Positions 1 to 64,000 of a stretch of 64,000 nucleotides of DNA are shown here, one piece after another. How positions within the stretch are numbered: the stretch's first letter is position 1; each line of letters starts with the position of its first letter. The stretch lies in NCBI GenBank assembly GCA_000004985.1, contig GG738907.1, one strand, 5' to 3'. The position numbers and the translations under genes are program-made. The notes beneath the pieces are model-generated. The model ran no database searches. It was given only the letters and a program-made list of their open reading frames with translations, and was not told the DNA's origin. The stretch comes from Naegleria gruberi. Its lineage: Eukaryota.

Positions 1-2603
1 TTTTGTACTTGTTCTTCATATTCAATTAGAGATTCAGATTCTTTCTGATAAATTTGTTCTAATTTTTCTGATTGTTTTGAATATTCATCTTTATAATTTT
101 TATAATATTGTAATTTAACTTCTAATTCTAATTCACATGTAATTAAACGATCAGATATTTCTTTTAATTTTTCAGAATTAACATGTTTTTGTAATAAATT
201 TTTAGATAATATCATATCATTAGATTTAATTAATTTAACATGTTCAATTCTCTTATTTTCAATTTTTAATTTTGATTTACCAAATAATTTTTCATTTTTT
301 AATTCTAATTGTTCAATATTTAATGTTGTTTCTGCTTCCATTTCATCTCTTTGTAATTGTGAATTAAAACTAAATGTTAATTTAACTTGTTGTGTTTTAA
401 TAAATGTATTCATTATAAATGTATATTTACCAATACTATTAGATGTAATTGAACTTAATTTTAATAATTGATTAGAAGGTGAACTTGATTCAACATTTGA
501 ATCATTTTTATCTTTAATTTGACTAAATGCTAAATATATAGCAAATGATTCTCTAGCAATTCTATTACGTTCTTCTTCTTCTATAGAAGAATTAGATGAA
601 TCTAATTGAGAGGATGATGAATCATTTAATGATGATGATGATGAATTATTATTATTACCAAATATATTACTACTACTACTATTATTGGATGAATTATTTG
701 AATTATTTGAATTAGATAGATGAATTATTAATAGATGGTACAATTAATAACATGTCATTAAATAAATAAATATTATAAAAACCAAATAATCTCTTCTTTT
801 CAATTTCTCTTGAAGATTCAACATGAATAGAATTGAAACAAGTTGTAAATTTTCTATGTGCTTGAAGTAAATTATTAAATCTTCCTTTCATTTTCTCTTG
901 TAAATCAAAAACAATTTTATCATTTTCAGCAATTCTTTTAGATTCATTTAAATTTTCAGCAACTTGATTAACAATTAATAAAGCTTGTTCTAATAATTGA
1001 TAATCTATATGTGTTTCATCTGTTCTTCTTATTACTTCTTGTAATAACATTCTAATACGTGGTACTCTTTGAACTGGACATACTAAATAAGATAAAAAAG
1101 TTAAACCACAACATTCTGACATTTCATGTGTTTTTGTTAGAAATTGTGAAAATGATTTTGATGTTTTTTCTAATTTTTCAACCTTTTCAGCAACACTATC
1201 AAAATTATTAATATATTTAGAATACATTCTAAAAAAAGGAGCAAATGATTTAAATATATTACCAATTAAAATTGGATTTGTTGGCCATTTATCAATTTCT
1301 TTTTTTAAATCATTCATTAATAATTGACTTGCTTGCATTATATTAGGTAATTCACCAAATATATCATTTATATCTGAAAGTGATAAAGTTGGTTTCTTTT
1401 TAGTTTGTGCTTCATTTAGTAATGGATCCATAAATAATTGTTTACATGTTAATAATGAATTAAAATAAGTTTGTTCTGTTGTTAATATTTCTAATAAGGC
1501 TGCTTTTCTTAATCTTGCTTGTCTTACTTGTGGTGATTTACTTATATATTCTTTAAATTGCTTTTTATAGTAATATTTTAATAATTTTAATGATATTAAT
1601 TCTTTAATTTCATTATTTATATTTATATTATTATTATTATTAGAAATATTATTATTTATAATATTATTATTTGTAATATTATTATTTATAGATGAATTAA
1701 TTGATAATTTAGGTGATATTATAGTAGTACTTGTATTATTAAAAGAAGGAGGAGGTAAATCAAGTGAAGGTAAATCCATAGAAGGAAGTGCAGTTAATGA
1801 ATTTAAACGATTAGATGATGATGAGGATGATGTTGTTGTTGCTTTTATAAATGAATTAGTACGATCATGTAAAATAATATCATCCTCATCTGAATCTATA
1901 TCTTCATCATCTTCATATTGACTTGTATCTCCACCATTATAATTATAACTATTACTATCATCAAATGTTGTNNNNNNNNNNNNNNNNNNNNNNNNNNNNN
2001 NNNNNNNNNNNNNNNNNNNNNNNNNNNNNNNNNNNNNNNNNNNNNNNNNNNNNNNNNNNNNNNNNNNNNNNNNNNNNNNNNNNNNNNNNNNNNNNNNGTT
2101 CGGAATTTAGAAAATAAAGTAGTAACAGATCGAGTCTTCTTTTTATGAAGTGAAGAAGAAGATGAAGGTGAAATTAATTGTTGTACATCATTGGGTAAAT
2201 CTGAATATTCTACTTTTTTAAAATAGGTAGATGGTATTTCAAATAATTGATTATTTGATATCTCATTCACTTGATATCCATTATTATTATTATTATTGAT
2301 ATTGATATTGATATTTCTATATATAATGATGATGATGATTATTATGGAGATGACAATAATAATAATATTATTATTTAATAATGATGATGATGGTAATAAC
2401 ATTCATTACATTCATGAAAGATAATAATAATTATTATAATTTAAAGATAACACAAATTCATCTATTAAATAATAAATATAAATTTTAATAACATACTTGA
2501 TTAAATGTATAAAAGTACCCTTTGTTTTATAAATATTATTCTTATTATCAATAAAATCACTTGTTAATTGACCAAATTGATCATTTTCATCAAGTGATGA
2601 CAT
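1..2603 (-). CDS. RhoGEF (Dbl-homology) protein with C-terminal PH-like/coiled-coil region; 3' end runs off the window start and the 5' part is interrupted by an N-gap
   Basis: ORF 712..1779 (-) has a DH-domain signature (QARLRKAALLEILTTEQTYFNSLL...). The minus-strand frame across 1..711 is open to the window edge in a +1 frame relative to the upstream ORF and encodes a PH-like region (KYTFIMNTFIKTQQVKLTFSF...) followed by a coiled coil. This implies a small intron near 712..790, for which the only candidate donor I found is GTTATT. The ATG at 2603 is followed by a low-complexity Asn/Ile-rich region and a 126-nt N-run. 5' exon structure is unresolved. Confidence 0.65.
1972..2097. other. assembly gap (126 N)
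   Basis: Run of N in the sequence. Confidence 1.
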
Positions 2604-3250
2604 TTGTCAGTTGTTTTTTTATTAAATGTCAAAATGATATCAATGGTCATGTCTTCCTTCTCTCGATTTCATGGTCGCTTCGAATGACTTGAAAATTGAT
2701 CGAACGTCACTCTTTCATTTTAGAAAGTTTATTACTATTTTATATGGTCATTGATTTGGTCAACTATATTCTTAATTATCCCAATTAGAATCATGATTGT
2801 ACACTTTATAATTGAATATTTATCATTTAATATTATAATTAATTGAATATAATATTGAGAAAACATTTAATATTTATATATTTCAAAATTAAATTCAAAG
2901 TCATTTCAATTAAAGAAATTTGAGAATCTAATAAATACGATATCTCTCTCCATACATACAATTCGAGATACATTCCATTTATATATTTCAAAAGATCAAC
3001 AATAACAACACATAAAACAATAACAATACAACTAATTATAACTGAAAATAAGAAATTTAAACTACTACTATTATCACTTGAATACCAATTTAAAAAATCA
3101 AAGAAAAATACACTCAGTAATGAATTAATTACTACAACAACAATATCATCATCATCATTAAATAATTCATCATCATCAACTACTACTTTATCATCTAATA
3201 AATCACAATCAATTAATATAAATAATAGTGATAATAATAATGATAATAAT

Positions 3251-5065
3251 ATGATGATAATGGATTGGATAAATAAGAATGAAAATATTAATGATATTTA
3301 TTCACCCATTTCATCTCCTCTTTCTCCTCCTAAAATATTATTTTTATTAAATAATCAAAATAATCAAAATAATCAATTTAATAATAAATCATCTACATCA
3401 ACTTGTATTAATTTATTTAATAATATAAATAATAGTGATAATAATAATAATAATAATAATTCAAATAATAATAATATAATTGAATATTATAAAAAAATAA
3501 TTGATAAAATTGATCAATTTGATTTTGGAATATTAAATACTATATTATCATATTATTTATTAATAATTGATGATTGGTTTATTTGTAATTATTTATTTAA
3601 TAATAATAATAATTATATTAATTTATTTTATGGAAAGAAATTTAATTTTATTTTTCAATTATTTCCTTCTATTTATATTAATATTGAAAATAAATATTTT
3701 ATTAATTATTTAATTGATTTAAAACCAATTATAAATAATTGTGAATTTATTATTTTTAATAATTTAGATCAATTAAATAATTTTAATTTTAAAAAATTAA
3801 AAAGTTTTTCATATTTAAATAATTATAATATTAATAATTTAAATATTCAACATGTATTTGGTAATTCATTAAATACTTTACAAAATTTAACATTTACTTG
3901 TAATTTTAATAATATTAAAAAATTAAAATTAAATTGTAAAATGTTAGAAGATTTAGATTTTAATTCAATTAAAAATATAGAAATATTAACAATACATTTA
4001 AAATATCCAGTTATAGAAGAAAATAATTTAAATTTAATAAATTATTTAAAAAATCAAAAATGTAAAGAATTAAATTTAAATTTTAACATGACAAAATATT
4101 TAAAATATTTTAATGAATTTAATTTAATTCAAACATTATCAATACCATATTGTTTATTTAATGAAAAATTTAATTGGAAAATATTTAAATATTTAAATAA
4201 TTTAACTGTAAATTTTAATGAAAAAATTCAATTTGAAAATTTAATTTCTCAAATTGGAAATCAATTAAAAAAATTATATTTAATTTTAGATATAGATGAA
4301 TTTACAAATGATTCATTTATTAATTTTAATAAATTTTGTATTAATTTAGAAGAATTACAATTAAGTGAAATTAATTTGCATATTTCAAATGAAATTAAAA
4401 ATTCAAATTCAATTACTATATTTGGATGTGATACAATTATAGCAGATTTAATAATTTTAACAAATATTTTATCAATTAAAAATATTTATAGATTAGATTT
4501 AAAAATTAATTCAATTTATTCATTTTTAGAATTAAATTTAAATAATTTATATTTAGAAATTCAATATTTTTATAATTTAAATTCTAATTATCAATTAAAA
4601 AAATATAATAATATAAATAAAATACAAAAATTAGAATTAATTTATAAATATAATGAAAATATTAATGATTTAACATTTTTAACATTTACAAATATAGAAG
4701 AATTAATAATTAAATATGGAATATTAAATACATCTTTATTTAGTCAATTATTATCATGTAATAATATTAAAAAAATAACATTTTATAAAACTGATTTAAA
4801 TAATATTATTTTTAATAAGTTAATTAAATTTAAATTTATTAATTTTATTCAATGTAATTTAAATTTAAATTTTTTAAAAACATTTAAAGAATATTATGAT
4901 AATATTAAATTAAATAATGATATAATATTAGATGGATATTCATTATATTTAACAAATACATTAAATATAAATATTAAACAAAATAATTTAATTGATTTAT
5001 TTAATGAAATTAATTATAAACATGAATATTTAAATAATAATAATAATAATTGTATATTACAATAA
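3251..5065 (+). CDS. Asn-rich leucine-rich-repeat-like hypothetical protein (604 aa)
   Basis: Single long ORF. The first in-frame ATG is 3251, although the frame is open upstream to 2924. Repeated LxxLxLxxN-type segments (LNLNFNMTKYLKYFNEFNLIQTLSIPY...). Extreme AAT/AAA codon bias and poly-N tracts. Confidence 0.5.
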   Translation: MMIMDWINKNENINDIYSPISSPLSPPKILFLLNNQNNQNNQFNNKSSTSTCINLFNNINNSDNNNNNNNSNNNNIIEYYKKIIDKIDQFDFGILNTILSYYLLIIDDWFICNYLFNNNNNYINLFYGKKFNFIFQLFPSIYINIENKYFINYLIDLKPIINNCEFIIFNNLDQLNNFNFKKLKSFSYLNNYNINNLNIQHVFGNSLNTLQNLTFTCNFNNIKKLKLNCKMLEDLDFNSIKNIEILTIHLKYPVIEENNLNLINYLKNQKCKELNLNFNMTKYLKYFNEFNLIQTLSIPYCLFNEKFNWKIFKYLNNLTVNFNEKIQFENLISQIGNQLKKLYLILDIDEFTNDSFINFNKFCINLEELQLSEINLHISNEIKNSNSITIFGCDTIIADLIILTNILSIKNIYRLDLKINSIYSFLELNLNNLYLEIQYFYNLNSNYQLKKYNNINKIQKLELIYKYNENINDLTFLTFTNIEELIIKYGILNTSLFSQLLSCNNIKKITFYKTDLNNIIFNKLIKFKFINFIQCNLNLNFLKTFKEYYDNIKLNNDIILDGYSLYLTNTLNINIKQNNLIDLFNEINYKHEYLNNNNNNCILQ

Positions 5066-5523
5066 AATTATGTTTTATTGCATTTTTTTTGGAATTATTC
5101 AATTAGAAGTGTTTTACAATAAAAATATTAGATGTGATAATGTTTCGATCGTGTGACCAGACTCTCTCTTCATAATCTTGGATAAGTTGACAATCACTGA
5201 TTTCCCAATTCTTCTTTGATTCTACTGGTAGGCACATTTCTAATCATATATTCACAAAGAAAATGGGATGTAATATTGAACTTGTTGCAATTGAACAAAA
5301 TCCACCTTCTCTTTTCACTTGAGACTCAAATTAAATTTGGAGAAATTGTCGTAAAAGATTTGAATTTCTTACCAAAGAGCCTTTTTTTTGGAAAGGGTGA
5401 TGGTGTTGTGGGTGTCTTGTGTTGCCTTAGCAGTTAAAAAAGTGCAAACTAGCTTTTTTGTTAACTATTTTTATTACAAATATGTGAAAATTGTTTGTTA
5501 GTGAGAGGTGATCAGGATTAAAT

Positions 5524-6057
5524 TTAGAGAGCGAAAACACCCAAAACAACAGCCAAAGCAAACATAGCCAAAGCACTGACTTGATTGATAACACCAGAAT
5601 TGTAACAGTTAGTTGTTGGATAAGTGGAACAATCAGGTTGTTTGGTACCAAGTTTAGCATAATCGGAAGCACATTCAGTATTCAACTTTTCACAGAAGGA
5701 CTTGCAGACATTGATTCCATAGTTTGAAGTACTGATGAATTGTTGATTGCTTGGTGAACATTCAGCACATATTTGTTGCTTGTAATATTGACGACATGAA
5801 GATGAAACACCAAGATTAGAATAAACAGTGTCAGAATTTTTCTTACTTGTAACTTGACCAGCAGAACAACATGAGGAAGTCTTGAGAGAAGTTCCACAGA
5901 AATCATCACAATCAGTACAAGCAGTTGCATTGTATGAAATGTTTCTATTCAAACATGTTTGAGCAGAAACAACAGTGTTGAAGAATGTGACCAAGAGGAG
6001 AGTGCAAGCAATGACACATAAGAATTTGACGGACATTTTGATTTGTTTTTTTTTCAA
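5524..6057 (-). CDS. small secreted Cys-rich protein with a predicted GPI-anchor signal (177 aa)
   Basis: N-terminal signal peptide (MKKKQIKMSVKFLCVIACTLLLVTFFNTVVSA). About 16 Cys in CxxC and CC patterns. C-terminal hydrophobic tail after small residues (NSGVINQVSALAMFALAVVLGVFAL), typical of a GPI attachment signal. Confidence 0.6.
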   Translation of the reverse strand: MKKKQIKMSVKFLCVIACTLLLVTFFNTVVSAQTCLNRNISYNATACTDCDDFCGTSLKTSSCCSAGQVTSKKNSDTVYSNLGVSSSCRQYYKQQICAECSPSNQQFISTSNYGINVCKSFCEKLNTECASDYAKLGTKQPDCSTYPTTNCYNSGVINQVSALAMFALAVVLGVFAL

Positions 6058-6657
6058 TTCCTCAACAAGATGTTTTACCCTTAATAAATTTAAGGCAAAT
6101 CATCCAACCCAACCAGTTGATTATTACAATTTGTTTTGTTGTGGGATTTCTTGTGCGAACATTTCTGCTCCGATTTCTAACAAATTTAATCAAAGCCTTT
6201 ATTATTGTGTGATGTGATGATGGATACAAACAATATTCAACAAGTATACCAAATATCACAATATTCATATCGATTTGACTAAAATTGAACGAGTATTTAC
6301 TCTGTAAATATGATGACATTCTGTTTTCCACTTTTTTAAACTACCACTACGACCACATCCTTTACGACTATTCTTTGAACGTGTCATCAAAGATCTCTTT
6401 TTTTTGTATTATTAATAATTGACATGAAGTATGAAGGCTTCATGTTGAAATGGAATGTTATCAAATAAATATTTATTATTATAATTTTATTGTCTTAATT
6501 GAACACCAATTTTCAGATTTGTTGGTTTACTTGTGAGTGAAGTTTCAATTCCGATCGGATCCTTAATTTCATCATTCAATAATATAAAATTACATTTTTG
6601 TAATAATCTAATAATAACTGATGTAATTTCCATTTGTGCAAATTTATATCCCTTTTT

Positions 6658-8365
6658 TTAATAATTTGAATTTTGATATAAATACATTACAATAATATTT
6701 AAAAATATTAAACTTACAATACATCTTCTATTTCCAGAACTAAATGGAATCCATTGATGATTATTTTGTACAAATTCCTTTTCTTGTTGTGTTTTAAATC
6801 TGTTAGGATTAAATTCTTGTGGATTTTCCCACAATTTTTCATCTCTATTAACATCAATTAAATTAATATTAATTTGAGTTCCTTTTGGAATTTCATATTC
6901 ACCAATGATGGTATTTTTTTTAGCAACTATTTTATCAACTTCAAACACAGGTGGATGAATACGTAAACATTCCATGACAACACTTGTAATATATTCAAAT
7001 TTATCAAAATCATTATATGTAAATTCATTATTTCCTAATAGGGTATCAATTTCATGTTGACATTCTTTTTGAATATTTACATGTTTAGAAAGTTCATACA
7101 TTAACCATTGAAGTGATGTTGAACTTGATAAAAATAATTTAAAAATATATTAAATAAATTAAATATAGTATTAAATATATTATTGTAAAGTATTAATAAA
7201 TATATTAAATTTGTAAATATAAAACATACCTTGTATCATAACCAGCCAATGAAAACACAAGTGCATTACTCTTCAATTCACCTCTAGTTAAAACTGAATC
7301 TTGTAAATTAGCTCTAACAAGTAAACTTAATAAATCTTTTCTTTCATCCCAATCAATTTCATTACTATTAAATGTACTAACACTATTAGAATCATTATTA
7401 GAATTAATATTATTAGAATTATTATTAGATGATTGTTTAATTTCATTAATTCTTTCATCAATCATATTATCAATTGATTGACCAATATAATCCAATGCTT
7501 TACCAACACTTGTTAAATTAAGTAATAATTTATAGAGAAGAGGATATTCATCTTGTTGAACAAATCTTCTTAATACTAATGCTCTTCTCCAAACAATTTC
7601 CATATTTGAAACAAATTCATTTCCCTTATTCATTTCATTGGTATAAAGTTGATTCTTTTTTGAATCAGAATCTAAAAATGTTGGTACTGTTTTCATACCA
7701 AATCCACCTGCTAATAATACTGTCATGGTTAATTCAGAGAAATCTTCAATATTAATTTGAACTAGCTGTTGATTATTACCATTTTTAGAAATATTACTAT
7801 TAATAGAAATAGTATTATTATTTAACAATTTAATCCATCTTTCAATTAACATATCACTTGCTTGATTTGAAATTTGACAAACCAATTCTAAATTTTTAGC
7901 AGAAAAAGCAGGTGAAACAATTCGATGATGTTTCTTCCAAATTTCATGATTTGGAGCTGATAATAAATTTTCACCATAAATTCTAAAAGCCTGATAAACA
8001 TAATTAGGTTTATCAAAAGTATTAGCTTTTGTAATATTAACTTGTTTAATTAAATCTCTATCCAATAACCAAATCATATTTTGATTACACATTGATAATC
8101 TAAAGATTTTACCTTCACCTCCAAATTGGAAAGATAATTCTCTAACTTTATCAGCTGTTGTAAAATTACAATAATTTGCAATGAGTGGAATGTGAAATGG
8201 TGTATAAATTATTTGCCAATAACCTGGTATATGTTTTACTAATTTTACATTTTTATAAACTCTATATAATATATTAAATATATAAAATATTAAAATGACA
8301 AGTATGGCAATTAAAAGTGTATTGATAATACTGTATGGCAGTGTTGTTGTTGTTGTAGCTGACAT
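6658..8365 (-). CDS. cytochrome P450 monooxygenase, 2 exons (7230..8365 and 6658..7123; 106-bp GTATGT..AG intron)
   Basis: Exon 1 has an N-terminal membrane anchor (LIAILVILIFYIF). The I-helix AGYDTSSTSLQW is restored by splicing. Exon 2 has ECLRIHPPV and the heme-binding motif FSSGNRRCIG. Confidence 0.85.
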
Positions 8366-8759
8366 TTTTTTTTAATGGATGATGAACCTGCTTGCTAATG
8401 ATTGATGCACTTCATTGTGATCACAATAATAATGAGAATTGTTTTTCATTTTGTAATGAGATGAGTTGTTTGTGAATTGGTCTCTTCATTAAATTGCACA
8501 AATGGAGAATTTACCACTATTGATTGTATGACTATTTGGGAGTAAAAATCATTTTACAAATATTTCAATTATTTTACTGTAAATTGTAGTCAATACAATG
8601 GAATGAACAAATAAATTTGTTTTATTAAGGTGTTTTGGAAAATCCCTTCAATTTTTTCTCAAGAATCGAATGAGTTTCTATCCGAAAGTGTGTTAATTTT
8701 TAATGTCTACCGATTGGAATCTATCAAACACAACTATTAATATTCTATCATACCATTCA

Positions 8760-8846
8760 ACTAATTCAAAGAATAAATGAATTGATTACTTACAGTAGAA
8801 TTGAATGAAGAAACTCTATTAGAATGTTGATCATCATGTTTTTTTG
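8760..8846 (+). repeat. degenerate copy C of a ~100-nt repeat family ending in an oligo-T run
   Basis: Shares ttcaaagaat[a/g]aa..tg and gaa[t/a]gaagaaactc..aat..tg blocks with copies A and B. Ends in the T-run catgtttttttg (8838..8845). Confidence 0.4.
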
Positions 8847-9511
8847 AATCTTTATAATCCAATGGCTATGGACTTTCAATAATTGAGAATCTCAAGCAGT
8901 GGAGAATCATAAGAGTAGTAGAAGTGGAGAGTGAAACAACTCGGCAAACAACTTAATATATCCAAAAATGGAAATTAAGATGGCTACCTATGATTGTGGT
9001 TAGAGGACAAATAGGGATAATGGAATAGGTTTGGAGAATCCTTAAACTTGTTATCCTGATCATAATTTGAGTTATGTACCAAAAGAGAAGATACCTAGGT
9101 ATTAACACAATATAGAACCTAACTCCTTGAGACAAAAAAGGAATTTAAATTGATTCGTGCGAGTGAAAACAGTTCATTGATTCTGAAATAAGCTCAAATG
9201 TGCTGTTCGCATGTTTAAAGTGGGGTTCCTTCAATAATTCCATCCAGTTATTAGGAGTAGCACTCGGGCTTAACTCTATTCGAAATTAATAAGAACATCA
9301 ACCAGAAGGTAAAGAAGAATTTTGTTTTATTATCAAGTTGAGTTCAACCTCATAAAGAATAATAGTAAAGTTTTTAAAGAGTGAAATGACCTTCAAAATA
9401 GCAGGTTCTCTTTGTTTCTCTCTTTCATAATTTTAAATCAGATGCAAATTAGCATGAAGTTTGACTTTGCAATGTAATAAAGGTAATAAATTGCTAGTGC
9501 GCAGTTTCATT

Positions 9512-9635
9512 GGCCATGTGAATAAGAACTCTATCTTGCAATTCAAATTCCTCCAATTCAAAGAATGAAAATGTATTAAATATACTCAATAGAAATGAAA
9601 GAAGAAACTCAATAATGGTGTCTATCATTTTTTTT
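9512..9635 (+). repeat. copy A of a ~115-nt dispersed repeat / candidate small-RNA gene (ends in T8)
   Basis: About 88 % identical to 10224..10345 by eye (catgtgaataagaactctatcttgcaattcaaattcctccaattcaaagaatgaaaatgt...gaagaaactc..aatggtg...tttttttt). No ORF. Oligo-T 3' end resembles a Pol III terminator. Confidence 0.55.
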
Positions 9636-10223
9636 ACTAATCTGTGAAAATTTTAGTTTATCCTCGATGTTGTTTAGTTGGTAATTGGAACAATTCCAAA
9701 TGGCAACAATAATTTTGTGGAGTGCTGCAAGCACATGCAATTTACCATTTGCTTCGCTCTTTACTTCCAAATTGTTGTGCTACTTCGATTTATGAGCATA
9801 TTCGAATCATATCACATTAGAAAGAATCATGTATAAATGAATTTGGACATTGGCTCCAAATAGTTGAATGGGTAAGGTGGTTTGGTTGAATGATCATTGT
9901 TAAAATCGGTTGTTGGTTGCAGTTATTGTATTGTGAATGAAACTAACCGAAACATTCTCTGTGTTTCTCCAACATGCGCATTTGAGATTATTTCAACATT
10001 ATAATGATTCATGAGAATAAGAGTATTTATTTTCGACAGTACTTGATTTTCTTTTGAAATCTTAATGGTGAATAGTGTTCATTGTTTTTGGAAGAGAAAA
10101 AGACCTACAACGCTGGAGGTTCTCAAAGAAACTTTGCTTTCTCTTCTTCAATTATACAACTATTCGAAATCAGTTTTAACATGGTTTTAATAACTCATCA
10201 GTTCAAGAGAATCTATTCGTCTA

Positions 10224-10345
10224 ATCATATGAATGAGAATCCTATCTTGCATTTCAAATTCCTCCAATTCAAAGAATGAGAATGTGCTAAATATACTCAA
10301 TAGAATTGTCAGAAGAAACTGTTTAATGGTGTTTAACATTTTTGT
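10224..10345 (+). repeat. copy B of the same repeat / candidate small-RNA gene (ends in T5)
   Basis: Direct repeat of copy A about 710 bp downstream, with the same conserved core and terminal T-run. Confidence 0.55.
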
Positions 10346-11105
10346 TTTGTTTGGAAATTGAAGTATTTTGTTGGTGTTGGTGTTTTTTTCATTGAGGAAA
10401 TGTTGATAAACTTTATTGGATTTTGGCCAAAAACTTGCCGGCCTCGAATTGAAAAGATACGCCACAAAAATGTCTTATTCTTGAATCCACCCCAAAGAAG
10501 CATATATGGATAGAGAATGCATTCTGTTCGGTTACTGAGTGTAAAACATGAAGTGACTTGTATTATTTCCATATAAGGATCATCCTTATAATTTCTAATC
10601 GAATAACATTTGTTTCTGTATGATAGATTATGTGTTATCTTGTATAAGTTAGGAAAGTGACGCAAATGACCATTAGATATGGACACATTAATGGATACGT
10701 GAGTTTCAATTAAGTTGAAAGAGTAATTGTTTCTGTGCAATAAAGCCATTGAAATAAAGTGGCCACCATATGCTATTATCTTTCGAATAATTACAGAATT
10801 GTGAGATTCACACCTGAAAGCATGAGATTCGAAGCCAGAAAAACTGAGTTTATCTTCAAGTTAATGTTATGGATTGGCTAGGTTATTGGATAAATATGGA
10901 TAAGGAACAAAAAGAGAACTTGTTTATACTTGAACATGAAATTATTCATTTCAGAATTATCATCACTATTATTAAACATTGAACTAAATCAATGTTTTGT
11001 CTTATTAATTTATTAAGGAATATACTAAAATAATTTTTGTGAATGATTGTAAATAGTGAAATGGAATCAATGCTTCATAACAAGGGAGAAGAATCATTAT
11101 TTCTT

Positions 11106-11976
11106 TTAATTGTTATCTTCATCATCATCCTTGAACTTGAAAAGACCATATTTTAGAACACTTCTAAACCACATTCTGATATATTCGGAAGAATATTTAT
11201 CCTCATCATCCAATTCTTCATTTTCTTTTATCATTCTCTCCTTTTCTGAGTGGGCCAATTTGTTTCTTTCAATAGCCTCTTCTGGTCCTGCTTCGAATTC
11301 TGCTTCACTCATCGATTTATAATCCATATCCTTGACATGACCATGTTTAATCAAATAATTGTAGAGCTGTGGATTAACTTTAGAAATGAGTTCAATTATT
11401 ATGCTTCTGCAAGGTTGTATCATGGCAATTTCTTTGAACAAGTGGTTGTAATTGGCACTTTCAATATCTGCAATCATTGAGAATACCACAAACGAAGAGT
11501 CATCTTCGAATGTTGCCTTGTCTAATGTTAATATCACATTTTCATCATTCTTATGAATAAATGTTGTTCTTTGTACTTCGATTGCATACTTCTCTTCTTT
11601 TAAAAAAGTAATTAAGCAAGGAATATTGTTAAGAGCATCAAAGTCCATAACTTTTTCCTGATATTCAATCACTCCACTGTCCATTTGCTTTGTTCTCTTA
11701 ATATAAATAAGGCATCTTTCTATGACCATGTTGAAAAATCTTAAACAAAATATTATTTTGCATGAGAGTACCTTCTTTGGAATCATAGAAATATTCAGTG
11801 TGGTATGTAATTTCCTTTTGATCGAACATTTCTTTCCATGAGCTCTGGCTGAACTCTTCTAATGGCATGATAAAATTTAATGTGGCTTGAGACGCAGAGC
11901 TAGAAACAGTTTCGCGCAAGCAACCAAGTAAGCTAGCAGGTAATCCTGATTGTATCATTTTTTTGGTTTCGTACAA
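11106..11976 (-). CDS. hypothetical acidic-tailed protein, 2 exons (11772..11976 and 11106..11720; 51-bp GTACTC..TAG intron)
   Basis: Two overlapping minus-strand ORFs join in frame through a GT..AG intron (..FYDSKE|ERCLIYIKRTKQMD..). C-terminal Asp/Glu-rich tail. No family recognised. Confidence 0.5.
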
Positions 11977-12174
11977 TCAAAAGGGGTTTTCTCTTATCAG
12001 CCCGTTCGGAAGCATCCAATTGGATTAGGCCTTAGTAATAATACCAAAGATCAAATGTTGTGTTTGTGGATGGATCAATGACAAATTCAGTATCAATAAT
12101 TTATTAATAAGTATAAATGTTTGTGTAACTAATAAATGTATATATTTGTGTGTATTTATTAAATAAAAGAATAA

Positions 12175-13020
12175 TTATATCATTTGAATTGGTTTAGGAG
12201 GACCTCTACATCTAATTTCTCTCAAAACTTGTGCAGAACTACAACATGAACAAAATGTTCCAACACAACAATCAGTACAAGCATTTCCCTATTATTATTT
12301 TACATATTCACACATTCCATATATTTATATAAAATTATCAATATATTCCAATAATTATATCAATTCACAAATATATCCATTCACAAATACATATATCAAA
12401 TCAATTAAAATTTGAAAACCTACTTGTTGAATTCCATATAATTTTCTTGTAATATTTCTAACAATGGTTGACATTATGGTTGGAAAACAACAACTGATAC
12501 AACAAGTACACCACCAAGATGATTGATTATTTTTCACATATTTCAAAGCATCAGCATTAGCACATGGTAAACAACAACAAGTGTAACATGTTTCATTAAA
12601 ATCTCTAGCAGGATATATTTTACAATTCAATTCTTTCTGAGATTGTAATTTAGGTGTAAAAAATTTATCAGTTTCTGTAAAATTATCCGAATCTGAATCT
12701 TGTGAATCATCGTAATCAACATTTTGATGTTGTGATTCTTCATCATCTTCATCATCATATTCAACATTATTTTGAATGACAAAATATTTAGTTTCTGATT
12801 TGGAATTTGTTTTCACACTTAATTCTCCGGAGGAAAATAATCCTGAAGACCATTCCTTCTTTTTGTATTTTAATTTATTTGGTGAAAGAATTGGTTCCAC
12901 TACTTGTTGTTGTTTACTTTTAAATGATGATGATGATGATAGTGTGGAATTATCTTCGTCATCGTGGTAAATGACTGCTGACATTTTTTTTTGAGATATT
13001 TGAAATGTGATTATAATCAT
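12175..13020 (-). CDS. PLAC8 (Cys-rich, cornifelin/FW2.2-like) domain protein with acidic Ser-rich N-terminus, 2 exons (12424..13020 and 12175..12288)
   Basis: Exon 1 ends ..CYTCCCLPCANADALKYVKNNQSSWWCTCCISCCFPTIMSTIVRNITRKLYGIQQ, followed by GTAGGT. Exon 2 after AATAATAG encodes GNACTDCCVGTFCSCCSSAQVLREIRCRGPPKPIQMI, the PLAC8 C-terminal signature. Confidence 0.75.
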
Positions 13021-13390
13021 AGAGATGTTGATGAATATTGGTGTTGATAGATATGCCTCATTAGTTTGTTGTTTTGGTGTTGGGTAAAACGATGATTGAT
13101 AATTATTGTAATGAGAGAAATTGAAATTTCATTTGAAAAATTGTAATGAATTTACGCACATACGTTGATGAATGATTAAGGAATTATCGAACATTGAGGG
13201 AATGAAGAACAATGTTTTAAATATCTTTAAATTTTTGATGTTGTTTTAAAGAGGGGATTCTCGGAAGTTTCAACTCCGAATCAAATTCAAAAAAAAATAG
13301 GCTTCATCTTGTTGTTTTCAGAGAGAGAGAAAACATTAGCCTTTGGAAGAATTTTAGTATTTTATTAAATAGTATTAATAGTAAATTATA

Positions 13391-14128
13391 ATGGTATTGG
13401 GAATATTTGGATCATCGGTACGAATTGAAGATGGACGTTGTTCATTAGCACATCAGGTAGGAAGATTTTATTAAACAAATTAAATATTTATTTCATCATC
13501 ATCATTATATTAATAATTCTATCATGATTATTATTATCGGAAATATTAAAATAATATTGTTAATATATATTTGTTAATATATATTTAAAATATATATTTA
13601 ATATAGAATTTAACTCAAGTACCATATGAATTATTTTCTAAAAAACAATTAAAGAAAGTTATTGATTTGGATTTATCACATAATGAAATTGAATTTCAAG
13701 GATTACAACATTTAAATCAATTTGAAAATTTAAAAACACTTGTTTTGGATCATAATTTAATTAAGAGTGATGTAAATTTAAATATGGGAAAACCATTACC
13801 TAATCTTGAATTATTATGGGTAAATTCGAATAATATTACTAATTTATCGGCGTTTATTGAAAGAGTTAAAGTTGTTTGTCCAAATTTACAATATTTCAGT
13901 ATGATGGCTAATAAGGCTTGCCCAAACTTTTTTGTTGGAGGAACTCCAGAATTATATCAAGATTATAGACATTTTGTAATTAGTAGATTACCAAAATTAA
14001 AAGTTTTAGATCAAAATAATGTTACAGATGAAGAACGTCAACAGGCTCTTCAACATTATGCAAATTTGAAAATTCAACCAACAACTAATACAGTGACAAG
14101 TAATCATTTAAATAGACCAAGTATTTAA
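13391..14128 (+). CDS. leucine-rich-repeat protein with LRRcap, 2 exons (13391..13456 and 13607..14128)
   Basis: Exon 1 MVLGIFGSSVRIEDGRCSLAHQ|gtagga. Exon 2 NLTQVPYELFSKKQLKKVIDLDLSHNEIE...LDHNLIKS...LWVNSNNITNL, then an LRRcap-like YRHFVISRLPKLKVLDQNNVTDEER. Confidence 0.7.
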
Positions 14129-14187
14129 TAATTATATTTAATAATTGAATAAAATGTAAATAAAAAAATATTAAAAAATAGATATAT

Positions 14188-16875
14188 TTATGGAGTAATT
14201 TCATACAATCGAACACTATAATCCAAACTACATGAAAGTAATTCCAATCTAATTCCATTTGGATTTGAGGCATCAACTCTCCATTTAACACGACGAACAG
14301 TTAAACAATGTGAATCATTAGATGGAACTTCAAACTTCTTTTCCATTTTGATAACATTTTCATCAGTACTAACATTATCATATATTTGTATAGAACCATC
14401 TTCCATACCAATAGCTAATAAATATGGACTCAAATTCTTACTAGCAAAATATTCCTTAAATTCTTGATAAACTACTGTTGGAATGAATTGAATGGTTGTA
14501 ACTGGATGATCCATCTTAATAGCTTGAGCAACTTCCAAAGATTGATTCTTTTCATTACTTTCTCTGATAGCATTAGCTGCTTCTTCTGATGGTAATTTGA
14601 AAATCTTGATCACTTCATCACGTGAACCAGTTGCAACATACTTGTCATCATAAGTGAATGAAGCATCCCAAATAATACGTTCGTGACATTGTTGATAGAG
14701 TAAAGGAGAGTAGGTTGTGTTTTCTTCAACAGTCTTCTTTTGATATAAAATTAAACATCTATCTCTACTGACAGAACACATCCATTCATCATTATTACTG
14801 AATGCAATTCTACTGACAGTCAAATTGTGACCAGGAATAACATCAATTGGTCTAAAATCATTCTTAATATCCCATAAACGAATTTGAGCAGCGTTAGCTT
14901 GTTTGGCAGAACATGCTGTAGCCAAAATAGTCTTGGAATTATTGGAACTGACACAAATAATTTCATTAGCATGACCATAGAGTTTTTGTTGTTCTGGCCA
15001 TAAAGTCAATTGTAAAAGTTGAGTTTCAAAAGGTGGATGGGTAAGAGCACTATTATTACCACTAGAAAAGACAGAGAATGGATTCTTTTGTGAGGAAGCA
15101 TCAAGAACATCCAAATCTTCTTCCTCCTCTTCCTTTTCATATTCAAATTCATTGACAGTAATCATATCCTTTTCTTCTCCTTCTCTAATTGACTTGTTAG
15201 TCAAACCTAATGGTTGAACAGTAGCAGCCATAACTCTTTCTCTAGTCTTACCATATGCTTCATAGTGCTTTCCAGCCATCGAGTTCAAATTAGAAAGTGT
15301 ATTGATGAATGATTGAGGAGCATCCAAATAACGAATAACCTTTTCGTCACCACCACTGGCAAATGAGTAATAATCAGTAAATGCGAGACAATTCATATCG
15401 TAACCGTGAATTTGAGATCTAGCAATTTCTCTAACTGATCTATTCTCTAATGATTGATAATTCAAAGAATCAACATCCTCAACTTTAGTAGTATCTACAG
15501 TATCAATCCAAGTGAAACATCTAGTAGTTTGATCTGATGAAGTTGTCATAAAATAAAGACCATCCTTGGATGGTTCAACATCGAGATCCATAACACTATT
15601 AAAGTGGCCAGAAATACTGACCATTGGTTTCCATTCATTTTCCTTTTCTCTCAATTTCCACAAGTGGAAGCTTCCATGGAAAGCAGTACCCATACAGTAA
15701 TCAGCAAACATTGAGAAACAACCACTGAAATAACCCATTTGACCAAATAAACCACTCAAACCACCAAATTCACCCATTCTGAATTGATTCAACCAAACTC
15801 CTCCCTTTGATGTTGGAGACCAAATAGTCATTGTACGATCCATAGATGTACTAACTAATTGTAACATGTTTGGAATTGGATGCCAGTTAAGAGAGTGGAC
15901 CCAATCTTCATGACCAGTCAAAAGTGCATCCAATGTTAATTGATAATAGCTTGATTCAAATGAAAAATGATAAGTATTATACAAGTTAACAAGTAATTCT
16001 TCTTCTAACAAACTATCAGATGTCTTGGAATGATTGGCATCTTGTTCTGTAACTTTAGTAATTTTCCACAATCTAATTCTATTATCTTGACTGGCACTGG
16101 CCAAATAAACACAATTATCGATTGGAATAAATTTAAATGACAAGGCACGAATCCAATCTTCATGTCCCTTTAAAACTAGCACAGATTTGTTCGATTCCAA
16201 AAAGTATAAATGAATATTAAAATCAACACCACCACAAGCAACCATATAATGATCAAAAAGCTTAATCATAGAAACAGCTTCAATAGCCTTATGATGTTTA
16301 AATGTTTGAATCAGTTCATATACCTGATTTTTCTTTTCATAAACAAAAACGTGACCATCAGAATCAGCAACAACAATGTATCTCTGTTCAAGTGATGTCA
16401 CTTTTGTTAAATGTGTCTTTGATTTAATAGTTTGAACAATTTCATATGTAATCTCACTTTGATTAATATTTAATTTCCAAATAATAACTTCCTTTCCTCC
16501 GACACTTGTAATATAAATAGTATTATTATCAAATTCTTGACTATTAGAATAAATCATAAAAGAAACAGCATTCACTCTTTCAGTATGTCCTTTCAATGTA
16601 CATAAAATTCTATTATAATATGGTGAATAAATAGCAACAAATTGATTAGCGGAATATGCAAATAAATCTAAATGTCTATACTTTTCCTTGATAGCTGCAT
16701 CAACACGGATACAATTAGTATTGTCATAATCAATCTTTTGATTAGTATAAACTTGATTTTCATAAATATCAGAAGGTAATCTATACCAATCACTGCAGCC
16801 AGAAATTCTATTGGCTCCAATAGAAATAAATCTTTGATGAACGTTGTTGCCCGATGATGTTGTTGTTGTAGACAT
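14188..16875 (-). CDS. elp2: Elongator complex protein 2 (WD40 repeat protein, 895 aa, single exon)
   Basis: N-terminus ..RFISIGANRISGCSDW.. matches the conserved ELP2 start (yeast IFIGANKQTQVSD). Multiple WD40-like repeats throughout. Size fits ELP2. Confidence 0.8.
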   Translation of the reverse strand: MSTTTTSSGNNVHQRFISIGANRISGCSDWYRLPSDIYENQVYTNQKIDYDNTNCIRVDAAIKEKYRHLDLFAYSANQFVAIYSPYYNRILCTLKGHTERVNAVSFMIYSNSQEFDNNTIYITSVGGKEVIIWKLNINQSEITYEIVQTIKSKTHLTKVTSLEQRYIVVADSDGHVFVYEKKNQVYELIQTFKHHKAIEAVSMIKLFDHYMVACGGVDFNIHLYFLESNKSVLVLKGHEDWIRALSFKFIPIDNCVYLASASQDNRIRLWKITKVTEQDANHSKTSDSLLEEELLVNLYNTYHFSFESSYYQLTLDALLTGHEDWVHSLNWHPIPNMLQLVSTSMDRTMTIWSPTSKGGVWLNQFRMGEFGGLSGLFGQMGYFSGCFSMFADYCMGTAFHGSFHLWKLREKENEWKPMVSISGHFNSVMDLDVEPSKDGLYFMTTSSDQTTRCFTWIDTVDTTKVEDVDSLNYQSLENRSVREIARSQIHGYDMNCLAFTDYYSFASGGDEKVIRYLDAPQSFINTLSNLNSMAGKHYEAYGKTRERVMAATVQPLGLTNKSIREGEEKDMITVNEFEYEKEEEEEDLDVLDASSQKNPFSVFSSGNNSALTHPPFETQLLQLTLWPEQQKLYGHANEIICVSSNNSKTILATACSAKQANAAQIRLWDIKNDFRPIDVIPGHNLTVSRIAFSNNDEWMCSVSRDRCLILYQKKTVEENTTYSPLLYQQCHERIIWDASFTYDDKYVATGSRDEVIKIFKLPSEEAANAIRESNEKNQSLEVAQAIKMDHPVTTIQFIPTVVYQEFKEYFASKNLSPYLLAIGMEDGSIQIYDNVSTDENVIKMEKKFEVPSNDSHCLTVRRVKWRVDASNPNGIRLELLSCSLDYSVRLYEITP

Positions 16876-17161
16876 TTTTTTTGAAGGCTAGAAAAATTAA
16901 ATGATGAAAAACACGGAGTGCAATTTCAAATATTGATATTCATATATTATTATTAGTAATAAAAGAATCATCATCTGATGCAATTTGCTCTTGTCAATAT
17001 TTGTAGTATGAATAATGGTAGTACTATTCAATTTTTTGTTTTTAATTGACTTGTTGATGACAATTTTCAAAACCTTTTGTGCGTTAATGAGAATCTAGCT
17101 TTCAGAATGAGATTTTCCATTGAGGTTGGCTTTATTGTTAATAGTCAACTTATAAAGGACA

Positions 17162-18913
17162 ATGGTACTAAGAATAATCAGTAGTTTCCCGCCTTTTCTT
17201 TGTACAAAAAACAAACTTGAAAAAATGAATCACAGTTATCACGACGATGATGAGGATGAAATGATGATTAAATCATCAATGGAAAGAGAGGATACATACG
17301 ATCCAAACGAATACAACTATGGAGGCAATGATAACGAACATAATGAAGATTATGATGAGGCTGCATTAGAGGAAGATGATGATGATCAATACAGTGATGA
17401 GGAAATTCCTTCGGGAGGCCACAATTTTAATTTCTTCATACAAGGAGGTAAAATTCCAATAAGACAAACACCAATTGCACCAACCCTATCTGAAGATAAG
17501 AGTAGTGATAGGAAAATTAAGGAAGATGATGACTTTGAATACAATATGGATGAAAGTGAAGATGATGAAATCTATCCAATCAGCTCAGATGAGGATGATG
17601 ACCCTCCAGCAGCACTTCAACAGCTCAAACCTAGTATTCAAACGGTGATTAGGAGGAAATCTCCAATGAAGAATACTGAAGAAAAAGTTACACATTCTCC
17701 TCAATCGAATAGTAGACCTTCATCTAATTCATCGAATAAGATAAGAGCAACACCAACAAAAACAACAGCACCAGTTTTGCATGATAGTCCTGAACAAAAT
17801 AATGTTGTTCCTAGACCAAAACTTTCTCTTGGAGCTGTCAGTAGATATACAGATGATGACGATGTGAGGTCATTAACATCTAGTAGAACAAACAGTGATA
17901 ATCTTTCGATAGGAGAAGATAAAATGAAAAATCAACTCGATTATTTGAAACAAAAACAAGAACAACTGTACAAACTCAACCAACAGCTCAATGTGGAAAC
18001 AAAACAAGTTCTCAAAGAAACAGATGATATTGTAAAACAACAATCTAAAAAGGTGGAAAGTATCTCATCAAGAATTCCTTCTAGGCCGACAAGTAGTGCA
18101 TCAACAGTGAGGTCCAATACACCATCGAGTACTCATAGATCCAATGTCTCAACTGCAACAACTACAAGACCTTCTAGTGCACAACCTTCAGCAAAAAAGA
18201 AAGTAATGGAAAAAATTGAAGAAGCCAATCAATATGAAGATGATGACCTGGATAAGGCAGCAAACGAAATGAGTGTCGAAGCAGCCATGAAATTCTATAA
18301 GGCAAGAGTAAAATCACTCCAAAAAGATATTCAAGATTATTCCAATCAAATGAAACTCAAAGATGATAAAATCAAGGAACTGGATATTAAATATAATGCT
18401 GCCATGATAGAAAACAAAAAGGTTACAAAAGCTCAAACCCAATTCCATTCTAGATTGGATAGACAGAGAAAGGAGTTTGATGCTCTTCAACTAAAGTTCA
18501 AAAAACAAACAACACTCATGAATGAGATGCAAAAAGAAAATGAAAAGCTGAAACAAAATCTGAGGATGGATGGACCTGTATCAAACAAGGAAGTTGAACC
18601 AACCTCTGGAAACAATAACGACAGAATCAAAGATCTTAAATATACAAGAGCTTTGGAAGAAGTTGAAAAGCTAAAGAGTCAATTGTCAGAAGCTCAAAAA
18701 CAACAGAGAGAAGATAATGATAAACAAAGGAAGGATACCGAAAATTTGAGAAAGGACAATAAGCGATTAGAAAGACAGAAACAAGATATTGTTTTGGCCT
18801 TCAAAAAACAAATGAAATTAATAGATGTTCTAAAGAGGCAGATAATTCATTTAGAAGCATCAAAGCAACTATCGTTTACAGAAGAAGAATTTACATCACT
18901 TATGAATCAATAA
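17162..18913 (+). CDS. acidic / Ser-Thr-rich coiled-coil protein (583 aa)
   Basis: Long ORF. N-terminal DE-rich and Ser/Thr-rich low complexity. C-terminal 250 aa strongly heptad-like (KLKDDKIKELDIKYNAAMIENKK...LKQNL...). The real start may be the internal Met of MNHSYHDDD. Confidence 0.6.
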   Translation: MVLRIISSFPPFLCTKNKLEKMNHSYHDDDEDEMMIKSSMEREDTYDPNEYNYGGNDNEHNEDYDEAALEEDDDDQYSDEEIPSGGHNFNFFIQGGKIPIRQTPIAPTLSEDKSSDRKIKEDDDFEYNMDESEDDEIYPISSDEDDDPPAALQQLKPSIQTVIRRKSPMKNTEEKVTHSPQSNSRPSSNSSNKIRATPTKTTAPVLHDSPEQNNVVPRPKLSLGAVSRYTDDDDVRSLTSSRTNSDNLSIGEDKMKNQLDYLKQKQEQLYKLNQQLNVETKQVLKETDDIVKQQSKKVESISSRIPSRPTSSASTVRSNTPSSTHRSNVSTATTTRPSSAQPSAKKKVMEKIEEANQYEDDDLDKAANEMSVEAAMKFYKARVKSLQKDIQDYSNQMKLKDDKIKELDIKYNAAMIENKKVTKAQTQFHSRLDRQRKEFDALQLKFKKQTTLMNEMQKENEKLKQNLRMDGPVSNKEVEPTSGNNNDRIKDLKYTRALEEVEKLKSQLSEAQKQQREDNDKQRKDTENLRKDNKRLERQKQDIVLAFKKQMKLIDVLKRQIIHLEASKQLSFTEEEFTSLMNQ

Positions 18914-18914
18914 A

Positions 18915-19811
18915 TTATATGTATTCATCATCTAATAAGACTCGAGCATTATTTTGAGTATGTAAATAGTCAACTGTACTATTGACCAATTCGTAAACTT
19001 TCTTATTTTCACAAACATTGACATGTTTTATGAAAATTTTGTAAAAATCGTCCTTAAATAAAATGTTTGTTGTTGAATCCTCATTAAATGCAATAGTATT
19101 AAATTCTGTGAGTGCTGTATATTTATACCTTTCAATGATTTTTGTCATTTCCTTTTCATCAGAAACCTGTACACTGTCATTACATGTTACTACACTGTTA
19201 ATACACAAAAATATTGGAATATCTTTGAAAAGTTCCTTATATTCATTTAGAATATCCTTGAGTAATAAAATAGATTTTTTAAAGTCGTGATATATGGATA
19301 TTTGTAATTTTGTTATTCCATTGGAAAGGGTTATTTCATCGTTAAAACTCAACACTGATTCATATTCTTTTTTTTCCTCTTTTTCCTCCACTATCTCTTT
19401 AAGAATGTCTATTTCAATTAAATACTTGGCAACAAAGAATATACCATGTGTTGATTTGTAATAATCACTCCACATTGACTTTAAATTTCCACCAATATCC
19501 CATATCTTTAAAAAACAGTAATTTGCATAATTAAAATTAAATGTATTCTGTCCAATAGTTGGATTATAGAATTTCCGACTTGATTTAGAGTATAAATTAT
19601 TAAAATTAAATTGAAATATAGTTGATAGAGGCGATTTAGAGTCAAGTGTCATTATTTTAGAAGGTGAGTGAGAAAATATTTCCTGTTTGTTCATGTTTTT
19701 AATTGTTTGTAATAATTCTGTTTTCCCACTATTCTCCATCCCGATCAATAACAAATTGTAGGTTGGTGTAAAGCTGAGTTTTTCATAAACCAACTCGAAT
19801 AGTGATAACAT
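18915..19811 (-). CDS. divergent ARF-like (ARL-family) small GTPase-like protein with degenerate G3/G4 motifs (298 aa)
   Basis: G1 LLLIGMENSGKTELLQ. The switch region PTIGQNTFNF..CFLKIWDIGGNLKSMWSDYY aligns to ARL [28 protein letters not shown], but Gln is replaced by Asn. NKxD is replaced by CINSVV. A roughly 45-aa insertion follows G1. No Gly2. Confidence 0.6.
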   Translation of the reverse strand: MLSLFELVYEKLSFTPTYNLLLIGMENSGKTELLQTIKNMNKQEIFSHSPSKIMTLDSKSPLSTIFQFNFNNLYSKSSRKFYNPTIGQNTFNFNYANYCFLKIWDIGGNLKSMWSDYYKSTHGIFFVAKYLIEIDILKEIVEEKEEKKEYESVLSFNDEITLSNGITKLQISIYHDFKKSILLLKDILNEYKELFKDIPIFLCINSVVTCNDSVQVSDEKEMTKIIERYKYTALTEFNTIAFNEDSTTNILFKDDFYKIFIKHVNVCENKKVYELVNSTVDYLHTQNNARVLLDDEYI

Positions 19812-19955
19812 TTTTAGGCTTTTTTTATTATTATTTGATGATCAAACAATAATGAAATAGAAAAACTTCCGATTCGTGTTCTTCTTCAGCACCTGTAACA
19901 TCATGCATTGTACAATCAAAATATTGGACCATCGAGTCACCTCTCTAATTCAAAA

Positions 19956-20567
19956 TTATTCTTTTGGTTCTGGAATTTTGAAAGGACTTGTTCCATTATT
20001 AATTTGTAAAAGTACAACTCTAGGATCTTCTCCATTCACTTTACATCCTATACTAACACAAGTTCCTAATACTTCCTTTACTTTTGCTGTTAATGTTCTT
20101 GCTGTTTTACTAGATTTCTTAGTTTGTGCTATATGAATTAATTGATCAAAAGTCAAATTTCCATCATGAACAACATGATATTGTTTGTCACTTGGAGCCT
20201 CTCCTAAATTTGATATAACAAATAGAGGCGAATGTTCTGCCAATTCCAAATCAATCATATCCCTAGATTTTACAATAAATCTAACAGTAATATGTTTAGC
20301 AGACCAATTCAAAGCCTGAACCAATTCAGTAATTCTCTGAGAGATTACTTTAGGCGAAATTCCGAGTGGACCAAACACTGGTGCAAGTTTACCAGGATTT
20401 GGTTGTTGAGATCTCACTTTCACTACTAAAATAAGTGGATTATCTATTGAGTAATTTTTAGAAGTGGGCACGAGTTTTGTAGTAGTGCCAAAGCCTAAGG
20501 ATGGCGAGTAGGTTAGTGTTGACATTTTTTTTGGATTTATTGTTAAGAATGAACTTTGAATCTCCAC
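19956..20567 (-). CDS. divergent ribosomal protein uL11-family (L12e/L11) paralogue with N-terminal extension (203 aa)
   Basis: PNPGKLAPVFGPLGISPK.. resembles LAPKIGPLGLSPK. ..VKEVLGTCVSIGCKVNGEDP resembles IKEILGTAQSVGCNVDG of eukaryotic L12. IAQTK is as in bacterial L11. Overall identity to cytosolic L12 is only about 35 %, although Rad51 and others in this window are highly conserved. Confidence 0.65.
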   Translation of the reverse strand: MEIQSSFLTINPKKMSTLTYSPSLGFGTTTKLVPTSKNYSIDNPLILVVKVRSQQPNPGKLAPVFGPLGISPKVISQRITELVQALNWSAKHITVRFIVKSRDMIDLELAEHSPLFVISNLGEAPSDKQYHVVHDGNLTFDQLIHIAQTKKSSKTARTLTAKVKEVLGTCVSIGCKVNGEDPRVVLLQINNGTSPFKIPEPKE

Positions 20568-21042
20568 TTGGAAATGTACTTTGTAAATTGTTTAATGTAG
20601 TTGTATTACAAAATTGTAATCAACCTTAAAGAATATTAATGCATTCTTGTAAACTATTACAGATCCAGGAAAATCAGTGATTGGATCACTTCAACGTTAA
20701 CAACCCTTCACTCATCACTGTTTGTTATCTCCTTTCCATTTTGTTCGTCTTTTTCTTGACTGAAGACAAGTCCAACGTTATTTTCAGAGTTGATGAGTTT
20801 CAACCTTATCATCCTCTTATTGATCATAATCGTCATCTTCTTTGCAACAGTAAATAATTTAAACTTTCAATGCTTTTCTCACAACAACAACACTCTCCAA
20901 TATATTTTCAATGAACAAGTGGCGCCAATTCCAAGCTAACTAAAATTCCCTTCTTCTTCTTCATGCTAACGAAAACGATAACAATTCGCTCACCACCATC
21001 TAGGTTCAGTTATTTGGCAGCTTGAAAAAATAATACAAAAAA

Positions 21043-21797
21043 ATGGGCAATCAACCTGGCAAAAATAAGCAATATAGAAAGAATGAGTTGAAGAAACTCG
21101 TAGAGATCACCCACTTTGATATGGATGAAATCATGAAGCTTTATGAACAATTTATTTCTATTTCATCCTCTCGTGAAGATGATGGTGTGATAGATAAAAA
21201 TGAATTTAAGGAAGCTCTTGGCTTGAAGGATTCTCTTTTCGTTGATAGAATGTTCTCCTTGTTTGATGGTGATAATGATGGTACTATTGGTATGTAAATT
21301 ATTGTATAGTAACGAATTAATCATAGGCTAATTAATACAATAATAATAATATTATTTTATTCGTGATGATGAACTTGCAATAACCGAAAATTGTAGATGT
21401 AAGAGAATTCATTTGTGGATTGTCTGTATTTTGCGAAAAGGGAACCATTGATGAAAAACTCAAGTTCTCTTTCAGAATTTATGATTTTGATAAAGATGGT
21501 TGTATTAGCAAGGAAGAATTGTACAAACTTTTAGAAGCTTCACTCGTTGAAAACTCACTAGGTATTCCACAAGAACAATTATCATCATTGGTTGATGCTA
21601 CTTTTGCTGAAGCTGATACAGACGGAGATGGCAAAATATCTGTAAGTTGTTTTAATTAGAGATTTCATGTATCTAATCTACTTGTTTAAACAATTCAACA
21701 ACAACAACAATAATAGTTTGAGGAATATCGTGTACTTGTTACTAAACATCCAACTATGATCGGAAATATGACTATCAATACCTCAATTAAGAAGTAA
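21043..21797 (+). CDS. N-myristoylatable EF-hand Ca-binding protein (calcineurin-B / CHP-like), 3 exons (21043..21289, 21397..21641, 21717..21797)
   Basis: MGNQPGK start with Gly2. EF-hand loops DKDGCISKEEL and DTDGDGKISFEEY are reconstituted across GTATGT..TAG and GTAAGT..TAG introns. The third loop DGDNDGTIGDVREF spans intron 1. Confidence 0.75.
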
Positions 21798-21817
21798 ACC
21801 AAATTGTAATTTTTAAT

Positions 21818-23754
21818 TCATTCTTCAAGCTTGGGGAATTTCATTTCCCTTATCATTTGAAACATCAAATCTCTATAAACTTCTCCTTTTCTAATAGTAG
21901 ATTTGTAAGAAAACATCCAGACGTGGTGTTTTTTCTCACTTCTCTGATCATCAACTCTATGAATTATAACAACTAATTCATACATTACACTCTCCAAAGA
22001 GACGGAATGTGCAACCTGTAGCCAATTTACGTGAATGGTTTTTGTATCCTTCTTGATTGCAACAACTTCTGGAATTGTTTCGTCAGTATCTTCTTGATTA
22101 CTGTTGCTAGTACTTGTTGATAGTGTATTATTTTGTAAATCGAATGATCTCAAATCGCTAATAATCTCAACATTCTGATCCATAATCAGACTTTTAACAT
22201 ACTGGGCAACATCGTGTTCAGACATTTCGCTCGGGGTATTTTCAGGTGACAATAATTGAGATATCTCAAATCGGTCAATGTGAACATCATTTGGGTCGGT
22301 CGATGTACTTGATTTGAATTCTAATGGACTTGTAAAAACAATGGAATCACTTGTCTTATTTTCTTGCCATCCAAATGGAACTCTTAACCACAAATATTCA
22401 AATAGATCACTGTAGAGAACATTTAACATTTCAAATCCTTGCACAAACTCTGAATTGGTTACAATTTGATGAGCTATGGATTGATTCTTCAATGCACAAT
22501 TTGAAATATATCTTACAACAATTGCACTCGAACTACCAATATCCACAACACAAACATATTGAAATAGAGTATTTCCAGATTCAACATATTGAAATAGGAA
22601 TGTATAATAGTAATATCCCAATTTTGTAGAACTTTCTAATGGAATATCAGTGAAATTCTTATACTTGCTCATACTATTCACATAAACTTCTCTCTGATCA
22701 GCCAACCCAACTTCCAACTCAATCTTTAAACAATCTAATCGATGTTCTGGATCATAAATTTCAGTTGGTGATCGACACAACACTCTCATCTCATCTATTT
22801 TTTCTAATCTCCATCCAATTGGATAAAACAAATTTCCAATATATTTAATTCTTTCACTTTTTTGAAAATTAGTTTTAGAAATTACAGTTGAATGAACACT
22901 TTCTAATCCATCAATGTTTTGAAATGTAGTATTGTTATTATTATTCATATGAATGTTATTAATTTTAGAATTCTTTTCATCTTGTGAATGAAAAGCTTCA
23001 ACTAATTCTTCATTTGGATAATCACAAAGTGTTGAAAATTTCATTTGAACCACTAAATTTAATTCTCCATGTTGTACATTTTCCAATTTTAGATTAAATT
23101 TTCCATTATCAGAATTTAAAACATCAATAATTGAAAGTTTACAATTTCCACAAAAATCATCTTTGAAAAAATCTTTATCCCAAACTTGAATTTCAATAAA
23201 ATCCAATTTATCCTTATTAATACAATGAATATTTTCATTATTTGGTGTTGAAATTGTAATATTTTGTAATTTTGCTAAATTATTTGGCATTTTGTAATGT
23301 GATTTTTTCACTTGTAAATTAAATTCATCTCCCAAATGACCAATATTATACGCACAAGGTAATAATTGTTTTTGTAAAGTATTAATAGTATTATTGTAAT
23401 GATTATTTAATTGTGCATCAAGTATCCACATGAAAGTTTCATCATATTTCGGATTTAGATTTTTAAATTTAATGCTCGACATTAAAGATATTCCTCCATA
23501 ACTAATAATTACATACTACATTTAAATAGTTAAATAATTTAAATATTTTGTAAAAAACTTACAGGATCACTGAGTCCATTTTCATCCATCGGAATAATAT
23601 TTGAACCATGTTTTAATTTAACAACTAATCTATCATAATGTTCAACATTTAATTGTACTTTTTGATGTTTTGACATTTTTTTGATTTTTTTAGACAGTTG
23701 ACTTTCAAATCCAACATTATTGATTGTTACTCTCCCAAAAAGATCCATTTTCAA
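21818..23754 (-). CDS. C2-domain protein, 2 exons (23553..23754 and 21818..23505)
   Basis: The C2 core ..HGSNIIPMDENGLSDP|YVIISYGGI..NLNPKYDETFMW.. is split by a 47-bp GTAAGT..TAG intron. Further on is IEIQVWDKDFFKDDFCGNCKLSI. The C-terminal 400 aa are unassigned. Confidence 0.65.
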
Positions 23755-23770
23755 GAATTATTTATAAAGT

Positions 23771-25179
23771 TTACAATAAAACAATCAAACAAATAATCAT
23801 TACAATAACCATCAATGATTGCATAATATTACAATTTGCCAAACTTGCAATTCTCCACTTTTCATCTAAAACCCATTGATTCATTCCATTCATTGAACTT
23901 CTCATTGCAACTGTCAAATTTCCAAATGCCCAAGTTTTCCAACTGTCATCTTGAGGATAGAAATATTCACCAACTTTTGAATTAACAAATGGACAAAATT
24001 GTGCACTTCTATCTGGTAAATTTTGATAAAATCTACAATTCAATTGCATTAAAAAGTAATTTTGATAGGCATCTTGTGGAAATGTTCCAATTTCCCATGC
24101 AGTTGGAACGATGGTTAAATTGGCCTCACTTCCACTCATTAAGGCATGATCCTTAATGAAATGACCAAAGTATTTACCACTTGGGAATGGAAATAAATTG
24201 TCGTGAATGTATTCATTCTTGAGGAGGTATTGCTTAGCGAAGGGGATCCATTCAGGATCGAACATGGCATACACATTTCCATACTCGCCAACAGCACTGT
24301 GCAAGTCAATATATAAAACCTTTCTACTCTTGGTATATTCGGAGGAGTAACCCTTCAAGAGTTGATTCAAAATGATTTTGACTTGCTTGGCAGTCCATTC
24401 TTCAGTGGTTCCTGCGTAGGCAATTCCAATTTGTCTGTGAATTTGTCCAATGACTGATGATTGTGTGAATGCTGGAAGACCGACCTTTGCCAATAGAGTG
24501 TAAAAGTAGTTGACTGCTTGTGCTTGAACTGTGTCCAAGTGAAGATGTGAAATATTCATACCATCAATGAATTGTTCCAATAAAACGTTCTTTGAAATTT
24601 CCCAACCAGGTGCATCAATGTAATGTTCATTCAGATTCTTCAACATGTCGACATTGTTTTCATTTTCCTTTGTTGCATAACTGGCTCCGTATGGATTTAA
24701 CATGTGAATGTGAACAGGATAGGTGTTATCAGGAAGATTGAATTGATACTTGGTGTCGTTCTTAATCATGGCAATTTGAATTGGACTACCAACAAATCCC
24801 TCTTGTCCATGGACACCAGAGAATGTTAGGAAAACATTGGATTCAGCCTTATTCTTCAACATGTTGGCACGTTCTTCATGGAAGCATGCAGACATGTACA
24901 ATTTTTCATTATTAAGACCAAGAATGGAAGGAAGCTCATACTCTGAATACTTGTAACCACTTGTTGCTTGACAAACTTGTTTAAACTTTTGATCGGCTTC
25001 AACATAGTTCGATGAAAAGTAGTCGAGTTAATAAGTTTGGCTGTTGTTACTAATGACAACATGATGGTCATAGCCATGAGAAAGGCCATGCATGCAGTAA
25101 AAGTTGTAGCTGAAACTAACTTGTTAGTGATGATACCTCTTGAGAAGGACATGTTTTTTTCTTCAATGAAAAATATCAT
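23771..25179 (-). CDS. zinc hydrolase of the M14 / succinylglutamate-desuccinylase–aspartoacylase type (HGQE motif) with signal peptide and C-terminal hydrophobic tail; frame break near 24990..25010
   Basis: The main ORF has TFSGVHGQEGFVG (Zn-binding H-x-x-E context) and ends in a hydrophobic tail. The signal-peptide exon (MAFLMAMTIMLSLVTTAKL) is in a frame offset by one base. The two frames meet at aactcgactacttttcat with no GT..AG option. Confidence 0.5.
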
Positions 25180-25735
25180 TGCAGGCCCAGTTGAGCTTTT
25201 TAAATGTTTATCATGGCTGTTTTAAGACTGTACTAACTCTTTGCTGTAGTGTTGATGTATTACAGTTCCCTTTGTAAAAAAGGATGAATGGTCATTGAAG
25301 ATAACATGCTTAATTGGAAGGTGTTACTTTTCATCTAATTGAACTTGGAACTCTATATCTTACTACACACTTATTGAGGCAAATGATGAATTTGGTAGAA
25401 ATTACAAATTGCCAGTAAAGGAACATAATTCCCTTTCGTTGGTATGTCTCTAATTTCACCACCTCCATCTTTCTCCTCAAGAGAAAGAGAGCAAACTTAA
25501 TTAGCTTTCATCAATTCCGATTTTTATCATCATAGGAACAATGTTCAAACTGTTCAGGTATCATAATGGCTTTTTCTTTTTGTGGTTAAAGATTTCAAAA
25601 TGTCCATTCCTCAAAGAATTGACTCAACGAAGTTTTTATTCAAATACATATTTAATCCATTATTATTATGATTGATTCATTGATTGGTTGTTGATTCATA
25701 CATATTGAATCATTTTCAGCATCTAATTGAATCAA

Positions 25736-26260
25736 TTAGAAACAATTAGTCAATACTTTAATATCTTGAGCAGCATCTGGTTGAGAACCATCATTGGCCT
25801 CTCTCATCAACTCTGGTAAATTACCAACAATTGTAACATGTAATTCATCACCTTTAACAGCATATTCATTCAAATTACAACCATTGCTTTGAGTAGATGA
25901 TGGATCATGTTTAATGTGGAGAATCATCTTTTTCAATTCCATAAAAGCTTCCTTACAATCTGGATCTTTACAGAATTGAACTGGTAAATCTTCACACAAA
26001 TAGGTAATTCTTCTAGAGAATTTCAAATAGAGAATGACATTCTCTTTGGCACTCAATTCTTCTCTTCTGGCTTTCCATTTGAGATCTTCTGGAAGAGATA
26101 GAATTGATTCCCAATCAATAAGAAGGATCATGTTTGGATTGACCTTTTGCAATTCTTTAATCTTGTCAGTAATCTTGTAACTGAACAAATCACGAGCTAA
26201 TTTCTTGAAAGCCAAACCACCATTCTTTGGCAAGAATTCTTCTTCATAATTTACCAACAT
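25736..26260 (-). CDS. hypothetical protein (174 aa)
   Basis: Clean ORF with normal amino-acid composition, on the strand consistent with its neighbours. No family recognised. Confidence 0.4.
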   Translation of the reverse strand: MLVNYEEEFLPKNGGLAFKKLARDLFSYKITDKIKELQKVNPNMILLIDWESILSLPEDLKWKARREELSAKENVILYLKFSRRITYLCEDLPVQFCKDPDCKEAFMELKKMILHIKHDPSSTQSNGCNLNEYAVKGDELHVTIVGNLPELMREANDGSQPDAAQDIKVLTNCF

Positions 26261-26590
26261 TTTTTAAACTTGTTTTTTAATTGTTGTAAAGTGAGCAGAC
26301 TGAATGCTGTCAATATTTAAACTGTTTTAACCTCCGCATGTTTAACATTTATCCATGTGTGTTGATTGAATGGTTGTTGGTTTTTCCATTGGATTTTGGA
26401 AAGGGATAATTATTGGAATCGGCTAAAGTTGGAGTCCACCCTTGACTTGATTACTAATGGGAAAATCATGGATTTGTCCATTCTGGGAAGTTGATATGCT
26501 AAGGTTGACTAGAATTTAAACAATTCATTTCGAAATGCATACTTACATTTCATTACAATTGAATTACAAATACATGGAAATTATACAATG

Positions 26591-27693
26591 CTATAATAAA
26601 CAATTTTTGGATTGTTTCATTCTTTTCTTCATTTGCTTTTTAGAAATTTCAATAAATTTAGAGTCATATTTTACAATCTCTTTTAAGAGAGTTAGATTAT
26701 CATTAGATCCATATCTATTTCGTCTTACACATTCTTCAAATAGCAATTTAGTATTTTCTCCTGTTTTGGCACTGGATGTAAAAATTGCAGTATTTTTCAA
26801 TTGATTTCTTTCAATAATCGAATTAATCAAATTTGTATATTTCTCAATCACTTGCTCTCTATTCGAATCGTTCAATAAATCAACCTTATTTAATGCAAAT
26901 ATAACTGGAAAATAATTAATTTCCCTACACTTCAATTTAATTACTTGTTCCACCACCCTTTCTGATTGTTCCACTGTCTTTTCATCCACAACATCACAAA
27001 CATTAATAAACGTATCTCCTGATCTCATGTAATAATCTGTCATTGCCTTAATAAGTAATATTAATAAACACATTTAGAATTTAAAACACGTACAGAATAA
27101 TCTTCAATGCCAGCAGGATCTATCACATCTATCATGACAGGTAAATTATCAACTTGTAATAGTTTTCTATATGGTTCATCTGTAGTTGGATCGTAGAATT
27201 CTATAAAATGTCCATGGAAGCAATTGATTGTAATGGAAGATTTACCTGTTCCCAATGTAGAGATGAGTATTAATTTCAAATATTATTAATACTAACCTAC
27301 TCCTCCTGCTCCAATCATTACTATCTTTGTTTCTTCAACTTTATTCCAAGGTTGTTTGCAAATATTGAATTTGATGAAAATAGCAATCAATACTTTTCTC
27401 TTCAATTCTCCCTTTACAATTTCATCTTTCAATAAGCTAAATTCATTTTCCAATAGTGGATTATATCCAATACAAGTTTCCCATACTTTCCACCAAAATT
27501 TGTCGAAATAAATAGTCATCTCTGGCATGGAAGAAATTTTCCTATTTAATGATTGAAAATTGAGAATAAATTTAATATGTATTTTAATTTCTTGTGATCG
27601 TTGCTGAATGGACAAAAGATTCGTTCCGAATTCTAAAATATGTTGAAGAATTTCAGAGGGAAGTGATAAAAATTGAGTTGAGCAGTTTTGCAT
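26591..27693 (-). CDS. Ras-family small GTPase with an N-terminal F-box-like extension, Q61I substitution and C-terminal polybasic-CAAX, 3 exons (27297..27693, 27094..27245, 26591..27046)
   Basis: Exon 1 LSLPSEILQHILEFGTNLL (F-box-like) ... KIVMIGAGGVG. The 51-bp intron GTTAGT..AACAG joins to KSSITINCF..YDPTTDEPYRK..IDVIDPAGIEDYS. The 47-bp intron GTACGT..TTAAG joins to AMTDYYMRSGDTF..ALNKVDL..TSSAKTGEN..KKQMKKRMKQSKNCLL. Confidence 0.7.
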
Positions 27694-27819
27694 TTTTTTT
27701 CAAATTTTCAAAAAAAATAGTTTTTTGAGTTGGTTGGGGAAGTGAGGTGTATTGGAATAATGTTTGAAAATTGAAAATAATGATTTGGGTAGATAATTAT
27801 TAATAAAATTAAAATAACA

Positions 27820-27890
27820 GGGGGCGAGGGGGAATCGAACCCCCGGCCACAGCTTTGGAGGCTGCGATGTTACCATTACACCACCGCCCC
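27820..27890 (-). tRNA. tRNA-Trp (anticodon CCA), 71 nt
   Basis: Reverse complement GGGGCGG TG GTGT AATGGTA ACAT C GCAGC CTCCAAA GCTGT GGCC GGGGG TTCGATT CCCCC TCGCCCC C. Full cloverleaf with GU pairs at 10-25, 27-43 and 7-66. U33, anticodon CCA and T-loop TTCGATT are present. Very similar to yeast tRNA-Trp. Confidence 0.85.
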
Positions 27891-28257
27891 TGTTGAAATA
27901 ATTTATTATTTTCCATCATTCACAATATCTTAAAATAACGTCTATTTTACATTTCACTTGCTTTTTGAGATTTGTTTCAAACTCTTGCACTACAATATTT
28001 TTCTGCCACTTTCTTATTAAACGACTTGAGGGGGCGCTGTGCTTATTTTCCAGCCAAAATTTTTGTAATGATGAGCCATACTGTTGTTGTCGTTTGGTGG
28101 GATGAAATATTGTGGTGGATCTATTATATCCAAGTTTACTTAAAAAAAATGGAAGAACCAGCAACAACACTCACTATGATTGATCTTCATCCAATCTCTC
28201 CGAATTTATTTACAAAATTGAAAGAAAAATTTAAATCACCTTCTCTTGTGGAATTTT

Positions 28258-28330
28258 CCCATACAAATTGATGCAATTTCTAATAGTTCCCATATGTTCT
28301 CATACAAATTGATGCAATTTCTAATAGTTC
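28258..28330 (+). repeat. tandem duplication of a 34-bp unit immediately upstream of the 28338 start codon
   Basis: ttcccatacaaattgatgcaatttctaatagttc and ttctcatacaaattgatgcaatttctaatagttc, separated by ccatatg. The second copy ends 8 bp before the ATG. Confidence 0.6.
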
Positions 28331-28337
28331 TTTTAAT

Positions 28338-29072
28338 ATGGCAATTTGTAGGGAATTTAATTATTTAGTTACTGGTTCTCATGACTCTTTAGAAATCTAT
28401 GATTTGATCACTCATCAACCAATTCAAGAAACAATTCATTTTAGTGAAGGAATTTATGGAATTGATTTTGAAAGGGAAAATTCAGGACAGTGGAACTTGA
28501 TACTCTCCACCTGGAATAATTATTTTGTAAAATATGATTTCAATAGAATATTGAGTGAAAAGAGTTTTGGTGAACCAATTTTTAAAGTTCCAATTAAATT
28601 TGCTTGGGCTGTCAGATGTTTTAAAACTGAACTTTATGTCATTGATTATGATTCAAAAATATTTGTATTCGATTTGAAATCAGGCTTAGAAAAAACAGAG
28701 ATTACTGTTGGATTGGAAGATGAAATGGTGGATATGGTTTTCACACCAGAAGAGGAAATGATTGTTTGTGGAAGTAATCAGTGGCACATTCTCAAATTTA
28801 ATGAAAATTCTTCTTGTTGGGAAAAGATTAAAAGCTATTCGAATGAAAATGGACCAGTGAGAATTAATAGATGTTTTGGTGTTTGGTATGAAAGAAAGAC
28901 GAAACTAATTTATTTGACCGATAATGGGGGCAAAATATTCATATTCGATAGAGAACTCAATCTTGTGAAGGAAATCAAAGTATCTGGACTCTATGAGATT
29001 GTAATTAATGAACAGAATGGAGAAATGTTCGTTTGTGATAAAGATAAAAATCAACTAATCATTTACAAATAA
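28338..29072 (+). CDS. hypothetical protein, probably beta-propeller-like (244 aa)
   Basis: Clean ORF. Repeated beta-strand-rich segments (LYVIDYDSKIFVFDL.., LIYLTDNGGKIFIFD.., GEMFVCDKDKNQLIIY) suggest NHL/WD-like blades. Flanked by the inverted tRNA-Trp copies. Confidence 0.5.
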   Translation: MAICREFNYLVTGSHDSLEIYDLITHQPIQETIHFSEGIYGIDFERENSGQWNLILSTWNNYFVKYDFNRILSEKSFGEPIFKVPIKFAWAVRCFKTELYVIDYDSKIFVFDLKSGLEKTEITVGLEDEMVDMVFTPEEEMIVCGSNQWHILKFNENSSCWEKIKSYSNENGPVRINRCFGVWYERKTKLIYLTDNGGKIFIFDRELNLVKEIKVSGLYEIVINEQNGEMFVCDKDKNQLIIYK

Positions 29073-29274
29073 CACTTAACAATCCTCTGATAGAAGCTTA
29101 GATAATGCTAGGAGTTGTTTCTCAACAAGATAGTTCAGAGTAACCAGAAGAAAATCAAACCAGAGAATGATCTTAACAGACCTTAATACTTGATATTATT
29201 TAACTGCTTCTAAAAAATGTCCACTTGTGCACTGCATTAAATATGATATTGTGAATAAATGAATAAGTTCAACA

Positions 29275-29337
29275 GGGGCGGTGGTGTAATGGTAACATCC
29301 AAAGCTGTGGCCGGGGGTTCGATTCCCCCTCGCCCCC
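29275..29337 (+). pseudogene. truncated tRNA-Trp copy (63 nt) lacking 8 nt (GCAGCCTC) of the 5' anticodon stem and loop
   Basis: Identical to the tRNA-Trp at 27820..27890 except for an internal 8-nt deletion that removes anticodon-stem positions 27-31 and C32-U33-C34. Flanks (ttcaaca upstream, tgttattttaatttta downstream) are also shared in inverted orientation. Confidence 0.7.
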
Positions 29338-29429
29338 TGTTATTTTAATTTTACTCACTTAACTTTTAATGGAACAACTCGGCTTTTCAGTCTTGCAAAT
29401 AGGAACTTTCGGAATTAAAATTAAAAAAA

Positions 29430-30228
29430 ATGATCAGAAAGTGGGAATTGAATGATGGCAGGATTATGCAAATTGAACAAGATTTGGACATTGTAAATAA
29501 AGAATTCGGAGCCATTGTATGGGATTGTGCATTGTATGTAAATGATGATCAATGTAAAATTGACCTTTTCCAATATAACTATATTTTGATCAATTATTTG
29601 AAAATACAAAAAGGGTATTGTCTAAATATTTGGAAAATGAAAAAGTATTTCCGAAAGGCTTTTTTAAAGGAAAAACAATTTTAGGTAAATAATATCTGAT
29701 TTGTTTAAGAATAATTAAAAATCAAAAGACTTGGGATCGGGAACTGGATTTATTGGAATTTTATTAATGATCAAAGGAGCAACTGTTCACTTTACTGATC
29801 GTCAAGTATTAATTCCACTCATTGAAAAGAATATCGATTTAAATTGTAAGATTGTTGAACAGGAACAAGAAGATAATGATATTGATGAAAAAGCTCCAAT
29901 TTTAGCAAATCAATTTAAATGTTTTGAGTATTTATGGGGTGAACCAAATGAAATTGTGGAAAATACTGAATATGATTTTGTAATTGGATGTGATTGTATT
30001 TATGAATCAAAAGATATGTGGATGCCACTCTCAAAAGCATTACATGAACAGTTGGCAAGATCAAAGAATATTATTCTAGCTCATGAATTGAGAAGTCAAA
30101 AAGATTTCTCCTTCTGGCCTCATATTCAAGAAACATTTGAAGTTGAAAGAGTACCTACAGAATTATTGGACGAATTTTGGAGATGTGAAGCAATAAGAAT
30201 ATTCTATTTGACATTTAAATCAAATTGA
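29430..30228 (+). CDS. METTL21-family protein-lysine methyltransferase (Methyltransf_16), 3 exons (29430..29533, 29614..29684, 29729..30228)
   Basis: GAIVWDCAL|VLSKYLENEKVFPKGFFKGKTIL|DLGSGTGFIGILLMIKGATVHFTDR..CDCIYE.. matches the family consensus VWDAALVL..YLE...F.GK.VLELG.GTG. Introns are 80 bp (GTATGT..AAG) and 44 bp (GTAAAT..AAG). Confidence 0.75.
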
Positions 30229-30576
30229 AGTGATTTTTAATCTTCTCCCTATAAATGAAATCTTTCCACAAATATTTAGTCTTTTTGATTTCGAAATTTG
30301 AATTTTTAACATGGAGAGTTTTGTAACTTTCCTAAGTAACTAGCCCAAATTTGTGTGTTTGAATTTAACAATGAGTTGAGACTAGTACTGAATAAAAATT
30401 TCCAATCCACACAAACCACTTCATGGAACTTATTTCATCGGTGATAAATGGGATAATTGTCTAATTGTCAATAAAATTTTAAATTCTGGATATTTCAAAT
30501 AAATTAGACATAAAATATCCAATGTTTTTAAAGAATTTGAAAGTTAGTGCCAAGATTGAATACTTTTATTAAGGGG

Positions 30577-31449
30577 TTAACATCTTTGACTACACTTATT
30601 GAGTGGTGATTTTGAATCATGGAATAGGAAATGCATGGTTGAGAAGATGGAAAGTGCACTTTCGTTTTTCATGCATTCCTCTGAACAAAAGTTTTTACAA
30701 AAGAGAGCTGGGACGAAAGGTCCTTCCCATTGACCAAGTGGCCAACACTTTTGGAAATGATGAGTAAAGAATAAAATAGCAGAGACAAAACCATCATTAC
30801 CATACATTGGAACAACTGGCAAGAGAGTCAAACTACTCTTTGTCATTGTCGGATGATTCAGTAAATTGAGCCCATAATGCCTTCCCATCCCCGTTAGACA
30901 AGATCCTTTCGTATAGGATTTTTGTTGAGCTTGTGTTTCTGTGAGTGGAATCTCAACAGGTCTTTGACTATTTGGTGCTAAAATCAAACGATCACCAATT
31001 AAACCTCCAGAATGATCAAAAGCTCCAGAACATGCAAAGGAGGGATCACGAGTTGCAATTTCAATTTGATATTCTTGGTGTCCAACTTTGTGCCAGTACA
31101 ATTCTTGAGTGTTTTCATGAATTCTTGCTCCAAAACCAGATAATTGACCTGCTTTGGTGTAATAGACAACAACTCGATCATTGATAAAGCCATAGCCGAG
31201 ACCAGGGACGCATGCACCGTTATCAGTTTCGATTGGTTTAGACCACTTGGATGTGTACATGGCAGTTGTCAAATTCAATGGAATAGGACTCTTACTGAAG
31301 AAGGTGTGTTGCAAACGATCACCCAATCCAATAAATGAACCAGATGATTGTTCTGAAAGTACAACAGAAACAATCAAGACGAATATCAGAAGAATCACCT
31401 TGCACATTTTTTTCAATAAGATAACGATTCTCAAAATGAGTAGGTCCAA
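30577..31449 (-). CDS. secreted hypothetical protein (signal peptide, Cys-rich C-terminus)
   Basis: ORF with MCKVILLIFVLIVSVVLSEQ signal-like N-terminus (second Met). About 12 Cys. No family recognised. Confidence 0.45.
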   Translation of the reverse strand: MDLLILRIVILLKKMCKVILLIFVLIVSVVLSEQSSGSFIGLGDRLQHTFFSKSPIPLNLTTAMYTSKWSKPIETDNGACVPGLGYGFINDRVVVYYTKAGQLSGFGARIHENTQELYWHKVGHQEYQIEIATRDPSFACSGAFDHSGGLIGDRLILAPNSQRPVEIPLTETQAQQKSYTKGSCLTGMGRHYGLNLLNHPTMTKSSLTLLPVVPMYGNDGFVSAILFFTHHFQKCWPLGQWEGPFVPALFCKNFCSEECMKNESALSIFSTMHFLFHDSKSPLNKCSQRC

Positions 31450-31851
31450 AATAGAACCAGGAGTTGAAGTGACAGTCCTTCCTCTGGATGTTTCACATTC
31501 GATTATTACAAAAAATTTGTAAACTAACTTGGTTGTCTATTACAAAGAGTTTAAACATTTACTTTACAATTTATTTAATTATCTAACCCACAACCATCCC
31601 ATCAAAACACCATTTATAGGCATTGGGTTGTAACAACGGTAGTAATAAACACCAGTTCCTTACCATGAGGTTTTCCATCATAGGAACCACATTGAGAATG
31701 TGTTGGTGGGATAGAAATATTTAAATGCTAATGTAATTAAACATTTATTGTAAATATAAAACAAATAAATAATTAACAACATAAAGTTGTGTTCAATTGT
31801 TGATCCAAATGACAAAAATCTATAAGTGCTAGTATATTGTACAGTTGAGCT

Positions 31852-32487
31852 TCACCCTTTTTGTCGTATAAAAGTAACTCTCATAAAATTCAACACCTTT
31901 GGTACTGACACATGGACACAGAATGAACAATCAACGAACGATTTATCTTTACATACTGTTGCCACTTCCGTAGTAAAATTACGAGAAATTGGTTCTATAC
32001 GTAAGATCATTGGATAATACTCATTTGGTATTTTAGTTCTAGAAAATATACCAGAGCCAGAATGTGAAAATACTATAGAGTTGGTACAATTAACAGAAGG
32101 TGTATCCAACGCAATGTTAATACCAGGAAAACCCGCTCCTGCGCAGTAAGAAGCTTGTATTCTGTAATTGAAACGAAATGTTGCACCAAAATTTTCACAT
32201 TCTTGTTATGTGCCCAAGTAATAGAGAGGTTTTGATAAGAAAGTAATTTTGTACCTATAATCTGTCATACCAACTTTACTATTAATCCATCTTCTCGACG
32301 AATCAAAACCAATATTAAAAAGATTTGTTGCTTTGTTGTTTGGTATGACAATAGTGATAGGTTTATCGCCTGCAGTATAAATAACAGCGTCATTTGGCAA
32401 ATTACCAGTGTTAATCAATAATTCTTCACAGTGTGTGAAAGCCAATAAAGCAAGCATAAAAAAAACAAAAATCGTGAATTTGGCCAT
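31852..32487 (-). pseudogene. secreted-protein gene interrupted by a single in-frame TAA (candidate pseudogene, readthrough or sequence error)
   Basis: ORF 32206..32487 (signal peptide MAKFTIFVFFMLALLAFTHC) and ORF 31852..32109 are in the same frame. The 32 codons between them are open (QECENFGATFRFNYRIQASYCAGAGFPGINIA). Only the TAA at 32206..32208 breaks 240 codons of continuous frame. No GT..AG pair could remove it. Confidence 0.45.
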
Positions 32488-32971
32488 TTTTTTAATTTAT
32501 TTTTCTGACAGCAAGTCAATTCCGTCTCCTCAACAGAATTTCAATGACGAAATTACAATAGAAAAGTGTACTATCGAAGTCCATACAATCAACTCGCACA
32601 CGTTCATGCACTCACATGCTTTATCCAAGAATAAATGCAAAGCTGTATTGTTGTTGCATAGATAAACATGTTCTTGGCTTGTTATCATGTTGGCAGTTGA
32701 CTTTAGGTTGTTTTTGATTTGTGTTAAGGAATTCTCTTCGGTTTAGGTGTGAACCTGGTAAAAATGGTCACTAAGAACGCGACATGGTTTTATAAACAGC
32801 TCAAAACACAAGCTATTGTGCATCTATGCATTAACGATAATATGGGAAGAGTAGATTGGACCAAGATTTTCCTAATTAAAGTTAAAACGAGTATTAATTG
32901 ATCATGTTCTGATCAATTCTTTTATTAAATGTACAATGTTTTTAAATGTTAGAGATATCTAGCATTGAAAA

Positions 32972-34489
32972 TTAATTAAACTTGGCAAGAATATTCTTCT
33001 TCAATAATTGGTATTCATCCTTATCAATGAGTCCCTTCTCAAAAAGAGCACCAACTCTCTCAAGCTCACCAATGGCACCACCACCACCACCATTTGAAGA
33101 TGTTGATGGAACTGAAACCTTATTAGCAGATTGAATTCTACTAGATTCCACACTCTTAAATTGATTATCAGGAACTTGATTTACAGAATTGTAACCCATT
33201 CTACTTGCAATTGAATTTCCAGTATTTGTTGCTCTTTCAATGGCTTCATCAGCTTCATCTTCCTGACTGTAGGTTCTTGATGGCTTATTTGGAGGTGGAG
33301 GAGTATTCATACTTGGTTTAGTTGGAATAGAAGGAGGAGGTGTTGATTTTCCAACACTGCTTCCACCATAAGGTGATGAGCTAGTAGTAGTTGTTGAATT
33401 TCCAAATGTTCTTGGACTTGGTTTAGTTGGAACGTTTGGTTGTGAAGATGGTGAAACCATTGGAACATCCAATCCAGGTGGTGGTTGCACAAGTGGTTTT
33501 GCTGTAATTGCAGGTCTAGAACCAACTTGTGGAGGAGGAGTATAACTTGATCCAAATGATGGTTGACTTCTAACAGGTGGTGGTGAATTATCAACAGATG
33601 GAGGAGATGTACTCTGTGGTTTTCCTGGAATTGGTGGAGGAACACCACGAGATGATGGAATTGGTGGAGCATTTCCTCTACTACTGTTACTATTAAATCC
33701 TGAAGATGTGGATGATGAATATGATGATGTAGATGAAGGAGGAGGTGTATCCATAGATGGTGGTGATGAATTATTATTCATTCCTCTAGATGGAATTGGT
33801 GGAGCATTTCCCTTTGGAGGTGGAACACTTGGTTTACTACCGAAAGATGGAAGTGATGGAGGTGGTTGTGGAGATTCTTCTTGTTGATCTCTTCTGGATG
33901 GAATTGGAGGAGCTGTACTGCCACCACCACCACCGAAACCACCACGAGGTTGTGGAACACTTGGTGGTTGTGGACGAGAGGAAGGTACAACTGGTGGTTG
34001 TGGTTTCGAACCGAAACCTCCACCACTACTGGTGCTGCTACCACCAAAGGATGGTTTTGGAGGAGGTGATTGAGAAGATGGAGAGGATTGTGGAGTACTG
34101 CTGCCTCCGCCTCCTCCTGCTTTCATTTGTCTCTTCTTCATCATTTCGTCCAACATTGGATTACCAGTTGGGACGAAACCACCTCCACCTCCCATACCAC
34201 CACCACCACTACTACCACCACCATATGATGATCCACCACCACCTGAAGTAGGAGGACGTGCTGATCCACCACCACCACCTCCAGAACCACCACCACCACC
34301 TCCTTTTGGAGCATCTAACAAGGCACCATCACGAATTTTCTTTTCACTTTCTGGGACTTTCTTCAATCTGGCTCCCTTGTTAATATCACTTAAAAGATTG
34401 GCTCTACCTGCAGATGGAGCTTTTACTTGAACTGTTGAGGTTGGTGGAGGAGGTGGAGAGACACCAACTGGCGGAGGAGGAACTGGCAT
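32972..34489 (-). CDS. WH2-domain proline/glycine-rich protein (verprolin/WIP-like architecture), 505 aa
   Basis: N-terminal polyPro, then WH2 motif RANLLSDINKGARLKKV. Long PPxP/GGGG low complexity. C-terminus ..GELERVGALFEKGLIDKDEYQLLKKNILAKFN. Opposite-strand ORFs 33307..34251 are low-complexity artefacts. Confidence 0.65.
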   Translation of the reverse strand: MPVPPPPVGVSPPPPPTSTVQVKAPSAGRANLLSDINKGARLKKVPESEKKIRDGALLDAPKGGGGGGSGGGGGGSARPPTSGGGGSSYGGGSSGGGGMGGGGGFVPTGNPMLDEMMKKRQMKAGGGGGSSTPQSSPSSQSPPPKPSFGGSSTSSGGGFGSKPQPPVVPSSRPQPPSVPQPRGGFGGGGGSTAPPIPSRRDQQEESPQPPPSLPSFGSKPSVPPPKGNAPPIPSRGMNNNSSPPSMDTPPPSSTSSYSSSTSSGFNSNSSRGNAPPIPSSRGVPPPIPGKPQSTSPPSVDNSPPPVRSQPSFGSSYTPPPQVGSRPAITAKPLVQPPPGLDVPMVSPSSQPNVPTKPSPRTFGNSTTTTSSSPYGGSSVGKSTPPPSIPTKPSMNTPPPPNKPSRTYSQEDEADEAIERATNTGNSIASRMGYNSVNQVPDNQFKSVESSRIQSANKVSVPSTSSNGGGGGAIGELERVGALFEKGLIDKDEYQLLKKNILAKFN

Positions 34490-34590
34490 TGTAAAAAATT
34501 GTGTTAATTGTTAACAATTGTTATTGAAAATATTTTGCAAATGGATTTTGGATTATTATTCACTTGATTGTTGTGATCACCCTGTGTGGA

Positions 34591-34640
34591 NNNNNNNNNN
34601 NNNNNNNNNNNNNNNNNNNNNNNNNNNNNNNNNNNNNNNN
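34591..34640. other. assembly gap (50 N)
   Basis: Run of N. Confidence 1.
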
Positions 34641-34791
34641 TTTAAAAGATCTAGAATTGTAAGTGCTCTTTTTTGAAACATCACATTTCATAGGAGTTTG
34701 ACGCGACGTAAAATCCAAAGTGAGATTAAATGGGTTTACAAAGACTTATTTAATTAATTTAATAAAGTGAAATCAAATTGTAAAGTTGTTT

Positions 34792-37325
34792 TTAAGGTTT
34801 TGGGTCTTCAGGTTCATCTCTTGCTTTTGTATTGTCTCTTGTTTGAAGAGTATCTTCATCTTCTTCAATGATTACAATTTCCTCCTCATTGGAAAGGATA
34901 ATTCTTTGAGAGTTATTTTCTTGTGAAATTTGCAATTCCTGCTGGGTAGCCTCTTCTTCTTGTTTAAGTACTATTCTAACTGATTCTGGTTCTGTAGATG
35001 TACTAGATTTAGGGTCTGCTGGTTCTGTTTGAACAAGTAAAAGAGGATCTGGTTTTGTGACCACATCAGGAGAGATCTTTCCCAAAATTTTTTGCCATTC
35101 ATCATGCCACGATCTATAGGATCTGATCTTTTTCAAATCGTCAACAGGTCTTTTAAAGTAGAGACTGTCTACAAGCTTCGAGTGGTCCGCCTTCTTCTTT
35201 CCCTTATCTGTTAAATGGTTAAGAACTTGAATAAATCCATCCCGATAGATTTTTGTTCTCTTCCTCCAAATCATCTTGAAAATAAAGTCTGAATTGAGTG
35301 GTAAACCTAAATCAAAATAGGTCATTTGGCAATATCTAGTTTTACCTTCATGAGTTCTAGTAAAGATGTGATAGAACAAGCCAGGAGCTTCTACATAGTT
35401 TTCTGTTTTCTTATTTTCCTCTTCTGATAGATATTTTGATGTAATAGATGGGTCCACAGATTTACCAACATTAATAAATGCATCCAAACCATCATCCCAG
35501 ACAGTACAGTAAATGTAATCATAAACTCTCTTTTTCAGCAAAGGCATAGACAAGTCAATAACTGTTCTTCCATAAGTTTTTCCAAAATAGTTACTACCAT
35601 CTTCTTGCACTTGTGGTGATGGTGGTGTATAATGTACAAAAGTATTTTCACTGAACGACAGAGGATCATAAATTTTGTGGAAATCTCCATGCCAAAACAT
35701 TGCCCAACAATCTTCAAGTGCATAAGGGAGAAGCATTACTGTCTTTGCTAATTTCATTCCCTTCATTTTCTGTGGATCGAAAGAATAAGTCTCTTTCGAA
35801 AGATAGCATTGTGTATTGTTTTCATCAAAAAAAAGTTCCCAATCAGGTGTATCCTCTGCTAGTGTGAAACCAAAGTAAATATCACTGTCTGTTACCACAT
35901 CCTTCCTCAAATCTTGAGGCTTAAATCTCAAATCTACTTTATACCCTTTAGAAATATCAAAGGCCATTTGCCTCATAAACTGTTCTCCCTTTCTCTTAAA
36001 GAAAGTTTTACAAGCGTTTGAACGAACAAATCTTGGAAATTGGTCCATCTTTAAATCCAAATGAACCTTTTCAATAACATCACGGAATAAATTAACAGGA
36101 TGTAACCTTGTTATCAAATCTGAAAGAGCTTGTAAATCTTCAACCTCCTCAGATTTTCCAATTAGATTTTCAAACTGTTTGTGAATACTCTCCCAATTCG
36201 CCAAGATTTTTGCCTTATTCCATCCCAAATTGAGTTGGTAGCTTGAGTTTGGTTTTAAAAAGTGATCATATATCGCACCTGCTGAATGTTTAAGCTTTGT
36301 CAAGTCTGAAATAACTCGGGAGAGATTAGAATGTGAATTTGAGCTAGTGGTAGGAATGGTGGTACTTGCGACACATACTACACCACCTAAGGTACCCAGA
36401 GTAGATCTAATCAGAGGAGCCAGACATCCAGTTTGATCTCTCCTAGTAGTAGTGGAGGTGTTACTGTTAGCAATATTGTTTGGAGTTGTGTTTTGTATGT
36501 TTGGCTTTGAGCTTGGTGAGGCTGGAGAAGTTACCATTTCAGCTGGGTGTTGTGTAGTGTCGCTTGTGAGAACCATTTGTGGGAGTGTCATGGTGTTATT
36601 ATCATTCGCGATAATAATACCTGTATTGGCAATTATTGTTGTATTGTTATTAGTGTTAGCATTTGCAGTGATTGTAGTGGCATTATTATTATTATTGTTA
36701 TTTGTTGAATAGTGGTGCTAGCACTCGTTGCCCCACTAGTGGTGATAGATACATTGTCAGCAATAGTACCAATTTGACTGCTGGTGGTGTTAACACTGCT
36801 TGATAGGGATGATGGTTGTTGTTGATTGGTAGGTGTGGATGAATTATTATTCTGAATATTATTATTATTGCTCGTACTGCTATTGGATGAGGTAGTTGTC
36901 GTTGTTGCTGTGGAGGGATTAGTAGAGGAAGTAGAAGTAGAATTTCCAGAAGAAAAGACCGCTTGAAACTCCTTTCTACTATGCATGCTCTGATAACTGG
37001 CAACATATTCATCGGTCATCTTTAAAAACTCAAAAGGTTCTTCACTACATTCTCCTGATTGTACTTTGCGGAAAAGGCTTCTAAATTCTGGGTTTTTGAT
37101 TGCCTCTTCATAAATAATTTCATAATTATCAGGATGAAAAGCCTTTTTGTTTGAATTAGTTGGAACTGATGGAACAACAGTAACAACATCCGATTCAGTC
37201 ATGGTATCTGTGTGTGCAGTTGTATCATTTTGAACACCATCACTTTCTGATGAAGTATTGGTGCTCGAGAAGGTATTCAAACTATCATCGGACATGAATG
37301 TGTGATTAGATGTTATTGTTGACAA
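34792..37325 (-). CDS. RGS-domain protein with large C-terminal uncharacterised domain; apparent 1-nt frame discontinuity in poly-Asn/Thr low complexity near 36690..36720
   Basis: RGS signature split as ..FRKVQSGECSEEPFEFLKMTDEY.. (37000..37100) and ..VHLDLKMDQFPRFVRSNACKTFF.. (about 36050). The upstream and downstream minus-strand frames are both open across 36560..36720 and are offset by one base within an (AAT)n / ATA run. Confidence 0.6.
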
Positions 37326-38800
37326 GTATTTTTTTGTGAATTTTTAAAGAGCCATCCTGTTGAAGTGGACATGATGAACGCATTAACGAATATGAATTCT
37401 TCATCATCATGTTTTGTTATTTATACTATGTTCATTACTAGTTGATGATGATGAAAATAAGCATGTGGAAATTCAATGAGCAAATTGTGTGTAAATTCCC
37501 AACGTCCGATTATTGAATAAAAATATTTTTGCCAATTAATTTTTACATCTCCACTAATTTGTGAAAATTTTCATTTTCAACATCTTTGGTAATAGTGTTG
37601 TTGATGTGAAGACATACGCAATTTTAGTTGCACAACAATAATGTAGGGAACACATGTGAATGTTCAACAACATATGAATGTGAATGATGGATGTAAAATT
37701 ACAGGTCAATAATATGATGAAGAGTTTCAATGAATATGCACATGGCACATGCAATTTTCAATGTTTGATGTAGAAAATAGTAGATGTACATGTGCAAGTC
37801 ATCTATCTAGCATTCACAAACACTACATTGTGTATGCCCAATTCTGATTTTCAAAGATTACATGTTGCACTTGTTGATGTTTGTTGGTGGTGAGCTTTGC
37901 AATTTTTGTTTCTGTTGATTATGGAGAAGATACAACAACGTTTGACGTTGTTGATTGGTCACTAGCTGTACTGTTATTTCTTCTTGGTGTTGTTGTATTT
38001 GTTTTCTATCCAAAAAAGGTAAAGTAAGGAACCCTCGTTAAATTTCAACAAACTTGTTCATCAAACATTTGATGCAGGCTGCTGCTGTTCATGGTTGTAT
38101 ACTTCCCTTTTTTCAACCATTCCTAAAGGTAATGTTCATAATTGGATACTCCTTAATTCAGATGAATTGTAGAAAAGCTTTACACATGCTGTGGAGTTGT
38201 TGAACTTTGTTGGGAAGAGACGAAACTTTGTGTGAATTTTTTTAAGGACGACAATTTCGTTTGTTTTGATGAGGTTTACTTGTGTGTTGTGTTATTTTGT
38301 TTGGTTGTTGTTGAGGTGTGGTGCGAAATTTATGGCCCATATTACACAATGCACATTAAAAGCAACTGCTGCTTTAATAACATCACACAAATAGATTGAA
38401 GATGACAACAACACTGTACTCAACGACAAATAGGCACAATACAACTCTATCCAAACAGTTTTAATGTGATATCAAGATGCTTCCGTACACATGATGATCA
38501 AGGTTCTTGTTTGTAGAAAATGTACATTTAAAGAAAATGTATATCTCTTCAATTGTAATGTGTGGTCTCACTTTAAATAGAAGCCATATCAATATGCGAT
38601 TTCTCGATACAATTAATATACAACCATGAGGAGAGATTCATTCATATTATACAAGGGTTTTATATTATCAATCTCCTCAGCTATAGATGATTGAGGAGGA
38701 GTTTTATTATAGTGAAGAGATTGAATCACAAAGCTCTTTTAAATTGATTTGTTCCTTATCTATTAGAGAAGAATATCGCCCTTAATCCAAGCAACAGTCA

Positions 38801-40546
38801 CTATCCTTTATTGAGGTAGAATGAGCAAGGAGATGAGCTATCAAACCAACCATCGCCATTAACACAAGCTCCATCGAAATGATTGGCAGAAACTCGGTAA
38901 TTTCTCGAATGATAATCCTCAGTGAATGAATCAAAATTTAACAAGTTTCTGCATGAGAACAATGGAACGGCTCCATCGTGTGTCCACTGATTCATTATTG
39001 GACTGAGTGCAGCCAAGGCCAAATTAAGAGGAGTAAATGGGTTCAATCCAGAACTTTTAGTTCCACACATGTATCCAGTAACATATTTGGAGATTAATGG
39101 TGAAATTTCATTCTTCAAAACATCCGAAGTGGTGAGAGATTGCAAAGCACTTGTTGGTTTACCATACTCCTCACACAACCCAATATCCACAGCATAACTT
39201 GAAAATCCACCCAGTGAGCACACCCTCACTCCAAAATCAGCCAATGGTGATCCAAGTATTGGTCCCATGATATTGTACCAGCTGGTTGACTTGACATCAA
39301 TTTCAATAAGTCCTCTGCTAATTGCTGCAGCAACCATGAGATTTCCCATAGAGTGAGCAAAGATGATGGTATTTCTAACAGTGTTGGTCTTGTTGGAAAT
39401 GAAATCTGGAACTAGAATTTTGCTGACTGCTAATTGTAAATCAAAATTGTCCCAACCTCTTGAGTTGGATTCTTCTCTCATGAAAATTCTCTCTGAACAG
39501 TAGGGTGTGTAATGGTCAATTTGACCCCAATACTCGCCATTTCTGAAAGCATTTGAAGAGTAAACTGGAAGACCTGAATGTTCTCTGCTCGTTCCGTATC
39601 TGTGAGTGATTTGCATTGAGGAATAGAAATTTCGAATAGTACTTACCCATGGAGAAACACGCATCTCTTCAAAGAATTTGTATTTCGTTTTGATTGGGTA
39701 GGTTGAGTTTTTACAATTGGACCCCTTCAACCATGGTAGAATGCAAGCATGTGAATCTTGATTAAGAAAATAAGCTGTGTGATGAGAAGTTTCTTTTAGA
39801 ATTCTTGTTGCTTTTCCAACAGTTTTAGAAACCTTATTTTTTGGAAACTTGTGATATTCATCCTTGAAAGATTCCACAATGGATTCTTTCATTCTTGCTG
39901 GAGCCAATTCATCAACCTTAGCTATGAATTCTCTTCCAACAATAAATCTTAAAGAACTAATATCTCTCTTTCCCTTTTTAATACAAAGTAGATAGTGCTG
40001 TTCATGAAAAGAGGAAACAACCAAATCATTTTCATGAAAATTACACAAATCATCAACAACTCTATCATAAATCTTGGTGTGATTCTTAATTATAAAGGAT
40101 TTGTTTTCATACGAGTTCATGATTAGATGGAAAGGAATGTCCATATCGATTTCTGGTAATGCTGAACAAGATTGTGAGTCTTTAAGACATGATTCGGAAG
40201 TGAATCGTTCCTTTGATGAATCGAAATAATGAGAAATTGTCATGTTCAACTTTTGGTCTCGAACTGTTGCTTTGGAATATATTTGATAAATATTGGAATC
40301 GTTTCTGATGATAAATCCATTCATAAAAACATTCATTCTGATTCCATGATTTCTTGGTTGTATTGAAAGTCTGAAATTTGAGAATTGAGGAAAATTCAAC
40401 CAATTTCCTTTGAGAGGAATAAAATCACCATCATTTCCAAATTTGTTAATATTTGGATTGGTAAGTTTTAATTCAAGACTTGAAACTGAATAACAGAGCA
40501 ATACAAGAAGAATAGTAACAAGACTGAAGGATAGATATTGATTCAT
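38801..40546 (-). CDS. secreted alpha/beta-hydrolase (lipase-like, GxSxG) protein, 581 aa
   Basis: Signal peptide MNQYLSFSLVTILLVLLCYSVSS. Nucleophile-elbow-like IFAHSMGNLMVAAAI, as in the LCAT / PGAP1 / DUF676 lipase-type families. Family assignment is tentative. Confidence 0.5.
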   Translation of the reverse strand: MNQYLSFSLVTILLVLLCYSVSSLELKLTNPNINKFGNDGDFIPLKGNWLNFPQFSNFRLSIQPRNHGIRMNVFMNGFIIRNDSNIYQIYSKATVRDQKLNMTISHYFDSSKERFTSESCLKDSQSCSALPEIDMDIPFHLIMNSYENKSFIIKNHTKIYDRVVDDLCNFHENDLVVSSFHEQHYLLCIKKGKRDISSLRFIVGREFIAKVDELAPARMKESIVESFKDEYHKFPKNKVSKTVGKATRILKETSHHTAYFLNQDSHACILPWLKGSNCKNSTYPIKTKYKFFEEMRVSPWVSTIRNFYSSMQITHRYGTSREHSGLPVYSSNAFRNGEYWGQIDHYTPYCSERIFMREESNSRGWDNFDLQLAVSKILVPDFISNKTNTVRNTIIFAHSMGNLMVAAAISRGLIEIDVKSTSWYNIMGPILGSPLADFGVRVCSLGGFSSYAVDIGLCEEYGKPTSALQSLTTSDVLKNEISPLISKYVTGYMCGTKSSGLNPFTPLNLALAALSPIMNQWTHDGAVPLFSCRNLLNFDSFTEDYHSRNYRVSANHFDGACVNGDGWFDSSSPCSFYLNKG

Positions 40547-40781
40547 TTTTTTCTAACATCTAATGATTATGTGCTCACTCAACAAACATGATTCAGAAAA
40601 TGAAATTTCCAATTATATCAAGTTTACTTTCTTGTCCAGAAAAATAAAAATCTCCAATGCGCTTTCATCTCTCTATCACACCATCGATATGGGAAACATA
40701 CTGCGAGAGTTTAGACTAAACATGAAAGCTCAATAAAAATTGAATTGTGAAATTATTTACAATATTTTTACATCAAATGTT

Positions 40782-41834
40782 TTATTTACTTGATGGATCA
40801 TTAATACCATCATTATAAATACCAAAGTTGCATTCACCTTCGGGCAGTGATGGAGAATCATAAATCTTACAAACTCTTTCTTCACCTTTACCTTTTCTTA
40901 AGAATAAACGAGTTGTTGCCATGTGAGCCATAATGTGACCACCAATTGGTTTCATTTGAACTGCACCTGCAAAAGTAGCACCATCAACAGTAGCAACTAC
41001 TTGATTTGTAACAACTACAGCAACATGGAATTCATCAGCAAGTTTCAATAAACTCTTTAAGAAAGCAGAAAGTCTAATTTGTCTAGCATTCAATTCACCA
41101 CGTCCAGAAAATTCAGAACGATATAAACCAGTAACACTGTCAACAATAATAACTGCATAGTGACTTTCTGAAAGTAATTTTGGAGCTTCACTCAATAATT
41201 TTTCTTGGTGATCACTTGAATAAGCTCTAGCAAATGTAACATTATCTAAAACTTCGGAATATTTAAGACCAAAACGATCTGCAATTGGTTCTAAACGTTC
41301 AGGACGGAAAGTACCTTCTGTATCAATATAAAGTGCTTTACCTTCACCACCACCACTTTCAAGAGGTAATTGACAAGTTACACAAAGTGTATGACAAATT
41401 TGTGTTTTACCAGTTCTAAATTCACCAAACATTTCTGTTAATGAATTTGATTCAATACCTCCACCTAATAATTTATCTAATTCCTTTGATCCTGTTGAAA
41501 CTTTGATTACTTTCTTTCTAACTTCTTGATATTGTGTTGCTGATGAAAATCCTGATGGAAAAAGTTTTTGTGCTGCTTCTATAATTTTATCAGCTTTTTG
41601 TTCACTGATACCTTTAACATTGATAATAACTTTCTTTGGAGTCATGATGAGTGATTGAACAGTATGGAAATTACCTGCTACAAGTTTTTTAACGTCAGTA
41701 GCAGAAATACCATGGTTTTCTAATTCTTGAATAGGAATAAAAGATTCTCCTACTTCTACAGCTTCGGATGTTTCTTCAGCAACTTCTTCTTCTTCTTCAA
41801 CTTCTTCTACGACTTTAGATTTGGCTCTTGGCAT
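40782..41834 (-). CDS. rad51: Rad51 recombinase (350 aa, single exon)
   Basis: About 70 % identical by eye to human RAD51. Walker [10 protein letters not shown], Walker B LIVDS, and the N-terminal HhH region ([19 protein letters not shown]) are present. Confidence 0.9.
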
Positions 41835-42149
41835 TTTGATGAATAAATTTGCTTAGGGTTTTTGTACAATTAGTTGTTTTGATTATTTTTTAGCTTGTTG
41901 TTTTCTGATGATGAAAAGTTCCAGCGTATTTTATTTAAAAATGCGCAGCAAGTTAATTTCTTGTGAAAATTGGAAGAGAGTAAAAACTGGAACTTGAGAA
42001 TCAAAAACCGCCAAAACAAAAAATACATGATAAAGTAGAAGAAGAAACAAATTGAATTTAATAAGAGGGATATGTGATAATATACTTTGAGATGGTTATT
42101 GGTTGGATTGAATTTAAAATGATATCAAAAAATGCAAAGACATCATCAA

Positions 42150-44117
42150 CAGCTTGTTGATTCAGAAGTAAAATCATCAACAGCAGTGATGAAGCCTTCT
42201 CTTTTATCGGAGCATGTTAGAACATCTTCTTCAACAAGAAATGATTATATTGATAGTATGTTTTCAATGATGATAGAGGAATAATAGAAAATTATTATCC
42301 ATTAAATAGATATTCAAGCCTGTATTGATGTTGGAGAAAAATTGAAAAGTCTTCTTGGTCCTAAAGCTTTGGAAAATTTAATTGTGGATAGGGAGAGTGG
42401 AGAAATAATTATTACTAATGATGGTGCAACAGCTATTGAATATATGGTAAGGATTAAAGTTCGAATTGCTATTATAATTTATGGATTCATAGAAATTTAA
42501 TAATCCTCTTGCACAATTATTTATTGAATTGAGTCAATCAGTGGATGATCAGATAGGTGATGGTACTACATCTGTGGTTGTATTGGCGTCTTCAATGTAT
42601 GTTGTAAAATTGTTGATTGGATTCTAATGATAATAGGTTGGAGCAATCTTTGAAACTCATTAGAGAAGGTGTTCATCCAATGAAAATTGTGAAATACTAT
42701 TCGATTTTTAATGACATTATTGAAAAACATTTGACTGAATATCAAGCATTAAAATTAGAATTGAACAATGAATCCAGTAAATCATATATAACACAGGTAA
42801 ATATTTCAATAATTTTGGATATTAATATATTGGATGACAAAGCTGGTCAAGACTACATTAAATTCTAAATTTTCTAGCACTTCGATTCCAAATCTATCCC
42901 ATATTGCTGTGGATTCAATGTATATAACAAAGGGAGAACGAAGATTTATCAAAATTATTAAGAGTGGAAAAGCAGAAAACTCTATAACTTTCAGAGGATC
43001 AAGTACGAATGAAACAAAAATTATATCTAATGAAATAATTGTAAATACCAATTTTATACACGAGAATATGAAGGAAAATGTAAATTTAAAGAATCAAAAA
43101 TTAGCACTTGTACTATTTGAGCTTGATAAGCCAAAAGCTCACAAGTCAAGGTTGGATGACATCAACTCTATTGATAATTCCCAAATTGATAGACTTATCA
43201 AAGAGGAAGAATCATATATTAAGAAAATAGTTGTTCAACTGAAAAAGCTAGGAGTAGGCTTGATTTGTGTTCAAGAAAATCTCTCTGCAGGGTTTCATGC
43301 AGGCGTTTCGGATACAGCAAAATTTTGGCTCCAAAAATCAAAAATCAATTGTATGATACCCATCTCAAAAGATGAAATGAATTTAATTGCAGATGCATTT
43401 CAGTTACATGCCATATCATCTATTGATCAGCTCAGTAATTTGGTAGAAAGTGGAACCACAGAAGAAAAAGGTAAATTTGTTCAATCAATAGAATATGTGA
43501 AGCATCTTAGTATTGGAAGACAATCATTTATATCGTTTGGACAAACCGCAGAACAATACCAAAATTATCCATGTGCAACTATTGTACTGAGTGCTCCAAC
43601 TCAAGTGGCTGTAGATGAGGTAGAGAGAGCACTACATGATGCACTTAGAGTAGTGGAAGTTTGTTTCAAACATCCTTCACTTGTACCTGGAGGTGGTGCA
43701 TGTGAAATGTCACTCTCGGCCTACATTCATTGTAATTTTCTTAATAGTACCACAAATAGTAATAAGTGCTCTCCCTTAGAAAAACTGATAATGGCTAGTT
43801 TTTCTAATGCTATTGAGGAAGTACCTCACATACTCAGTCAAGGATGTCAAAATCATGTTCCATCAGCACTTTTGAATGAATTGAGACATATTTATACAGA
43901 GTCAATATATCACAACCAACCAAGCCCAAATGTTGGCATCTATCTAAGCAATCAACAAGAGGAAACCCTTCACCCCATCCAAGACATGAAAGAACGGAAA
44001 GTTTTCGAATTACTTCACAGCAAAATCTCACAAATGAAAATGGCTCTGCAAACAGTTCAACGAATCCTCAAGATTAGAAAAGTTTTCATTTCCACTCCTC
44101 CAACCACTAATAAATAA
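42150..44117 (+). CDS. T-complex protein 1 subunit theta-like chaperonin (CCT8-like), at least 5 exons (…, 42310..42446, 42493..42596, 42637..42796, 42843..44117); 5' exons unresolved
   Basis: NIQACIDVGEKLKSLLGPKALENLIVD..IITNDGATAIEYM|KFNNPLAQLFIELSQSVDDQIGDGTTSVVVLASSM|LEQSLKLIREGVHP..|LVKTTLNSK.. ... VPGGGA. Matches CCT-theta landmarks (RNIQAC, VTNDAATIL, HPAAKM, GDGTN). Introns are 40 to 46 bp. Confidence 0.65.
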
Positions 44118-44281
44118 TAATCTTAATAATATTTTACATCATTGTACATTTAAATTCTCATACTTTTCTTGCAATTTAAACCAAGAAGAAATTGATTTTG
44201 CTATGAAGCAGCATTCAATCAAATTGTTTCAAAAAGAAAAATAAATTAAAAAATAATTGAAAAAAATATTCATCATCACAA

Positions 44282-44557
44282 ATGGGCCTCCGTCAACTTC
44301 TCAGCAAGATTCCAATCGTTAAATACTTTGTTCCATCGGATAATGTCATGGAAAAGTCATATGATTGGGTTAAATATTTTGGAAACTTTGGATTTTCTGC
44401 TCTTTCAACTTTGATGGTTATTTATATTCCATTGATGATTGCTAACGATCTTGAAAAGCAATCACTCCATAAGATAGTGAGTGCTTCTTATGGTGTTAAA
44501 TTGGAAAACAGAAATTCATACCCTCCATCCCAAAGTAGTAACGTTAATGTTCTCTAA
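44282..44557 (+). CDS. possible small single-pass membrane protein (91 aa)
   Basis: ORF with one hydrophobic segment (FGFSALSTLMVIYIPLMI). Weak evidence. Confidence 0.3.
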   Translation: MGLRQLLSKIPIVKYFVPSDNVMEKSYDWVKYFGNFGFSALSTLMVIYIPLMIANDLEKQSLHKIVSASYGVKLENRNSYPPSQSSNVNVL

Positions 44558-44724
44558 AAAGCTTCCTTTTCCACAACATTACGAATTATATCGAATGATG
44601 ACTCACCTTTTAACTTTTTCCGAACAACATACCACCCCATTCTCACTTCCCGTTTCTTTTAATTAAAAACAAAAAATCCTTTAAATCCTTTTGTTATTAT
44701 TTATTATATTTATGTAATATTACA

Positions 44725-46505
44725 TTACTCAAATCGATGGTCATAAATTAAAGTTCTAATAGAGTGAGGAGGAATAACCATTTCTGCAGCATAATCAATG
44801 CCAATACTCATATCAATCAATTTGAAAATTTGGCTTGTTTGTTCTTGATTCATGACAATAACAACCATCTTATTTTCTGGTGTGATAAAGCTGGTAACAA
44901 GTAAGGTATCGAGGGTATTTTCATGAGCAATTCTTACAGAACCTTCAGTCAAATACTTTGAAAAGTGACCCATGTAGTAATACATTGGTTGCAAATAGAT
45001 GGATTGAGTCTTATTGTTGGCAACAATGGCAGCATCACACCAATTTTGCATATGAGTTGGTCCACCAATTGGATCGAGAATGCAATTCCAATCAGTCCAA
45101 CCTTGAGCATAATTTTCCAAATCATTAATAATGTCAAATCCATAACTTTCACCTCTTCCCCAATCTCCAAAAGCAACACGGGGTCCTTGAGTTGCCTCAG
45201 TGCCAAGCAGAATCTTTTCAGGAGCAATATCATGGGCCATTGTCAAGTGTTCATATTGTCCATTGACATACCAGTGGAATGCAGTTCCAGCTGTTTCAAT
45301 AATGAGAAAAATTGTAAAACAATTATTTATATTAAGAGAAATTGAATAGAACATAACTACATACCAACATATTTAGATGCTTCCTTATCAGCATAAATAA
45401 TCTCAGCCCACAAATGAACATGATCTCTATTGTGGTCATATATTAAAATGTTAACTTCTGGATGGTCCTGCTTAATTCTTGGTCCAAGATGTCTCTTAAT
45501 AAAATCTCTTTGGAATTCCGCAGTATAAACACAACTGTTATCCATTGAGAATATATTCCAATAAAAACTTCAAATTGAAATCAAAACTTACGCTTCATAT
45601 GGGCTTTAAATTGACAATTAATAAGAAAATTATTGAAATACTTACGCAGCAAATTCAGGTTCATTTTGAACAGTCAATCCCCAGAATGGAACACCTAAAT
45701 TCTTATAAGCAGTAATATATTTTGAATAGTATAAGGCCCATGAATCCAAAATTCTAGTTTCATTAATCAATCCAATTGGTGTTGAACTTCCATTCATGTC
45801 ATTATTAATTTTCATCCATGCAGGAGGACTCCAAGGAGAAAGGAATAATTTCAATGGTTTTCCATTAAAAGTTCTAGTATTATTTACCACTCTAGAAACC
45901 AATGGATATTTGAATAATTTATCTCTATTAATATTGAAATATTTCAAATCATAATCTCCATTCACATCATCACAACTATAAGTTCCCAATGAAAAATCAC
46001 ATGAATTCATAGGAATTCTTCCAACAGTATAATTTAATCCCTTTGGTGACCAATACAAATCAAGTATTTGTCTCTTTACATCTTCATTCATTGTTGAAAA
46101 GACAAATGATGAAGCCTCAGTCATGGCACAACCAAATCCAATAATCTTTTGCTTTTTATCTTTAGGATTCAACAAGACAAGATTATCATTCATATTGGGA
46201 ATAGTCTTTTTAAAGGAAATTGAATCAATTGGTGTCAAACGATCATTGGTATTTTGTGCAGTTTGAATCACTTGAATAATTGGAAGGCTTTCTTGTTGTT
46301 TTTTAAAGATGGGAGAGGAAGCATGAATCAATGCTCCTCCTCCGTTCTTCTCCATCAGAGGAAATATATTGCTGGTGATTATCATGATGACCATCAGCAG
46401 CGTCATCATCATGTATCTATTTGAATGAATGCCTCTTTGGAGTGACAACATTTTTTTCTGTTGTTTTATTTCATGAATTGGTGCTAATAATAATCGGGTT
46501 ATCAT
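44725..46505 (-). CDS. glucosylceramidase (glycoside hydrolase family 30), 3 exons (45636..46505, 45365..45567, 44725..45290)
   Basis: Alignable along its whole length to human GBA: KIIGFGCAMTEAS / GFGGAMTDAA, RIPMNSCDFS / RVPMASCDFS, LFLSPWSPPAWMK / LLASPWTSPTWLK, NEPEF / NEPSAG, QRDFIKRHLGP / QRDFIARDLGP, GWTDWNCILDPIGGP / GWTDWNLALNPEGGP. Both introns are 68 bp. Confidence 0.85.
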
Positions 46506-46737
46506 TGGTAACTCCTAAATGTTAAATAAGGAAATATTATGGAATACATTTTACAATGAAACCATTCTTCTTGTTTATTAAGGAGAAAATGAAGGAGCTA
46601 TTAATGAGCCTACTTGATATGAAGCAGTACTTGTCATTGAATAGTGATGCCTTATATTTCATCCATTTTCAAAGAATTTCAATAAAACACGGTTTTTGTA
46701 AACCTTCCGTAGTACTTATTTTGCTTCCAAACATGAA

Positions 46738-48441
46738 TTATCTTAAATGTTTTTGTCTCATTTCAACAAGTTCATCAAGTAAAACGTTGAATGACCACAT
46801 GAATGAAGGAATTTCAATTCTCAAATAATCACCAGAATTATTAACCTCTAGTGCTCGAAAATCCTGATTAGTCCACAAGTGATATGCATTTCCTTTCCAT
46901 CTTGTTATTTGTTCGAAACATCTCCAACTCTCTAACCTTGGAGAGTTCCATATTTCCAACAAAGCTGATGTTCCTTCAGGTAAAAAGAAAGTATGTGTCA
47001 AACCAGCTCCATGAAATCCTATCAGAAAATCTGAATTATGAACCAATTCTATTTGCTCTTTCAAACTGTAGTGTACAAAATCAACCTTTTTCACTTCAAA
47101 TTCTTTAGAACGAGAATGTTTTTTAATGGCATTGACCACATCATCTTCATTTGTGATTTGTCTGGCCATGTATTGATGATCCACTCCATCCTTCTGGTAT
47201 GGTTTTCTACTGATAAACAATATTTTGATCAAATCACCTTGTTGTGCTCTTCTCTTCTTGATATTCAATCCAGATAGAATCATATCTGCAAAAGAACGAA
47301 TCAGTTCAACTTGAGAATGACATGTATGCTGATTAATGGCAAAATCTTTGAGACTTGAAAACAATGGTGTGGCGTAACCACTTGATGCAAACAATGCATT
47401 CTCAAATCTAACTGGTCTTCCTTTGAAATGAGAAGCTTTGACCACTGGCCTAGAAACTGAGAGAGTGTGATTCCACAAAAAATCCACAAAACCCTCATAA
47501 TGTTCATCCATCAGAACAACCTGGAGTTTTTGGTTCTTGGTTTGGAACATCTCCAAGATCAAGTAACCTGCATAAAAGTCAGAAATGGCGTGGAACAAGT
47601 TGACATGTTCGTCTTGTTCCCTAAAAATGAAAAGTGTAGTTCCTGTAACTATTTCCACATCATTATGTGAGATTCTCAGTTTTTCGTTTGGTGATAAATC
47701 ATCTACAGATCGAAAACTTGAGAAAATGTCCTTACCGAAATCCTTTGAAAAGTAATCTAAATTAAACCTTGAATCGTGAAATTTACAATTGCCAATTAAT
47801 GCCCCTCTATTATAATTGTAATATGTTGGCTTTTTACAAAAGTAATTAGGTCTATATCGAAGACACTCAGCATGTACAAGTTTTGAAAAGTCTATAATCA
47901 AATTCTGAGATTTACAAACTGTATGTGGTTTGGTTCCACCTGGCAAGTGTTTGTTATTGAAATTGTAACAAACCAAGTTGGATTTATAATCCCCTTTTCC
48001 ACTCGAACGCCAAATATTCTTAAACAGTTGGAATTTCGATTTTGGTGGTTCTGTAATGGTTTCTTCCTCTCCACAAAATATGAGTGGTTTCTCTTTCCAT
48101 TTCCTTAATAATCCACAATCATATTCATCGTAACAAACTCTATCTTGACTCCTCTCAAACAGTGAGCTATTCTTCATATTCTGTTCTGAACAGATCAGTT
48201 GTGGAAGTTTCCTCCACATGGTTTGCTGCTGATTGGTTTGTGAGAGAGGAATACTACTTCTCAGAGAGACTAAAGAAGGCATCCTTAGCGAGCTAACATC
48301 CACTCTAAATCTATGACTACTATGTACAATCAGGATAAGAATCATCAACACAGAACAAATGGCAAGATAGATTTGAAATATTTTCACGAGATTCATGTGT
48401 TGTTTGCTGCTTGAGTTTATCTTCATTTTTTCATGTAACAC
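46738..48441 (-). CDS. type II membrane glycosyltransferase, GT61 (DUF563 / EOGT-like) family, 567 aa
   Basis: N-terminal signal anchor (IYLAICSVLMILILIV). C-terminal ..FLIGFHGAGLTHTFFLPEGTSALLEI.. resembles the GT61 HGAGLTN motif. Confidence 0.6.
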   Translation of the reverse strand: MLHEKMKINSSSKQHMNLVKIFQIYLAICSVLMILILIVHSSHRFRVDVSSLRMPSLVSLRSSIPLSQTNQQQTMWRKLPQLICSEQNMKNSSLFERSQDRVCYDEYDCGLLRKWKEKPLIFCGEEETITEPPKSKFQLFKNIWRSSGKGDYKSNLVCYNFNNKHLPGGTKPHTVCKSQNLIIDFSKLVHAECLRYRPNYFCKKPTYYNYNRGALIGNCKFHDSRFNLDYFSKDFGKDIFSSFRSVDDLSPNEKLRISHNDVEIVTGTTLFIFREQDEHVNLFHAISDFYAGYLILEMFQTKNQKLQVVLMDEHYEGFVDFLWNHTLSVSRPVVKASHFKGRPVRFENALFASSGYATPLFSSLKDFAINQHTCHSQVELIRSFADMILSGLNIKKRRAQQGDLIKILFISRKPYQKDGVDHQYMARQITNEDDVVNAIKKHSRSKEFEVKKVDFVHYSLKEQIELVHNSDFLIGFHGAGLTHTFFLPEGTSALLEIWNSPRLESWRCFEQITRWKGNAYHLWTNQDFRALEVNNSGDYLRIEIPSFMWSFNVLLDELVEMRQKHLR

Positions 48442-49089
48442 AGTACGTTTAAAACATCACCACACCATATGGGATTGTTTATGAGGTCGTTTGGTGTTGT
48501 GGCGTCGGTGAGTTTCCCTAAATGATCATGTGTTTTTGTGTGCCCTTAATATTCGTGCTCTCAATCTTTTTTATATTTGCTTTAATTGGTGAACCGTATT
48601 GAATGGCAGGAGATTTGGCAACACAAAACAATCCCATTCGATTTTAAGAAGCTCCTTTTTCATTCAATGTATTGGAACCTACATTTTTAATGAGTGGCAA
48701 TGAATGTTAACTTGTATCTGTGATATTATACAAATGTTTGATTCAGGCATGAGGGAATGTTCTTAATACATTATTTTCTAATGCTAACCATCCTCTATTT
48801 CCAATGATTAGAGAGATAATCTTGTTCACTGTTCTCTTCTTTGAATTTCCTTAGTAAAAAATTGTCTACTGACAACATGACGATGATGATCTGTTTTTGT
48901 AGCGTCATTTTACAAGAAGGTAATTTGTCCACCTCTGCCTCATGTAAAGCAATTCCTCTTTCATGTCTAGTACGATTGACCGTTGCACAATCCTTTAAAT
49001 CCATAATGCCGAAAAGAAGGTTCTAACATTGTTCTGATGTTGCGAACTGTCCAAACAACCAAGAATGAAACAAAGTAATAGAAAAAAAT

Positions 49090-50641
49090 ATGCAAAGACT
49101 ACTGATTCATAGTACTTCACCTCTACCTGATGACGAGGAGTCTCAGGTGATGATGAATTCACCATCGTCAAAGATTCTATCAAATAATCTTTGTCATTCT
49201 GCAGCTCAATCACTAACTAATAATACCTCACCTATATTACTGACAGACAAACTTAAACCAACAATATCCAATGGACAGAAACAAGCCATAGAATGCTCAA
49301 CCAAGCTGCTGTTCATTCTCTCTTTAGTAAGCCTTTTAGCAATGCTCTGTTTAACCATCCTGAGTACATCATCTTCATCATCAACCTCAGTGGCCAGCAC
49401 TAAATTATCTGTAAATGTAATGCACAGTGGTGAATTTATCAGTGTGGATGAATCATTTGTTGTGAAGGCAAGAGTCTTTCCAGTCACTTATCTGGATGTA
49501 GATTTTTCCAATCCAGAAAATCTAAAACTGAATAGGGTGAGAGGTATTTGCAAAATTTATCTATCTACCTACTTTATGTTTAATTATAATGAAAGAAGAT
49601 CATCCTATAATCCTCCTACTGTTATTGGTGCCGATGGTTTGGGAGAGACTCCATACAGTAAGTAATAATCTCATTATACTTTTCATCACATGTTAATAAT
49701 TTGATAGCACATTGGAAGAAAATAGAGAGAACACTTCAATTCCTAACAGGAGAGGAATCAAATTATATAAGTGATAACGATATCGTTGTGTTTAGTGATT
49801 CAACGGATGTGTTTTTCATTAATAATATTGAGGAAATAAGAAATGTCTATGAAAATTACTATGTGAAGGAATTAGCTAAAATTGATTTGGAAGCAGATGC
49901 AGAGAAGGATTGGCCATTAGTATTCATTGCCGAGAAGAATAAGTGGCCTCCAAATGAGTATATTCAAAACATGTTCGAGGTAAGTGCAATGCATTCAAAT
50001 CACATCTTAACATTCCTTAATAATTATTCATTTAGAAAACACAAGAGGAAACGGAAATGGTGAAAAAACACTATTACAACAAGGATGGATATCATGTTTA
50101 TAATAATTGTGATAGATCCAATCAGAGAATTTATCTGAATAGTGGTCTCTATGTAGGAAGAAAACGTGACATTAGAAAGGCCCTCACCATTGGAATTAAT
50201 ATCAAGAGAGCAGAGCCAAAGGAAAGATTGGGAGATCAAGCCGTCTATCAGTACATTTACACAACCAAAAAGTATCCAATTCTTATGGATTGCGAGTACA
50301 AAATGTTCTTCAGTCCATTCTCTGTTTGCCATACTGTTGTTAGTAATCCTGCAAGCAAGTGGTCATGTTCAATTAATGAAAATAATAAGCCAACACCAAA
50401 TACTGTTGTAGCTCTGCACTCTAATGGAGGATTTTGTCCCTCATTGTGTAATTGTTTCAGCTCGATGAAACAAAAGGGTTCCTTCAAGAAGATGCTCACT
50501 CAATACAAGGACACTATGAGTTTCAAATCCTATGATATCAACACAAAGAAGGTGACTGATGTGTTGATGGACTATGCTTGTGGACGCTTTGTTGAAGAGA
50601 ATTTCCCACAAAAATCCTGCAATGTTCAACCTGGCAAGTAA
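49090..50641 (+). CDS. type II membrane protein with a GT-A domain resembling the N-terminal glycosyltransferase domain of lysyl hydroxylase (PLOD/LH3), 3 exons (49090..49657, 49708..49979, 50036..50641)
   Basis: NDIVVFSDSTDVFFI resembles PLOD LILFVDSYDVIL. RIYLNSGLYVGRK resembles RFLNSGGFIGFA. TM anchor LLFILSLVSLLAMLCLTIL. Introns GTAAGT..ATAG (50 bp) and GTAAGT..TTAG (56 bp). Confidence 0.55.
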
Positions 50642-50903
50642 TGAGCTCAGTAAATGGTAAATAATTCTCCTTTTGGATGCGTTGAATCCAAACCATGTTC
50701 TAATATAGAATTAAACATATTAGCACCTTCAACAGTATTATACCAACCAAATTATAATTTATTGAGATGCAAAATAAATAGTTTTAGTCATCAAGTATCG
50801 ATCCTAAAGATACAGTAATGTTACAGCGTATGGTTGTCCTCAAAACCGAGGGTGAAAGACTAATCAAGTTATCTCCAAAAAATCAACAAGCACATCCCAT
50901 AGA

Positions 50904-51293
50904 TTACTCCTTTCCTCGTAGGTCCTCATCCATAATGTCCTCATCTTCATTGATTTCATCCTCTCTGTCCTCTCTTATTTTCCTCATTCTTTCCAATGAT
51001 TGATTGTATTCGTATTGTGTTTTTGCGTGAATAGTGAGGGCATGTAAACCATCCCGAAATTCATCAGAAATAGCCTTATGAATCATTCGATGTCTCTTAA
51101 CCATTGTTTGTCCTTCAAAATTATCGGACACAATAGTGATCCGAAGATGTGACTCTCCACCAGCTTGTTTGAAAATATCATTGTGTGCTCCATCATTTTC
51201 ATAGGGTTTGGAAATGTTTTTAATTGATAATTTAATAGGAGAGAATTGATTGGTGAGTGTTTTAATAATCCGAGAGGAACGTGTGGCTGACAT
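50904..51293 (-). CDS. BolA-like protein (129 aa) with acidic C-terminal tail
   Basis: ..ESHLRITIVSDNFEGQTMVKRHRMIHKAISDEFRDGLHALTIHAKTQYE.. fits the BolA HL.V.IVS..F.G...V.RHR...IHAL signature. Confidence 0.75.
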   Translation of the reverse strand: MSATRSSRIIKTLTNQFSPIKLSIKNISKPYENDGAHNDIFKQAGGESHLRITIVSDNFEGQTMVKRHRMIHKAISDEFRDGLHALTIHAKTQYEYNQSLERMRKIREDREDEINEDEDIMDEDLRGKE

Positions 51294-51403
51294 TTTTTAT
51301 AATTCATTTGTTATAAAAACTTCCATTTTGAAAACACTTGCCATAATATTCATATATATATATGAATGCAATTGTTATACTCAATGTTGAGTGAGCAAGA
51401 AAT

Positions 51404-52379
51404 TTATTCATCATCCTCTTCGTCTTGGTTTTCATTGTCTTCATCTTCATAATCTTTGATTGGATATTTGCTTTCCAATAAATTATTCTCATCTCTCTCA
51501 CCAAGATATACATGAATTTTAATGTACTTATTCAAATAGGTCAATGAATGTTCTGGATATCCACAAATACTGTTCGAAAGTCTTTGAATCCACATTATTA
51601 AATCCAAATCAACAAAAACTCCATTATTATTTGGTAAATGTTCAGAAACGAAGAAGCATCCTTCTGAACTATAGGCTAATGCCTTTTCATCATTTTCTAA
51701 ATGAACACTTCCATATGAATTACTACAGGGAACTTCAACAATTTTGTAAACTATTTCACATATAATTACAATAAAAATATTTCAAAAATTACAAACCTTG
51801 ATTTGTCAACTCATTCTTAACTCTTGTCAAGAGTAAACTTCCATATCCTGCACATTCTTCCTTAAAAAAGTAAGCATACTTATTTTCACATTCAGTTGAA
51901 TCATCTGAACCACCATCAAACCAACTACTTGCCAATTGTTTCATTTCCAAAGTTGGTTCAAAGTTTTCATCGCCATCTTTATAGGAACATTCGTCTACTT
52001 CACCAACGAATAGTTTAGAATACTTTTTGTAGATATTTTCATGTGAAAGAATGGTCAACTTGGAGAAACTTTTCTTTAGGGCAAAGTGTGCCTTGTGAAT
52101 GGATGAAAATTTACTTTTCACACTTTCGAATACTTGACCACCAACCACAGGATCTTGTTCATTAATCAGCCTATCGTAATAAACTTGTTGAAATTGTTTC
52201 TTCCATTGTGAATCATCATTTAACACATATGCAAAATCTTGGTTGACCAAAATGGCACTCAAAATATCTGGAACAGTAAGAAACTGGGCAATACAATCCA
52301 CTACTGTACTGGACCATGGAGAAGTGCAATTTGTGCGCTTATTGGGTGTTGTGGATTCTTCCAGAGATCGTTTAGACAT
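51404..52379 (-). CDS. F-box protein with acidic C-terminus, 2 exons (51797..52379 and 51404..51750; 46-bp GTTTGT..ATAG intron)
   Basis: F-box: VVDCIAQFLTVPDILSAILVNQDFAYVLNDDSQWKKQF. Exons join ..ELTNQG|VYKIVEVPCSNSYG... The C-terminal domain is unassigned. Ends DEDNENQDEEDDE. Confidence 0.55.
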
Positions 52380-52697
52380 TTTTTTTGGTTGTGACTTGAT
52401 TTCCGGCGGGAATAGGAAAGATTACAAGATTTGCACCAAGATATCTTTGTCACTTTGTAAACTACAAATGTTCTTTATATTCTAAACATTTGTCTGCTCA
52501 TCATAAATTAACATTAAATGGTCAATTGAAACTGTTGTGGTATCTACAGGTATCTATCCGTGATTTGAAATAATATTCTTAAAGTTGGTTTAACCACAAT
52601 AATCAAAACAATGAATTTCCAAGTAAAAGATAAAGGTCAGAGAGTGAAAAGTAAGTTAAATATGTAATATTCAAAATAATTAAAAAATTAATAAAAA

Positions 52698-53134
52698 ATG
52701 CCAAAAAGTGCCGAACAACAAATTGAAGAACAAAGGTAAGAAGAAATTTCTTGATGATGGATTTATTTATAAACATAATGAACGCGTGATGTTGGATTTA
52801 ATATCGGAACAATAGTCAAATTCAAGAAATTATTCAAAATATTCTTATTGACCAAGAACAAATTAATCAACTCAGAACAAAACAAAAGCAAGCTACTCTT
52901 GCTGAATCGAGCATAGATAAATTAAAGGATGATGAAAAAGTGTGGTCTTGCGGAATTGGAGGATTTTTCATTCAAGTTGACGCAAAGGAAATGAGAGAAA
53001 TGATTAGAGAGGAGAAGAAAGTTTGCAAATCGGAACAAAGTCAAATTTCAAATCAAATTGAAGAAAGTCAAAAATTATTGACGAGTATTGATCCTACTGA
53101 TGTTTATAAATTGCAACAATTATACTTGAAATAA
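52698..53134 (+). CDS. prefoldin beta-type subunit, 2 exons (52698..52735 and 52816..53134)
   Basis: MPKSAEQQIEEQ|SQIQEIIQ..LRTKQKQATLAESSIDKL..KVWSCGIGGFFIQVDAKEMREMIRE..: coiled coil – beta hairpin (G.FF) – coiled coil, about 118 aa. 80-bp GTAAGA..ATAG intron. Confidence 0.6.
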
Positions 53135-53365
53135 TCATCATCATCCAATGGAAAATAATTATTTGGTAACCTATCAAACAACACAATCGAAAAAAGCATT
53201 CCAAGAAATAGATGAACAAGAATGAAGTGACTTGTATAACTCTCGAAATAAACTATTCAATGCAATCTGTTTATTTGTAACGAGCCTATTTTTGATTATT
53301 TGTTGATTAATGCAATATTAGAGTAAATATTAAAATTGCATTAATTTACAAATAACTTTAAAAAA

Positions 53366-54274
53366 ATGAAGAGAAGTCACGAAGGCGAAATTCCACCACT
53401 CGATGTTTCTGCTACAACATCTGATGCAACACCAAAAACCAATGATATGACTGATGAATCACCACGATCGACAACATCCGAAGGAGGTTACAGAGAAAAT
53501 TACAATAATAGAGGAGGTGGAGGTTACAGAGGAAGAGGAAGAGGTGGAGGAGGTTATCGATCAAATCAACCTAAAAAGCCTAGACAATACAAACATGCTG
53601 TAGAAAAATTATTTGATGATTATTCAAATTCATTGGATGACTCTAATAATAGAAAGGAAAGAATTTATAAAGCTACCAGAGATGTGACAATTGAAGCAAA
53701 ACAAATAATATTTAATCTTCATAGATATGATCCAAAGCAGGGAAATAAGGAGGAAATTTTGAAGGAAGCCAAAGAAAAAATTGATTCCATTGTAAATGAA
53801 CATTTATCGATTGTAAAAAAGGAAATTGATGAAAAATTTAGTGAATACTTTTGGAAATATGCTAGATCTTATTCATTTGGATTGCAAGAATTGATTGAAG
53901 CCATTTCTTTCTATTACTATATCAAGGATGGAAGTTTAGTAACTTGTGAAAATATTGAAAAGGATACAAATTTCCCAGTTAGTAGATTGGATTATTTGCT
54001 TGGTATTTCTGATTTAACAGGTGAATTAATGAGATTTGCCACTAATCATTTTACAGTGGAAACTATTCCTCCATCAGTTAAGGATTTTATGAGTGAGCTA
54101 TTCTCCCATTTCCAAAACCTACTTGTTACCTGCAAGGGTCTTTCACCTTATGAAGAAAAAGATCTCAAAAACAAGATTGAAATTATGGAAACCTCATTGT
54201 CCAAAGTTGAAAAACTCTGTTACAATATCACTCTCCAAAAGAATGACAAATATGTGAATTATAAATTAATTTAA
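53366..54274 (+). CDS. translin-family protein (translin / TRAX-like) with N-terminal RGG box (302 aa)
   Basis: RGGGGYRGRGRGGGGYR N-terminal region. Core ..LDYLLGISDLTGELMRFA.. matches the translin / translin-associated factor X signature. Confidence 0.7.
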   Translation: MKRSHEGEIPPLDVSATTSDATPKTNDMTDESPRSTTSEGGYRENYNNRGGGGYRGRGRGGGGYRSNQPKKPRQYKHAVEKLFDDYSNSLDDSNNRKERIYKATRDVTIEAKQIIFNLHRYDPKQGNKEEILKEAKEKIDSIVNEHLSIVKKEIDEKFSEYFWKYARSYSFGLQELIEAISFYYYIKDGSLVTCENIEKDTNFPVSRLDYLLGISDLTGELMRFATNHFTVETIPPSVKDFMSELFSHFQNLLVTCKGLSPYEEKDLKNKIEIMETSLSKVEKLCYNITLQKNDKYVNYKLI

Positions 54275-54447
54275 TTTTAATATTAATATTCAACTATCAC
54301 TTATCATTACAAAATTGAGAAGATCCAAAGAAAAAACTCAATCATGAAATGCTTCATTTGCCATGATGATCAAGACCCCATTAAACAGTGTTCAATCCCA
54401 TCATTACATTGAATGTTTAATTTAAATATTGAATTGTCGATAAAAAA

Positions 54448-55273
<826 letters not shown>

Positions 55274-55502
55274 GGTAACATTGTGTCTACCCTTCTGGAA
55301 CTATTCCAATAAACAACATTAAATTATTATCTTTTAAATTTCCTTTTAAATTAATTCCAATAATTATTTAATTATTTTACACTAAAATACAATTTATTAC
55401 ACTTAGCGGGGGTGTGTAAATGTAATATAATCAATGATGACTAGTTATGATATTGTTTTTTGTGATCTTTCATCACCATCAATCATTTTCACATTCACAA
55501 AA

Positions 55503-56402
55503 TTATTGTTGAGCACCTGTTGATTGAGTAGTAACAGTATTAGCAGTATTTCTTGGTTGTCCTCTTCCTCCTCTATTTCCACCACGTCCACCTCTTCCTC
55601 TACCTCTTCCACGAGGTCTGCTCATACCTCTTTGAGCAGCACCACCAGTTTGTGCAGCACCTGAAGTTTGAGCAGTACCACCAGTTTGTTGTTGTTGTTG
55701 AGCAGTTTCAGGATTTCTTTGACGTGGTTGACGAGTAGTAGCAGTGGTAGTAGTAGTTGCTGTTGTAGTAGTAGTTGCTTCTCCACCAGTTTGTTGTTGT
55801 TGTTGTTGTTTACGAGTAGCACCACTTCTGAATCTTCTTCTTCTCTTTCCAGCAGCAGCACCTTCACCTCCAGCACCAACAGGAACCTTCTTAGTAGAGA
55901 TGATTTGTGGAGCAGTGACTTGATCAGCTGGAATTGGTGGTTGATAACCCAAGTCAGAAGTATCCAAAGCCTTCTTTGACAATTTAATAACAATAGAACT
56001 GACAGTACGCTTCTTGGTAACAACATCCATACCTTCTTCCTTTGGTTCGTATTGATCTTCAATTTCTTGTGATTCGATGGAAGTAATTTGATGCAAGCCA
56101 GCAACTCTTCTCTTCAAAACCTCAGCAATGGTAACAGCCTTTTGAATAGCCTTGCCCATAGCCTTCAATACAACAGTATCGAATGGTTCGGATGGAGTTT
56201 GGACATCTTTTTCTTCCTTTTGCAAGAGAGTTGGATCTAACAAACCAACAGCATAGGAAATGTAATTTCTACTTCTACCTTGAGCGGTAATTCTAATTTC
56301 ATTCTTTTGAATTTCATTGTTGTTGTTATTGGAAACACCACTACCACCAGTAGCACTTGAAGCCTTGTTGCCAACCTTCTTATAGACGTTTGATGAGGAC
56401 AT
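55503..56402 (-). CDS. Alba-domain nucleic-acid-binding protein with poly-Q/Thr and C-terminal RGG repeats (299 aa)
   Basis: ITAQGRSRNYISYAVGLL..VVLKAMGKAIQKAVTIAEVLKRR is an Alba core. C-terminal RGRGRGRGGRGGNRGGRG. Internal (CAA)n poly-Gln runs. Confidence 0.75.
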   Translation of the reverse strand: MSSSNVYKKVGNKASSATGGSGVSNNNNNEIQKNEIRITAQGRSRNYISYAVGLLDPTLLQKEEKDVQTPSEPFDTVVLKAMGKAIQKAVTIAEVLKRRVAGLHQITSIESQEIEDQYEPKEEGMDVVTKKRTVSSIVIKLSKKALDTSDLGYQPPIPADQVTAPQIISTKKVPVGAGGEGAAAGKRRRRFRSGATRKQQQQQQTGGEATTTTTATTTTTATTRQPRQRNPETAQQQQQTGGTAQTSGAAQTGGAAQRGMSRPRGRGRGRGGRGGNRGGRGQPRNTANTVTTQSTGAQQ

Positions 56403-56751
56403 TGGTCACTTTGTATTATATTATTGATATATTTTTTTCACACACCTGTTTGTATTAAAAATAGATTGATCGGAATATTTATTACAAAGTTTCAAAAGCA
56501 CAACTGTTGTTTATTCCGATTTTATTATTTTAACAAGAAGAATTAATGTTTTATTAGAAGAAATATGTAGGTGAATGAAGAAATGAATAATTAGATGACT
56601 TTCTCTGCAATCTTGTTATTCAACTTGTCAATCTTGAATAATTTCTCTCAAGAAGGGAATTGAAAAATAAATTACAGACATACCTATTCATCTATTAAGT
56701 GATATTGAACTGTGAGAGTTAAGAGTTCAGTTGAACTTTATATAAAAAAAA

Positions 56752-58871
56752 ATGAACAACATTGTTACGAGAATCCTTCTTCTCTATCACATCATCTTCT
56801 TTTCATATCTTATCTCTCTATCAATACAACAAACAATGATATCGATTGAACCGAGACAGAATTATGCTCTTTCATCAAAGGCCTTTCGATACGGATACTT
56901 TTATATGAGTTATGAAAAATTGGCATCCTCACAGGCTGGATTTAGAGTTTCCAAGAATGTAAACAATCCCACTTCGTTGAATTTGGATTATTTACCAACA
57001 GGTGATGGATACAATTCAAATTTTGATGATAGCACGGCTGTTGTTAGCTCTATAATCAAGTTGATACAATTTTCAAATCCGATTGATTATTATTTTGTCC
57101 TGTTTAATCCATCATTGAGTGAGACTAGTAATGTGACGATTCATTCAAAAATTGTGGAGACCTATAGACCTTTTTCATTGTCGAGCATGTATTTTACGTA
57201 TTTGCAAAAAGGAGAAATTGAAAAGACATCATGTCCTTCAACTATTTCTCCGTGCATTGATATTACTAATTCAAAGTTTTATATTTCTGTTAATCCATCT
57301 GATATTTCATCAGCTCAGTACAAGAATAATTATCCAGTTAATTTGGAAATTTATGTGCAATATTCAGCAAGTGCTGTTAATTCAAATGGTGAATTGATTT
57401 TAGATGCCACTTCACCTTTTACCACTATCTCTTTGAAATCATCACAAGATTCTGCATCTATCACTGTACCAGTTCCACAAGGAGTTTTACAAGTTACAAA
57501 TGCAAAAGATGTAAAGCCGTACTTGTGGTTTAAATGTTTAGATGCTAATTATATGTAGAGGCACCATGTTCTTTCGGATATACCATTACTAATACTCCTG
57601 CCACTGATTCGTCTAATTCATCAGCTGTTATTGGAATTATTGTTGGCATTGTAGCTGCCTTAATAGTATTGATTGTAATTCTCATTCTAATAGTTTTTGC
57701 TTTCTTTATGTATAGAGTTAAGAAGGCCAAGATTGGAAATAAGAAAGTTACAGATCCAAACGCAAACAATCATCAAACATTACAGCCTATTCAGCAAGTT
57801 GATCCTATAATTCAAAATAGACCTGTTATTAATATTGATTCAATTCCATCATACAAGTCAGATAATAGGTCAGATAATGGAGCACCCATTGCCTCCTATG
57901 TTCCTCTATCTAATACGGATTCGAAAACCTCAACCTTAACTGGACTCACCAATAGTTTCAATTCACCAATGGATTCAACACCAACCCCCACTCAGCCTCA
58001 AAGTGAACAAGGTGATTTATTGAATATGAGATACAAACCTATTGAAAAGATTGGAAATGGATCTTTTGGAATTTGTTTCCTTTGTCAAGACACAAAGAGA
58101 AATAATCAGCTAGTCGCTATTAAGGGGATTAATTTAGAAAGCAACGATCAAGAGAAGATTATTTCAGAACTTTCAAAATCGGCTACCATTCAACACCAAA
58201 GAATTGTGGAAGTTTATGAATTCTTTGTTTCCAAACAAATGAATGCATTCTGTCTTGTGATGAAATATTATAGTGGAGATTTGGAAAGATGTGTGTTGAA
58301 ATATGGAAAAATAATGCCAGAAATTGTTGTCATTCAGCTTTTGAAACAATTAGGAGAAGGTTTCGATTATCTTCACAGAGTAAAGCAAGTAGTTCATAGA
58401 GATGTGAAACCGAGAAATATATTTGTAAATAATTTTGATGAGCTGAATAATCAAATATCAGTTGTTATTGGAGATTTGGGTGAATCCAAAGAACTGTTTG
58501 TTCAAGAAAACACGATGAGAGGTACAGTTCTTTACATGGCTCCAGTAAGTATATTCTTAATTGATTTACATATTAAGCAATTTGTTTAGGAAGTATTTAT
58601 TGGAAAGTATGGATTCCCTGCTGATATTTTCTCATTGGGTGTCAGTCTTTATCATGTCATGGTTGGAATGAAAAACCTAAATGTGCCAATTGGTCAGCAA
58701 ATGCTAGCCAGCTCTGAACAGGAAATTAGTTCCAGAATGAGGGAAGAAATGCTGAAATTAGGATACAGTGATAAGCTTGTTGATTTTGTAATCTCCATGA
58801 TTCGTGTTAATCCTAATGATAGACCAACAGCAGAGCAAGTCAAAGCATTCACACCACTCGATTTGGCGTAA
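56752..58871 (+). CDS. receptor-like Ser/Thr protein kinase: N-glycosylated extracellular domain, TM helix, kinase domain split by one intron (kinase exons about 57560..58544 and 58590..58871); 1-nt frame break between ectodomain ORF and TM around 57540..57560
   Basis: Signal peptide MNNIVTRILLLYHIIFFSYLISLS. TM AVIGIIVGIVAALIVLIVILILIVFAFF. Kinase motifs IGNGSFGICF, VAIK, HRDVKPRN, DLG, APE (MAP|EVFIGKY via a 45-bp GTAAGT..TTAG intron). The ectodomain ORF ends ..CLDANYM* and the TM/kinase frame is open from YVEAPCSFGY, one base offset, with no usable GT..AG. Confidence 0.6.
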
Positions 58872-58946
58872 TGAAATGCAACAACAAGGATAGTTTTAAA
58901 TTATTTCAAATTTTTATTTCTGAAAAAAATTGAATCTTAGGTGATT

Positions 58947-60347
58947 TTACAAAACAGCAATCTTACCAACAAGAACTGCTGAATTGGTTGGTTCGTGGTG
59001 CAAAATAAAAGCAAATGGTCTATCCAAAACAAAATTAGAATCATCTTGTTCTCTTTCTTCAACAAGTTTGGCATTTTCTGGTGTGATTTCACCTTCAACA
59101 GTTCCTAATTCACTGAATTCAATAACAGTCTTGTGGAAAAACTCGTTTAATCTCCAGAATTCAGGGACTGTTGTTTCAGTTTGAGTTGGTGGTACTTCAA
59201 CAGGAGCAGTTTCATTGGTTTGAGTAGAGTTGACCTTCTTCTTCTTTGGTTCAACCTTTGGGAACAAGGAAGGTGCAGAAAATGTCTTGGCTCTCAATAA
59301 TCCAGAAATCTTGGACTTGGATTCAACTCTGAATTTTGGAATTGAAATCTTCTTGAAAAACTTTTCCTTAGTTGGGAATGAGCATGAAATACATCCAGAA
59401 TCCAATTGACGATTAACAAATCTATTAAATCTTTCTTCAGAATCACCATAAAGACTGAGAGCATCCTTTGGAACAATGAAAAGCATAGAATATGGAGCAT
59501 CCTTATATTTCAACTTGATCCATTGGAAGTTCTTTTGTTCTCCATGTTCAAATGATGAATTGTGTTGATTCATCATTTCAATTTCAATATATTCCACAAC
59601 ATCTTCATCAGCAGAGGAAATTACTCTGAACAATTCAATAGAAGTATCATTCAAATCGAATGGCTTTTCCCATTTTCCAACAAATAAACCAGTATCAGCA
59701 TAGATAGCTTGAGTAGCATTAGTAATAAAACCAGTTCCAATAAATGCAGTTGTTGTTTCATTATTCTTTTCAGAAATAATTCTATTCATCATCTTTCTAC
59801 TCTCATTAGCAGCTTCATCAGTTGTAAAATTACATGATTGAATAAGAAGATTCTTCATATAGAGATTATCCTTCTTAAAACCAGTCTTGGCAAGGAATTC
59901 CTCAGAGGCAAACAATGCAGGAGTCAAAATCAAACGTGCCTTTTCATCATTTAACATGTCAGTTTCATGTGAAAATTCAACAATTGATTGCATTGAATTC
60001 TTCAATTCACCCAAATTAAACTTGCTCAACAAGGTAGTCAATTCTCCTCTCTTTGGATCATCTTTTTCACATGCTTCCAAAATAACAGACAATGAATAAC
60101 CAAGTGAAATCGGAGAAAACATTACATTTTGAAAATGATCCATGATTGAATTGGTTATTAAATTACGCATAATTTTACCAGAAAGTTTAACATTTTCACT
60201 TCCAATTATTCTAGTTGGAGTTTCTAGATTTTCCACAATTGGAATGTTTGATTGTAAATTAATGTCAGCTTGAGATTTGATGCCAACAATTATACAACAA
60301 CAACATAGGAGGAAAAATGAGAGTTTGAGAGTAAATGATGTTGCCAT
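58947..60347 (-). CDS. serpin (serine-protease-inhibitor fold) with signal peptide, 466 aa
   Basis: C-terminus ..FVLDRPFAFILHHEPTNSAVLVGKIAVL matches the serpin signature (F..D.PFLF.I.H..T...LF.G.V). Signal peptide MATSFTLKLSFFLLCCCCIIVG. Confidence 0.8.
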   Translation of the reverse strand: MATSFTLKLSFFLLCCCCIIVGIKSQADINLQSNIPIVENLETPTRIIGSENVKLSGKIMRNLITNSIMDHFQNVMFSPISLGYSLSVILEACEKDDPKRGELTTLLSKFNLGELKNSMQSIVEFSHETDMLNDEKARLILTPALFASEEFLAKTGFKKDNLYMKNLLIQSCNFTTDEAANESRKMMNRIISEKNNETTTAFIGTGFITNATQAIYADTGLFVGKWEKPFDLNDTSIELFRVISSADEDVVEYIEIEMMNQHNSSFEHGEQKNFQWIKLKYKDAPYSMLFIVPKDALSLYGDSEERFNRFVNRQLDSGCISCSFPTKEKFFKKISIPKFRVESKSKISGLLRAKTFSAPSLFPKVEPKKKKVNSTQTNETAPVEVPPTQTETTVPEFWRLNEFFHKTVIEFSELGTVEGEITPENAKLVEEREQDDSNFVLDRPFAFILHHEPTNSAVLVGKIAVL

Positions 60348-60534
60348 TTTTTTTCGTAATCTTGTTAAAATTGATTCCGAATCATCATCTTTTTGATTAC
60401 ATCAAGTCACTAATCAAATTTCAATACCCATTAATTGGAAACAAAGTAAGATATTGTAGATACTTATCAACTACAATACTATATTAAACATTGACTGATA
60501 TGTTATGACAAATTTATTCAAAACATTAATGTAA

Positions 60535-60617
60535 CCGATGATAGCTCAGCTGGTAGAGCATGGGACTGTAGCAAGAAAAACTGTCATCCTGTGGCGGTTC
60601 GATTCCGTCTCATCGGA
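60535..60617 (+). tRNA. tRNA-Tyr(GUA)-like gene with an about 11-nt intron; anticodon stem imperfect
   Basis: CCGATGA TA GCTC AGCTGGTA GAGC A TGGGA CT GTA G [CAAGAAAAACT] G TCATC CTGT GGCGG TTCGATT CCGTC TCATCGG A. Acceptor, D and T arms are canonical and very like animal tRNA-Tyr. Intron follows position 37. The 27-31/39-43 pairing has two mismatches. Confidence 0.55.
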
Positions 60618-60643
60618 TCTTTTTAATGTTTTTGGTAATTTTC

Positions 60644-61135
60644 CTATTCCATTTTATTCTCTTCAGAGTTTCCAATAAGCAGAAATCCAATTCTAAAGAA
60701 CATGCAAATGAAAGTGAGTGGAATTTGCAATCCCAAACTTGTAAATAAGGCTCCCTCCGTTATTAAAACACAAGAAACATGCAAAAAGTCTCCAATCAAT
60801 AACATTCGCATAGTAACCTTAAACAAATGACAATTTGACCATTTTTTATCTTCTTGACTCTGTCTCAATTGATCACAACCACACAGGAGAAGATAATGAA
60901 TACCACCAAATGCTATCATCAACATTCCGATAAATCTCATCAGAAATGAAGTGCCAACCCGGATTGATGAATCTTTCAATACTTGCTCTAATAATTGTTG
61001 GTTGACAAAGGAATTTAATAAGAGTGGATTGGTTGGGAATAGGAAGAGTAATAGTCCGAAGAAAACTTCGAACAGGAAGGGTTCGGTCCAGATGAACATG
61101 ATAAACCACTTCATAAACAAACTATCTTTGGCCAT
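60644..61135 (-). CDS. hypothetical polytopic membrane protein (about 4 TM, 163 aa)
   Basis: ORF with four hydrophobic segments. No family recognised. Confidence 0.4.
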   Translation of the reverse strand: MAKDSLFMKWFIMFIWTEPFLFEVFFGLLLFLFPTNPLLLNSFVNQQLLEQVLKDSSIRVGTSFLMRFIGMLMIAFGGIHYLLLCGCDQLRQSQEDKKWSNCHLFKVTMRMLLIGDFLHVSCVLITEGALFTSLGLQIPLTFICMFFRIGFLLIGNSEENKME

Positions 61136-61207
61136 TTTTTTAATTTATTAGAATAATAAAAATTAATATTATAATATTGTAATATTAAATATTTAAATTA
61201 CAAAAAA

Positions 61208-62766
61208 ATGAGTAAACGAGCAAGGCTTTATAATTTAGTAAATCATGATGATGATTTATCCACCTGCTCATCAAAAAACAATTATTATTATTCGGAGGAG
61301 AATCAATTGGATAGTAGATGTGTAAATTATTCATTAGATATTGGTAATGCATCGGAAGAGGAGTGTGATGGTAGTGCTACTGAAGATGATCACAATCCAT
61401 ATTTGGATAGTGATGATAATGAACAGGAGGAGGAGGAACAAGATTTGGAATATGACATTCCGTTAGCTTTAAGATGTGATATTCATATTTGTCAGGAAGA
61501 GGAGAAGAAACATTTGAATCATCATTGAAAAAACAGAAATTTAATCATAACAATTCTACTCTAAATATTTCAATTGATCATTTTAATAATAATTGCACTG
61601 ATCACTTTAGTGACAGTAGTGATAATTCAATTAATATAGAGGAGATTCAATATTCATATTTTAAGAAAACAGGAATTTATTTGAAAGAGACTAGACCTAG
61701 ACTGTATGCCATAAAACTTGGATCAATAATTGTAATGGAAAAAATTAATGGAAAACTTTATAATTGTGAGGAGAATTATATGGTGGCAAAAATTGGATCG
61801 ACAGAACAATTGAATGATAAAAGGATAGACAAATTAATTGGTGGATTAGATACTTTGGGTCTTGGCCCTGAGCTTATTGACACTAAAATTATTTTCCCAA
61901 AAGGCATATCTTTAGCAAAATGGGAAGGTGATTGGAGGAGAGAATTAGCTCTATACACATTCTCAAAAGAAGATATGTTAGAATTAGGATTGAATGATCG
62001 TCTTGGTCCTTCTGAATATATATTAACCTATAGAGATATCAATACTGATGTAACTATTCAGAAACCCAAAAGAGAATTACATTTATTCAAGTCAACTCAA
62101 CAGGGGAAAATTTTATGGAAAACTACAAAAAACAATCGACACCACAGAAGCAAATTGGTAGAACCTGAACGATCATGCTCTCAATGCAATGAACTAGTGC
62201 CCAATAGTCATTTAGTTAGATGTCACTCATGCTGCCAAACATTGTGCAATAAGTGCTGTCTTCAATGTGATTGTTGTGATAATTTTTTCTGCATTAATTC
62301 ATCATGCAGTACCAAATGCGACATATGTGATATTTTGTATTGTAGTAATTGTGTTCCAAAATGTGAAGTATGCCATGAATTTTGCTGCTCTGAACACTGT
62401 TCAAACATTCTACCATGTGAATGCGGATATATTTGCAAAGATTGTGATGTGAAAAAACCAAAATACTGTCAAGAATGTCAAATTCCACTCTGTTCCAAAT
62501 GCTCAGTAAGATGTAGTGGATGTAAGGCTCTAGGATGTAAGGATTGTATAGCTAAATGCTCAAAATGTTTGGAAAGATTCTGCCCCAACTGTGGTATTGA
62601 ATCCTGTTACATTTGTGGAAGGGAAGTTTGTAAACACAATTGTTCTGAAATGATTTCAGAATGTCATTCTTGTGGTAATGAATGTTGCCATGATTGCACA
62701 AGCAAATACATCAAAAAGACACGATCCAATAAGATGGAAAGAACATGTACTGAATGTAAAAGCTAG
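61208..62766 (+). CDS. Cys-rich protein with about 10 tandem CxxC / zinc-ribbon-like modules in the C-terminal 200 aa; acidic N-terminal ORF (61208..61528) overlaps in another frame, so a possible 1-nt frame break near 61490..61530
   Basis: C-terminus CSQCNELVPNSHLVRCHSCCQTLCNKCCLQCDCCDNFFC..CDICDILYCSNCVPKCEVCHEFCCSEHC..CKDCDV..CQECQIPLCSKCSVRCSGCKALGCKDCIAKCSKCLERFCPNCG..CYICGREVCKHNCSE..CHSCGNECCHDCTS. The two ORFs overlap by 40 nt with no GT..AG bridge. Confidence 0.5.
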
Positions 62767-63344
62767 GATCTGTATTTAACTAGAGTGAGCCTTTCGCACT
62801 CTCTGATACCAAGATATGTTTTACAACTAACTGTACATGGGAATATATTAGGGTCATTCCTCCAACCAAATAGCTCAGCTCCAAGTTACTGCTTTCAATT
62901 TGCCTACCACAGCATTGTTTTACAACAATCATATAAGGTGTTACTATTATTCATGTAAGTGCAACAATTCAGTTCATTGGATGGACCATTCACACTACCT
63001 ACCGGAGTAGATGGCATAAGAAATGCAATTGAATTTTGATTGGAGGAGGATCAGGTTGCCACTATGTTGAAACCTCATCCACCACCTAACCAAGAAGAGG
63101 TGCATACAGGGGAGAATACGTTTCCACTTTGAAAAAAACATTCAACAGGAAAATCTGCACCTGTCGCTCTATTTCATCACCATTTTTGCCTGGCAGGAGA
63201 TTTTTTAAAGCAAGGCACCATCATCCTCTATGATGAGAGTAGAGAGAATTGTCAACAAAGATAATATCAATCAATTAATAATAACATCAATACACACGAA
63301 TAACAATTACTAGTATATTCAAACAATTTTGAGAGATTTGAAAA

Positions 63345-64000
63345 ATGTTTGGAACAAAAACAAAGGAGGAGGAAGAACAAGGTAGTAGTAGCATTACGAG
63401 CAAATTGTCATCATTGGCTAAAAAGATAAAGAAGAATGCTCTGTATAGAAAGTTGGTACCCAAGATACCAATGAGAGAAGAATTAAAATTGAGTGCGTGG
63501 GATAAATTCATCAAGGTTTGTACTTATTTCATAGTATTGTATTTATTGTATTTGAAATGCATTTCATAGTATCGTCGTTTCCCTTTCAAATTTTGTACTC
63601 ACATCATTTTGTTAGCATTGGTTACTGCCCAATTGTTCCTTTTTGCAGGTAATAGAGAAGATTACTTATCCAATGCTGGTAAAATTATTGCTAACAATTT
63701 CCTTCCTGAAGGATATCTATCAAGCAAGGATGCAAAGAATGGTTATAATACTTTTTATTTTGATAATTGTGCAGACATTGTTACACATATTGCTTGGACT
63801 GTTGGACAATATTATAGGTTGAAAGACAAGGCACCAACATATTTGGAATTAACAGGAAGAGATGGTCATGGTTCGTATTCTCTAAAACCACACGGAAATA
63901 CACCATTCATGACTGACAGAAAATCTAACAAATTCGGAGTGCAAAAATTATCAATTGGTCCAAGTGATAAACAACAATTACAGAATAGTATTAAGAAGCA
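63345..64000 (+). CDS. hypothetical type II / signal-anchored membrane protein, 2 exons (63345..63515 and 63570..64000+), 3' end beyond window
   Basis: Exon 1 MFGTKTKEEEEQGSSS..AWDKFIK|. The 54-bp GTTTGT..TCATAG intron. Exon 2 YRRFPFKFCTHIILLALVTAQLFLFAGNREDYLSNAGK..FYFDNCADIVTHIAWTVGQYYRL.. is open to the window end. Confidence 0.5.

What the first reader, a model, noticed from the sequence alone, without database searches (positions are those of the whole stretch)
18915..19811. ARL-like GTPase with Gln-to-Asn in the DxxGQ motif and a degenerate NKxD – a candidate pseudo-GTPase
The G1 loop (LLLIGMENSGKTELLQ) and the switch I–II block (PTIGQNTFNF...KIWDIGGNLKSMWSDYY...IFFV) align convincingly to ARF-like proteins, which read PTxGFN...VWDxGGQxKxRxxWxxYY. 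The catalytic Gln is Asn (WDIGGN). The G4 box reads IFLCINSVV instead of xxxNKxD, so only the Asn survives. About 45 residues are inserted after G1. There is no Gly2 for myristoylation. Together these suggest a protein that keeps the ARF fold but has lost canonical nucleotide specificity and hydrolysis.
Basis: partly seen in the sequence, partly recalled or inferred. Interest (0 to 1): 0.5.

Follow-up and report, generated by a model that had tools for sequence, protein, structure and literature searches.

The report
Divergent Naegleria ARFRP1 with degenerate GTPase motifs
This gene is the Naegleria gruberi version of ARFRP1, the small GTPase at the top of the trans-Golgi recruitment cascade. 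It is under strong selection yet has lost the residues that normally recognise guanine and hydrolyse GTP, so it probably no longer cycles as a normal switch.

Summary
Window 18915-19811 (-) is an intact single-exon ORF of 298 aa. It hits Pfam Arf above threshold and carries WDIGGN and a G4 remnant CINSVV.

It is not an unnamed ARL. Its sequence is identical to 'NgrArfrp1' in the supplement of Vargová et al. 2021, so the window is N. gruberi. My own tests agree with ARFRP1: profile retrieval, paralogue-group HMMs and an NJ bootstrap.

The missing Gly2 and the longer G1-G2 linker are ARFRP1 family traits. Loss of the catalytic Gln is common in protist ARFRP1s (6 of 12 curated ones).

Specific to Naegleria/Willaertia:
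- complete loss of NKxD and of SAx
- a 2-residue switch II deletion
- a confidently modelled three-stranded beta extension (aa 123-175)
- a long alpha4

The P-loop, the switch I Thr and DxxG are kept in Naegleria. dN/dS against a close relative is 0.05.

Best reading: a functional ARFRP1 orthologue that has become a non-cycling pseudo-GTPase, either hydrolysis-dead and base-unspecific or nucleotide-independent. No biochemistry exists.

It is a new variant of a known kind, of modest interest.

The parts
18915..19811 (-). Complete single-exon CDS (298 aa plus stop) of the Naegleria gruberi ARFRP1 orthologue
   Evidence: ORF list. Translation is identical to NgrArfrp1 of Vargová et al. 2021. It aligns end to end with the N. 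lovaniensis and Willaertia proteins.
19764..19811 (-). N-terminal amphipathic helix, aa 1-16 (MLSLFELVYEKLSFTP). No Gly2. Met-Leu start of the type acetylated by NatC in Arl3p/ARFRP1.
   Evidence: AF2 helix at aa 2-12 with pLDDT 87-90. ARFRP1-like hits share M[FYL][ST]L..G[LF]Y. The role of N-terminal acetylation and Sys1 is taken from PMC6829661.
19719..19742 (-). G1 / P-loop GMENSGKT (aa 24-31), intact GxxxxGK[ST]
   Evidence: Sequence. Conserved in Naegleria spp. and in Willaertia, which reads GEAESGKS.
19563..19691 (-). Expanded alpha1-beta2 linker, aa 41-83, predicted disordered
   Evidence: pLDDT below 50 for aa 44-58 and 62-79. G1-G2 spacing is 52, against 15 in Arf/Arl and a median of 23 in ARFRP1.
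19545..19562 (-). G2 / switch I PTIGQN (aa 84-89). Thr85 is retained. Gln at the position where Arf/Arl proteins have Phe, as in yeast Arl3p (PTVGQN).
   Evidence: Invariant columns T85, G87 and N89. Comparison with reference sequences.
19485..19502 (-). G3 WDIGGN (aa 104-109). DxxG is intact. Asn replaces the catalytic Gln and is followed by a 2-residue deletion in switch II.
19431..19484 (-). Switch II / alpha2 / beta4 block LKSMWSDYYKSTHGIFFV (aa 110-127) with the ARFRP1-type S.W..YY...H signature
   Evidence: It is among the most conserved blocks in the clade. It matches SceArfrp1 LRSMWSEYYSLCHGIIFIV.
19284..19430 (-). Clade-specific insertion between beta4 and alpha3 (aa 128-176). Modelled as an elongated beta4 plus a beta-hairpin, giving a three-stranded extension.
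   Evidence: AF2 strands at 123-136, 152-162 and 165-175, with pLDDT about 95 for aa 151-200. The strands are conserved and the loop is variable in Naegleria spp..
19188..19214 (-). beta5 plus G4 remnant IFLCINSVV (aa 200-208). Asn205 is kept. The Lys and Asp of NKxD are replaced by Ser and Val.
   Evidence: N205 invariant and P199 nearly invariant. beta5 at 200-210. FLCINS invariant in Naegleria.
18999..19040 (-). beta6 plus G5 remnant KIFIKHVNVCENKK (aa 258-271). VCE stands in place of [CS]SA/SAx, and the loop is shortened.
   Evidence: beta6 at 259-264 and alpha5 at 269-285. Alignment to ARFRP1 references. V266 and C267 invariant.
18918..18950 (-). ARFRP1-type C-terminal tail NARVLLDDEYI (aa 288-298)
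   Evidence: The same KNAR...[DE][FY][IL] tail occurs in curated Neo, Ddi and Ago Arfrp1 and in P0006 and P0075.

Best explanation
The gene encodes the Naegleria gruberi orthologue of ARFRP1 (yeast Arl3p). ARFRP1 is the Arf-family protein that SYS1 recruits to the trans-Golgi through its acetylated N-terminal helix. It then enables recruitment of ARL1 and ARL5 and their tethers.

In the Naegleria/Willaertia lineage the protein kept several parts:
- the G-domain fold
- the phosphate/Mg-binding elements (P-loop GxxxxGKT, switch I Thr, DxxG)
- the switch/interswitch surface
- the ARFRP1-specific N- and C-termini

It lost the catalytic Gln, two residues of switch II, the guanine-specificity Lys/Asp of NKxD and the SAx box. 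It gained a disordered alpha1-beta2 expansion, a structured three-stranded beta extension after beta4 and a long alpha4.

The most likely working mode is inferred, not shown. The protein would no longer run a GEF/GAP-controlled GTP/GDP cycle. It would be a hydrolysis-deficient binder of any triphosphate, with low base specificity. That would hold it permanently in an 'on'-like conformation as a membrane-anchored platform at the Golgi/TGN. Any regulation would then come from N-terminal acetylation, SYS1 binding or the new insertions.

Shown: identity, fold, motif state, selection. Inferred: nucleotide behaviour, localisation, partners.
For: Identity:
- The sequence is identical to NgrArfrp1, which Vargová et al. 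annotated 'conclusively' by phylogeny.
- A profile of the Naegleria clade, searched against 1.84 billion representatives, retrieves mostly ARFRP1. Of the top 154 hits, 119 best-match human ARFRP1.
- Two-sequence paralogue HMMs give 49.8 and 48.6 bits for Arfrp1 against at most 37.1 bits for 11 other groups. The margin is larger for N. lovaniensis (67.6 against 31.1) and Willaertia (54.4 against 27.8).
- In NJ bootstraps the nearest neighbours are exclusively ARFRP1 in 289 of 300 replicates, and the whole ARFRP1 clade is recovered in 184 of 300.
- It shares the N-terminus, the PT[IV]GQN motif, the S.W..YY...H block and the KNAR..[DE][FY]I tail.

Fold:
- AF2 gives pLDDT 81 and pTM 0.79.

Functional gene:
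- dN/dS is 0.052 at dS 0.51 against a 94%-identical relative.
- The motifs are invariant in Naegleria spp..

Motif state.

Plausibility of a non-cycling ARFRP1:
- GTP-locked human ARFRP1 Q79L rescues the ARFRP1 knockout, whereas the P-loop mutant T31N does not (PMC6829661). This matches loss of Gln with retention of GKT.
- The downstream N. gruberi Arl1 and Arl5 are canonical.
Against: - No biochemical data exist on nucleotide binding or hydrolysis.
- Reverse best-hit fails. Canonical ARFRP1 queries and an ARFRP1 HMM score every conventional N. gruberi Arf/Arl higher than this protein, as expected for a long branch.
- Orthology therefore rests on profile and tree methods that are sensitive to long-branch artefacts.
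- SYS1 in Naegleria could not be checked, because the search reached only metazoans.
- Willaertia has also lost the DxxG glycine (WDIGYS). This hints that even gamma-phosphate sensing may be dispensable, which favours a nucleotide-independent scaffold.
- The model coordinates could not be inspected for pocket geometry.
Confidence: 0.6

Rival explanations
1. It is still a genuine guanine-nucleotide switch. Non-canonical residues, for example from the retained Asn205, Cys267 or the new insertions, would substitute for NKxD/SAx. A GAP would supply the catalytic residues.
For: G1, G2 Thr and DxxG are intact and the switch regions are among the most conserved parts. Many ARF-family members that lack the Gln still bind GTP, such as ARL13 and ARL16 (review PMC12722892).
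Against: The specificity Asp and the Lys of G4, plus the G5 box, are all gone. These changes are invariant across Naegleria. Switch II is shortened by two residues. Willaertia has additionally lost the DxxG Gly.
Confidence: 0.2
2. It is a nucleotide-free (class i) pseudo-GTPase: a pure scaffold that retains only the fold.
For: G4 and G5 are lost. Willaertia reads WDIGYS. Large structured additions could provide new binding surfaces. There is precedent in the microsporidian ArlEM proteins (PMC13393502).
Against: GxxxxGK[ST], Thr85 and Asp105 are conserved from Naegleria to Willaertia, at 36% overall identity. That is not expected if phosphate/Mg binding were irrelevant.
Confidence: 0.15
3. It is a lineage-specific Arf-family paralogue, not the ARFRP1 orthologue, and is drawn to ARFRP1 by long-branch attraction or convergent termini.
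For: Reverse best hits fail. Against the human set alone, Arf4 scores slightly above ARFRP1 (33.5 against 30.2 bits). Arl13 proteins have a similar MLSLF/MFSL N-terminus.
Against: Forward phmmer ranks Sce, Neo and Tbr Arfrp1 first. The group HMMs, the retrieval spectrum and the NJ bootstrap all favour ARFRP1. The ARFRP1-specific tail lies outside the G-domain. No other ARFRP1 candidate exists among the 36 N. gruberi family members, and NgrArlX5 scores best to Arf6/Arf1. The published phylogeny agrees.
Confidence: 0.08
4. It is a pseudogene or an assembly/sequencing artefact.
For: The gene is absent from the NCBI N. gruberi protein set.
Against: The ORF is intact. Orthologues exist in N. lovaniensis, N. 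fowleri, an environmental relative and Willaertia, with the same motifs. dN/dS is 0.052.
Confidence: 0.01

Closest known systems
ARFRP1 / yeast Arl3p (Arf-related protein 1)
   Same: Arf-family G-domain. No Gly2, with an M-hydrophobic-S-L amphipathic N-terminus. Lengthened alpha1-beta2 linker. PT[IV]G[QL]N switch I. The S.W..YY..H block. The KNAR...[DE][FY] tail seen in protist members. Single copy per genome.
   Different: No catalytic Gln. A 2-residue switch II deletion. NKxD reduced to N. SAx lost. About 29 extra linker residues. A 49-aa beta4-alpha3 insertion modelled as a beta-sheet extension. A 27-residue alpha4. 298 aa against about 200.
Other divergent curated ARFRP1s: Trypanosoma brucei, Trichomonas vaginalis, Tetrahymena, Neovahlkampfia, Andalucia (Vargová et al. 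2021)
   Same: The Gln is replaced (S, K, A, K, A respectively). T. brucei shares the 2-residue switch II deletion and large insertions at the same two sites. T. vaginalis has also lost NKxD (LNAD).
   Different: Neovahlkampfia, the closest sampled heterolobosean outside Naegleria/Willaertia, keeps NKCD and SAE. T. brucei keeps NKVD and SAL. Only Naegleria/Willaertia combine loss of G4 and G5 with a structured beta insertion.
Atypical ARF-family members lacking the switch II Gln (ARL10, ARL13A/B, ARL15, ARL16) and the pseudoGTPase classes of Stiegler & Boggon
   Same: An Arf fold without the catalytic Gln, suspected of non-canonical cycling.
   Different: Human ARL13B and ARL16 keep an intact NKxD and ARL15 has NHQD (sequences). 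Here the base-recognition boxes are gone while the P-loop stays.
Microsporidian ArlEM putative pseudoGTPase (PMC13393502)
   Same: A lineage-specific Arf-family protein with mutated G motifs that is conserved within its clade.
   Different: ArlEM is a novel group with G motifs mutated throughout, and some members have deletions of secondary-structure elements. This protein is an orthologue of an ancient paralogue and keeps G1-G3.
Heterotrimeric G-protein alpha subunits
   Different: There is no helical domain: the alpha1-beta2 insert is 43 residues and predicted disordered. Pfam G-alpha does not hit this protein. Sequence profiles place it in ARFRP1.

Membership tests
Arf family (Pfam PF00025) | Profile match above the curated threshold, and a small-GTPase fold with an N-terminal helix | tested here: met
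   [not shown]
ARFRP1 / Arl3p orthogroup | Closer to ARFRP1 than to any other ancient Arf-family paralogue (forward direction) | tested here: met
   phmmer ranks SceArfrp1 (50.2 bits), NeoArfrp1 (44.8) and TbrArfrp1 (40.1) ahead of HsaArf4 (33.5). Group HMMs score 49.8/48.6 against at most 37.1. 119 of the top 154 global hits are ARFRP1-type. NJ: 289/300 replicates have exclusively ARFRP1 neighbours and 184/300 recover the whole clade. Published IQ-TREE annotation.
ARFRP1 / Arl3p orthogroup | Reciprocal best hit from canonical ARFRP1 back to this gene within the N. gruberi Arf family | tested here: not met
   Hsa, Sce, Ddi, Neo and Ago Arfrp1, and a 25-sequence ARFRP1 HMM, score conventional N. 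gruberi Arf/Arl proteins higher (82.5 bits for this protein against 179.5 for NgrArf1a). This is attributed to extreme divergence. The best rival, NgrArlX5, is itself closest to Arf6/Arf1.
ARFRP1 / Arl3p orthogroup | No N-myristoylation Gly2; Met followed by a bulky hydrophobic residue (NatC-type) on an amphipathic helix | tested here: met
   MLSLFELVYEKL with helix 2-12. Actual acetylation cannot be tested here.
ARFRP1 / Arl3p orthogroup | Lengthened alpha1-beta2 linker relative to Arf/Arl | tested here: met
   Spacing is 52, against 15 in Arf/Arl and 21-24 in the Hsa, Sce, Ddi, Neo and Ago Arfrp1.
ARFRP1 / Arl3p orthogroup | Family-specific C-terminal tail (KNAR...[DE][FY] in protists, RPP in opisthokonts) | tested here: met
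   NNARVLLDDEYI compared with Neo KNARYVDTEAYI, Ddi KNARTIEKSDF and Ago KNARVPLKSD.
ARFRP1 / Arl3p orthogroup | SYS1-dependent trans-Golgi localisation, acting upstream of ARL1/ARL5 | not testable with these tools
   N. gruberi Arl1 and Arl5 exist and are canonical. The SYS1 search from the human protein reached only metazoans.
Canonical GTPase switch | G3 catalytic Gln, G4 NKxD and G5 SAx | tested here: not met
   WDIGGN with a shortened switch II, CINSVV and VCE.
Canonical GTPase switch | G1 GxxxxGK[ST], G2 Thr and G3 DxxG | tested here: met
   GMENSGKT, T85 and D105-G108. Willaertia lacks the DxxG Gly.
PseudoGTPase (Stiegler & Boggon classes) | Experimentally impaired nucleotide binding and/or hydrolysis | not testable with these tools
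   Motif evidence only. Retention of G1 argues against class i.
G-alpha | Helical domain inserted between alpha1 and beta2, and a G-alpha profile match | tested here: not met
   [not shown]

The most novel reading that the evidence does not exclude
In Naegleria and Willaertia the apex GTPase of the trans-Golgi Arf cascade may work without a guanine-nucleotide switch. It would be a constitutively 'on', base-promiscuous or nucleotide-independent scaffold, and its new three-stranded beta extension would be a lineage-specific docking platform.

More broadly, loss of Gln and loss of NKxD go together in several unrelated ARFRP1 lineages. Examples are Trichomonas, Ustilaginomycotina fungi such as Malassezia and Ceraceosorus, and several environmental protists. 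This would mean that ARFRP1's core function does not need GTP cycling, so the protein drifts repeatedly into pseudo-GTPase status.
Probability: 0.3. Interest if true: 0.5.

Novelty: new variant of a known kind. Interest (0 to 1): 0.35.

Why it matters
ARFRP1 sits upstream of ARL1 and ARL5 in recruiting golgins and GARP to the trans-Golgi network. Its GEF and GAP remain unidentified. SYS1 has only been proposed as a possible GEF.

A natural orthologue under strong purifying selection keeps the phosphate-binding elements but lacks the catalytic Gln and both base-recognition boxes. That is an evolutionary experiment on which parts of the switch this pathway really needs. It fits the finding that GTP-locked human ARFRP1 rescues the knockout.

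It also corrects an annotation gap, because the gene is missing from the public N. gruberi protein set. It adds a case to the growing list of Arf-family pseudo-GTPases. The practical impact is modest until nucleotide binding is measured.

Tried and rejected
- **Reciprocal best hit.** It fails in the reverse direction. I kept it as a caveat, not as disproof, because every conventional Arf outscores this long-branch protein against any Arf-type query.
- **NgrArlX5 as the true ARFRP1.** NeoArfrp1's best hit in N. gruberi is NgrArlX5, which also has an insert after G1. I rejected it: it has Gly2, lacks the ARFRP1 tail, and scores best to Arf6, Arf1 and Arl3.
- **ARL16.** This was my first guess from memory, because of the insert after G1 and the missing Gln. 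I rejected it: its group HMM scores only 18.1 bits, and N. gruberi has a separate Arl16.
- **SYS1 in Naegleria.** A search with human SYS1 returned only animal sequences, so it was uninformative.
- **Motif census regex.** My first version wrongly matched the P-loop. I redid it.
- **Tool failures.** The Biopython NJ bootstrap timed out and was re-implemented. The afdb50 fold library was unavailable.
- **Census bias.** The census uses sequences retrieved with the degenerate Naegleria profile, so it over-represents divergent ARFRP1s. The 12 curated sequences are the less biased sample.

Full report
**Observation.** Window 18915-19811 holds a 298-aa ATG-to-stop ORF on the minus strand. Pfam Arf (PF00025) matches at E=2e-11 and 44.1 bits against a cut-off of 22.3. 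All significant PDB sequence matches are ARF/ARL proteins, aligned over switch I to beta4. The window has about 30% G+C and is eukaryotic.

**Source and prior knowledge.** The word-index protein search returned only four relatives: a 94%-identical protein from a Logan assembly, N. lovaniensis, N. fowleri and one environmental sequence. The supplement of Vargová et al. 2021 (PMC8358228) lists an identical 298-aa sequence as 'NgrArfrp1 [Naegleria gruberi]'. The authors modelled it from contig ACER01000596.1 because it is not in the NCBI protein set. They assigned it to Arfrp1 by phylogeny and flagged the assignment as conclusive. The main text of that paper does not use the words glutamine, catalytic, NKxD or pseudoGTPase. 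No paper in the library mentions Arfrp1 and Naegleria together in its main text. So the gene is catalogued, but its motif state has not been described.

**Independent test of ARFRP1 membership.**
- A profile of the five Naegleria-type sequences was searched against 1.84 billion cluster representatives. It found one further full-length relative, Willaertia magna KAL9642333, and then mostly ARFRP1-like proteins. Of the 154 proteins then held (the hits), 119 best-match human ARFRP1 among 19 human family members.
- phmmer with the Naegleria protein ranks SceArfrp1, NeoArfrp1 and TbrArfrp1 first.
- Equal-depth two-sequence HMMs give 49.8 and 48.6 bits for ARFRP1, against at most 37.1 bits for the eleven other paralogue groups. 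The margins are larger for N. lovaniensis, the environmental sequence and Willaertia.
- In an NJ analysis of 52 sequences over 180 columns, the clade's nearest neighbours are exclusively ARFRP1 in 289 of 300 bootstraps. The whole ARFRP1 clade is recovered in 184 of 300.
- Features outside the G-domain core agree. These are the MLSLF..VY N-terminus, the lengthened alpha1-beta2 linker, PTIGQN (yeast Arl3p has PTVGQN), LKSMWSDYY..H (yeast has LRSMWSEYY..H) and the NARVLLDDEYI tail (Neovahlkampfia has NARYVDTEAYI).

The caveat is that the reverse best hit fails. Canonical ARFRP1 queries score the conventional N. gruberi Arfs far higher, as expected for a very long branch. The only alternative candidate, NgrArlX5, is closest to Arf6 and Arf1.

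**Family-typical versus clade-specific features.**

*Family-typical.* The missing Gly2 and an insertion after G1 are ARFRP1 traits. The G1-G2 spacing is 21-24 in reference ARFRP1s, against 15 in Arf/Arl. Further expansion is common: 21 of 79 ARFRP1-like proteins have a spacing of 45 or more, and T. brucei has 54. Loss of the catalytic Gln is also common. Among 12 curated Arfrp1s, six lack it:
- T. brucei: S
- Neovahlkampfia: K
- Andalucia: A
- Trichomonas: K
- Tetrahymena: A
- Naegleria: N

In a sample of 69 retrieved ARFRP1-like proteins, which is biased towards divergent ones, 27 lack the Gln.

*Specific to Naegleria/Willaertia.*
- Full loss of G4. CINSVV keeps only Asn205, which is an invariant column with the canonical P-x5-N spacing.
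- Loss of G5, with VCE in place of SAx.
- A 2-residue deletion in switch II, shared with kinetoplastids.

Neovahlkampfia, a heterolobosean outside this clade, still has NKCD and SAE. The G4 and G5 losses therefore appear to be derived within the Naegleria/Willaertia branch. Trichomonas (LNAD) and some fungal and environmental ARFRP1s lost NKxD independently. In the biased sample, NKxD loss goes with Gln loss in 14 cases and occurs with Gln retained in only 2.

**Structure.** AF2 with a 42-sequence alignment gives mean pLDDT 81 and pTM 0.79. The elements, in order:

| Element | Residues | Note |
|---|---|---|
| N-terminal helix | 2-12 | |
| beta1 | 17-24 | |
| alpha1 | 30-40 | |
| linker | 44-79 | disordered |
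| beta2 / beta3 | 89-105 | |
| alpha2 | 111-120 | |
| beta4 | 123-136 | unusually long |
| extra strands | 152-162, 165-175 | pLDDT about 95 |
| alpha3 | 177-195 | |
| beta5 | 200-210 | |
| alpha4 | 216-242 | 27 residues |
| beta6 | 259-264 | |
| alpha5 | 269-285 | |

**Is the gene functional?** Against the orthologue in SRR12418003 (L001) there are 63 synonymous and 19 non-synonymous differences. This gives dS 0.51, dN 0.027 and dN/dS 0.052. The switch I, interswitch and switch II blocks, the G4 remnant and the C-terminal third are the most conserved parts across Naegleria species. GxxxxGK[ST], Thr85, Asp105 and Asn205 persist out to Willaertia at 36% identity. Willaertia has, however, replaced the DxxG glycine (WDIGYS).

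**Mechanistic reading.**

*Shown:* this is a selected ARFRP1 orthologue with an intact phosphate/Mg-binding apparatus. It has no catalytic Gln and no guanine-recognition residues.

*From established knowledge:* the NKxD Asp and Lys and the SAx box provide guanine specificity and much of the nucleotide affinity. Switch II Gln substitutions abolish hydrolysis.

*From the literature:* yeast Arl3p and human ARFRP1 reach the late Golgi/TGN through their acetylated N-terminal helix and Sys1/SYS1. There they act upstream of ARL1 and ARL5. The Q79L form rescues the knockout and T31N does not (PMC6829661).

*Inference:* the Naegleria protein most likely no longer cycles. It is either locked by any abundant triphosphate, or it is largely nucleotide-independent. 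It would serve as a constitutive platform, with the new beta extension and the long alpha4 as candidate interaction surfaces. N. gruberi Arl1 and Arl5 are canonical, so the downstream switches could still provide regulation. SYS1 in Naegleria remains untested.

**Verdict.** The protein is a known orthologue, and half of the listed peculiarities are normal for that family. The combination of G4 and G5 loss with a retained P-loop, strong purifying selection and a structured insertion is a new variant of a known kind. It is of modest interest until tested biochemically.

Noticed in passing
window 17162-18913 (+) and 18915-19811 (-): This is a convergent gene pair whose stop codons are separated by a single nucleotide (18914). 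The partner is a 583-aa acidic, coiled-coil-like ORF with no Pfam hit. The same tail-to-tail arrangement occurs in the related contig L001 (419-1315 + / 1317-3002 -), so the 3' UTRs must overlap.
   Followed up: partly
window 18915-19811: The gene is missing from the public N. gruberi protein annotation. The protein search returned no 100% match, and Vargová et al. had to model the gene from contig ACER01000596.1.
   Followed up: partly
window 19956-20567 (-): This 203-aa ORF has a Ribosomal_L11 RNA-binding domain (E=1.8e-12) behind a roughly 118-residue N-terminal extension that the domain hit does not cover. It lies 145 bp upstream of the ARFRP1 start codon, on the same strand.
   Followed up: no
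window 21043-21659 (+): At least two exons of an EF-hand protein are separated by an intron. The product begins MGNQPGKN, a Gly2 context that suggests N-myristoylation, as in calcineurin-B or NCS-like proteins.
   Followed up: no
[not shown]
   Followed up: partly
window 18918-18950; proteins P0006, P0008, P0012, P0054, P0075, P0115, P0135: Many protist ARFRP1s end in an acidic-aromatic-aliphatic tail ([DE][FY][IVT]), often preceded by KNAR. Opisthokont ones carry an RPP motif near the end instead. I found no described function for this tail.
   Followed up: partly
proteins P0013, P0042, P0078, P0098 (environmental, unnamed): This is a separate group of ARFRP1-like proteins with very long inserts after G1, DVGGR/DLGG[RK] and the 2-residue switch II deletion. 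VPFLV[LF][GW]H stands in place of NKxD. It is another apparently degenerate ARFRP1 lineage, of unknown taxon.
   Followed up: partly
window 1-6000: G+C drops to 17-21% here, against about 30-37% elsewhere in the window.
   Followed up: no

Follow-up and report, generated by a model that had tools for sequence, protein, structure and literature searches.

Few ribosomal proteins are as conserved as uL11 (RPL12/L12e in the eukaryotic cytosol), which is found in the GTPase-associated centre, at the P-stalk base. For bacterial L11, NMR and crystallographic studies have established that the basic loop becomes ordered upon rRNA binding. Mrt4, a paralogue of uL10 (P0) that is conserved across eukaryotes, occupies the stalk-base rRNA site during yeast 60S assembly; to our knowledge, no uL11 placeholder has been described. 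Switching between ribosomal-protein paralogues is exemplified by yeast RPL12A/B (PMC7409069) and by the bS21 paralogues of Francisella (PMC13374519), and the MPPKFDP segment of eukaryotic uL11 is reported to be its contact with the P-complex (PMC9122527).

We compared with these systems the gene NAEGRDRAFT_73708 of Naegleria gruberi, which lies in a stretch of 64,000 nucleotides of contig GG738907.1 (hereafter, the window). With a probability of about 0.6, we infer from sequence comparisons that its product is a lineage-restricted, fast-evolved paralogue of cytosolic uL11 (RPL12/L12e). An intact minus-strand ORF spans 19956–20567 if it is read from an upstream GTG; the true coding sequence has its start codon, ATG, at 20525 and specifies a protein of 189 aa (Table 1). 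The translated product is 100% identical to N. gruberi XP_002671233.1/EFC38489.1 (P0001), annotated as "predicted protein" and nothing more, and we propose to replace this annotation with "uL11/RPL12-like, cytosolic type, not mitochondrial". The protein is colinear with canonical uL11, no segment being missing, and is still basic, with a predicted pI of 9.5 that is about the same as that of canonical uL11. When the window was searched by tblastn with human RPL12, NAEGRDRAFT_73708 was the sole match. The flanking genes encode an ELP2-like WD40 protein, an Arf-like GTPase, an EF-hand protein, and a C2 protein; functional clustering with these unrelated neighbours was rejected.

Table 1. Features of the NAEGRDRAFT_73708 locus (positions in the window) and the evidence on which each is based.
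Feature	Position	Strand	Evidence
Complete intron-less CDS, uL11-like, 189 codons and stop codon (19956-19958)	19956..20525	-	ORF list, 100% match to P0001, colinearity
N-terminal extension, residues 1-28, in place of MPPKFDP	20442..20525	-	pLDDT, family alignment, composition, canonical alignment
Divergent, predicted factor/stalk-facing N-domain, residues 29-96	20238..20441	-	PF03946 sub-threshold, model, conservation count
Hinge, first C-domain helix and loop, residues 97-119	20169..20237	-	Canonical alignment, charge count, pLDDT
Predicted rRNA-binding C-domain core, residues 120-180, HDGNLTFDQLIHIAQ ... VKEVLGTCVSIGCKVNGEDPR	19986..20168	-	PF00298, conservation counts, pLDDT
C-terminal tail SPFKIPEPKE, residues 181-189, and stop codon	19956..19985	-	ORF list, translation

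The original prediction had assigned the protein to the uL11 family as a highly divergent member of L12e type, and homology far beyond chance was indeed found with Pfam, phmmer, and BLASTP. The landmarks on which that assignment was based (LAPVFGPLGISPK, IHIAQTK, and VKEVLGTCVSIGCKVNGEDP) are all present in the protein, and the identity to eukaryotic L12, estimated by eye at about a third, was computed as 31–39% against canonical eukaryotic uL11. Of the two Pfam models proposed as a check, PF00298 (C-domain) matched residues 105–163 above threshold (E = 1.6e-12, 48.1 bits against a gathering cut-off of 21.4), whereas PF03946 (Ribosomal_L11_N) remained below it (15.3 bits against 32.9, E = 0.018); despite this sub-threshold score, the N-domain (residues 29–96) is still covered by the pairwise alignments and by the structure model.

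Eukaryotic L12e is closest to NAEGRDRAFT_73708 by both phmmer and BLASTP, ahead of archaeal and bacterial L11. In phmmer searches against PDB chains, eukaryotic RPL12 was matched over residues 45–179 with E~7e-24, archaeal L11 with E values of 1e-16 to 1e-9, and bacterial L11 only marginally (E~0.01–0.1), and BLASTP against heterolobosean RPL12 gave 42% identity over 142 aa (E = 1e-36). The protein shares the archaeo-eukaryotic subtype with archaeal L11, but its score with the archaeal equivalog model NCBIfam PRK01143 (71 bits, residues 41–179) is far under the cut-off of 162, and, unlike archaeal L11, its host is a eukaryote and its nearest sequences are eukaryotic. The bacterial model TIGR01632 (L11_bact) aligned only with residues 117–164 and was below its cut-off (20.3 bits against 141.85). 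The pentapeptide IAQTK occurs in E. coli L11, and it is literally present in NAEGRDRAFT_73708, as had been noticed; the bacterial likeness of segments that was read into it found no statistical support, either from TIGR01632 or from the bacterial chains.

The AlphaFold model of the protein (mean pLDDT 75) shows the two-domain uL11 fold. All top Foldseek matches in the PDB were uL11 chains, the best being uL11 in 80S and pre-60S structures (E 5e-11), with target-normalised TM values of 0.59–0.67 (0.65 for the best match). The predicted secondary structure of the N-domain (E31–38, H44–54, H58–72, E78–85, and E91–95) agrees with this fold, an agreement that is partly imposed because the input alignment of the model was dominated by canonical uL11. 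Confidence was highest in the C-domain core (pLDDT 83–91 at residues 120–180), and pLDDT was below 50 at residues 1–18 and 111–119. Bacterial/mitochondrial uL11 shares a distant common fold and IAQTK with the protein, but its Foldseek E value was about 1e-4 as compared to 5e-11 for cytosolic uL11. Sequence and predicted fold together place NAEGRDRAFT_73708 among the uL11 homologues of archaeo-eukaryotic, cytosolic type.

These results bear on the proposal that the product is a mitochondrial uL11, encoded in the nucleus and equipped with a transit peptide. This reading had been suggested by an N-terminal extension of 40 aa, which proved to be shorter, about 22 aa, since residues 28–40 (DNPLILVVKVRSQ) align with canonical D6–G19 and contain the β1 strand (31–38) of the model. 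An extension of this length that is Ser/Thr-rich (11 of residues 1–28), predicted to be disordered, and of net charge +1 (two Lys and one Asp, residue 28) could be taken as a transit peptide, but it is devoid of Arg, and its first residues (MS-L-YSPS) recur in the second N. gruberi copy and, in part, in an environmental relative, a conservation not expected of such a peptide. In addition, the sequence and fold are of cytosolic type, and the match to bacterial/mitochondrial L11 is marginal. The question of whether the mtDNA of N. gruberi encodes its own rpl11 was answered positively: a bacterial-type L11, NP_066519.1, is encoded there, and mass spectrometry detected it in the mitochondrial fraction, with intensities given in Supplementary Data 2 of PMC8134430. 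The accession of NAEGRDRAFT_73708 is absent from the rows searched of the N. gruberi mitochondrial proteome table. BLASTP of NP_066519.1 against NAEGRDRAFT_73708 gave zero alignment even at E<=100. Mitochondrial uL11 is supplied by the mtDNA, NAEGRDRAFT_73708 is not the mitochondrial uL11, and we regard a mitochondrial role as extremely unlikely.

The conservation of each part of the protein was then counted at positions whose conservation in canonical uL11 reaches 90% or more, using a sample of 42 canonical sequences that included those of other heteroloboseans. The MPPKFDP segment and the GGE loop, invariant in 42/42 of these sequences, are both lost: MSTLTYSPS...SIDNP stands in place of the former, and the GGE columns are occupied by gaps or Q. 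The N-domain kept 14 of the 32 near-invariant positions; it retains the APxxGPLGxSPK helix and is devoid of K31, K41, and the QNR motif, which corresponds to the segment where yeast uL11 carries its methylated Arg. Conservation was lowest in the hinge, helix, and basic loop (human positions 73–100), where 5/19 positions were kept. The canonical loop PPRDRKKxKNIK(H) is replaced by APSDKQYHVV(H), and the net charge of the segment equivalent to human positions 73–99, which is +4 to +6 in canonical proteins, is −2 here. Loss of the basic loop could result in weaker or different RNA binding. In the C-domain core, 16/19 near-invariant positions were kept in each of three family members, and this predicted rRNA-binding core, including the helix VKEVLGTCVSIGC, is nearly as conserved as in canonical uL11.

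Taken against canonical RPL12/L12e (human RPL12, yeast Rpl12, and Acrasis kona RPL12), the protein thus has in common the fold, colinearity, pI, and APxxGPLGxSPK helix, as well as the C-domain motifs HxGN, IA, LGTxxSxGC, P148, I155, and G158. Canonical RPL12 is the best match in both sequence and structure, yet the identity is only 31–42%; MPPKFDP, the GGE loop, K31, K41, QNR, and the basic RDRKKxKN loop are missing, and a disordered N-terminus of ~22 aa and a low codon bias are found in addition.

The gene has a second copy in N. gruberi, XP_002681996 (P0007 at full length), whose product is 60–65% identical to that of NAEGRDRAFT_73708, and an environmental relative, P0003, with 44–49% identity. 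These three members form a clade with 100% bootstrap. A HMMER scan of 1.8 billion representatives returned only four proteins at E<1e-30, the additional members being P0002 and P0003 only, plus an artefactual duplicated poplar RPL12, and two scans of JGI metagenome contigs yielded no relative above 40% identity. In a synteny check, the gene upstream of the environmental relative had no counterpart in the window. The dN/dS ratio between NAEGRDRAFT_73708 and each of two relatives was 0.23–0.24, with saturated dS. The gene is intact, duplicated in N. gruberi, and under purifying selection. A very high divergence, a low codon bias, and a very narrow taxonomic spread might also be expected of a functionless duplicate decaying into a pseudogene; however, both N. 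gruberi copies and the environmental relative retain an intact ORF, dN/dS is about 0.23, and the C-domain core is preserved to the same extent in each member, which makes such decay very unlikely.

The same uneven conservation could be accounted for by neofunctionalisation outside the ribosome, the uL11 C-domain being kept as a module of an RNA-binding protein. In line with this idea, rewriting has affected the N-domain and the basic loop as well as the N-terminus that binds the P-complex, and the environmental relative does not have the APxxGPLG helix motif (SILSPLCISRR in its place), leaving constraint on the C-domain core alone. However, the two-domain architecture and the length are kept in 3/3 members, LAPxFGPLGxSP is retained in the N. 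gruberi copies, and neither an alternative RNA partner nor a domain fusion is evident, the neighbours being unrelated. We therefore consider an extraribosomal role doubtful.

Alternatively, NAEGRDRAFT_73708 and its sister copy could be the sole housekeeping uL11 of Naegleria, exceptionally diverged. Yeast and bacteria are viable without uL11, so constraint on a sole uL11 could relax. With canonical queries (amoebozoan-like P0004 and heterolobosean P0217), no Naegleria entry was found among the best 120 of 3847 and the best 120 of 5609 matches, although Acrasis kona and Andalucia godoyi were present there; this absence is weak evidence, as the best 120 of thousands of matches end near 69% identity to the query. 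A canonical N. gruberi RPL12 was likewise not found in the literature or paper supplements searched. A "Ribosomal protein L12" gene was found in supplementary data for Willaertia magna. The NAEGRDRAFT_73708 gene ID was absent from the literature texts searched, and the supplements searched for accessions or L12 contained no entry for its protein.

Several observations speak against a sole, diverged housekeeping gene. Housekeeping ribosomal-protein genes that have been duplicated normally stay near-identical, as illustrated by two canonical uL11 copies on L087 and L088 with 96% nucleotide identity, whereas the N. gruberi copies differ from each other to the extent given above. Motifs invariant in all 42 canonical sequences, heteroloboseans included, are lost, and the rarity of close relatives among the 1.8 billion representatives and in the metagenomes points in the same direction. 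Codon bias is low: GC3 is 0.18 and NNC/NNY 0.12, at the low end relative to the other genes of the window, and in a comparison sample GC3 was 0.46–0.48 in canonical uL11 genes versus 0.30 in divergent uL11 paralogues, the reference being these window genes and this other sample. Finally, the earlier remark that housekeeping genes of the window are not fast-evolving was borne out by Rad51, which is ordinarily conserved (451 bits against human RAD51). A sole housekeeping uL11 is, in our view, improbable.

Ordinary RPL12 proteins are present in other heteroloboseans, those of Acrasis kona and strain BB2 being 79% identical to each other and each about 70% identical to those of animals. The C-domain of NAEGRDRAFT_73708 has its highest identity (54.5%) to BB2 RPL12, and the 10-mer GCKVNGEDPR is common to NAEGRDRAFT_73708 and P0365, a canonical-type protein that is 75% identical to that of BB2. 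On these two sequence similarities, the family likely originated from heterolobosean RPL12.

Of the two readings first offered for the gene, that of a specialised paralogue is retained as the best one, given the second N. gruberi copy and the environmental relative, the status of paralogue itself being an interpretation. As a diverged paralogue of cytosolic uL11, the protein would dock on H43/H44 rRNA in the GTPase-associated centre, at the P-stalk base, replacing canonical uL11. It would present there an altered surface to translational GTPases and the P-complex, because the parts that face them have been rewritten (MPPKFDP, the GGE loop, most of the N-domain, and the basic loop of the C-domain). 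MPPKFDP is replaced by the Ser/Thr-rich disordered extension, whose conserved MS-L-YSPS start may be a site of phosphorylation. Its most likely role would be that of an alternative uL11 marking minority or condition-specific 60S or pre-60S particles, not the bulk ribosome, and specialised, dormant, or assembling ribosomes are candidate particle classes. If this is true, a copy retained under selection that preserves only the core for rRNA docking, its surfaces towards factors and the stalk being rewritten, would offer a natural experiment on changes in the engagement of elongation factors by the ribosome.

Such a protein could be the first uL11 counterpart of the uL10-type placeholder Mrt4. 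By analogy only, Mrt4 is likewise a diverged stalk-base paralogue in which the rRNA-binding module is kept and the stalk/factor parts are missing, but it is derived from uL10 and not from uL11. As in paralogue switching, more than one gene copy would be available for a single ribosomal position, a possible source of ribosome heterogeneity. However, the uL11 gene copies of yeast encode an identical protein and known switching paralogues generally differ far less from each other, whereas NAEGRDRAFT_73708 is only about 35% identical to the canonical type and its hallmark motifs are gone.

A divergent family from environmental eukaryotic contigs (P0006, P0008, P0067, P0090, and P0119), which we call the "tail" family, is also L12e-like and ends at its C-terminus in VVEDYLDxELY. 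Its members do not have MPPKFDP and GGE either, and their C-domains, with LTA-V and CKVNGxDPRxVQ-like motifs, are as in the Naegleria family, but they differ by a loop insertion of 10–25 aa and by the acidic C-terminal tail. In a full-length NJ tree, the two families were sisters with 77% bootstrap, whereas a C-domain-only tree did not resolve their relationship and, in profile-profile scores, each family was nearer to canonical uL11 than to the other; their grouping may be due to long-branch attraction. It is conceivable that heteroloboseans and possibly other protists have a new uL11-like stalk-base class, made up of the Naegleria and "tail" families and bound at H43/H44 in distinct particles, either as a placeholder in 60S assembly or dormancy, like Mrt4 for uL10, or to alter GTPase use by life stage (cyst, flagellate), but we think this rather unlikely. 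In one sample, the "tail" family was observed as a tandem pair, and an Acrasis-like canonical RPL12 is present there as well.

The reading frame in which the uL11-like protein had been predicted proved to be intact, but its first codon, an upstream GTG, is not the biological start, which is an internal ATG. The product (Ng1) is 100% identical to the N. gruberi protein XP_002671233.1/EFC38489.1 (NAEGRDRAFT_73708, UniProt D2VXD6), annotated only as 'predicted protein', and every landmark quoted in the original prediction was found in it. The window is AT-rich eukaryotic DNA and, given this identity, belongs to the nuclear genome of N. gruberi; the genes neighbouring Ng1, which encode an ELP2-like WD40 protein, an Arf-like GTPase, an EF-hand protein and a C2-domain protein, give no hint of function.

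Coordinates of the Ng1 gene, of other features in the window and of related genes on environmental or ENA contigs (L-numbers).
Feature	Sequence	Coordinates	Strand	Remarks
Uninterrupted ORF	window	19956-20567	-	read from upstream GTG
Ng1 CDS	window	start ATG at 20525	-	189-aa product, MSTLTYSPS...
Ng1 N-terminus with MS(T)L(T/S)YSPS	window	20442-20525	-	
Ng2 N-terminus with MS(T)L(T/S)YSPS	L006	216-240		
Arf-family GTPase	window	18915-19811	-	298 aa
RhoGEF ORF	window	712-1779	-	in AT-rich first ~8.4 kb
604-aa ORF, unassigned	window	3251-5065	+	in AT-rich first ~8.4 kb
P450-like ORF	window	7205-8365	-	in AT-rich first ~8.4 kb
153-aa ORF	window	33790-34251	+	
505-aa ORF	window	32972-34489	-	
Tail-family tandem pair	L001	5001-5570 and 5732-6253		JGI metagenome 3300037860
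Tail-family gene	L003/L004	8001-8585		

In Pfam, Ng1 matched the L11 RNA-binding C-domain (PF00298; 48 bits, threshold 21, E = 1.6e-12), whereas the L11 N-domain (PF03946) reached 15 bits, below its threshold of 33. The NCBIfam archaeal-type model PRK01143 gave 71 bits (cut-off 162) and the bacterial model TIGR01632 gave 20 bits (cut-off 142). Among all PDB chain sequences, eukaryotic cytosolic uL11/RPL12 ranked first (E~7e-24, residues 45-179), followed by archaeal L11 (1e-16 to 1e-9) and, marginally, bacterial L11 (0.01-0.1). By BLASTP, Ng1 shared 42% identity over 142 aa with RPL12 of Heterolobosea sp. BB2 (E = 1e-36), and 40 canonical eukaryotic uL11 proteins were 31-39% identical to it, in agreement with the third estimated by eye. 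Of the segments described as bacterial-like, IAQTK is indeed present but no profile supported such an affinity, and Ng1 as a whole clearly belongs to the L12e type. The structure predicted by AlphaFold2 (mean pLDDT 75; <50 at residues 1-18 and 111-119) displayed the two-domain uL11 architecture, and among PDB structures Foldseek ranked uL11 chains of human and yeast 80S and pre-60S particles highest (E 5e-11, target-normalised TM ~0.65), with bacterial and mitoribosomal uL11 at ~1e-4; this agreement in fold was partly imposed, because the input alignment consisted mostly of canonical uL11.

Residues 28-40 (DNPLILVVKVRSQ) aligned to D6-G19 of canonical uL11, and the model places strand beta1 there; the N-terminal extension is therefore of about 22 residues, not 40 as first thought. 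Its composition (no Arg, two Lys, one Asp and 11 Ser/Thr in the first 28 residues) and its start, alike in the paralogues (MSTLTYSPS, MSLSYSPS and MSTNKHSPS), are unlike a transit peptide; in our view, the conserved N-terminus is more reminiscent of a motif for proline-directed phosphorylation. The stretch MS(T)L(T/S)YSPS common to both N. gruberi proteins is similar to the CTD heptad YSPxSPS of RNA polymerase II and could be a proline-directed kinase site. The suggestion of a nuclear-encoded mitochondrial uL11 did not hold. According to the table of mitochondrial proteins in the supplement to Horvathova et al. (PMC8134430), N. gruberi mtDNA encodes its own L11, a 148-aa protein with the bacterial-type PVGPTLGQFGI motif and with mass-spectrometry intensities in the mitochondrial proteome. 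Ng1 gave no BLASTP alignment with this protein, even at E<=100, and, with an Arg-free N-terminus whose first residues are conserved between paralogues, a mitochondrial role for Ng1 is extremely improbable.

To locate the divergence, columns with 90% conservation or more across 42 canonical eukaryotic uL11 proteins were scored for retention in Ng1, in the second N. gruberi copy (Ng2) and in an environmental relative (env3, P0003). The three proteins kept, in that order, 3, 3 and 2 of six columns in the N-terminal motif, 14, 13 and 5 of 32 in the N-domain (human residues 9-72), 5, 5 and 4 of 19 in the hinge, first C-domain helix and basic loop (73-100), and 16 of 19 each in the C-domain core (101-165). 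Ng1 lacks the canonical MPPKFDP N-terminus, reported to be a eukaryote-specific motif in contact with the P-complex (PMC9122527), as well as the GGE loop, K31 of LAPKIGPLG, K41 and the QNR motif. The canonical basic loop RDRKKxKNIK is replaced by SDKQYHVV, the net charge of the stretch passing from +6 to -2 and that of the C-domain core from about -3 to +3, with an overall pI still at 9.5. The most conserved stretch of Ng1 is VKEVLGTCVSIGCKVNGEDPR, which we take to be the helix lying in the rRNA minor groove in bacterial L11-RNA crystal structures.

Ng2 (XP_002681996.1, a partial model whose full-length form, P0007, comes from an ENA contig) is 60-65% identical to Ng1; for env3 the identity is 44-49%. 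Only four proteins, namely the query, Ng2, env3 and a poplar RPL12, were retrieved at E<1e-30 by HMMER from 1.84 billion representative proteins, and two scans of JGI metagenome contigs yielded no relatives above 40% identity. Ng1, Ng2 and env3 formed a clade with 100% bootstrap, in which Ng1 and Ng2 were sisters (86%); env3 falls outside this pair, and the divergent lineage is therefore older than the duplication within N. gruberi. The dN/dS ratio was 0.23 between Ng1 and Ng2 and 0.24 against env3, with dS saturated; all three are intact, selected genes, and it is very unlikely that the Ng1 gene is a pseudogene. Neither the gene nor a comparable diverged uL11 paralogue was mentioned in the searched literature, and Ng1 is an unannotated, narrowly distributed divergent form of a very well known family. 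The poplar 'RPL12-like' protein (P0009/P0156, Populus, 272 aa), third-best match in the representative search, is internally duplicated over most of its length, its score being inflated via two matched stretches, and probably arose through an error of annotation or assembly.

Concerning the origin of this lineage, a full-length NJ tree grouped the Naegleria family, with 77% bootstrap, with the tail family (P0006, P0008, P0067, P0090 and P0119), which consists of divergent L12e-like proteins encoded on eukaryotic contigs from the environment. In profile-profile comparisons, each was nearer to canonical uL11 (202 and 185) than to the other (171), and their branching was not resolved in a tree of the C-domain alone. 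The C-domain of Ng1 was most identical to heterolobosean canonical RPL12 (BB2, 54.5%; P0261, 50%), and the 10-mer GCKVNGEDPR occurs exactly in Ng1 and in the canonical-type P0365, itself 75% identical to BB2. We prefer an origin by duplication of a heterolobosean RPL12 with subsequent accelerated change; an older paralogue family shared by the two groups is less likely. The tail-family proteins have a 10-25 aa insertion in the C-domain loop and an acidic conserved tail (VVEDYLDxELY), and lack MPPKFDP and GGE; their genes adjoin TRAPPC10, BUD31, Rpb5 and LSM14 genes, and their contigs are genuine nuclear DNA. Metagenome 3300037860 contains, at sample level, both the tail-family tandem pair and two Acrasis-like canonical uL11 copies (contigs L087 and L088), with GC3 of 0.46-0.48 for canonical uL11 versus 0.30 for the paralogues, which fits a highly expressed canonical gene and weakly expressed paralogues.

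No second uL11 gene lies within the window, an N. gruberi RPL12 accession was not found in literature and supplement searches, and no Naegleria entry was present among the matches listed for canonical queries (best 120 of 3847 and best 120 of 5609), which include Acrasis kona and Andalucia godoyi. Indirect evidence favours Ng1 being a paralogue, and a sole uL11 of Naegleria is quite unlikely, since Ng1 and Ng2 are just 60-65% identical, compared with 96% (nucleotide) for the canonical copies on L087 and L088, the Ng1 gene is at the low end among window genes in GC3 (0.18) and NNC/NNY (0.12), and Ng1 lacks motifs invariant across all sampled eukaryotes, including two other heteroloboseans. Moreover, the window's Rad51 is ordinarily conserved (451 bits to human RAD51), as had been anticipated.

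Ng1, a paralogue in our preferred reading, is a cytosolic-type protein under purifying selection; its fold is that of uL11, and the C-domain core is conserved while the N-domain, loop and N-terminus are rewritten. It probably takes the place of canonical uL11 on H43/H44 at the stalk base, where it would change contacts with eEF2, eEF1A-tRNA and the P-complex, and the 60S or pre-60S particles marked by it would form a minor or condition-specific class. That Ng1 is instead an extraribosomal RNA-binding protein is rather unlikely. The finding would have far greater weight if Ng1 were truly a stalk-base placeholder, a specialised-ribosome subunit or Naegleria's sole uL11.

Directly downstream of the Ng1 gene, the Arf-family GTPase is an atypical Arf/Arl-like protein, because only its central part (residues 81-128) matched the Arf model and a long extra sequence extends beyond the G-domain core. 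No Pfam match at E<=0.001 was obtained for nearby ORFs of 583, 226 and 221 aa (17162-18913 (+); 11106-13020 (-)). The 153-aa ORF, antisense within the 505-aa ORF and with a very high GC3 (0.72), probably does not represent a gene but a shadow ORF of the one on the opposite strand. Finally, GC is 19-23% over positions 1-8400, where long ORFs have GC3 of 0.02-0.11, versus 30-37% in the remainder, and the ~8.4 kb point is a sharp compositional domain boundary within a single scaffold.

Follow-up and report, generated by a model that had tools for sequence, protein, structure and literature searches.

A tRNA-Trp(CCA) gene and its likely local inverted duplicate, a probable pseudogene, at a lineage-specific synteny break in Naegleria gruberi

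Features of the locus

The stretch of Naegleria gruberi DNA analysed here (64 kb, referred to as the window) contains a tRNA-Trp(CCA) gene and, 1384 nt away and in inverted orientation, a shortened copy of the same gene. A beta-propeller gene lies between the two copies, a GTPase gene is located to the left and a methyltransferase gene to the right. The features of the locus, together with the evidence for each of them, are listed in the order of their coordinates.

26591..27693, minus strand: left neighbour, Ras-family GTPase (P0012) in three exons; ORFs, 98% identity to N. gruberi P0012
27804..27819, minus strand: 3' flank of the intact tRNA-Trp, common to both copies; TGTTATTTTAATTTTA in the tRNA sense
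27820..27890, minus strand: intact tRNA-Trp(CCA), 71 nt; ARAGORN and Rfam RF00005
27891..27932, minus strand: 5' flank of the intact tRNA-Trp, common to both copies; alignment
28149..28271, plus strand: orphaned N-terminal coding remnant (MEEPATTLTMIDLHPISPNLFTKLKEKFKSPSLVEFSHTN, then a stop); tblastn of P0002-P0005
28253..28330, plus strand: tandem duplication, two 37-nt copies 41 bp apart; repeat search
28338..29072, plus strand: 244-aa ORF, beta-propeller; 100% identity to the N. gruberi 'predicted protein' P0001
29242..29274, plus strand: 5' flank of the deleted tRNA-Trp copy, common to both copies; alignment
29275..29337, plus strand: deleted tRNA-Trp copy, 63 nt, probable pseudogene; alignment to the intact gene
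29338..29353, plus strand: 3' flank of the deleted copy with T runs, common to both copies; alignment
29430..30228, plus strand: right neighbour, Methyltransf_16 lysine methyltransferase (P0006) with introns; ORFs and Pfam

An earlier note on this DNA had described the sequence at 27820..27890 as a canonical 71-nt tRNA-Trp on the minus strand, and two programs agree: ARAGORN calls it as Trp(cca), and it matches Rfam RF00005 over the full length with 57.5 bits. When its fold was evaluated, the canonical cloverleaf with the anticodon CCA came to -28.6 kcal/mol. Judging from consensus matches, the gene carries a predicted internal Pol III promoter, consisting of an A box (TGGTGTAATGG, from position 8) and a B box (GGTTCGATTCC, from position 50), and a T-run terminator. 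The 3' flank TGTTATTTTAATTTTA includes two T4 runs of the type that terminates Pol III transcription, and a TTTT run is found 6-9 nt downstream of the 3' end of the gene. The base following the acceptor stem is C rather than A73, the usual discriminator base in eukaryotic tRNA-Trp.

Measured from the 3' end of each tRNA copy, the start codon of the GTPase gene is 127 nt downstream of the intact tRNA and that of the methyltransferase gene 93 nt downstream of the deleted copy. The GTPase has a long N-terminal extension and a clear Ras domain (Pfam Ras, 1e-24), and among its named relatives, only N. gruberi paralogues are closer to it than generic Ras proteins.

The two tRNA-Trp copies and their flanks

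Alignment of the extracted strings showed that the copy on the plus strand is the same tRNA minus 8 nt, as had been noted earlier: all 63 bases are identical to those of the intact gene (63/63), and the alignment contains a single 8-nt gap. The missing nucleotides are GCAGCCTC or, equally, CGCAGCCT (tRNA positions 27-34 or 26-33), the two gap placements being equivalent because C flanks the gap on both sides. The deletion takes one strand of the anticodon stem, the 5' one, together with the first bases of the loop. The anticodon arm is thus destroyed, in line with the original description, and the deleted copy therefore cannot decode. The acceptor stem, D arm, T arm, A box, B box and T-run terminator are all retained, with the gap between the A and B boxes shortened from 31 nt in the intact gene to 23 nt. 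RF00005 still recognizes the deleted copy, whose 41.4 bits exceed the gathering score of 29, but the alignment is possible only if 13 model positions are skipped, with 4 nt in their place; ARAGORN makes no tRNA call at 29275..29337. The junction created by the deletion, ATC/CAAAG, occurs once in the 64-kb window and in none of 100 shuffles. Taken together, the copy is probably nonfunctional and best called a tRNA pseudogene.

The homology between the two copies extends beyond the tRNA itself. The 3' flanks TGTTATTTTAATTTTA are identical at all 16 positions (27804-27819 versus 29338-29353), after which the homology on this side ends, save for a TTAA beyond a 5-nt indel. On the 5' side, the TTCAACA adjoining the tRNA is shared completely (7/7), and the first 17 nt match at 14 positions. 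Farther out, a 9-nt indel is followed by TA(A/T)GATATTGTGAAT, matching at 14 of 15 positions and including a 12-mer match; in the intact copy, the flank beyond this indel includes TAAGATATTGTGAAT. The local score of the 5' flank was reached anywhere in 200 x 200 nt by 10 of 500 shuffles. In a BLASTN search of positions 23600-30600 against the window, the sole matching pair was 27804-27907 and 29353-29258 (104 columns, 89.4% identity, E 8e-35). The inverted arms accordingly measure about 95-105 bp each and comprise the tRNA gene with short flanks. From the alignments, the putative duplicated unit can be put at ~110-130 bp, made up of the tRNA with ~40 nt upstream and 16 nt downstream of it.

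An alternative considered at the outset was a plain pair of tRNA genes, with flank identity stopping at the tRNA ends. Instead, the homology runs past both ends, and the copies therefore represent one duplicated unit rather than two independent tRNA genes. The proposal of a segmental inversion-duplication seeded at a tRNA gene is, in its essentials, supported by the evidence. We also asked if the shared flanks could be generic tRNA flank signals and rejected this idea, as the flanks of the tRNA-Tyr in this window are different. Likewise, a retroposed tRNA copy or a tRNA-derived SINE was rejected, because the homology reaches to about -43 upstream of the tRNA, beyond the expected Pol III start. 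Neither an A-rich or other 3' tail nor flanking direct repeats were found around the tRNA copies.

It could be argued that the 8-nt deletion is an artefact of assembly or sequencing and that both inverted tRNA-Trp genes at the locus are in reality intact, given that inverted repeats can confuse assemblers. However, we found no positive evidence for such an artefact, and the window agrees exactly with the gene models published for N. gruberi. Moreover, the flanks of the deleted copy carry substitutions and indels of their own, and the two arms were therefore assembled as distinct sequences. The N. gruberi assembly derives from Sanger reads, in which it is unusual for 8 nt to be lost cleanly outside repetitive sequence. 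An artefact thus appears highly improbable.

The enclosed gene and the surrounding gene order

The 244-aa ORF between the tRNA copies had been described as beta-propeller-like, and structure prediction supports this description. The AF2 model (pLDDT 91.1, pTM 0.88) suggests a complete six-bladed NHL/WD40-like beta-propeller, and a Foldseek search with this model recovered NHL and WD40 propellers, the best match being the NHL domain of TRIM71 (E 3e-10). All Pfam matches of the ORF are under their cut-offs. Its propeller paralogues are 50-85% identical to it, and an HMM search gave 81 matches. Among the 10 matches that were looked up, 8 are N. gruberi-named, either directly or via a cluster member, and the remaining 2 are Logan/ENA sequences without an N. 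gruberi name. The ORF belongs to a large host family, expanded in N. gruberi to dozens of members on many scaffolds. Like the propeller family, the GTPase family is an N. gruberi expansion.

The region just upstream of the ORF preserves traces of a longer gene. The remnant at 28149..28271 matches the N-terminal extension of 300-aa paralogues and is in frame with the 244-aa ORF. With P0002-P0005 as queries, tblastn produced a one-frame alignment running from 28149 or 28152 to 29069, with three in-frame stops within a 33-nt net insertion. The same region contains the tandem copies 28253-28289 and 28294-28330, which are 95% identical. The 41-bp tandem duplication carries the stops that sever the N-terminal extension from the propeller ORF, and at 28269-28290 the sequence offers no suitable GT..AG pair by which splicing could take these stops out. 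A tandem repeat preceding the ORF had been recognized before as a 34-bp unit. The repeat is indeed present, but its unit consists of 37-nt copies 41 bp apart. Its designation as a promoter repeat does not hold, considering that the region is coding in the paralogues and here contains three in-frame stops.

The position of this gene between two inverted arms had led to the suggestion of an element with tRNA-derived terminal inverted repeats that captured a gene. Such a cassette would be mobile and non-autonomous. Repeats of ~95-105 bp (27804-27907 and 29258-29353) do bracket a single gene, and a TTAA adjoins the left arm, with a second TTAA located 5 nt past the right arm. However, these do not amount to a clean target-site duplication: the outside sequence reads ...ATTATTAA up to the left arm and CTCACTTAAC from the right arm onwards, and only TTAA is common to the two sides, offset by 5 nt on the right. 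TTAA, moreover, is palindromic and common in DNA with a GC content of 31%. The segment encodes no transposase, all of its ORFs being accounted for, and there are no further copies of the arms or of the deleted junction in the 64-kb window. JGI metagenome contigs yielded no matches to the deleted junction and none to either form of the Trp core. Furthermore, the supposed cargo is a host paralogue, a member of the same family scattered over many scaffolds. With no target-site duplication, transposase or extra copies in the window or the JGI metagenomes, the cassette can be given hardly any credence. The argument that tRNA genes are preferred integration sites of dictyostelid mobile elements is inapplicable, since the host is N. 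gruberi, a heterolobosean. The resemblance to the dictyostelid TRE and DGLT-A elements goes no further than the involvement of tRNA genes; Naegleria belongs to Discoba and is not a dictyostelid, and no retroelement ORFs or LTRs adjoin either tRNA copy.

To place the locus in an evolutionary context, we used the methyltransferase (P0006) as a synteny anchor and compared its surroundings with the corresponding loci of N. lovaniensis (L001), an ENA Naegleria contig (L002) and Willaertia magna (L003). No tRNA-Trp, propeller or GTPase homologue was found at any of these three methyltransferase loci; a tRNA-Glu(TTC) lies upstream of the methyltransferase in L001 and L002. Furthermore, the orientation of the methyltransferase relative to a block of C2, EF-hand and Arf genes is the reverse of that in N. 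lovaniensis and L002. The 5.8-kb interval 23652-29430 is restricted to the N. gruberi lineage, and members of lineage-expanded gene families fill it. The comparison of synteny that the earlier note had recommended thus identifies the propeller gene as lineage-specific. Two further homologues are located on short contigs, neither with a tRNA: P0008, a methyltransferase homologue with 81% identity, on a 654-bp contig (L004), and P0015, an ENA homologue of the GTPase, on a 3-kb contig.

Origin and fate of the second copy

We consider it likely that the locus consists of a tRNA-Trp(CCA) gene and its local inverted duplicate, one of the copies being a pseudogene, at a lineage-specific synteny break. 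According to this scenario, a tRNA-Trp unit of ~110-130 bp would have been duplicated locally in inverted orientation, and an 8-bp deletion would then have inactivated the second copy, turning it into a pseudogene. The sequence relationships between the copies, the identity of the organism and the absence of the pair from the corresponding loci of relatives are observed directly; the loss of function of the deleted copy and the route of the duplication are inferred. A duplication of a larger unit, including the gene along with the tRNA, is unsupported: no second propeller remnant lies by the intact tRNA, where tblastn gave only noise-level matches.

Two candidate origins can be proposed for the inverted arrangement. 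The tRNA copies may have arisen first by inverted duplication, with a paralogue inserted between them afterwards. Alternatively, a small inversion may have occurred by a staggered break across the tRNA-Trp gene, with duplication of that gene by fill-in and religation of the 1.4-kb propeller segment in reverse. The latter model is a specific version of the origin step and no competitor to the pseudogene call. It would account for a duplicated unit that is short, sharply bounded, inverted and located exactly at both ends of one segment, and the inversion of the methyltransferase relative to the C2/EF-hand/Arf block of N. lovaniensis and L002 marks the locus as a point of rearrangement. However, that visible rearrangement involves a gene outside the repeat pair, none of the compared outgroup loci carries the propeller gene by which the orientation of the segment could be polarised, and other routes, such as the inverted duplication with paralogue insertion, reach the same end state. 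The staggered break is therefore a possible but rather doubtful version of events.

A staggered-break model has reportedly been put forward for the inverted duplications at Drosophila inversion breakpoints, and inverted pairs of tRNA genes are said to mark inversion and synteny breakpoints in yeasts; our search of the literature on tRNA-flanked inversions returned nothing directly citable. As at those breakpoints, a segment is bordered by oppositely oriented tRNA genes of the same isoacceptor, in a place where relatives differ in gene order. Unlike there, the visible rearrangement concerns the neighbouring methyltransferase, and no outgroup has the bracketed segment.

The local duplication with subsequent decay also has to account for the uneven divergence of the two copies. 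The flanks differ by 4 mismatches in 48 aligned nucleotides, plus several indels, as opposed to 0 of 63 in the tRNA body (Fisher test, p = 0.03). Such a pattern is expected if both copies were constrained until recently, but it would also be compatible with gene conversion that is still going on or with selection acting on the deleted copy. If only the dead copy drifted, 2.6 substitutions would be expected in the 63-nt body, with a probability of 0.07 of observing none. Selection on the deleted copy is thus not significant under this one-lineage model.

With promoter boxes, remaining arms and terminator intact, the deleted copy could, in principle, still be transcribed and processed. This raises the alternative that the 63-nt copy is a working tRNA-like element, for which three variants can be envisaged. 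A Pol III transcript might be cut by RNase P and RNase Z and CCA-tailed to yield a ~63-nt mascRNA-like RNA lacking the anticodon arm; RNase P cleavage at the copy might form the 3' end of the upstream propeller mRNA; or a TFIIIC-bound site, paired with the intact gene, might form half of an insulator shielding the enclosed young gene. The retention of the A and B boxes, acceptor stem, D arm, T arm and terminator, combined with full identity of the body next to diverged flanks, is consistent with such a role. The copy is also co-oriented with the upstream propeller ORF, whose stop codon is 200 nt upstream on the same strand, and with the downstream methyltransferase. Moreover, a CCA/UGG mini-hairpin can replace the anticodon arm, giving a four-arm form of -24.0 kcal/mol, but the fold of the deleted copy is not more stable than that of shuffled sequence (z = -0.8). 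The weak match to the Rfam mascRNA-menRNA family (RF01684, 24.3 bits) is far under the gathering score of 42.5 and reflects general tRNA likeness, because the intact tRNA reaches a similar score (23.6 bits). Furthermore, the zero substitutions fall short of significance if one lineage drifts, as calculated above, and the tRNA-like element is absent at the locus in N. lovaniensis, L002 and Willaertia. Like the MALAT1-type mascRNA, the copy combines intact acceptor and T arms with a stunted anticodon arm and lies downstream of a co-oriented Pol II gene; unlike mascRNA, it is no conserved element but was copied recently from a resident tRNA gene, to which it is still nearly identical. A working element of this kind is, in our judgement, unlikely.

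A probable pseudogene formed by local duplication agrees well with what has been reported for N. gruberi tRNA genes. The genome contains 924 tDNAs, 41 of which are pseudogenes, and 77 adjacent tDNA pairs within 1 kb; 12 pairs are of the same isoacceptor, 4 of these being antiparallel (Bermudez-Santana et al. 2010, PMC2888827, supplement 2). The same survey describes rapid turnover of tDNAs across eukaryotes, with positions shifting between related species, a behaviour mirrored here by the presence of Trp where N. lovaniensis has Glu. Similar to the surveyed pairs, the locus comprises an antiparallel same-isoacceptor pair, probably formed by local duplication, with one member degraded. It differs in that the copies are 1384 nt apart, past the 1-kb cluster cut-off, and have a protein gene between them. 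The tRNA-Trp pair thus looks like ordinary tRNA-gene duplication and decay, not like a mobile cassette.

Although of little weight alone, the pair provides a clean example of the birth and decay of tRNA genes in a genome with ~900 tRNA loci, located where synteny breaks in a lineage-specific manner and young paralogues fill the interval. Its importance would rise if the armless copy were expressed and conserved, or if the same arms bracketed other members of the propeller family.

Two tRNA-Trp copies in inverted orientation

The earlier note had described a tRNA-Trp(CCA) gene accompanied by an inverted copy lacking 8 nt, and this description was confirmed by ARAGORN, by the Rfam tRNA model (gathering score 29) and by direct alignment.

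Features of the locus, and a tRNA-Tyr gene elsewhere in the window
26591-27693, minus strand: Ras-family GTPase gene (P0012), left of the intact tRNA-Trp
27820-27890, minus strand: intact tRNA-Trp(CCA), the sole ARAGORN call in the 64-kb window; Rfam 57.5 bits, full length
28338-29072, plus strand: propeller gene, right of the intact tRNA-Trp, with a spacer given as 258 nt between them
29275-29337, plus strand: deleted tRNA-Trp copy, 200 nt past the propeller stop codon; Rfam 41.4 bits, no ARAGORN call
29430-30228, plus strand: Methyltransf_16 gene, starting 93 nt beyond the deleted copy
60535-60617, plus strand: tRNA-Tyr(GTA), its anticodon followed by a ~12-nt intron; Rfam 43.9 bits, missed by ARAGORN

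Both the alignment and the extracted strings showed that the deleted copy is identical to the intact gene over 63 nt, with a single 8-nt gap. The gap can be read as GCAGCCTC or equally as CGCAGCCT, because a C is present on each side of it, and covers tRNA positions 27-34 (or 26-33), so that the anticodon arm has lost its 5' stem strand and the first bases of its loop; to align the copy with the Rfam model, 13 anticodon-arm positions had to be replaced by 4 nt. The window contains a single instance of the deleted-junction sequence, and none of 100 shuffles has it. The discriminator base is C in both copies (27820, the last base of the intact gene, and 29337); A73 is the normal discriminator base of eukaryotic tRNA-Trp.

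The similarity between the arms extends past the tRNA ends, in agreement with the earlier proposal of an inverted duplication at a tRNA gene and contrary to a plain pair of tRNA genes, the outcome that the note had named as its refutation. The 3' flanks match at 16 of 16 nt (TGTTATTTTAATTTTA, including two T4 runs), and the 5' flanks share TTCAACA (7/7), match at 14 of the first 17 nt and, beyond a 9-nt indel, align in a second block (14/15) that includes the exact 12-mer GATATTGTGAAT. A BLASTN search of 23600-30600 against the whole window recovered this as the sole pair (27804-27907 / 29353-29258, E 8e-35). The flanks of the tRNA-Tyr gene are unrelated to those of tRNA-Trp, and the flanks common to the Trp arms are therefore not generic tRNA-gene signals. 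The arms are a single inverted duplication, with a unit length of roughly 110-130 bp.

The enclosed propeller gene and its neighbors

The 244-aa ORF between the arms is 100% identical to a Naegleria gruberi "predicted protein", and the flanking methyltransferase and GTPase are likewise N. gruberi proteins, which removes the premise for a dictyostelid comparison. The beta-propeller-like assignment was upheld by structure prediction: AlphaFold2 modeled a complete six-bladed propeller (pLDDT 91, pTM 0.88), for which the best Foldseek matches were TRIM71/Lin41 NHL domains and WD40 proteins (E ~3e-10). All Pfam matches of the ORF fell under threshold. A full HMM search yielded 81 relatives; of 10 looked up, 8 carry N. 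gruberi names (7 directly and 1 via a cluster member), and the remaining 2 are Logan and ENA sequences without names.

Of four close paralogues in N. gruberi, three are full-length (300-305 aa, 50-60% identical) and the other is represented by a 145-aa model (85% identical); all four have an N-terminal extension, of ~56 aa in the full-length proteins. When the paralogues were used in tblastn searches, the extension was found to be encoded from 28149 in the frame of the 244-aa ORF, with 28149-28268 cut off from the propeller by a net 33-nt insertion that contains three in-frame stops. This insertion coincides with two copies of a 37-nt repeat, 41 bp apart (28253-28330). Thus, what had been taken for a tandem promoter repeat is a 41-bp-period duplication within former coding sequence, which detaches the N-terminal extension from the propeller ORF. 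Relative to one paralogue, P0005, the net change is +33 nt with the frame kept, so that ~8 nt must have been lost in addition to the 41-nt gain. We found no intron in the sequence that could remove the in-frame stops; the annotated model begins at the next Met and still spans the entire propeller.

Among the named relatives of the GTPase, only N. gruberi paralogues (44-57% identical) are more similar to it than generic Ras proteins; its N-terminal extension of ~120 aa appears, as read by eye, to open with an F-box-like LPSEILQHILEF motif. At the far left, positions 1-8000 of the window are very AT-rich (GC 17-25% vs 30-37% elsewhere in the window) and include short AT-rich tandem repeats at 1620-1690 and 4794-4877.

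The locus in related amoebae

Three methyltransferase orthologues, each with 10 kb of flank, served for comparison: those of N. lovaniensis (L001) and Willaertia magna (L003), and one on an ENA Naegleria contig (L002). Neither tRNA-Trp nor a propeller homologue nor the GTPase was found near the methyltransferase in any of the three loci. Instead, a tRNA-Glu(TTC) precedes the methyltransferase in the same orientation in both L001 and L002 (9791-9863 and 7826-7897, respectively), separated from it by 138 nt in L001 and by 1.76 kb, with an intervening membrane-protein gene, in L002. The same upstream slot, occupied in N. gruberi by the deleted tRNA-Trp copy, thus contains a tRNA sequence in all three Naegleria, of another identity in N. 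gruberi, a pattern suggestive of tDNA turnover at a single intergenic site. The ~1.6 kb of DNA that L002 has in excess of N. lovaniensis between the tRNA-Glu and the methyltransferase (8264-9501) encodes, in two ORFs, a hydrophobic, multi-pass-looking protein with a weak ABC2_membrane match (E 9e-4), and is a second case at this locus of a gene inserted beside a tRNA gene.

Directly after the methyltransferase, L001 (10001-20931) and L002 (9656-19516) carry a C2 / EF-hand / Arf / 497-aa / WD40 block. The N. gruberi counterpart of this block, from 23652 down to 16570, is found on the opposite side of the methyltransferase and has the reverse orientation relative to that gene. In Willaertia, the orientation of a 986-aa WD40 gene relative to the methyltransferase is as in N. 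gruberi. The 5.8 kb between block and methyltransferase (23652-29430), comprising a DUF2817 ORF, a 174-aa ORF, the GTPase, the tRNA pair and the propeller gene, has no counterpart in the three loci; the DUF2817 ORF (376 aa, E 6e-32, 23771-24901, minus strand) likewise had no tblastx counterpart there. The pair thus sits at a synteny break, inside an insertion specific to this lineage.

Such a location agrees with published observations. The N. gruberi genome contains 924 tDNAs, 41 of them tRNAscan-SE pseudogenes, and 12 adjacent same-isoacceptor pairs, 4 of which are antiparallel; among related eukaryotes, the positions of tDNAs change rapidly (PMC2888827). Furthermore, N. gruberi has 626 gene families found in it alone, and its gene order has been described as less syntenic with that of N. 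fowleri than expected (PMC6125883).

Fate of the deleted copy and origin of the pair

Mismatches between the arms are confined to the flanks (4 of 48 aligned nt, vs 0 of 63 in the tRNA body; Fisher p = 0.03). Under a one-lineage model, in which the intact gene is constrained and substitutions are expected only in the lineage of the dead copy, ~2.6 substitutions would be expected in the tRNA body and the chance of none is 0.07; therefore, the data require neither selection nor gene conversion. Several small indels separate the arms, the 8-nt deletion among them. The predicted fold of the deleted copy is no better than that of shuffled sequence (z = -0.8), and tRNA-like folds with three or four arms are possible at predicted energies of -22.3 and -24.0 kcal/mol, vs a minimum of -26.8. 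The copy is probably a non-functional pseudogene. That it is a source of tRNA-like RNA is an unlikely and unsupported alternative. It retains both Pol III promoter boxes (A and B), the acceptor stem, the D and T arms and the terminator; the mascRNA model scored it (24.3 bits) no better than the real tRNA (23.6 bits), under a threshold of 42.5.

The locus is a tRNA-Trp gene with an inverted, deletion-inactivated duplicate, arranged around a young, partly damaged paralogue. The earlier alternative of a mobile cassette, a tRNA-derived terminal-inverted-repeat element with a captured gene, did not hold: a clean target-site duplication and a transposase were both lacking, and neither the 64-kb window nor JGI metagenome contigs contained further copies. 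The retro-copy reading did not hold either, because the homology reaches about -43 upstream of the tRNA. The inverted pair could have arisen when a staggered break in the tRNA gene accompanied a small inversion, which would yield the duplication, or when the gene was duplicated in inverted orientation and the propeller paralogue was later inserted between the copies. The analysis establishes the inverted duplicate with its short flanks, the disabling 8-bp deletion and the lineage-specific, rearranged location. The feature is real and of an ordinary kind, namely, a tRNA-gene duplicate inactivated by deletion in Naegleria gruberi.
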